The notes under the pieces: model-generated
The model's input: only the letters and a program-made list of their open reading frames with translations
The model's database searches: none
What the model was told of the DNA's origin: nothing
Translations under genes and position numbers: made by a program
Assembly: GCA_029858565.1 (NCBI GenBank)
Contig: JAOUEV010000072.1
Span: 1 to 15,573, forward strand
Direction: 5' to 3'
DNA from: Nitrospirota bacterium
Lineage (GTDB): Bacteria > Nitrospirota > UBA9217
Length of the DNA: 15,573 bases
Part shown: positions 1 through 15,573 of the stretch, piece after piece
How the letters are laid out: each line of letters starts with the position of its first letter
Numbering within the stretch: position 1 is the first letter of the stretch

Positions 1-657
1 GGCGACCACCACGCCGCGGCCCCGCCCGTTCACGACGACGGTACCCAGGAAGGCCATGTTCCGCTGGTCGCCGGGCGGCAGGTTCTGCTCGGCAATGGGC
101 ATCACGGTCTTCTGCGCGGGCAGCGACTCTCCGGTCAGCATGGACTCGTCGGTCTTCAGTTCCAGCGCCTTCACGAGCCGTATGTCCGCCGGCACCTTGA
201 CCCCCGAGGAGAGCAGGACGATGTCGCCGGGCACCAGATCCGCGCTGTCGATCTCGTGCTCCCGGCCGTCGCGGACCACCCGAGCCTTCGGCACGACGAG
301 CTTCTTGAGCGCCCGGACGCTCTCCTCTGCCCGGTATTCCTGGAAAAAACCGATCGCAGCGTTCAGGACCACGACCGTCAGGATGACGCCCGAGTCGACA
401 ACCTCTTCAAGCAGTGCCGTCACCACGGCGGCGATGAGAAGGATGTAGATCAGCGGGCTCGTGAACTGGCCCACCAGGATCTTCATCTTGCTGATCCGGT
501 CCTCCTCCCCGAGCCGGTTCGGACCGTGTTCGGCGAGTCTCTTCCGGACCTCGGGCAATGACAGCCCCTGCTCCGACGAAGCGAGTGACCGCAATACATC
601 GCTGCCATCACGCTGGTAGGCCTGCACAAGCGGCTGGTTAACGGTATCATCAAGCAT
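1..657 (-). CDS. Cation-transporting P-type ATPase (type II, Ca2+/Na+-like), 5' part; runs off the window's left edge
   Basis: Manual translation from ATG at 657 (GAGAGGAG RBS at ~663-670) gives MLDDTVNQ...GLSLPEVRKRLAEHGPNRL...QFTSPLIYILLIAA...IGFFQEYRAE...LVPGDIVLL...VPADIRL...DESMLTGESLP...NMAFLGT. This contains the cation ATPase N-terminal motif, TM1-2 and the TGES actuator motif. It is missing from the ORF track because it has no stop in the window. Confidence 0.93.
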   Translation of the reverse strand, partial: MLDDTVNQPLVQAYQRDGSDVLRSLASSEQGLSLPEVRKRLAEHGPNRLGEEDRISKMKILVGQFTSPLIYILLIAAVVTALLEEVVDSGVILTVVVLNAAIGFFQEYRAEESVRALKKLVVPKARVVRDGREHEIDSADLVPGDIVLLSSGVKVPADIRLVKALELKTDESMLTGESLPAQKTVMPIAEQNLPPGDQRNMAFLGTVVVNGRGRGVVVA

Positions 658-710
658 CTGTACTCCTCTCTTGCGGCATGAACTGCATTCGATCGGAACG
701 CCAGTAAACT

Positions 711-1457
711 TCAGAACCTGACCTCGACGCCAAACACCGCGTAATGGAAAAGCGAGAAGGTGTATACCTCGTCGTTGTTGGCCCCGCCTTCGAGGACCTT
801 ATACCCAGCAAAGACTTTCGTCGATGCGCGAATGTCGCACAATAGTGCGAAAAGCACGTCTTCGGCCCTGCCCTGCGGCCCCACGAGAGCATCCCCGGCA
901 ACGCGGAGCGACCAGGGTTGCGCGAACCGCCAATCTACGAGGAAGTTGACCAGCGGCACGAATCCCGTATTGGTTTTCTCCGCCTGCTGTCCTCCTCCTT
1001 CGATCGTGATCTCCGCGTCCCGGATCTTGCCGGACACTCCCAGCCAAATATCGACCTTGTCCCCGGTCACTAGCTTTCGTCGCCATGTGATCCGGTAGGA
1101 ATCGAAGCGGAACGTAGCGTCGAGATCCGTACCTGCGGCGAAGGTCGCTCCCGCGTACCGGACATCTCTGCTGACCGGACCCTGGGAGTCCACGGTGAGC
1201 GGGGCAACGACGATGCCGAAATAGTCCAGCTCCTTGCGGATGTACCCGGCCTCCAGCCTGCCGGTGTACGCTGTTTCGGCTGCGAGGTCCTTGGAAAGCG
1301 AGAATTTCGTACCGTCGTCCCCGGGTATGCGAATATCGTTCTTCTGCGTAAAGACGGCGGCACCCTGGAAATTGAGGACATACTCCGCCCGGACTCGGGG
1401 AGCGATGATCAAAATATATAACAATGCGCCGGCGGTGACACGAAGAAGGTCTCGCAT
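711..1457 (-). CDS. Putative outer-membrane beta-barrel protein (248 aa)
   Basis: N-terminal signal-peptide-like segment (VTAGALLYILIIAPRVRA), alternating amphipathic beta-strand pattern, and C-terminal ...YAVFGVEVRF ending in Phe (BAM signal-like). Confidence 0.75.
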   Translation of the reverse strand: MRDLLRVTAGALLYILIIAPRVRAEYVLNFQGAAVFTQKNDIRIPGDDGTKFSLSKDLAAETAYTGRLEAGYIRKELDYFGIVVAPLTVDSQGPVSRDVRYAGATFAAGTDLDATFRFDSYRITWRRKLVTGDKVDIWLGVSGKIRDAEITIEGGGQQAEKTNTGFVPLVNFLVDWRFAQPWSLRVAGDALVGPQGRAEDVLFALLCDIRASTKVFAGYKVLEGGANNDEVYTFSLFHYAVFGVEVRF

Positions 1458-1567
1458 TAGCCGCTTCCGTACGCGTCCCAGTCAAATAGATGCGGGGACG
1501 TGATGGTTTCGTCAGTGAAATAGATGAATACTTTTTAGGGAGGTTAGACTAGAGTCAGAATAGATTT

Positions 1568-1576
1568 ATTATATCA
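1568..1576 (-). promoter_or_regulatory. Possible extended -10 promoter (TGnTATAAT) for the beta-barrel / P-type ATPase genes
   Basis: Minus strand reads TGATATAAT in an AT-rich patch ~110 bp upstream of the 1457 start. No well-spaced -35 was found. Confidence 0.35.
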
Positions 1577-1924
1577 TTTTTATCGGAAAGCCGAGGATTG
1601 TCATTTCGGGGGCAAGCGTCACGAGATTTCCTCCCCTTCGAGATGCAGAGCATATGACAGAACGCCGCACTGTGGCATGATCTATGCGCGTCAAAGAGGT
1701 ATGCGACGTTGCCTGTCGATCAACTTATCTCAGGTGCTGCACGGCCCACTGTGCGTTCGGCTTTTCCAGTGAGCCGAGCAAAGGTGGATAGAAGCGGTGC
1801 TAATAGCAGCCGCGCGGCTTGCAGTGTGCAGATTTTTATCGAACTCAAATCGTAAGTTACTCGACAAACGGGGGTAAGTAGCTGTGATTGGACGAAATAG
1901 TCCGGGATTTGTTCAGAATCAGGG

Positions 1925-1957
1925 AAAAAGAAAAGGAACTGCGATAGCAGTTCCTTT
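1925..1957 (-). terminator. Intrinsic terminator downstream of the tRNA-Glu 3' end
   Basis: Perfect 11-bp stem AAAGGAACTGC-gata-GCAGTTCCTTT (1932-1957), followed on the minus strand by TCTTTTT, 8 nt after the CCA end. Confidence 0.75.
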
Positions 1958-1965
1958 GATTTGAT

Positions 1966-2009
1966 TGGCGTCCCCAGAGGGATTCGAACCCTCGTTATCG
2001 CCGTGAAAG
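1966..2009 (-). tRNA. Partial tRNA-Glu(TTC), 3' half only (44 nt); integrase att-site remnant
   Basis: Minus strand CTTTCACGGCGATAACGAGGGTTCGAATCCCTCTGGGGACGCCA matches the anticodon loop, variable loop, T-arm (GTTCGAATC), acceptor 3' strand and CCA of bacterial tRNA-Glu. The sequence 5' of the anticodon loop cannot form the anticodon stem, D-arm or acceptor 5' strand. Confidence 0.9.
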
Positions 2010-2047
2010 TTTTTAGCAGTGCTTTTGTTAAGTGGGCGACGCGCAAC

Positions 2048-2161
2048 GGTTTTGAGCTAACCTCTTGATAAACAAGCAAGTCGGCATTTCCGCTGATTCC
2101 GGATTTTCCGTCATTTCCGGCCCTGGAGGAAAATTCTACGACGATTCTACGACAGCGAATT
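2048..2161 (+). repeat. att-arm repeat, copy 1 (IHF site, four TTCCG units, ATTCTACGAC direct repeats with 11-bp period)
   Basis: ATTCTACGAC at 2133-2142 and 2144-2153; TTCCG four times at ~9-10-bp spacing within 2086-2119. Homologous to 10187-10220 and 12503-12644. Confidence 0.8.
2058..2070 (-). promoter_or_regulatory. IHF binding site consensus in the att arm
   Basis: Minus strand TATCAAGAGGTTA is an exact match to WATCAANNNNTTR, ~50 bp inside the att core. Confidence 0.6.
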
Positions 2162-2180
2162 CGGGAGGAGCACGTCTGCT

Positions 2181-3377
2181 TCATCGCCTGTCATTTGCGA
2201 AGAGCGCCTGGCGAATCTTCTTCACCGCGAAGCGGTGATTGATCTTTTCCTGTTCAAGACGGTTATGACTTCGCAGGTTGATCAGTCTTTCGAAAAGCGC
2301 ATGTTCTTCCGAAGTGAGGCGCGGCAAGTCCGCAAAGTCCGCATCTGCGCCGGTTACACGATAGTGTTTGAATGCTTCGAACGTTTCCTCGTCCATCATA
2401 AGCGATGTCGCATGAGGAAAATAGGACCGCAGCTGCGACAGCAGCAGGAATCCGTGGACATCTATGTCGCCCCAGTAAAAGATCCGCTTCTCGGTCAGCC
2501 AGGCGGCATTCTTGAGCAGGCCCAGCTGAAATCCCTTCCCGAAAACCGCGATGGACTTTTTTATCTCCGGTAGCGCAAGGAAGTTGTAGATGTTCGCAAA
2601 GTTCGTTTTATTTTCCAGAATAAGGACCGAATCGCACTCAGGAGAAAGGGACAGAAACGAGGACTGCGGGATGCTCATATCGCGGAGCCCGCTGAAGCAT
2701 TGCCGGCTCAGGACGCGGTCCAGCACCATCAGCCTGATCAGGGGTTCGTCGTACTTCAAATGGAAGCGCTTCTCGAATTCCGATTCTTCGCCGTTCACCT
2801 CGTCTGGGATGAGAACGTCGAGAAGCTGCCTCAGGATTGTTTTCTGTTCTTCGACAAACTTGGTAGGAAGCTCCAGCGGAAGTTCCCGAAAGTAAAGGTT
2901 CGGCCTCGGATTATCGACAAAGTACGCGCAGACAGAGAGCAACGCCGGCCACCTGCCCGCATGTTCGATGATCTTGAGCGGATTGGCAAGGACCCACTCG
3001 CGCAGTTGCGGAAAAGCAGCCAGGATTTTCTCGCTGTCGCGCCTAAAAACTGCGGCTTCTTTGTCTTTCCCGATGAACCGAAGATAATCCTCTTCGCCGG
3101 GGAAAAAGATTCGCTGTGGAAATCGTTGTTCCCCGGTTTTACGGTCTTTCCGCCGCACAAACTCGATCGAATATCCATATCCCAGCCGTTCGCGGGAGTT
3201 CACGGCCAGTTCCGAAATATCTCTCTTGATCCGCGAATAGCCGGCAAGAGTCTCTGCCGCTTTTATCTTCCCGAAACGAACGTCTTTGGGGAAAAACGCC
3301 CGGCCGGTGACGGTTGCTGCAAGAACGTCCTTATACCAGCGCTCCGCCTGTCTTCGTATCTCTTCCGGCGATATCAT
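2181..3377 (-). CDS. jetD: Wadjet nuclease JetD (DUF3322 + DUF2220 Toprim-like), ~398 aa
   Basis: Likely true start is MISPEEIRRQAERWY at 3377, forming an ATGA overlap with the jetC stop. Motifs ILENKTNF, YWGDIDVHGF and RLEQE are present. Last gene of the four-gene operon. Confidence 0.92.
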   Translation of the reverse strand: MISPEEIRRQAERWYKDVLAATVTGRAFFPKDVRFGKIKAAETLAGYSRIKRDISELAVNSRERLGYGYSIEFVRRKDRKTGEQRFPQRIFFPGEEDYLRFIGKDKEAAVFRRDSEKILAAFPQLREWVLANPLKIIEHAGRWPALLSVCAYFVDNPRPNLYFRELPLELPTKFVEEQKTILRQLLDVLIPDEVNGEESEFEKRFHLKYDEPLIRLMVLDRVLSRQCFSGLRDMSIPQSSFLSLSPECDSVLILENKTNFANIYNFLALPEIKKSIAVFGKGFQLGLLKNAAWLTEKRIFYWGDIDVHGFLLLSQLRSYFPHATSLMMDEETFEAFKHYRVTGADADFADLPRLTSEEHALFERLINLRSHNRLEQEKINHRFAVKKIRQALFANDRR

Positions 3378-6300
3378 TGCGCCGCTTCCGCCCTGCCCAG
3401 ATACCGCGCCTTTTCCTCGCGGTATTCCTGGATGGTCAGGTCGCGGACCACGGAATTGTTGCCGCCGTCGTTCGCCACGAAGTGGACGGCGTTGATGTAA
3501 TTCTCGATGATATTGATCTTCTGGAGCGGGGTCACGAGCAGGAGCTGGAGGTCGAGTTTTTTGAAGAGTTCCAGTGCGTAGCGCGTGCTGTCGTCGGAGC
3601 TCCTGCCGAAGGCCTCGTCCAGGGCAACGAACCGGAAGGAGCGGGACCGGGTCTGTTTCCATTCGAGCCCGAATTGGTAGGCAAGGGCCGAGGCCAGGAT
3701 CGTATAGGCGAGCTTCTCCTTCTGGCCCCCGGATTTTCCCGACGAGTCGCTGTAAAACTCCTTTTCCGCGTTGTCCTCGCTGTAGCGCTCGCTCGCTGAA
3801 AAAGCGAACCAGTTCCGCACGTCCGTGACGCGGCTGGTCCAGTTGAGTTCCGCCTGGGCAGCGCTTCCGAGCCGGTCCAGGATCAGTTTCACCCTGCCGA
3901 ACTTCTCTTCGTTGTACAACTCCGTGTCGCCGGCCATGTTTTCGAGGCAGTTACGGAGCTGGACTTGGAAATCCCGGACATCCGTGTCTGCGGTCTTGTC
4001 CGCGATCAGGATGATGAACGTGCCGGGGTTGTACTCGATCTCCCGCAGAGACCGGTTGATCTGTTTGATCTTGTCCTCGATGTCCTTTGCCGAGTTTTCG
4101 AGCTGGTTCTTGAAGATCGCGATGTCGTTGATCGTTCCCTCGTTCAGAAGCTCCTTGAAGCGCTTCTCGTGCTTCGGCAGGTCCTCGTCTTCGAGCTTTT
4201 TCAGGAATCCTTTGAACTCCGTGATCGCCTCGACAGCCGCGTCCGTCTCAACGGTCTCCTCCGGATAGGCGTTCTTGTACTTCTGCATCCGCGAAATGAT
4301 GGTATCGCGCAGTTTCTTCTCTTCCTCGGTCTTCCTGTTCCGCCGGTTCTCGAAACCCTTTCTCGTTTCCGTCTGGAGCCGGTCGATCGTGGAGAGGGAG
4401 AACTCTTTGTCCTGCACCTGCTCCGTAATTGCCGGAAAAAAGGAAGTTCGCTCCGCATCGGTGATCATTCCTGCGATCTGACCGCAAGCTCCGAGCTCTT
4501 CTTCGGCCCGCCGGGTTGACTCTTCGAGCTTTCCCAGTTTTTTCTCTTTTATTTCCCGCTCCGCGTCCTTCTGCCCGATCTCGCCCCTGAGCCCGGCAAG
4601 GCGGTTCTTCAGAGCCTGAAGCTGGTCCGAACTCTTTTCCAGCGCCTCTTTTTCTGAAAGCAGACGCTCTGTTTCAAGGGCGTCTTTTTTCCAGTTGATC
4701 TCGCTGTAATCCGTGATTTTCACCAGATCGCGCAGGTTTGCTTCCCGTTCTTTCAATTTCCTCTGCTGCTCCTCCACGGCCCGGATTTCCTGCTCAACCT
4801 TTTCCGCGGCTCTGCCCAGCCCGACGAGCTCTTTTTCAATGGCTTTGATCTTTTCCCTGTTGCTCCAGCCGAGAATATAGGACTTCCTGTCCAGGATGCT
4901 CCTGCGGTCGTCTTTTTCGTGGCGCGCTTTCCCGCCTTTGATCTGGCCGCTTTTCGTGAGCGCCCGGGGTTCGCGCTGGAACTGCTCGATGGTCTCGCAG
5001 CATTCATAATTGAAGCTTTCCCGGAGTTCGTGTTCAAGCCAGTCGAAGAAGGGCGTGCCGGACTTGATCTCTACCTTGTTGGCGAGCGAAGCAGCAGAAA
5101 CCTGCCGCGCCTCCTCATATTTCCCCGTGGCGGGAACTTTAAAATAGACGATCCTGCCTTTGAGGTTCGTCCGGTCCACGTACACGCTCACGCGTTTGTA
5201 GTGCTCCTCGGGTACGAACACGGAAAGGCCGAAGTTGTGCAACACCCGCTCGACGGCGCCCTCCCAGGCGCTTTCTTCGTCCTTCACCTTGAGCAGTTCC
5301 CCGCTGAAGGGAAGCTCCTGCTCCGGAATTTCCAGGTCCCTGGCCAGGGTTTCCCGTATTTTGAGATTTGCTTCGGGAATCTGCGTTTTTCTGCGCCGCA
5401 GGGACTCAAGCTCACGCTCGTTCGCTGACACGGTTTCGCCGAGCCCGCTCAGGTTTATTTTGAGTCCGTCGCGGTGTTCGATCAATTCCGAAGACTCGGC
5501 AGCCGCGGCCTCGCGCAGCTCGCCGGCCTGCTTGAGCGACTGATAGAATGCCTCTTCCTTCGGCGCCGCAGGAAGCCCAAGAGCGGTTGCAAGCCGGTCA
5601 TATTCATCAGCCTTGGCCTGTTTTCCGGTCCGCGTGACTTCGAGATTTCTGATCTCCCGTTCGAGCTCTTCGATACGACGGCCCTCGGCATTGTTTCTGA
5701 TTGCCGCGCTCACGTCCTCAGCCTGGTCCCGGAGCCCATCAAGCTCGCGCTTCACTTCTTTAAGCCTGTTCTCGGCTATGGCCGTCTGCTCGCTGAACTC
5801 TCTGATCGCCCTTTGGAGAAGCTCGGCTTTCCGGGACGCAAAAAACGACGGCAAGGCCTCAAGAGAACCCTGTAAGCTTCTCACCTCGGCGCTCGCGGCC
5901 TCGAAATTCTCAGCATCCCGGGCCAGGGGCTGGAGTTCCTCCACCTGTTTTTTCGCCTTCCGCACCGCCTCGTGGGACCGCGTGAGATTTTCATAGTTAC
6001 GTTTCAGCTCTTCGATCTTCTCTTTCACGTCGCTCTTCTCGATCATATGGTTCCGCACGAACTCCGTGAGGTTTCCCACGGACTTGATCGAAACCGTCTG
6101 GTAGAACAGTTCGAGCGCCTTTTCGGAGCGGATTCCGAAGAGGTTGCGGAAGGATGTGCAGTAATCGGTGAAATTCTCGAACACCTGCGTACGGTCCAGC
6201 CCCTTGAGCCGCTTCTTGAGCTGCAGGATGTCTTTGCCGAATTTCGTGAAGTGTTCGGCGATCGAAAGTTCCAGGCCGGAAACGACGAAGAACTTCTCCG

Positions 6301-6736
6301 GTTTGTCGCTCCTGAGCCAGAACACCTGGGCCAGGACGGTCTTCTGGTTGTAGCCCTCGTTCAGGAATGAGGCGAGCAGGACCGTGTATTCGCCATCGTC
6401 GCGCAGGCACGCAGCCTGCGCCCGGTTATCATATTCGCTCTTGATGTTCTTGTATTCGCCAAGAACATAGGACTTGATGGTCCGCTCGCGCGCTTCCACG
6501 CCCGCAGCCCGGTTGTAAACGATCTTTTGATGGGGAACGAGGAGGGTGGTGACCGCGTCCACGAGCGTGGACTTGCCCGAACCGATGTCGCCGGTCAAAA
6601 GGGAGTTCGCGCCCCCGGGCTCGATCTTCCAGATCGCCCGGTTGCCGAAGGTGCCCCAGTTCAGGACTTCCAGCCGCTCGAGACGGAAACCCGTGCGGCT
6701 GTTGTCCGCGGAGAATTCAAGAGAGAGATTGTGCAT
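3374..6736 (-). CDS. jetC: Wadjet SMC-family ATPase JetC (1120 aa)
   Basis: N-terminal LEVLNWGTF, Walker A GDIGSGKST, long coiled coils around a hinge region, signature KSGGQKEKL, Walker B FVALDEAF. Confidence 0.95.
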   Translation of the reverse strand: MHNLSLEFSADNSRTGFRLERLEVLNWGTFGNRAIWKIEPGGANSLLTGDIGSGKSTLVDAVTTLLVPHQKIVYNRAAGVEARERTIKSYVLGEYKNIKSEYDNRAQAACLRDDGEYTVLLASFLNEGYNQKTVLAQVFWLRSDKPEKFFVVSGLELSIAEHFTKFGKDILQLKKRLKGLDRTQVFENFTDYCTSFRNLFGIRSEKALELFYQTVSIKSVGNLTEFVRNHMIEKSDVKEKIEELKRNYENLTRSHEAVRKAKKQVEELQPLARDAENFEAASAEVRSLQGSLEALPSFFASRKAELLQRAIREFSEQTAIAENRLKEVKRELDGLRDQAEDVSAAIRNNAEGRRIEELEREIRNLEVTRTGKQAKADEYDRLATALGLPAAPKEEAFYQSLKQAGELREAAAAESSELIEHRDGLKINLSGLGETVSANERELESLRRRKTQIPEANLKIRETLARDLEIPEQELPFSGELLKVKDEESAWEGAVERVLHNFGLSVFVPEEHYKRVSVYVDRTNLKGRIVYFKVPATGKYEEARQVSAASLANKVEIKSGTPFFDWLEHELRESFNYECCETIEQFQREPRALTKSGQIKGGKARHEKDDRRSILDRKSYILGWSNREKIKAIEKELVGLGRAAEKVEQEIRAVEEQQRKLKEREANLRDLVKITDYSEINWKKDALETERLLSEKEALEKSSDQLQALKNRLAGLRGEIGQKDAEREIKEKKLGKLEESTRRAEEELGACGQIAGMITDAERTSFFPAITEQVQDKEFSLSTIDRLQTETRKGFENRRNRKTEEEKKLRDTIISRMQKYKNAYPEETVETDAAVEAITEFKGFLKKLEDEDLPKHEKRFKELLNEGTINDIAIFKNQLENSAKDIEDKIKQINRSLREIEYNPGTFIILIADKTADTDVRDFQVQLRNCLENMAGDTELYNEEKFGRVKLILDRLGSAAQAELNWTSRVTDVRNWFAFSASERYSEDNAEKEFYSDSSGKSGGQKEKLAYTILASALAYQFGLEWKQTRSRSFRFVALDEAFGRSSDDSTRYALELFKKLDLQLLLVTPLQKINIIENYINAVHFVANDGGNNSVVRDLTIQEYREEKARYLGRAEAAQ

Positions 6737-7301
6737 GCGTTTCCAGTCTCCGCTTGATGTCTTGCAGCATGTCGGCGGTGATCTTGGCCTTTAAGATCCG
6801 CTTCACTTCGTATTTGTCTTCTCCGGAAGCAAGCTTCCGGAGAAACCCGTATTCCACGAGCTTGTTGATCGGCGCATCGAGGCTGTCCATGATCTTCGCC
6901 TCGTTCGTCTTGTCGGACAGGAAGATCCGGACCAGCTCCTTGATCTCATCCCTGCCCAGGATGAGCCGCGTTGAATCCCCGCCCCGCACGTCGAACTCGA
7001 TCAGCTTTTCCACGAGCAGTACGCAGAGGAGCGTGACCGTGTATCCCAACTGCCGCTTTTCGATGAGCCGGGGAAGGGCGAATTCACCGTCTTCCTCCGC
7101 TTCCCGCTGCTTCAGAAACGCGAAACCTTCGGATTCGTGGATCAGCACGTCAACGCCGATCAGAGCAAAGTATTCCCTCACCTGGGCCTGGTGATCGATC
7201 AGGGCGTTCCAGATCTCCCGGTTGTCGTCGTAGACCACGCCCTGGAGCAGCCGGATGATCACCGCCGCGTAAGGCGGTATGTTGGATTGGTCCGTCGTCA
7301 T
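6717..7301 (-). CDS. jetB: Wadjet KITE subunit JetB (DUF4194), 194 aa
   Basis: LLQGVVY...W...VREYFALIG...EGFAFLKQ...LPRLI...TLLCVLL pattern; size and position between jetA and jetC with overlapping ends. Confidence 0.9.
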   Translation of the reverse strand: MTTDQSNIPPYAAVIIRLLQGVVYDDNREIWNALIDHQAQVREYFALIGVDVLIHESEGFAFLKQREAEEDGEFALPRLIEKRQLGYTVTLLCVLLVEKLIEFDVRGGDSTRLILGRDEIKELVRIFLSDKTNEAKIMDSLDAPINKLVEYGFLRKLASGEDKYEVKRILKAKITADMLQDIKRRLETHAQSLS

Positions 7302-8734
7302 CTGCAGAATATCACCTGCGGCACGCTCACTTCGAAGAGCTTGTCCGTCTCTTTGTTCGATACCAGAACGTTTTCCATCGCCTCTTCGTTGATCACCGCG
7401 CTCCGGTCCTTTGAAGCGATATTGAGGAGCGCGATCAACTCGGCAAGCCCTTTTTCGATCGGATAGGCCTCGGTCATCTGCCTGAGCGTCACCTGGGGCC
7501 GCGCTTTAAGCAGTTCCCGGATCCTGGCCCGCAACTCCTCGAGGTCGATATGGAGCTGCTTGTACAAAAGTTCAGTATCGATCCCGTCGGCAATGCCGAT
7601 GGAAAAATCCGCGTCGTTGAGCTCCGGGTTCTTCGGCACATCCCAGAGGGGCCGCTCCATGACCAGTTCGACCAGCGGCTTATCGTCGATGGCGAAAAAG
7701 TCCCGGTTCGCAGGCGGCCTGTCTTTTACCTGCACGGCCAGGGCCTTGATCTCGTTGATGATTTCGATGATACGCTTATTCTCGAGATAGGCCTTATCGT
7801 CCAGGTATTTCCTGAGTTGCTCGACCAGACGGTGGGTCGTCTTGTTCACCTTATCCCCGGACTCGATAAGCCCGACCTTGAGCCGGTCGAGGAATTCGTC
7901 GTGATCCATGTCGCTGATCTCGGGAAGCGCGAGCACTGCTCCGATCAGCTCGTCCAGCTCGTCTTGCTTTGCCTGGGACATGAGAAATTCCCAGAAAGCG
8001 CGAAAGCTCCGGCCCTGATCCGTGTCCCGTATCAAGTCCCGGTTCTTGAAGACATCGTCGAGGAGCCTCCCCTTCCGGAGAGTAGCGTCGATCTGCTTTT
8101 CCCGCACAGTGCGGTCGAGTTCGCGGAAATTGTACTCGATCTGGCGGAAATCGGACAACAGCTTCCGAGCAGAATCCTGGACTTCGAAAAAGCGCTCTTT
8201 CACCTGCGTTTCGTTCAGACGCTCGATGATACCTGCTTCGATCTTCTCGATTTCGGCCTCGATTTCACGTTTCTGCCGTGCCAGTTCTTCCAGCCGCCGC
8301 GCCGGGTCCGCCGAACTCCGGTATATAATCTCTTTCAGGAGGTCGAACAGCTTGAGAAGCCGCGATTCCGTGCCCACGAACTCTTTCTTCTCAAGATCCC
8401 GAATCCAGTCCAGTGCCTTCTCCATCGCCGGCGTAAGCTCGAACAAGGCCTCGTCGCTCTCAGGCGGATAGAATTTCCGGAGGAATCCGTCGTTTGTCCA
8501 GGCGGCAAGATAATCCTGGGCCGTTCCGGGATAGACCGCATCGCCCCCCTGCTCCCGTAGCGCGTGCAGGTAATCGGCGAGCTCCGTCGTAAGCTCCCCC
8601 GCCGCCGCGGTCATGCGGTTGTTCTTTTTGAACCGGCGAAAGAGGAAGCTGATGATCAGGGGCGCGTTGTCGAGCTTGAGCACCCGTACGGTGGGATTAT
8701 GTTCCTTGATATAGCGTATATAGTCGTGATCCAT
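7298..8734 (-). CDS. jetA: Wadjet kleisin JetA (DUF3375), 478 aa
   Basis: HNPTVRVLKLDNAPLIISFL, ELTPAMEKALDW, FVGTESRL, DQGRSFRAFWEFLMS and YPIEKGLAEL are typical of DUF3375. First gene of jetABCD. Confidence 0.92.
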   Translation of the reverse strand: MDHDYIRYIKEHNPTVRVLKLDNAPLIISFLFRRFKKNNRMTAAAGELTTELADYLHALREQGGDAVYPGTAQDYLAAWTNDGFLRKFYPPESDEALFELTPAMEKALDWIRDLEKKEFVGTESRLLKLFDLLKEIIYRSSADPARRLEELARQKREIEAEIEKIEAGIIERLNETQVKERFFEVQDSARKLLSDFRQIEYNFRELDRTVREKQIDATLRKGRLLDDVFKNRDLIRDTDQGRSFRAFWEFLMSQAKQDELDELIGAVLALPEISDMDHDEFLDRLKVGLIESGDKVNKTTHRLVEQLRKYLDDKAYLENKRIIEIINEIKALAVQVKDRPPANRDFFAIDDKPLVELVMERPLWDVPKNPELNDADFSIGIADGIDTELLYKQLHIDLEELRARIRELLKARPQVTLRQMTEAYPIEKGLAELIALLNIASKDRSAVINEEAMENVLVSNKETDKLFEVSVPQVIFCR

Positions 8735-8788
8735 GTTTTTTCTGCGTTGAGCGCTGCCGTTCCAAGCAGAGCAAGTTCGCCTTCTTTT

Positions 8789-10021
8789 CTACAGATATTT
8801 CCACGGCAGGGCCGTGATCGTGTCCGTCAGTTTTTCCGGCATCCTTCCGGTTGTGATCACGTAGGCCTTCTTCACTTTTCCTTTATAGGTTTCCAGAAAG
8901 CTCGACAAACCCCGAAGAGAGGTCAACGTTACTTTGGAACCTGCCTTGATCTCGATCGGGATGATCGTCGCCCCCGTATCGATCACGCAATCCACTTCCG
9001 CGCCGCCGCCGGTCCTCCAATAATGGACCTTGTAGTCCAGATTCTGCGTCCGTATCCGCCGAATCAGCTCAAGGATAACAGCGTGTTCAAAGAGCCTGCC
9101 TTTATCCACATTCAACAGGTCCTCGGTCAAGGGGACCCGGGCAAGGGCATTTCTCACACCGAGGTCGAAAAAATAGTAGCGTGGCGAAGTAAGTATCCGC
9201 TTCCGGGCGTTTTTAAGATAAGGCTCGACCTTCTCAACGACGAGCGTATCTTCCAGAATGTTGAAGTATTCCTTGATGGTAGGAACGCTGACGCCTGATT
9301 CCAGCGACAACTTGGTTAGGTTGGGGTTGGTACCGGACTCCTGTGCGGCCAGTTCCAGGAAACGGCTGAACGGACCGATTTTCCTGCTGAGCGCTTCAGC
9401 CCGAATTTCTTCTTCCAGGTACGTTTGCGTATACGATTTAAGCAAGCCGACACGCTCCTTGTCGTCCGGCTGATTGACAATGCCGGGGAGCGATCCGTAA
9501 ATGAGAGAATGTTCAAAAGAATACCCCTTGATCGCATTGATATTCGGCATACGGAACAATCCCGCGTCGTGGTCCGTCTGCCAGCCGAATTCGTTCCACT
9601 GCAGGGGATCAAGCCTGAATGTCCTGATACGTCCGGGGAGCAGGTTCACGCCCTTCCTCCGAAGTTTTCGGGCGGAGGATCCCGTGATGATGAAAGACGC
9701 TTTATTTTCATCGATCAGATACTGGGCACTGTCAAACAGTTCCGGGACTTTCTGCGCTTCATCGACAAATACCACGGGTTTTCCTGCTTGCGCTTCAACC
9801 TGTCTGATAAGGACTCCCGCGTCACGTTCCATCTCCATGCGAATACCTGGGTCCTGCAAAGGATACTCCATTAATTTCTTTACTTCGGTCAGACATGCTT
9901 TTGCAAGAAAAGTCTTGCCTGTCTGCCGCGGCCCCAAGATGAGGGCTGACTGTCCTTTTCTAAGGATCTGGCCGAGGACATGCTCCATGTTGCGCATATA
10001 TTCTTTATATTTACCTTGCAT
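8789..10021 (-). CDS. AAA+ ATPase with C-terminal DUF4143 (restriction-endonuclease-like fold), 410 aa
   Basis: Walker A GPRQTGKT, Walker B VFVDEAQK, ITGSS, L.GR, YGSLP, YFFDLGVRNAL, GRLFE, and YWRT..GAEVD...IPIEIK (D..E.K motif). Confidence 0.9.
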   Translation of the reverse strand: MQGKYKEYMRNMEHVLGQILRKGQSALILGPRQTGKTFLAKACLTEVKKLMEYPLQDPGIRMEMERDAGVLIRQVEAQAGKPVVFVDEAQKVPELFDSAQYLIDENKASFIITGSSARKLRRKGVNLLPGRIRTFRLDPLQWNEFGWQTDHDAGLFRMPNINAIKGYSFEHSLIYGSLPGIVNQPDDKERVGLLKSYTQTYLEEEIRAEALSRKIGPFSRFLELAAQESGTNPNLTKLSLESGVSVPTIKEYFNILEDTLVVEKVEPYLKNARKRILTSPRYYFFDLGVRNALARVPLTEDLLNVDKGRLFEHAVILELIRRIRTQNLDYKVHYWRTGGGAEVDCVIDTGATIIPIEIKAGSKVTLTSLRGLSSFLETYKGKVKKAYVITTGRMPEKLTDTITALPWKYL

Positions 10022-10027
10022 ATTTAA

Positions 10028-10055
10028 AGTATATATAGATATTTAAAATAAGCAA
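10028..10055 (-). promoter_or_regulatory. Sigma70-like promoter of the AAA-DUF4143 gene, probably leaderless
   Basis: Minus strand TTGCTT-N16-TATACT, then 6 nt to the ATG at 10021. It is embedded in an imperfect inverted repeat CTTGCATATTTAAA...TTTAAAATAAGCAAG. Confidence 0.5.
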
Positions 10056-10186
10056 GAACTATTTCGTCCCTGGCTTCCGTGATCAAGAGCAATGGAGACA
10101 CAAAACGAGCGTCACATGACAGGGAGTTATGGAGAGGAGCGGTGATGTGCCGACTTTATGAAAACAACGATAGATGCCGGAACGAA

Positions 10187-10220
10187 GCAAAAACTACGAC
10201 AATTCTACGACAGCAAATTG
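10187..10220 (+). repeat. att-arm repeat, copy 2 (direct-repeat core only)
   Basis: GCAAAAACTACGACAATTCTACGACAGCAAATTG versus copy 1 GGAAAATTCTACGACGATTCTACGACAGCGAATTC. Confidence 0.75.
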
Positions 10221-10318
10221 CCGACATGTCGGTACCTGAAACACAAGAATCATGATAAAGAACAGATGGTCGATTTTGCTGGGCCGGGATGAGGCAACCT
10301 GCATGCCACAGCCTTCAA

Positions 10319-10624
10319 TCAAGCAACTTTTGAATATTCCTTGACCTCTTTTTTTAGGCGGGCTCCAAGGGCATCGGCAGCAATATCGAGGTCATACTGC
10401 GACTGAAGACCAAGCCAGAACTCTGAAGACATCCCGAAGAACCTCCCAAGCCGGAGGGCGGTATCAGCGGATATTTTTCTTTTCTCCAGGACAATCTCGT
10501 TGATACGCCGTGCCGGGACTCCGATGTTCACCGCGAGTTTATTTTGGCTCAAACCCAAGGGAATAAGGAATTCCTCAAGAAGAACCTCGCCAGGATGCAC
10601 AGGATGTAGTGCTTTTTTCTTCAT
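10319..10624 (-). CDS. higA: HigA family antitoxin (HTH), ~101 aa
   Basis: PVHPGEVLLEEFLIPLGLSQNKLA...RRINEI...ISADTALRLGRFFGMSSEFWLGLQSQYDL. Start placed at 10624 from GAGAGG RBS spacing; 10630 is also possible. Confidence 0.93.
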   Translation of the reverse strand: MKKKALHPVHPGEVLLEEFLIPLGLSQNKLAVNIGVPARRINEIVLEKRKISADTALRLGRFFGMSSEFWLGLQSQYDLDIAADALGARLKKEVKEYSKVA

Positions 10625-10637
10625 GCTCATCAACCTC

Positions 10638-10919
10638 TCAATGATAATCTGTGATTTCAACGTCTATCGCGTCTCCGTCTTTCCATGCAAAGCAAACGCG
10701 CCATTGGTCATTTATACGGATGCTGTATTGACCTGTTCTGTTGCCGAAAAGCTTTTCCAGCCTGTTCGCCGGGGGGATGCGAAGATCATGGAGGCTCTTC
10801 GCATTATTTATCATTCGCAGCTTTCGCAACGCAACCTGCTGGATATCGGACGGCAGCTTCCGCGAATGCTCACGGAGATATATTTTTTGTGTTTCTGCAT
10901 CGCTAAACGTCTTAATCAC
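10638..10919 (-). CDS. higB: HigB (RelE-like) toxin, 93 aa
   Basis: MIKTFSDAETQKIY...LRKLRMI...DLRIPPANRLEKL.GNR.GQYSIRINDQWRVCF.W...VEITDYH; toxin-first gene order. Confidence 0.93.
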   Translation of the reverse strand: MIKTFSDAETQKIYLREHSRKLPSDIQQVALRKLRMINNAKSLHDLRIPPANRLEKLFGNRTGQYSIRINDQWRVCFAWKDGDAIDVEITDYH

Positions 10920-10925
10920 AGTGGC

Positions 10926-10954
10926 ATAATATAACGCGTTGCGTTAAACGTCAA
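10926..10954 (-). promoter_or_regulatory. higBA promoter with palindromic operator; probably leaderless
   Basis: Minus strand TTGACG-N17-TATTAT, then 6 nt to the GTG start. Palindrome TAACGC-N3-GCGTTA (10932-10946) lies in the spacer. Confidence 0.7.
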
Positions 10955-11031
10955 GTCTTTTCAACGCTATCGCAAATTGCGGAAGACGTGATCGTCGCAA
11001 GCAAGCAGCTTTTGCCTCAAATCCATTTCGA

Positions 11032-11074
11032 TTGACAATCTGCCAGTTGTCTGTTAATATTATGCCAGATGACA
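11032..11074 (+). promoter_or_regulatory. xre-res promoter with repeated operator-like sites
   Basis: TTGACA(11032)-N17-TAATAT(11055); repeats TGCCAGTTGTC (11041) and TGCCAGATGAC (11063); AGGAGG RBS before the ATG at 11088. Confidence 0.65.
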
Positions 11075-11087
11075 GGAGGCAGCTTCA

Positions 11088-11528
11088 ATGTTTACCGAAC
11101 AGAGTATCGTATCAGTCCTCGGCGGCCAGACCTCTCTTGGCCGCAAGATCAAAAGCACCCTTGACCTGGACAAGCTCATCCGCGAAGGGTTCCCCTATAA
11201 GGCAGGCAACCACGTCCGGGGCCTGCTGAACCTTCCCCTCCCCGTTTTCGCCGGCATTATCGAGGTAAGCGAACGGACCCTGGCCCGGGTCCGCAACTCT
11301 CCGGGTCAGCGCCTGTCGGCCGTCGCCAGCGACCGGCTTTACCGGCTGGCGAGGATCTTCTCGATCGCCTGCGAGGTCCTGGAGGACGAGGACAAAGCCA
11401 GGGAATGGCTGCGTCGGCATCAGGTGGGCTTGGGCGGCAAAGCGCCCCTTGACCTGCTGCATACCGAGGCGGGATCAAAGGAGGTCGAAAATCTTCTCTG
11501 GCGCATTGAGTACGGGGTCATTTCGTGA
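11088..11528 (+). CDS. Xre/MbcA/ParS-family antitoxin (DUF2384), 146 aa
   Basis: HTH VSERTLAR, SDRLYRLARI, AREWL...LGGKAPLDLL.TEAG..EVE..L.RIEYGV. Confidence 0.92.
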   Translation: MFTEQSIVSVLGGQTSLGRKIKSTLDLDKLIREGFPYKAGNHVRGLLNLPLPVFAGIIEVSERTLARVRNSPGQRLSAVASDRLYRLARIFSIACEVLEDEDKAREWLRRHQVGLGGKAPLDLLHTEAGSKEVENLLWRIEYGVIS

Positions 11529-11995
11529 TCACTGCATGGCGCCTTGATAAGGCAAAACGCGCCAAGGAAGCATTTACCGGCGAAGGGGCCCGCCGCGTAA
11601 GCGGCCGATGGCACCATCAGGGCATACCAATGATCTACGCAAGCGAGTCTCTGGCGCTGTCCGTGGTCGAAAAGTTCGTTCACCTGGGGTTCGATGCTTC
11701 TCATATCAAGTTCGTGTACTTCAAAATCGAGATTCCGGACAGCGTCCTTGTTGAAAAGCTGAAAAGCGCCGATCTCCCCGATGACTGGACCGCGGAACCG
11801 CCGCAGGATTCAACAAAGGATATCGGTTCCGCCTGGGCGAATAAATCGGACACAGCGGTTTTTCGGGTCCCTTCCGTGCTGGTCCCCAAAAGCTGGAACT
11901 ACCTGCTCAATCCCGGCCACCGCGACTTTAAGAAGATCCGCATCAGCGACCCCATGCCTTTTGTCTTTGATGCGAGGATGTGGAAGGAAAAATGA
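11525..11995 (+). CDS. RES-domain toxin (MbcT/ParT-like), 156 aa
   Basis: WRL, FTGEGAR..SGRWH..G.PMIYASESLALSVVE, LPDDW, RVPSVLVP..WNYLLNP.H.DF, FVFDARM. GTGA overlap with the antitoxin stop. Confidence 0.92.
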   Translation: MITAWRLDKAKRAKEAFTGEGARRVSGRWHHQGIPMIYASESLALSVVEKFVHLGFDASHIKFVYFKIEIPDSVLVEKLKSADLPDDWTAEPPQDSTKDIGSAWANKSDTAVFRVPSVLVPKSWNYLLNPGHRDFKKIRISDPMPFVFDARMWKEK

Positions 11996-12459
11996 TAAAA
12001 TCCCTAAAACTGACGATTGTGATTCTTCTCATGATCGCGCTGCACGCCGTTTCTGCTCCTGCGGGTGACTTCGACATCAAATTCGGACTGATGAAAAAGG
12101 ACGCGGCGGGAAAATACTACGTCTGTTCCGAGACCACCACGATCCCCCTGACCTACAAAGACATGGATCCCGACTTTCGGTTCGGATACTCCATAAAGAC
12201 TGCATCCGATCGGCCCTTTACCACATACATGATCATGCAGGCCCCGTCTGCCTTTGAGAAGTATACCGGCGAATTCAAGGATGCCGACAAGAAAGAAGGC
12301 GGCAAAGCGATTCAATCGACCGTCAAAAAGGCCGTCGCTGCGTTCACCTACTCTCTTCGTTTCGATCGTGGCGATCCTCCGGGACAGTATAAGATCGACA
12401 TCTGGATCAATGACAAGCCTGCAAGGACGATCGATTTCACGGTCATCGAGGCGAAATGA
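11992..12459 (+). CDS. Secreted/periplasmic hypothetical protein, probable beta-sandwich (Ig-like), ~155 aa
   Basis: Start ATG at 11992 overlaps the RES stop (ATGA). Signal peptide MIKSLKLTIVILLMIALHAVSAPA; C-terminal PPGQYKIDIWINDKPARTIDFTV strand pattern. Confidence 0.7.
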   Translation: MIKSLKLTIVILLMIALHAVSAPAGDFDIKFGLMKKDAAGKYYVCSETTTIPLTYKDMDPDFRFGYSIKTASDRPFTTYMIMQAPSAFEKYTGEFKDADKKEGGKAIQSTVKKAVAAFTYSLRFDRGDPPGQYKIDIWINDKPARTIDFTVIEAK

Positions 12460-12502
12460 GCTTTCACTTTATCGATTACTCGGAAGTATGAAGTATATTT
12501 CA

Positions 12503-12644
12503 GGCTTCGAGCTAAACCTCTAGACAAACCACCAAGTCGGTGTTTCCGCTGATTCGGCCTTGGCGCAAAATTCTACTACGATTGACGCTCCCCGCAGCAA
12601 GCTACGGGGAATGCGCTCGCTGCTGGATTCAACGACGGCAAATT
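12503..12644 (+). repeat. att-arm repeat, copy 3 (diverged, interrupted by a 46-nt insertion)
   Basis: GGCTTCGAGCTAAACCTCTAGACAAACCACCAAGTCGGTGTTTCCGCTGATTC aligns with 2048-2099 GGTTTTGAGCTAACCTCTTGATAAACAAGCAAGTCGGCATTTCCGCTGATTC. GGCCTTGGCGCAAAATTCTACTACGATT[insert]CAACGACGGCAAATT aligns with 2119-2161. Confidence 0.8.
12584..12629. mobile_element. Miniature hairpin insertion (REP/IS200-IS605-end-like)
   Basis: 46 nt absent from copies 1 and 2, with GATT on both sides (12580-12583 and 12626-12629). Contains the imperfect palindrome TCCCCGCAGC-AA-GCTACGGGGA. Confidence 0.6.
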
Positions 12645-12669
12645 GATGATGTCCCAGGCGCCGTACGCC

Positions 12670-13428
12670 TCAATCCAGCAATTCCCCTTCCGGATCATCC
12701 GATATGGCCAGATAAATCGCCGCGGCCGTGAAGTCCGCCAGTGCTCCTGCAGGCATTTTTGATGCCCTGCGCATCCGGCTGAAGCCTTTGCAGATCCTTT
12801 CCTTGAGCGGCAGCCCCGGCAGTCTCAGATGCTCGTACATGAGCGTCGTGAGCGGCAGTCCGTTCGCAAGTTCGTTGACGAACAGCCTCGACGACTCGTG
12901 GCAGCGCTTCGCGTGCATCTGATAATGCTCCAGGACATTCTCACCGTCGACCGTGATCCTGAACTTTCGCTTGAACTCCTTGTCGCTCCGGGAATAGATC
13001 TCCTTGCGCATCTGTGCCAGGTAGCGCACATCCTCGCGGGATGTCTGCTGCAGCACATCTTGGATACGTCTCAGGATATCGTACCCGGTCCCGGGGTAAA
13101 GACACCTGGCAGCAACTACCGGGAACATTGCTTCCAGAAGGCCGTAGTTCACGATCTTGCCTGTTCTCCCCTGCTGGCTGGTCATCAATGCCTTATAAGC
13201 CAGGTCATAGATCAAGGGAGGCTGGCGTCCCAGGATGCCGATCCTTTCCGCAAGGTCGTGGAACCACCTCCCGCTGTTTATGGCTGACAGCAGGAAATAC
13301 TCGAACCGCTGCTTCGGACCCACATCACGAAACCGGGAGGTGCAGGCAGGTTTGGGCATCGTCACTTCAATCGCGAATGCCGTCACCACCTGGCGCTGCA
13401 CCTCAAGGGGATCGATCTTTACGCGCAT
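12670..13428 (-). CDS. Divergent CitG-like (triphosphoribosyl-dephospho-CoA synthase family) protein, ~252 aa
   Basis: Likely start MRVKIDP at 13428, overlapping the radical SAM stop by 10 nt. AFAIEVTMPKPA, FEYFLLSA, VNYGLL...FP and PAGALADFTAAAIYL resemble the CitG-family A..E...PKPG, F..SA, N.G...P and PG..AD..A..F motifs. Confidence 0.6.
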   Translation of the reverse strand: MRVKIDPLEVQRQVVTAFAIEVTMPKPACTSRFRDVGPKQRFEYFLLSAINSGRWFHDLAERIGILGRQPPLIYDLAYKALMTSQQGRTGKIVNYGLLEAMFPVVAARCLYPGTGYDILRRIQDVLQQTSREDVRYLAQMRKEIYSRSDKEFKRKFRITVDGENVLEHYQMHAKRCHESSRLFVNELANGLPLTTLMYEHLRLPGLPLKERICKGFSRMRRASKMPAGALADFTAAAIYLAISDDPEGELLD

Positions 13429-14693
13429 ATGCCCTGATCCTTCACGATGCTGCATCTGCTCAGATGAACTGGCGATGAGCCGTTCGAGGTGAAGAGACGC
13501 CTGATGTCCCGGAGCACATACTCTGCCACAGTGTTCAGCTCGGTCACGGGAAAGAACCCGTTCTCGTACCACCGTTTCAGCACCTCCCGGTCAACGTTGC
13601 AAAAGCTGCCTCCCTGGCTCCTGCCTTTTTCCCGGGTAGTGAGCGTGATGCTCACTGCCTGGCTGAGGCTGTTGTTCAGATAGGTCTCTTCCCCCCGGGA
13701 TGCGGGCTCATCGACCGCCACCTCAAAGGACCGGGGCCCGGTCCGGTGAGGCTCCTTGGAAAGGGTCAGCCCCAGCTCAGCGAGGCTCATGACCAGTGCT
13801 TGCCGAAGACTCGGCTCATCGAGCTCGCCGTGGCAAAGACCGTTGCTGGAACAGGCAGTACAGTAGGACAGTTCCCGCTCCCGCTTAGCCGGGTCCTTTT
13901 GAGCGGTGATCTTGTCCACATCAAAGAATCCTCTGTCTATCCTCGCCAGGCCGCTTCTGCAGAACCATTCGGTCACCACATGTCCCCGTTTAAGGGCCAG
14001 ATCCTCAAGATGAGCAATCAGCTCCCTGCTCAGGGGCTTCACGTTTGCCAGGTGCGGCAGGCCTTCGCAATTCAGCGGTTTCAGGAACAGGCTGCTGCCT
14101 GCAGGAAGGGATTCGATGATCTCCACAGCATCGCCATAACTGTCGGCTGCAAGAGGTCCCAGGACCCAGTAGAGCATGCGGCTATCGAGGGGCTCGGCGG
14201 ATCGCACGAGGTTCATAGGGTTCCGTGTCACATTGAGCGATTTGCTCCGTGGCGTGGCGGTCAGTTTGAGCAGAAGATTTCTTCGGTAGGTCCGGAAGAA
14301 CTCCACTTCCGGCGCGGTTAAGGGTTTTCTGGTGAGATAGACGATCGATCGTCCGGGATCGGCCATCTCGATGAGCTTTGAGCTCTTCTCAAATTCAAGG
14401 CCTGCGTCAGTATCATGGCCGATCCGGACCTGTACGCCGGCGTGATAGGACGGCATTGACCTGAGCCAACTCAGCATCTTGCCGGAAGAAACGCGGTTGT
14501 CCAGCAGCAATCCCTCCTGATACAATTCCTCACGCGAGGGATGACGCTTGGAAATGCAGAAACTGCAGTTGAAGGAGCAGCCGGAGACGAAGTCCAGGGA
14601 AATGAAGGCGCCGATCAGCTTGACCGGGTAGAACTCCGGCAGCAGGTGTTCATATTCCTCAGCACGCTGCTTGTCGTAGGTTCGCCGTACCAT
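13419..14693 (-). CDS. Radical SAM protein (spore photoproduct lyase-like N-terminus) with Cys-containing C-terminal extension, 424 aa
   Basis: SLDFVSGCSFNCSFC (CxxxCxxC), downstream GHDTD and YLTRK motifs, extra Cys in EWFC, CTACSSNGLC and GGSFC. AAAGGAG RBS upstream. Confidence 0.8.
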   Translation of the reverse strand: MVRRTYDKQRAEEYEHLLPEFYPVKLIGAFISLDFVSGCSFNCSFCISKRHPSREELYQEGLLLDNRVSSGKMLSWLRSMPSYHAGVQVRIGHDTDAGLEFEKSSKLIEMADPGRSIVYLTRKPLTAPEVEFFRTYRRNLLLKLTATPRSKSLNVTRNPMNLVRSAEPLDSRMLYWVLGPLAADSYGDAVEIIESLPAGSSLFLKPLNCEGLPHLANVKPLSRELIAHLEDLALKRGHVVTEWFCRSGLARIDRGFFDVDKITAQKDPAKRERELSYCTACSSNGLCHGELDEPSLRQALVMSLAELGLTLSKEPHRTGPRSFEVAVDEPASRGEETYLNNSLSQAVSITLTTREKGRSQGGSFCNVDREVLKRWYENGFFPVTELNTVAEYVLRDIRRLFTSNGSSPVHLSRCSIVKDQGICA

Positions 14694-14745
14694 GACAATC
14701 CGCTCCTTTCAGCGGCAGTTGTATTCGGCTTTCCGAATTCCGTAT

Positions 14746-15465
14746 TTACGCAAACGCCGCCATATGCACCACCTGGTCTCCGTCCAGTGCAGCGAAACCA
14801 GCCGAGGTCTTGCCTTCAAGCCGCAGGTTCACGCCCTTGCCCGTTGCCGGGTATGCCGCAGCCTTCAGTTTCTTGATGCCCGAGAGAAAGAGCGAGGCCT
14901 TGCGCCGCGGATCGCCAGCGGGCTTCTTCGCTTTCTTGTCATAGGACTGCTCGATGGCGTCCAGGATGTAGGAGCGAAGCCCCTTTGCAAAGGTGCGTTT
15001 GAGCACACCGGGATTCCCGAAAATATCGCAGCCTGCCACTTTCCCGTTGATCAGCACGATGAACCCGACCTGGTCCTTGGCAGCAGGGAAGGCCTTTTCA
15101 TAGTCCCTGGTCCGCTCTTCAAAGGATCCATACATGTCGTCCGCTGCCCTGGTGGGGCCAAAGCTGAACTTGGGATCGGCAGTGCAGAACTTCACGGATT
15201 TCTCCTCAATATCGTCCCAAACCTTTCCCTGATCTGCGGCAAAGGATTTCTTTTCCTTCAAGCTGAAGTTCACGGACTTTGCCTTGATGCTGCGGAGCTT
15301 GGCATAGACCGGTCGTTCGCTGGCGCCAAAGGCTTGGCTTTTGTAGGACCACCGCCCTTGCTCAACACAGTTAACATCAACCACCATTTCAGAGTGTTTA
15401 GCTATGATGATCGTCGTGGTCACCGAGCGGTTCTGCTTCGCGCCGATCAGAATATCCCCGTCTAG
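14746..15465 (-). pseudogene. ARPP-1/DUF6569-family gene, 5'-truncated by an IS insertion
   Basis: The frame extends past the ORF-track GTG to LDGDILIGAKQNRSVTTTIII...VDVNCVEQGRW, followed by QGKVWDDI, QVGFIVLING..GCDIFGN and LRSYILDAI. An in-frame TAG at 15487-15489 with no start codon shows the N-terminus is missing at this position. Confidence 0.75.
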
Positions 15466-15573
15466 GAGTCTGTCGGACTTTCCCGACTAAATCAAATATG
15501 TTATAGTCCGCTCAGCTATTCAATCGCACGTAGCGAGGTTGAACAGAAATGAGCGCAAAGTTTATCAATTACG
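15466..15573 (+). mobile_element. Left end of an insertion sequence, probably IS1182 family
   Basis: CTAG (15462-15465) followed by GAGTCTGTCGGACTT (IS terminal-IR-like), where ARPP-1 homology ends. Internal TGTTATAGT extended -10, then RBS and ORF start. Confidence 0.6.
15549..15573 (+). CDS. Probable transposase N-terminus (MSAKFINY...), truncated by the window edge
   Basis: GAGGT RBS and ATG at 15549. MSAKFINY resembles the M..F...(D/N)R start of IS1182 transposases, but only 8 codons are visible. Confidence 0.45.

What the first reader, a model, noticed from the sequence alone, without database searches (positions are those of the whole stretch)
2048..12644. Three same-orientation copies of an integrase arm-type sequence divide the island into cassette-like modules
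Seen: the motif AAA(T/A)(T)CTACGAC(G/A)ATTCTACGAC(A/G)GC(G/A)AATT occurs at ~2130-2161, 10187-10220 and 12567-12644 (interrupted), and copies 1 and 3 share ~100 bp more broadly. Each copy lies just downstream of the last gene of a minus-strand module: jetD (~20 bp), higA (~100 bp) and the CitG-like gene (~25 bp). Only copy 1 adjoins the tRNA fragment. Established: tyrosine integrases bind ~10-bp direct-repeat arm sites near IHF sites. Inference: the island grew by repeated integrase-mediated addition of cargo modules, either as tandem related elements that later decayed or as an integron-like array of defence cassettes at tRNA-Glu.
Basis: partly seen in the sequence, partly recalled or inferred. 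Interest (0 to 1): 0.75.

Follow-up and report, generated by a model that had tools for sequence, protein, structure and literature searches.

The report
Stacked decayed mobile islands at tRNA-Glu
The repeated motif marks the ends of integrase-less mobile elements carrying phage-defence and toxin-antitoxin genes that piled up next to a tRNA-Glu gene, which is a known way for bacterial genomic islands to grow.

Summary
CTACGACNATTCTACGAC occurs exactly at 2136-2153 and 10194-10211. A third copy at 12571-12636 is split by a ~50-bp dispersed repeat. A fourth copy lies on contig C85, about 50 bp from the intact tRNA-Glu.

The window is a whole contig. A 53-bp repeat of the tRNA-Glu 3' end (1957-2009 = C85:296-348) brackets a roughly 15-kb island.

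In related Nitrospirota genomes the same motif sits at fixed distances on both sides of tRNA 3'-end repeats. It also lies inside the last codons of full-length tyrosine-integrase genes next to tRNA-Glu, -Arg, -Leu and -SeC, in two different reading frames. Only the integrases' N-terminal, arm-binding-like domain co-varies with the motif type. One complete 20-kb element carries both arms, integrase, excisionase-like protein and relaxase, so it is an integrative mobilizable element (IME).

Copies 1 and 3 are left arms. Copy 2 and the C85 copy are right arms, and the C85 copy sits in what reads as the stump of an integrase gene. No cognate integrase was found in this genome.

Best reading: a tandem accretion of decayed IMEs (CIME-like) carrying Wadjet, toxin-antitoxin pairs and unknown cargo. 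It is not an integron. This is a new member of a known kind, of moderate interest.

The parts
1..1457 (-). Chromosomal flank: N-terminal part of a P-type cation ATPase (1-657) and an unknown 248-aa ORF (711-1457).
   Evidence: Pfam E1-E2_ATPase and Cation_ATPase_N. A 226-nt contig of another metagenome (run X2) covers 1815-2009 and runs on into 14 letters that fit the tRNA 5' part. This is a weak hint of an unoccupied site in a relative.
1932..1957 (-). Terminator-like hairpin just downstream of the tRNA fragment. Probably the original chromosomal terminator of the tRNA-Lys/tRNA-Glu operon, displaced by integration.
   Evidence: 11-pair stem followed by a T run on the minus strand.
1957..2009 (-). 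Distal 53-bp direct repeat (att core): 44 nt of the tRNA-Glu 3' part (1966-2009) plus 9 nt downstream of the tRNA.
   Evidence: 100% identical to C85:296-348. The intact tRNA-Glu(ttc) is at C85:305-382. No tRNA is called in the window.
2010..2161 (+). Left arm 1, containing copy 1. It holds a conserved box (2030-2061), three to four TTTCCG-type repeats (2086-2119) and two TTCTACGAC repeats (2134-2153).
   Evidence: The same order of features follows tRNA core fragments in G047, G023, G037 and G012 and in the tRNA-Arg element L091.
2181..10021 (-). Cargo of element 1: Wadjet jetD (2181 to about 3377), jetC (3374-6736), jetB (6717-7301), jetA (7298-8734) and an AAA_14/DUF4143 ATPase (8789-10021).
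   Evidence: Pfam and PADLOC. PADLOC gives JetD1 at E 7e-144 and PDC-S01 at E 2.9e-68. The jetD start is inferred from where the family hits begin.
10130..10220 (+). Copy 2, a right-arm-type site (motif 10194-10211) with no tRNA core after it. Its 3' flank AGCAAATT resembles the left-arm copies, so it may be a right/left hybrid.
   Evidence: The 5' flank aligns to right arms of G023 (58 of 71) and to the internal right arm of G047 (65 of 74). Sequence.
10319..12459 (.). Toxin-antitoxin segment, possibly the remnant of a middle element. It holds higA (10319-10660, -), higB (10638-10919, -), Xre-type antitoxin (11088-11528, +), RES toxin (11525-11995, +) and an unknown 159-aa ORF (11980-12459, +).
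   Evidence: Pfam. HigBA homologues (49-58% identity) lie beside a tRNA-Glu core plus left arm in L080.
12503..12644 (+). Left arm 2, containing copy 3. It is partial: the core and the first ~40 bp of the arm are missing, and two TTTCCG-type repeats are deleted.
   Evidence: 68 of 80 identical to 2048-2146. Sequence.
12581..12631 (+). Dispersed repeat of about 50 bp inserted into copy 3.
   Evidence: Further copies on C31 and C62 (short form) and on C18 and C121 (about 120-bp form). Extra contig depth at 12481-13000.
12670..15465 (.). Cargo of the last element: CitG-like protein (12670-13572, -), unknown 424-aa ORF (13419-14693, -) and unknown 257-aa ORF (14692-15465, +).
   Evidence: Pfam CitG at E 8e-8 for the first only. 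No PADLOC or NCBIfam hits. The Atlas search gave only unnamed clusters.
15462..15573 (+). First 112 bp of a 1571-bp IS (DDE_Tnp_1/DUF772 transposase) at the contig end.
   Evidence: 112 of 112 identical to the full copy at C14:61813-63383. C85:1-109 matches the other IS end at 108 of 109.

Best explanation
The motif is the arm-type binding site of one clade of tRNA-targeting tyrosine integrases found in Nitrospirota. These integrases belong to integrative mobilizable elements (IMEs).

Such an element integrates into the 3' end of a tRNA gene. This leaves a repeat of the tRNA end at the far side. Next to that repeat sits a left arm: a conserved box, then TTCYGT-type repeats, then two or three CTACGAC repeats. 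A right arm sits next to the restored tRNA, and its CTACGAC repeats lie inside the last codons of the integrase gene.

The island here runs from C35:2010 to 15461, through an IS, to C85:~113-295, about 15.2 kb in all. It is a stack of such elements that have lost their integrase, excisionase and relaxase modules and kept their cargo ends.
- Element 1 runs from copy 1 to copy 2 and carries Wadjet plus an ATPase.
- A toxin-antitoxin remnant follows.
- The last element runs from copy 3 to the C85 copy and carries the CitG-like gene and two unknown genes. The stump of its integrase gene remains.

Shown: the repeats, the bracketing tRNA repeat, the positional conservation in relatives, the integrase linkage and the co-variation. 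Inferred: integrase binding, the stepwise order of integration, the deletions, and the C35-IS-C85 join.
For: Island boundaries.
- The 53-bp tRNA-Glu repeat brackets the island.
- The fourth motif copy lies at C85:238-255, 50 bp from the tRNA.

Motif position in relatives.
- The motif occurs in 8 of 63 other genomes of the family.
- In the fetched loci, 13 of 15 motif hits lie within about 200 bp of a tRNA-Glu 3' end or fragment. They come in two stereotyped flavours, left and right.

Linkage to integrases.
- Five full-length integrases carry the motif in their 3' end. They sit next to tRNA-Glu (L072, L090), tRNA-Arg (L071), tRNA-Leu (L093) and tRNA-SeC (L068).
- The motif is read as TTTILRQ in some integrases and NYDNSTT in others, so the constraint acts on the DNA.
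- Other integrase subtypes carry other repeats in the same place (TTAGCACA, TTATCACA, TTTGGAAC). G047 element A has its own variant at both ends.

Co-variation with the N-terminal domain.
- N-terminal residues 1-55 are 67.5% identical within motif groups (24 pairs) and 38.0% between groups (112 pairs).
- The catalytic region gives 45.9% against 42.8%.

Fold of the N-terminal domain.
- The model is three strands plus a helix.
- Its best matches among 48,161 chains are lambda integrase (Z 4.8), an AP2 domain (Z 4.7) and the HPI integrase arm-binding domain (Z 4.4, rmsd 1.7 A over 47 residues).

A complete reference element (L091/L071).
- It has a 48-bp tRNA-Arg repeat, a left arm with the motif, 20.1 kb of DNA, then integrase, HTH_17 protein, relaxase and NikA/MobC-like protein, next to tRNA-Arg.

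Cargo differs between the same arms.
- G047: Fic, Wadjet and AbiE. G023: AEP-TOTE helicase plus a PIN toxin-antitoxin pair, in 3.7 kb with no integrase.

Framing. The CIME and accretion model comes from passages of PMC5704250.
Against: - No cognate integrase was found in this genome. The best tblastn identity is 26%.
- Only the outer pair of tRNA repeats exists. Copy 2 has no core after it and copy 3 has none before it, so the internal elements need at least two further deletions or a motif-to-motif recombination.
- The toxin-antitoxin segment has no arms of its own.
- The C35-IS-C85 join is inferred. A second IS copy (C109/C107) leaves an alternative pairing. Only the pattern of IS sequence variants favours C35 with C85.
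- The integrase stump at C85 is recognisable over only about 22 codons, and tblastn gives E 6.1.
- The structural Z scores are below 5 and Foldseek found no match at E <= 0.001.
- At up to 2 mismatches the genome-wide count does not exceed the reversed-pattern control.
- Binding was never tested.
Confidence: 0.75

Rival explanations
1. The arm-bounded, integrase-less modules are still mobile. They are cis- or trans-mobilizable cassettes that an incoming IME's integrase of the same arm specificity can excise and reintegrate. The tRNA-Glu site would then work as an exchange platform for defence genes.
For: - Integrase-less loci keep the motif next to tRNA-Glu or its core fragment in many genomes: G000, G004, G023, G029, G047, G036, G037, G033, L074, L086 and L088.
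- G023 holds a 3.7-kb integrase-less element with both arms and both cores.
- In G000, G023 and G047 the distal core copy carries that genome's own tRNA variant.
- G047 and G036 have an integrase-bearing element in tandem with integrase-less ones.
Against: - No excision product was seen. Only contigs, not raw reads, could be laid.
- No helper integrase is present in this genome.
- Arms are damaged: copy 3 is split by an insert and internal cores are missing.
- The tandem integrases in G047 and G036 are of other arm types.
- Retention of the right-arm motif may simply reflect its closeness to an essential tRNA, or shared ancestry of the long right-arm form.
Confidence: 0.2
2. The composite was not built here. 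It arrived in one event as an already composite element, or the internal motif copies arose by rearrangement within one large element.
For: - Only one outer pair of tRNA repeats exists, and it is 100% identical over 53 bp.
- G047 shows a similar layout: left arm, Wadjet, internal right arm, small module, right arm, tRNA.
- The review passage in PMC5704250 states that transfer of whole composites cannot be excluded.
Against: - Wadjet proteins of G000 and G047 are only 32-48% identical, so the two composites are not one transferred unit.
- Copy 3 is a second left arm, which a single element would not carry.
Confidence: 0.2
3. The repeats are iterons of a replication origin, or operator sites of a regulator, rather than integrase arm sites.
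For: - The repeats are short and direct with an 11-bp period.
- Some related elements carry a primase-helicase gene right next to the left arm (G023, G029).
Against: - The motif is tied to the integrase gene whatever the cargo or the target tRNA.
- It occurs at both element ends.
- It co-varies with the integrase N-terminal domain.
- This island has no replication gene.
Confidence: 0.05
4. An integron-like array: one resident recombinase captures single cassettes at one site, each with its own recombination hairpin.
For: The boundary sequences are repeated in the same orientation, and the cargo is defence-type.
Against: - There is no integrase on C35 or at the start of C85.
- The boundaries are lambda-type arms beside tRNA core repeats.
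- The modules are operons of up to five genes or toxin-antitoxin pairs.
- The two arm flavours are the two ends of elements, not one attC type.
Confidence: 0.03

Closest known systems
CIMEs and site-specific tandem accretion (ICESt1/ICESt3-type islands of Streptococcus thermophilus; described in the IME review PMC5704250, of which I read passages)
   Same: An element integrates at the 3' end of a gene and loses its integration and transfer genes while keeping att sequences. Further elements then integrate next to it, giving a tandem island.
   Different: - This case is in Nitrospirota, at tRNA-Glu, with defence and toxin-antitoxin cargo.
- The internal junctions have lost their core repeats.
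- No functional partner element is present in this genome.
- Mobilization is untested.
Tycheposons of Prochlorococcus (bioRxiv 10.1101/2020.12.28.424599, of which I read passages)
   Same: tRNA-linked islands are built by successive integrations that push older elements inward. They contain partial tRNA copies and fragmented integrases.
   Different: No test of relationship between the integrases was made. The cargo here is defence genes. The elements here have relaxases in their complete form.
Heterobivalent tyrosine integrases with arm-type sites (lambda Int, HPI integrase, P4-like integrases; PDB 1z1b, 3jtz, 3rmp as listed)
   Same: - A catalytic PF00589 domain plus a small N-terminal domain of three strands and a helix.
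- Direct-repeat arm sites on both sides of the core.
- Integration into tRNA 3' ends.
   Different: - The right-arm repeats lie inside the integrase's own last codons, in either of two frames.
- On the opposite strand, the end of the integrase gene forms the terminator hairpin behind the tRNA.
- Sequence similarity of the N-terminal domain to solved structures was not detectable.
Integrons
   Same: Same-orientation boundary sequences separate cargo modules at one chromosomal site.
   Different: No resident IntI or attI is present. Boundaries are element ends with tRNA repeats. The modules are multi-gene and self-expressed. An attC-like structure was not specifically searched for.

Membership tests
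Lambda-type (arm-dependent) tyrosine-integrase att sites | A direct repeat of the core (target) sequence brackets the integrated element. | tested here: met
   53 bp are 100% identical between C35:1957-2009 and C85:296-348, within tRNA-Glu. This holds for the whole island only. The internal elements lack cores.
Lambda-type (arm-dependent) tyrosine-integrase att sites | Arm-type direct repeats lie inside both ends of the element, at set distances from the core. | tested here: met
   Copy 1 lies 127 bp inside the distal core. The C85 copy lies 50 bp from the tRNA. The same layout is seen in G023, G037, G047 and G012, and in the tRNA-Arg element L091/L071.
Lambda-type (arm-dependent) tyrosine-integrase att sites | A cognate integrase has a catalytic domain plus an N-terminal arm-binding domain. 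| tested here: met
   This was tested in relatives only.
- PF00589 is present in L040, L090 and L071.
- The N-terminal model is strand-strand-strand-helix, with pLDDT 82-85 over residues 1-40.
- The top three of 48,161 chains are lambda Int, an AP2 domain and the HPI arm-binding domain, but Z is only 4.4-4.8.
- The N-terminal domain co-varies with the motif type.
- No Pfam arm-domain hit was found for the CTACGAC clade.
Lambda-type (arm-dependent) tyrosine-integrase att sites | The integrase binds the arm repeats. | not testable with these tools
   This needs EMSA or footprinting.
CIME (cis-mobilizable element) | The integration and transfer genes are lost. | tested here: met
   No PF00589 hit lies on C35, at the start of C85, or on C107 or C109. 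No relaxase or excisionase domain was found among the window's ORFs. Only about 22 codons of an integrase 3' end remain at C85.
CIME (cis-mobilizable element) | attL and attR are retained. | tested here: inconclusive
   The outer pair (core plus arm at each end) is present. Internal boundaries keep arm motifs but no cores, and copy 3 is split by an insert.
CIME (cis-mobilizable element) | The element is mobilized in cis by a neighbouring functional element. | not testable with these tools
   No functional neighbour exists in this genome. Only contigs were available for laying.
IME (integrative mobilizable element) | The element has its own integrase, excisionase and relaxase/oriT module. | tested here: not met
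   The module is absent from this island. It is present in the complete relative L071/L091, which has integrase, HTH_17 protein, MobA/VirD2-like relaxase and NikA/MobC-like protein.
Integron | A resident IntI-type integrase lies next to the array. | tested here: not met
   The 10 PF00589 hits in the genome all lie on other contigs.
Integron | There is an attC recombination site at each cassette boundary. | not tested
   No attC model was run. The boundaries are explained as left and right arms.

The most novel reading that the evidence does not exclude
In Nitrospirota, defence modules without an integrase persist as arm-bounded cassettes at tRNA-Glu because they are still moved by integrases of passing IMEs with the same arm specificity. 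This would be a tRNA-anchored, arm-addressed cassette exchange system for immunity genes. In it the arm code (CTACGAC, TTAGCACA, TTATCACA, TTTGGAAC and others) decides which integrase can move which cassette, independently of the target tRNA.
Probability: 0.2. Interest if true: 0.7.

Novelty: new member of a known kind. Interest (0 to 1): 0.45.

Why it matters
This finding explains how a defence island (Wadjet, an ATPase, two toxin-antitoxin pairs and an unknown three-gene block) was assembled in an uncultured Nitrospirota genome.

It also defines a family of tRNA-targeting mobilizable elements whose ends can now be recognised by sequence. That gives exact boundaries for mining variable cargo, including the unknown genes, as candidate defence systems.

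The match between arm motif and integrase N-terminal domain, across several target tRNAs, is a clean natural data set on how arm specificity and core specificity evolve separately.

Tried and rejected
- Reads. Only one run holds the junction, and it may be the source sample. It is kept as contigs, so circles or empty sites in this population cannot be seen. The listed joint from 10213 to 1957 is simply the C85 sequence (motif, 38 letters, core), not an excision product.
- Synteny in the same genus. The ATPase flank is only 66-67% identical in G039 and G040, and no tRNA lies near it in loci L057-L059. No empty-site comparison was possible there.
- G054 (L063). No distal core or left arm was found within 15.4 kb left of the motif-bearing integrase, so that element's far end was not seen.
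- Pairing of contigs across the IS. Open frames on either side of the C109 and C107 junctions did not settle it. The IS target duplication is CTAG at every copy and says nothing.
- Unknown cargo. No PADLOC or NCBIfam hits. The Atlas gave unnamed clusters only.
- N-terminal domain. The profile search against solved structures gave only unrelated hits at E >= 0.044. Foldseek gave nothing at E <= 0.001.
- G+C profile. The flank is 0.62 and the island 0.46-0.58. This is not decisive.
- Literature. A search for Nitrospirota, integrase, genomic island and tRNA returned one unrelated paper. I found no description of this element family in searches.
- A sigma-54-promoter reading of the conserved left-arm box was considered by eye and dropped because the spacing does not fit.
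Full report
**Observation**

The 18-mer CTACGACNATTCTACGAC occurs exactly at 2136-2153 and 10194-10211. Shuffles of the window gave a mean of 0.01 matches, and 0 of 200 reached two.

The third copy is real but broken. TTCTACTAC (12571-12579) and TTCAACGAC (12628-12636) are separated by a ~50-bp insert at 12581-12631. That insert is a dispersed repeat with further copies on C31, C62, C18 and C121.

Copies 1 and 3 share more than the motif. 2048-2146 aligns to 12503-12583 at 68 of 80 identical positions, with a 19-bp deletion in copy 3.

Genome-wide, with up to 2 mismatches, the pattern has three matches: these two and C85:238-255. The reversed-pattern control gave five at that threshold. The count alone therefore proves nothing. 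The point is that the three hits carry 0, 0 and 1 mismatches and all sit at one island.

**Context**

The window is the whole of contig C35.

Its last 112 bp are identical (112 of 112) to one end of a 1571-bp IS whose full copy is on C14. The first ~109 bp of C85 match the other end (108 of 109), in a consistent orientation. The transposase carries DDE_Tnp_1 and DUF772 domains.

A second unresolved IS copy joins C109 and C107. Those two ends carry more variants against the C14 copy: 9 of 345 and 5 of 288 positions. The more diverged ends therefore pair with each other and C35 pairs with C85. This is an inference from parsimony. Neither C107 nor C109 carries an integrase.

Just beyond the IS on C85 lie, in order:
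- about 183 bp that contain the fourth motif copy;
- a terminator-like hairpin;
- the intact tRNA-Glu(ttc) at 305-382;
- tRNA-Lys.

C85:296-348 is 100% identical to C35:1957-2009. This 53-bp repeat of the tRNA 3' end brackets an island of about 15.2 kb. The sequence at 1-1956 is the chromosomal flank.

A short contig from another metagenome covers 1815-2009 with 14 differences. It continues with 14 letters that fit the tRNA 5' part. This is a weak hint of an unoccupied site in a relative.

**Two kinds of arm**

In the bacterial family of this genome, 8 of 63 other genomes carry the motif with at most one mismatch. In the loci I fetched, 13 of 15 motif hits lie within about 200 bp of a tRNA-Glu 3' end or of a fragment of it.

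The hits fall into two stereotyped forms.
- **Left arm.** It follows a core fragment. It holds a conserved box (AAGTGGGCGA, five bases, GGCAACGGTTTTGAGCTAAC), then three or four TTCYGT-type repeats at a period of about 10 bp, then AATTCTACGAC repeated two or three times.
- **Right arm.** It precedes the tRNA and reads GAAGCAAAAACTACGACAATTCTACGACAGT.

By these criteria copies 1 and 3 are left arms.

Copy 2 has a right-arm 5' flank. It matches G023 at 58 of 71 positions and the internal right arm of G047 at 65 of 74. The C85 copy is also a right arm.

**The cognate integrase**

A family of integrases common in these genomes (16 of 64 at E <= 1e-30) abuts tRNA genes. Each carries an 11-bp-period direct repeat inside its last ~25 codons. 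The repeat differs between subtypes: TTAGCACA, TTATCACA, TTTGGAAC and CTACGAC.

A scan of one genome per species (185,579 species) for the motif gave 29 loci. 27 of the record titles name Nitrospirota-lineage taxa, one is unclassified and one is Dinghuibacter. By my own arithmetic about nine hits would be expected by chance. The signal is therefore the taxonomic and positional concentration, not the number.

Five of these loci hold full-length integrases with the motif in their 3' end:
- L072 and L090, next to tRNA-Glu;
- L071, next to tRNA-Arg;
- L093, next to tRNA-Leu;
- L068, next to tRNA-SeC.

The motif is translated as TTTILRQ in some of these and as NYDNSTT in others. It also recurs in non-coding left arms. 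The constraint therefore acts on the DNA.

Among 17 integrases, residues 1-55 are 67.5% identical within motif groups and 38.0% between groups. The catalytic region shows no such split, at 45.9% against 42.8%. Related sequences share labels, so this is not an independent-sample statistic. Still, the CTACGAC group spans four target tRNAs.

The N-terminal domain is modelled as three strands and a helix. Its three best matches among 48,161 chains are lambda integrase, an AP2 domain and the arm-binding domain of HPI integrase. The Z scores are low, at 4.4-4.8.

**A complete element**

On one contig, L091 and L071 show a full element in this order:
- a 48-bp, 100% identical repeat of the tRNA-Arg 3' end;
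- a left arm with the box, the short repeats and the motif;
- 20.1 kb of DNA;
- an integrase with the motif in its 3' end, next to the intact tRNA-Arg.

Of the 20.1 kb, I annotated only the roughly 16 kb that lie in the two fetched loci. That part carries an HTH_17 excisionase-like protein, a MobA/VirD2-like relaxase and a NikA/MobC-like protein. At the left end it carries a PIN toxin-antitoxin pair and a PLD-SNF2 helicase.

This is an integrative mobilizable element with its cargo at the left end.

**Reading of this island**

1. Element 1 runs from the core and left arm (1957-2161), through Wadjet and the ATPase, to the right-arm motif at 10194.
2. A 2.1-kb toxin-antitoxin segment follows, without a core.
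3. Next comes a partial left arm (12503-12644), then the CitG-like gene and two unknown genes.
4. The IS follows.
5. On C85 the right arm reads QLRKSTTILRQSKEKELRLLP-stop. This is the stump of an integrase gene, comparable to the ends of the G047 and G054 integrases.

The 3' flank of copy 2 (AGCAAATT) resembles copies 1 and 3 rather than right arms. Copy 2 may therefore be a hybrid formed by recombination between the two direct motif copies of a junction of the form right arm, core, left arm. Such junctions are intact in G037. This rests on about 8 bases and is only a suggestion.

Toxin-antitoxin pairs directly after a left arm are seen elsewhere (G047 element A). HigBA homologues lie next to a core and left arm in L080.

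No cognate integrase was found in this assembly. The best tblastn identity is 26%, and the 10 PF00589 hits lie on other contigs. The assembly is 100% complete by marker genes but is in 144 contigs.

**The site is a hot spot**

At least ten of the 64 genomes hold two or three tRNA-Glu core copies on one contig, 3.7 to 48 kb apart. The cargo differs between genomes:
- G047: Fic, Wadjet and AbiE;
- G023 and G029: AEP-TOTE helicase plus a PIN toxin-antitoxin pair.

In G000, G023 and G047 the distal copy carries that genome's own tRNA variant. In G042 and G056 the two copies differ, which fits arrival from another lineage.

**Comparison with what is known**

The pattern is the one described for CIMEs and site-specific accretion (passages of PMC5704250). 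It also matches the tRNA islands built by tycheposons (passages of bioRxiv 10.1101/2020.12.28.424599).

PMC3146451, on Dehalococcoides islands at ssrA, I saw only as a search listing and abstract.

The island is not an integron. It has no resident integrase, the boundary sequences are the two ends of elements, and the modules are operons.

**Limits**

- Integrase binding, the order of events and any present mobility are untested.
- The internal boundaries need extra deletions to explain.
- The contig join is inferred.
- The structural match is weak.

Noticed in passing
window 12581-12631; also G000 C31:~1056-1105, C62:~32273-32321, C18:~22330-22447, C121:~5708-5826: A small dispersed repeat with a hairpin core. 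It has a ~50-bp form and a ~120-bp form, and at least five copies in the genome. One copy splits arm copy 3.
   Followed up: partly
L096 (C85) 269-294, minus strand; L030-L044 integrase 3' ends: The last codons of these integrase genes (KEKEL...P-stop) form, on the opposite strand, a terminator-like hairpin and T run directly behind the tRNA. The element would thus bring a new terminator for the tRNA operon. The displaced chromosomal hairpin remains at window 1932-1957.
   Followed up: partly
window 2030-2061; L091, L080, L081, L073 left arms: A conserved box, (A)AGTGGGC, about 5 bases, GGCAACGGTTT(T/C)(G/C)AGC, lies about 20-50 bp inside the core in left arms. It occurs in elements that target tRNA-Glu and tRNA-Arg alike. 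Its function is unknown; it could bind an excisionase or a host factor.
   Followed up: no
L023:13619-13789, L025:3868-4037, L022:6462-6631, L019:17650-17827, L029: Many integrase-less right arms carry a degenerate second copy of the tRNA 3' half between the motif and the true tRNA end. This looks like a fossil of an older junction carried along with the arm.
   Followed up: no
window 12670-15465: A three-gene block (CitG-like protein, 424-aa ORF, 257-aa ORF) sits in a defence-cargo position. It has no PADLOC or NCBIfam match and is a candidate for an undescribed defence system.
   Followed up: partly
window 8789-10021: An AAA_14/DUF4143 ATPase matching the PADLOC candidate system PDC-S01 (E 2.9e-68) sits directly upstream of jetA, inside the same arm-bounded element.
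   Followed up: no
G000 C109:~30870-31129 (L095): The C-terminal ~85 codons of a group II intron reverse transcriptase/maturase abut a truncated end of another copy of the IS. This is a rearranged junction.
   Followed up: no
L023:10312-12708 and L025:448-2943: Arm-bounded, integrase-less elements in G023 (3.7 kb; the left end of the G029 locus lies beyond the stretch examined) consist only of an AEP-TOTE primase-helicase and a PIN toxin-antitoxin pair. They are possibly minimal satellites or remnants of the same element family.
   Followed up: no
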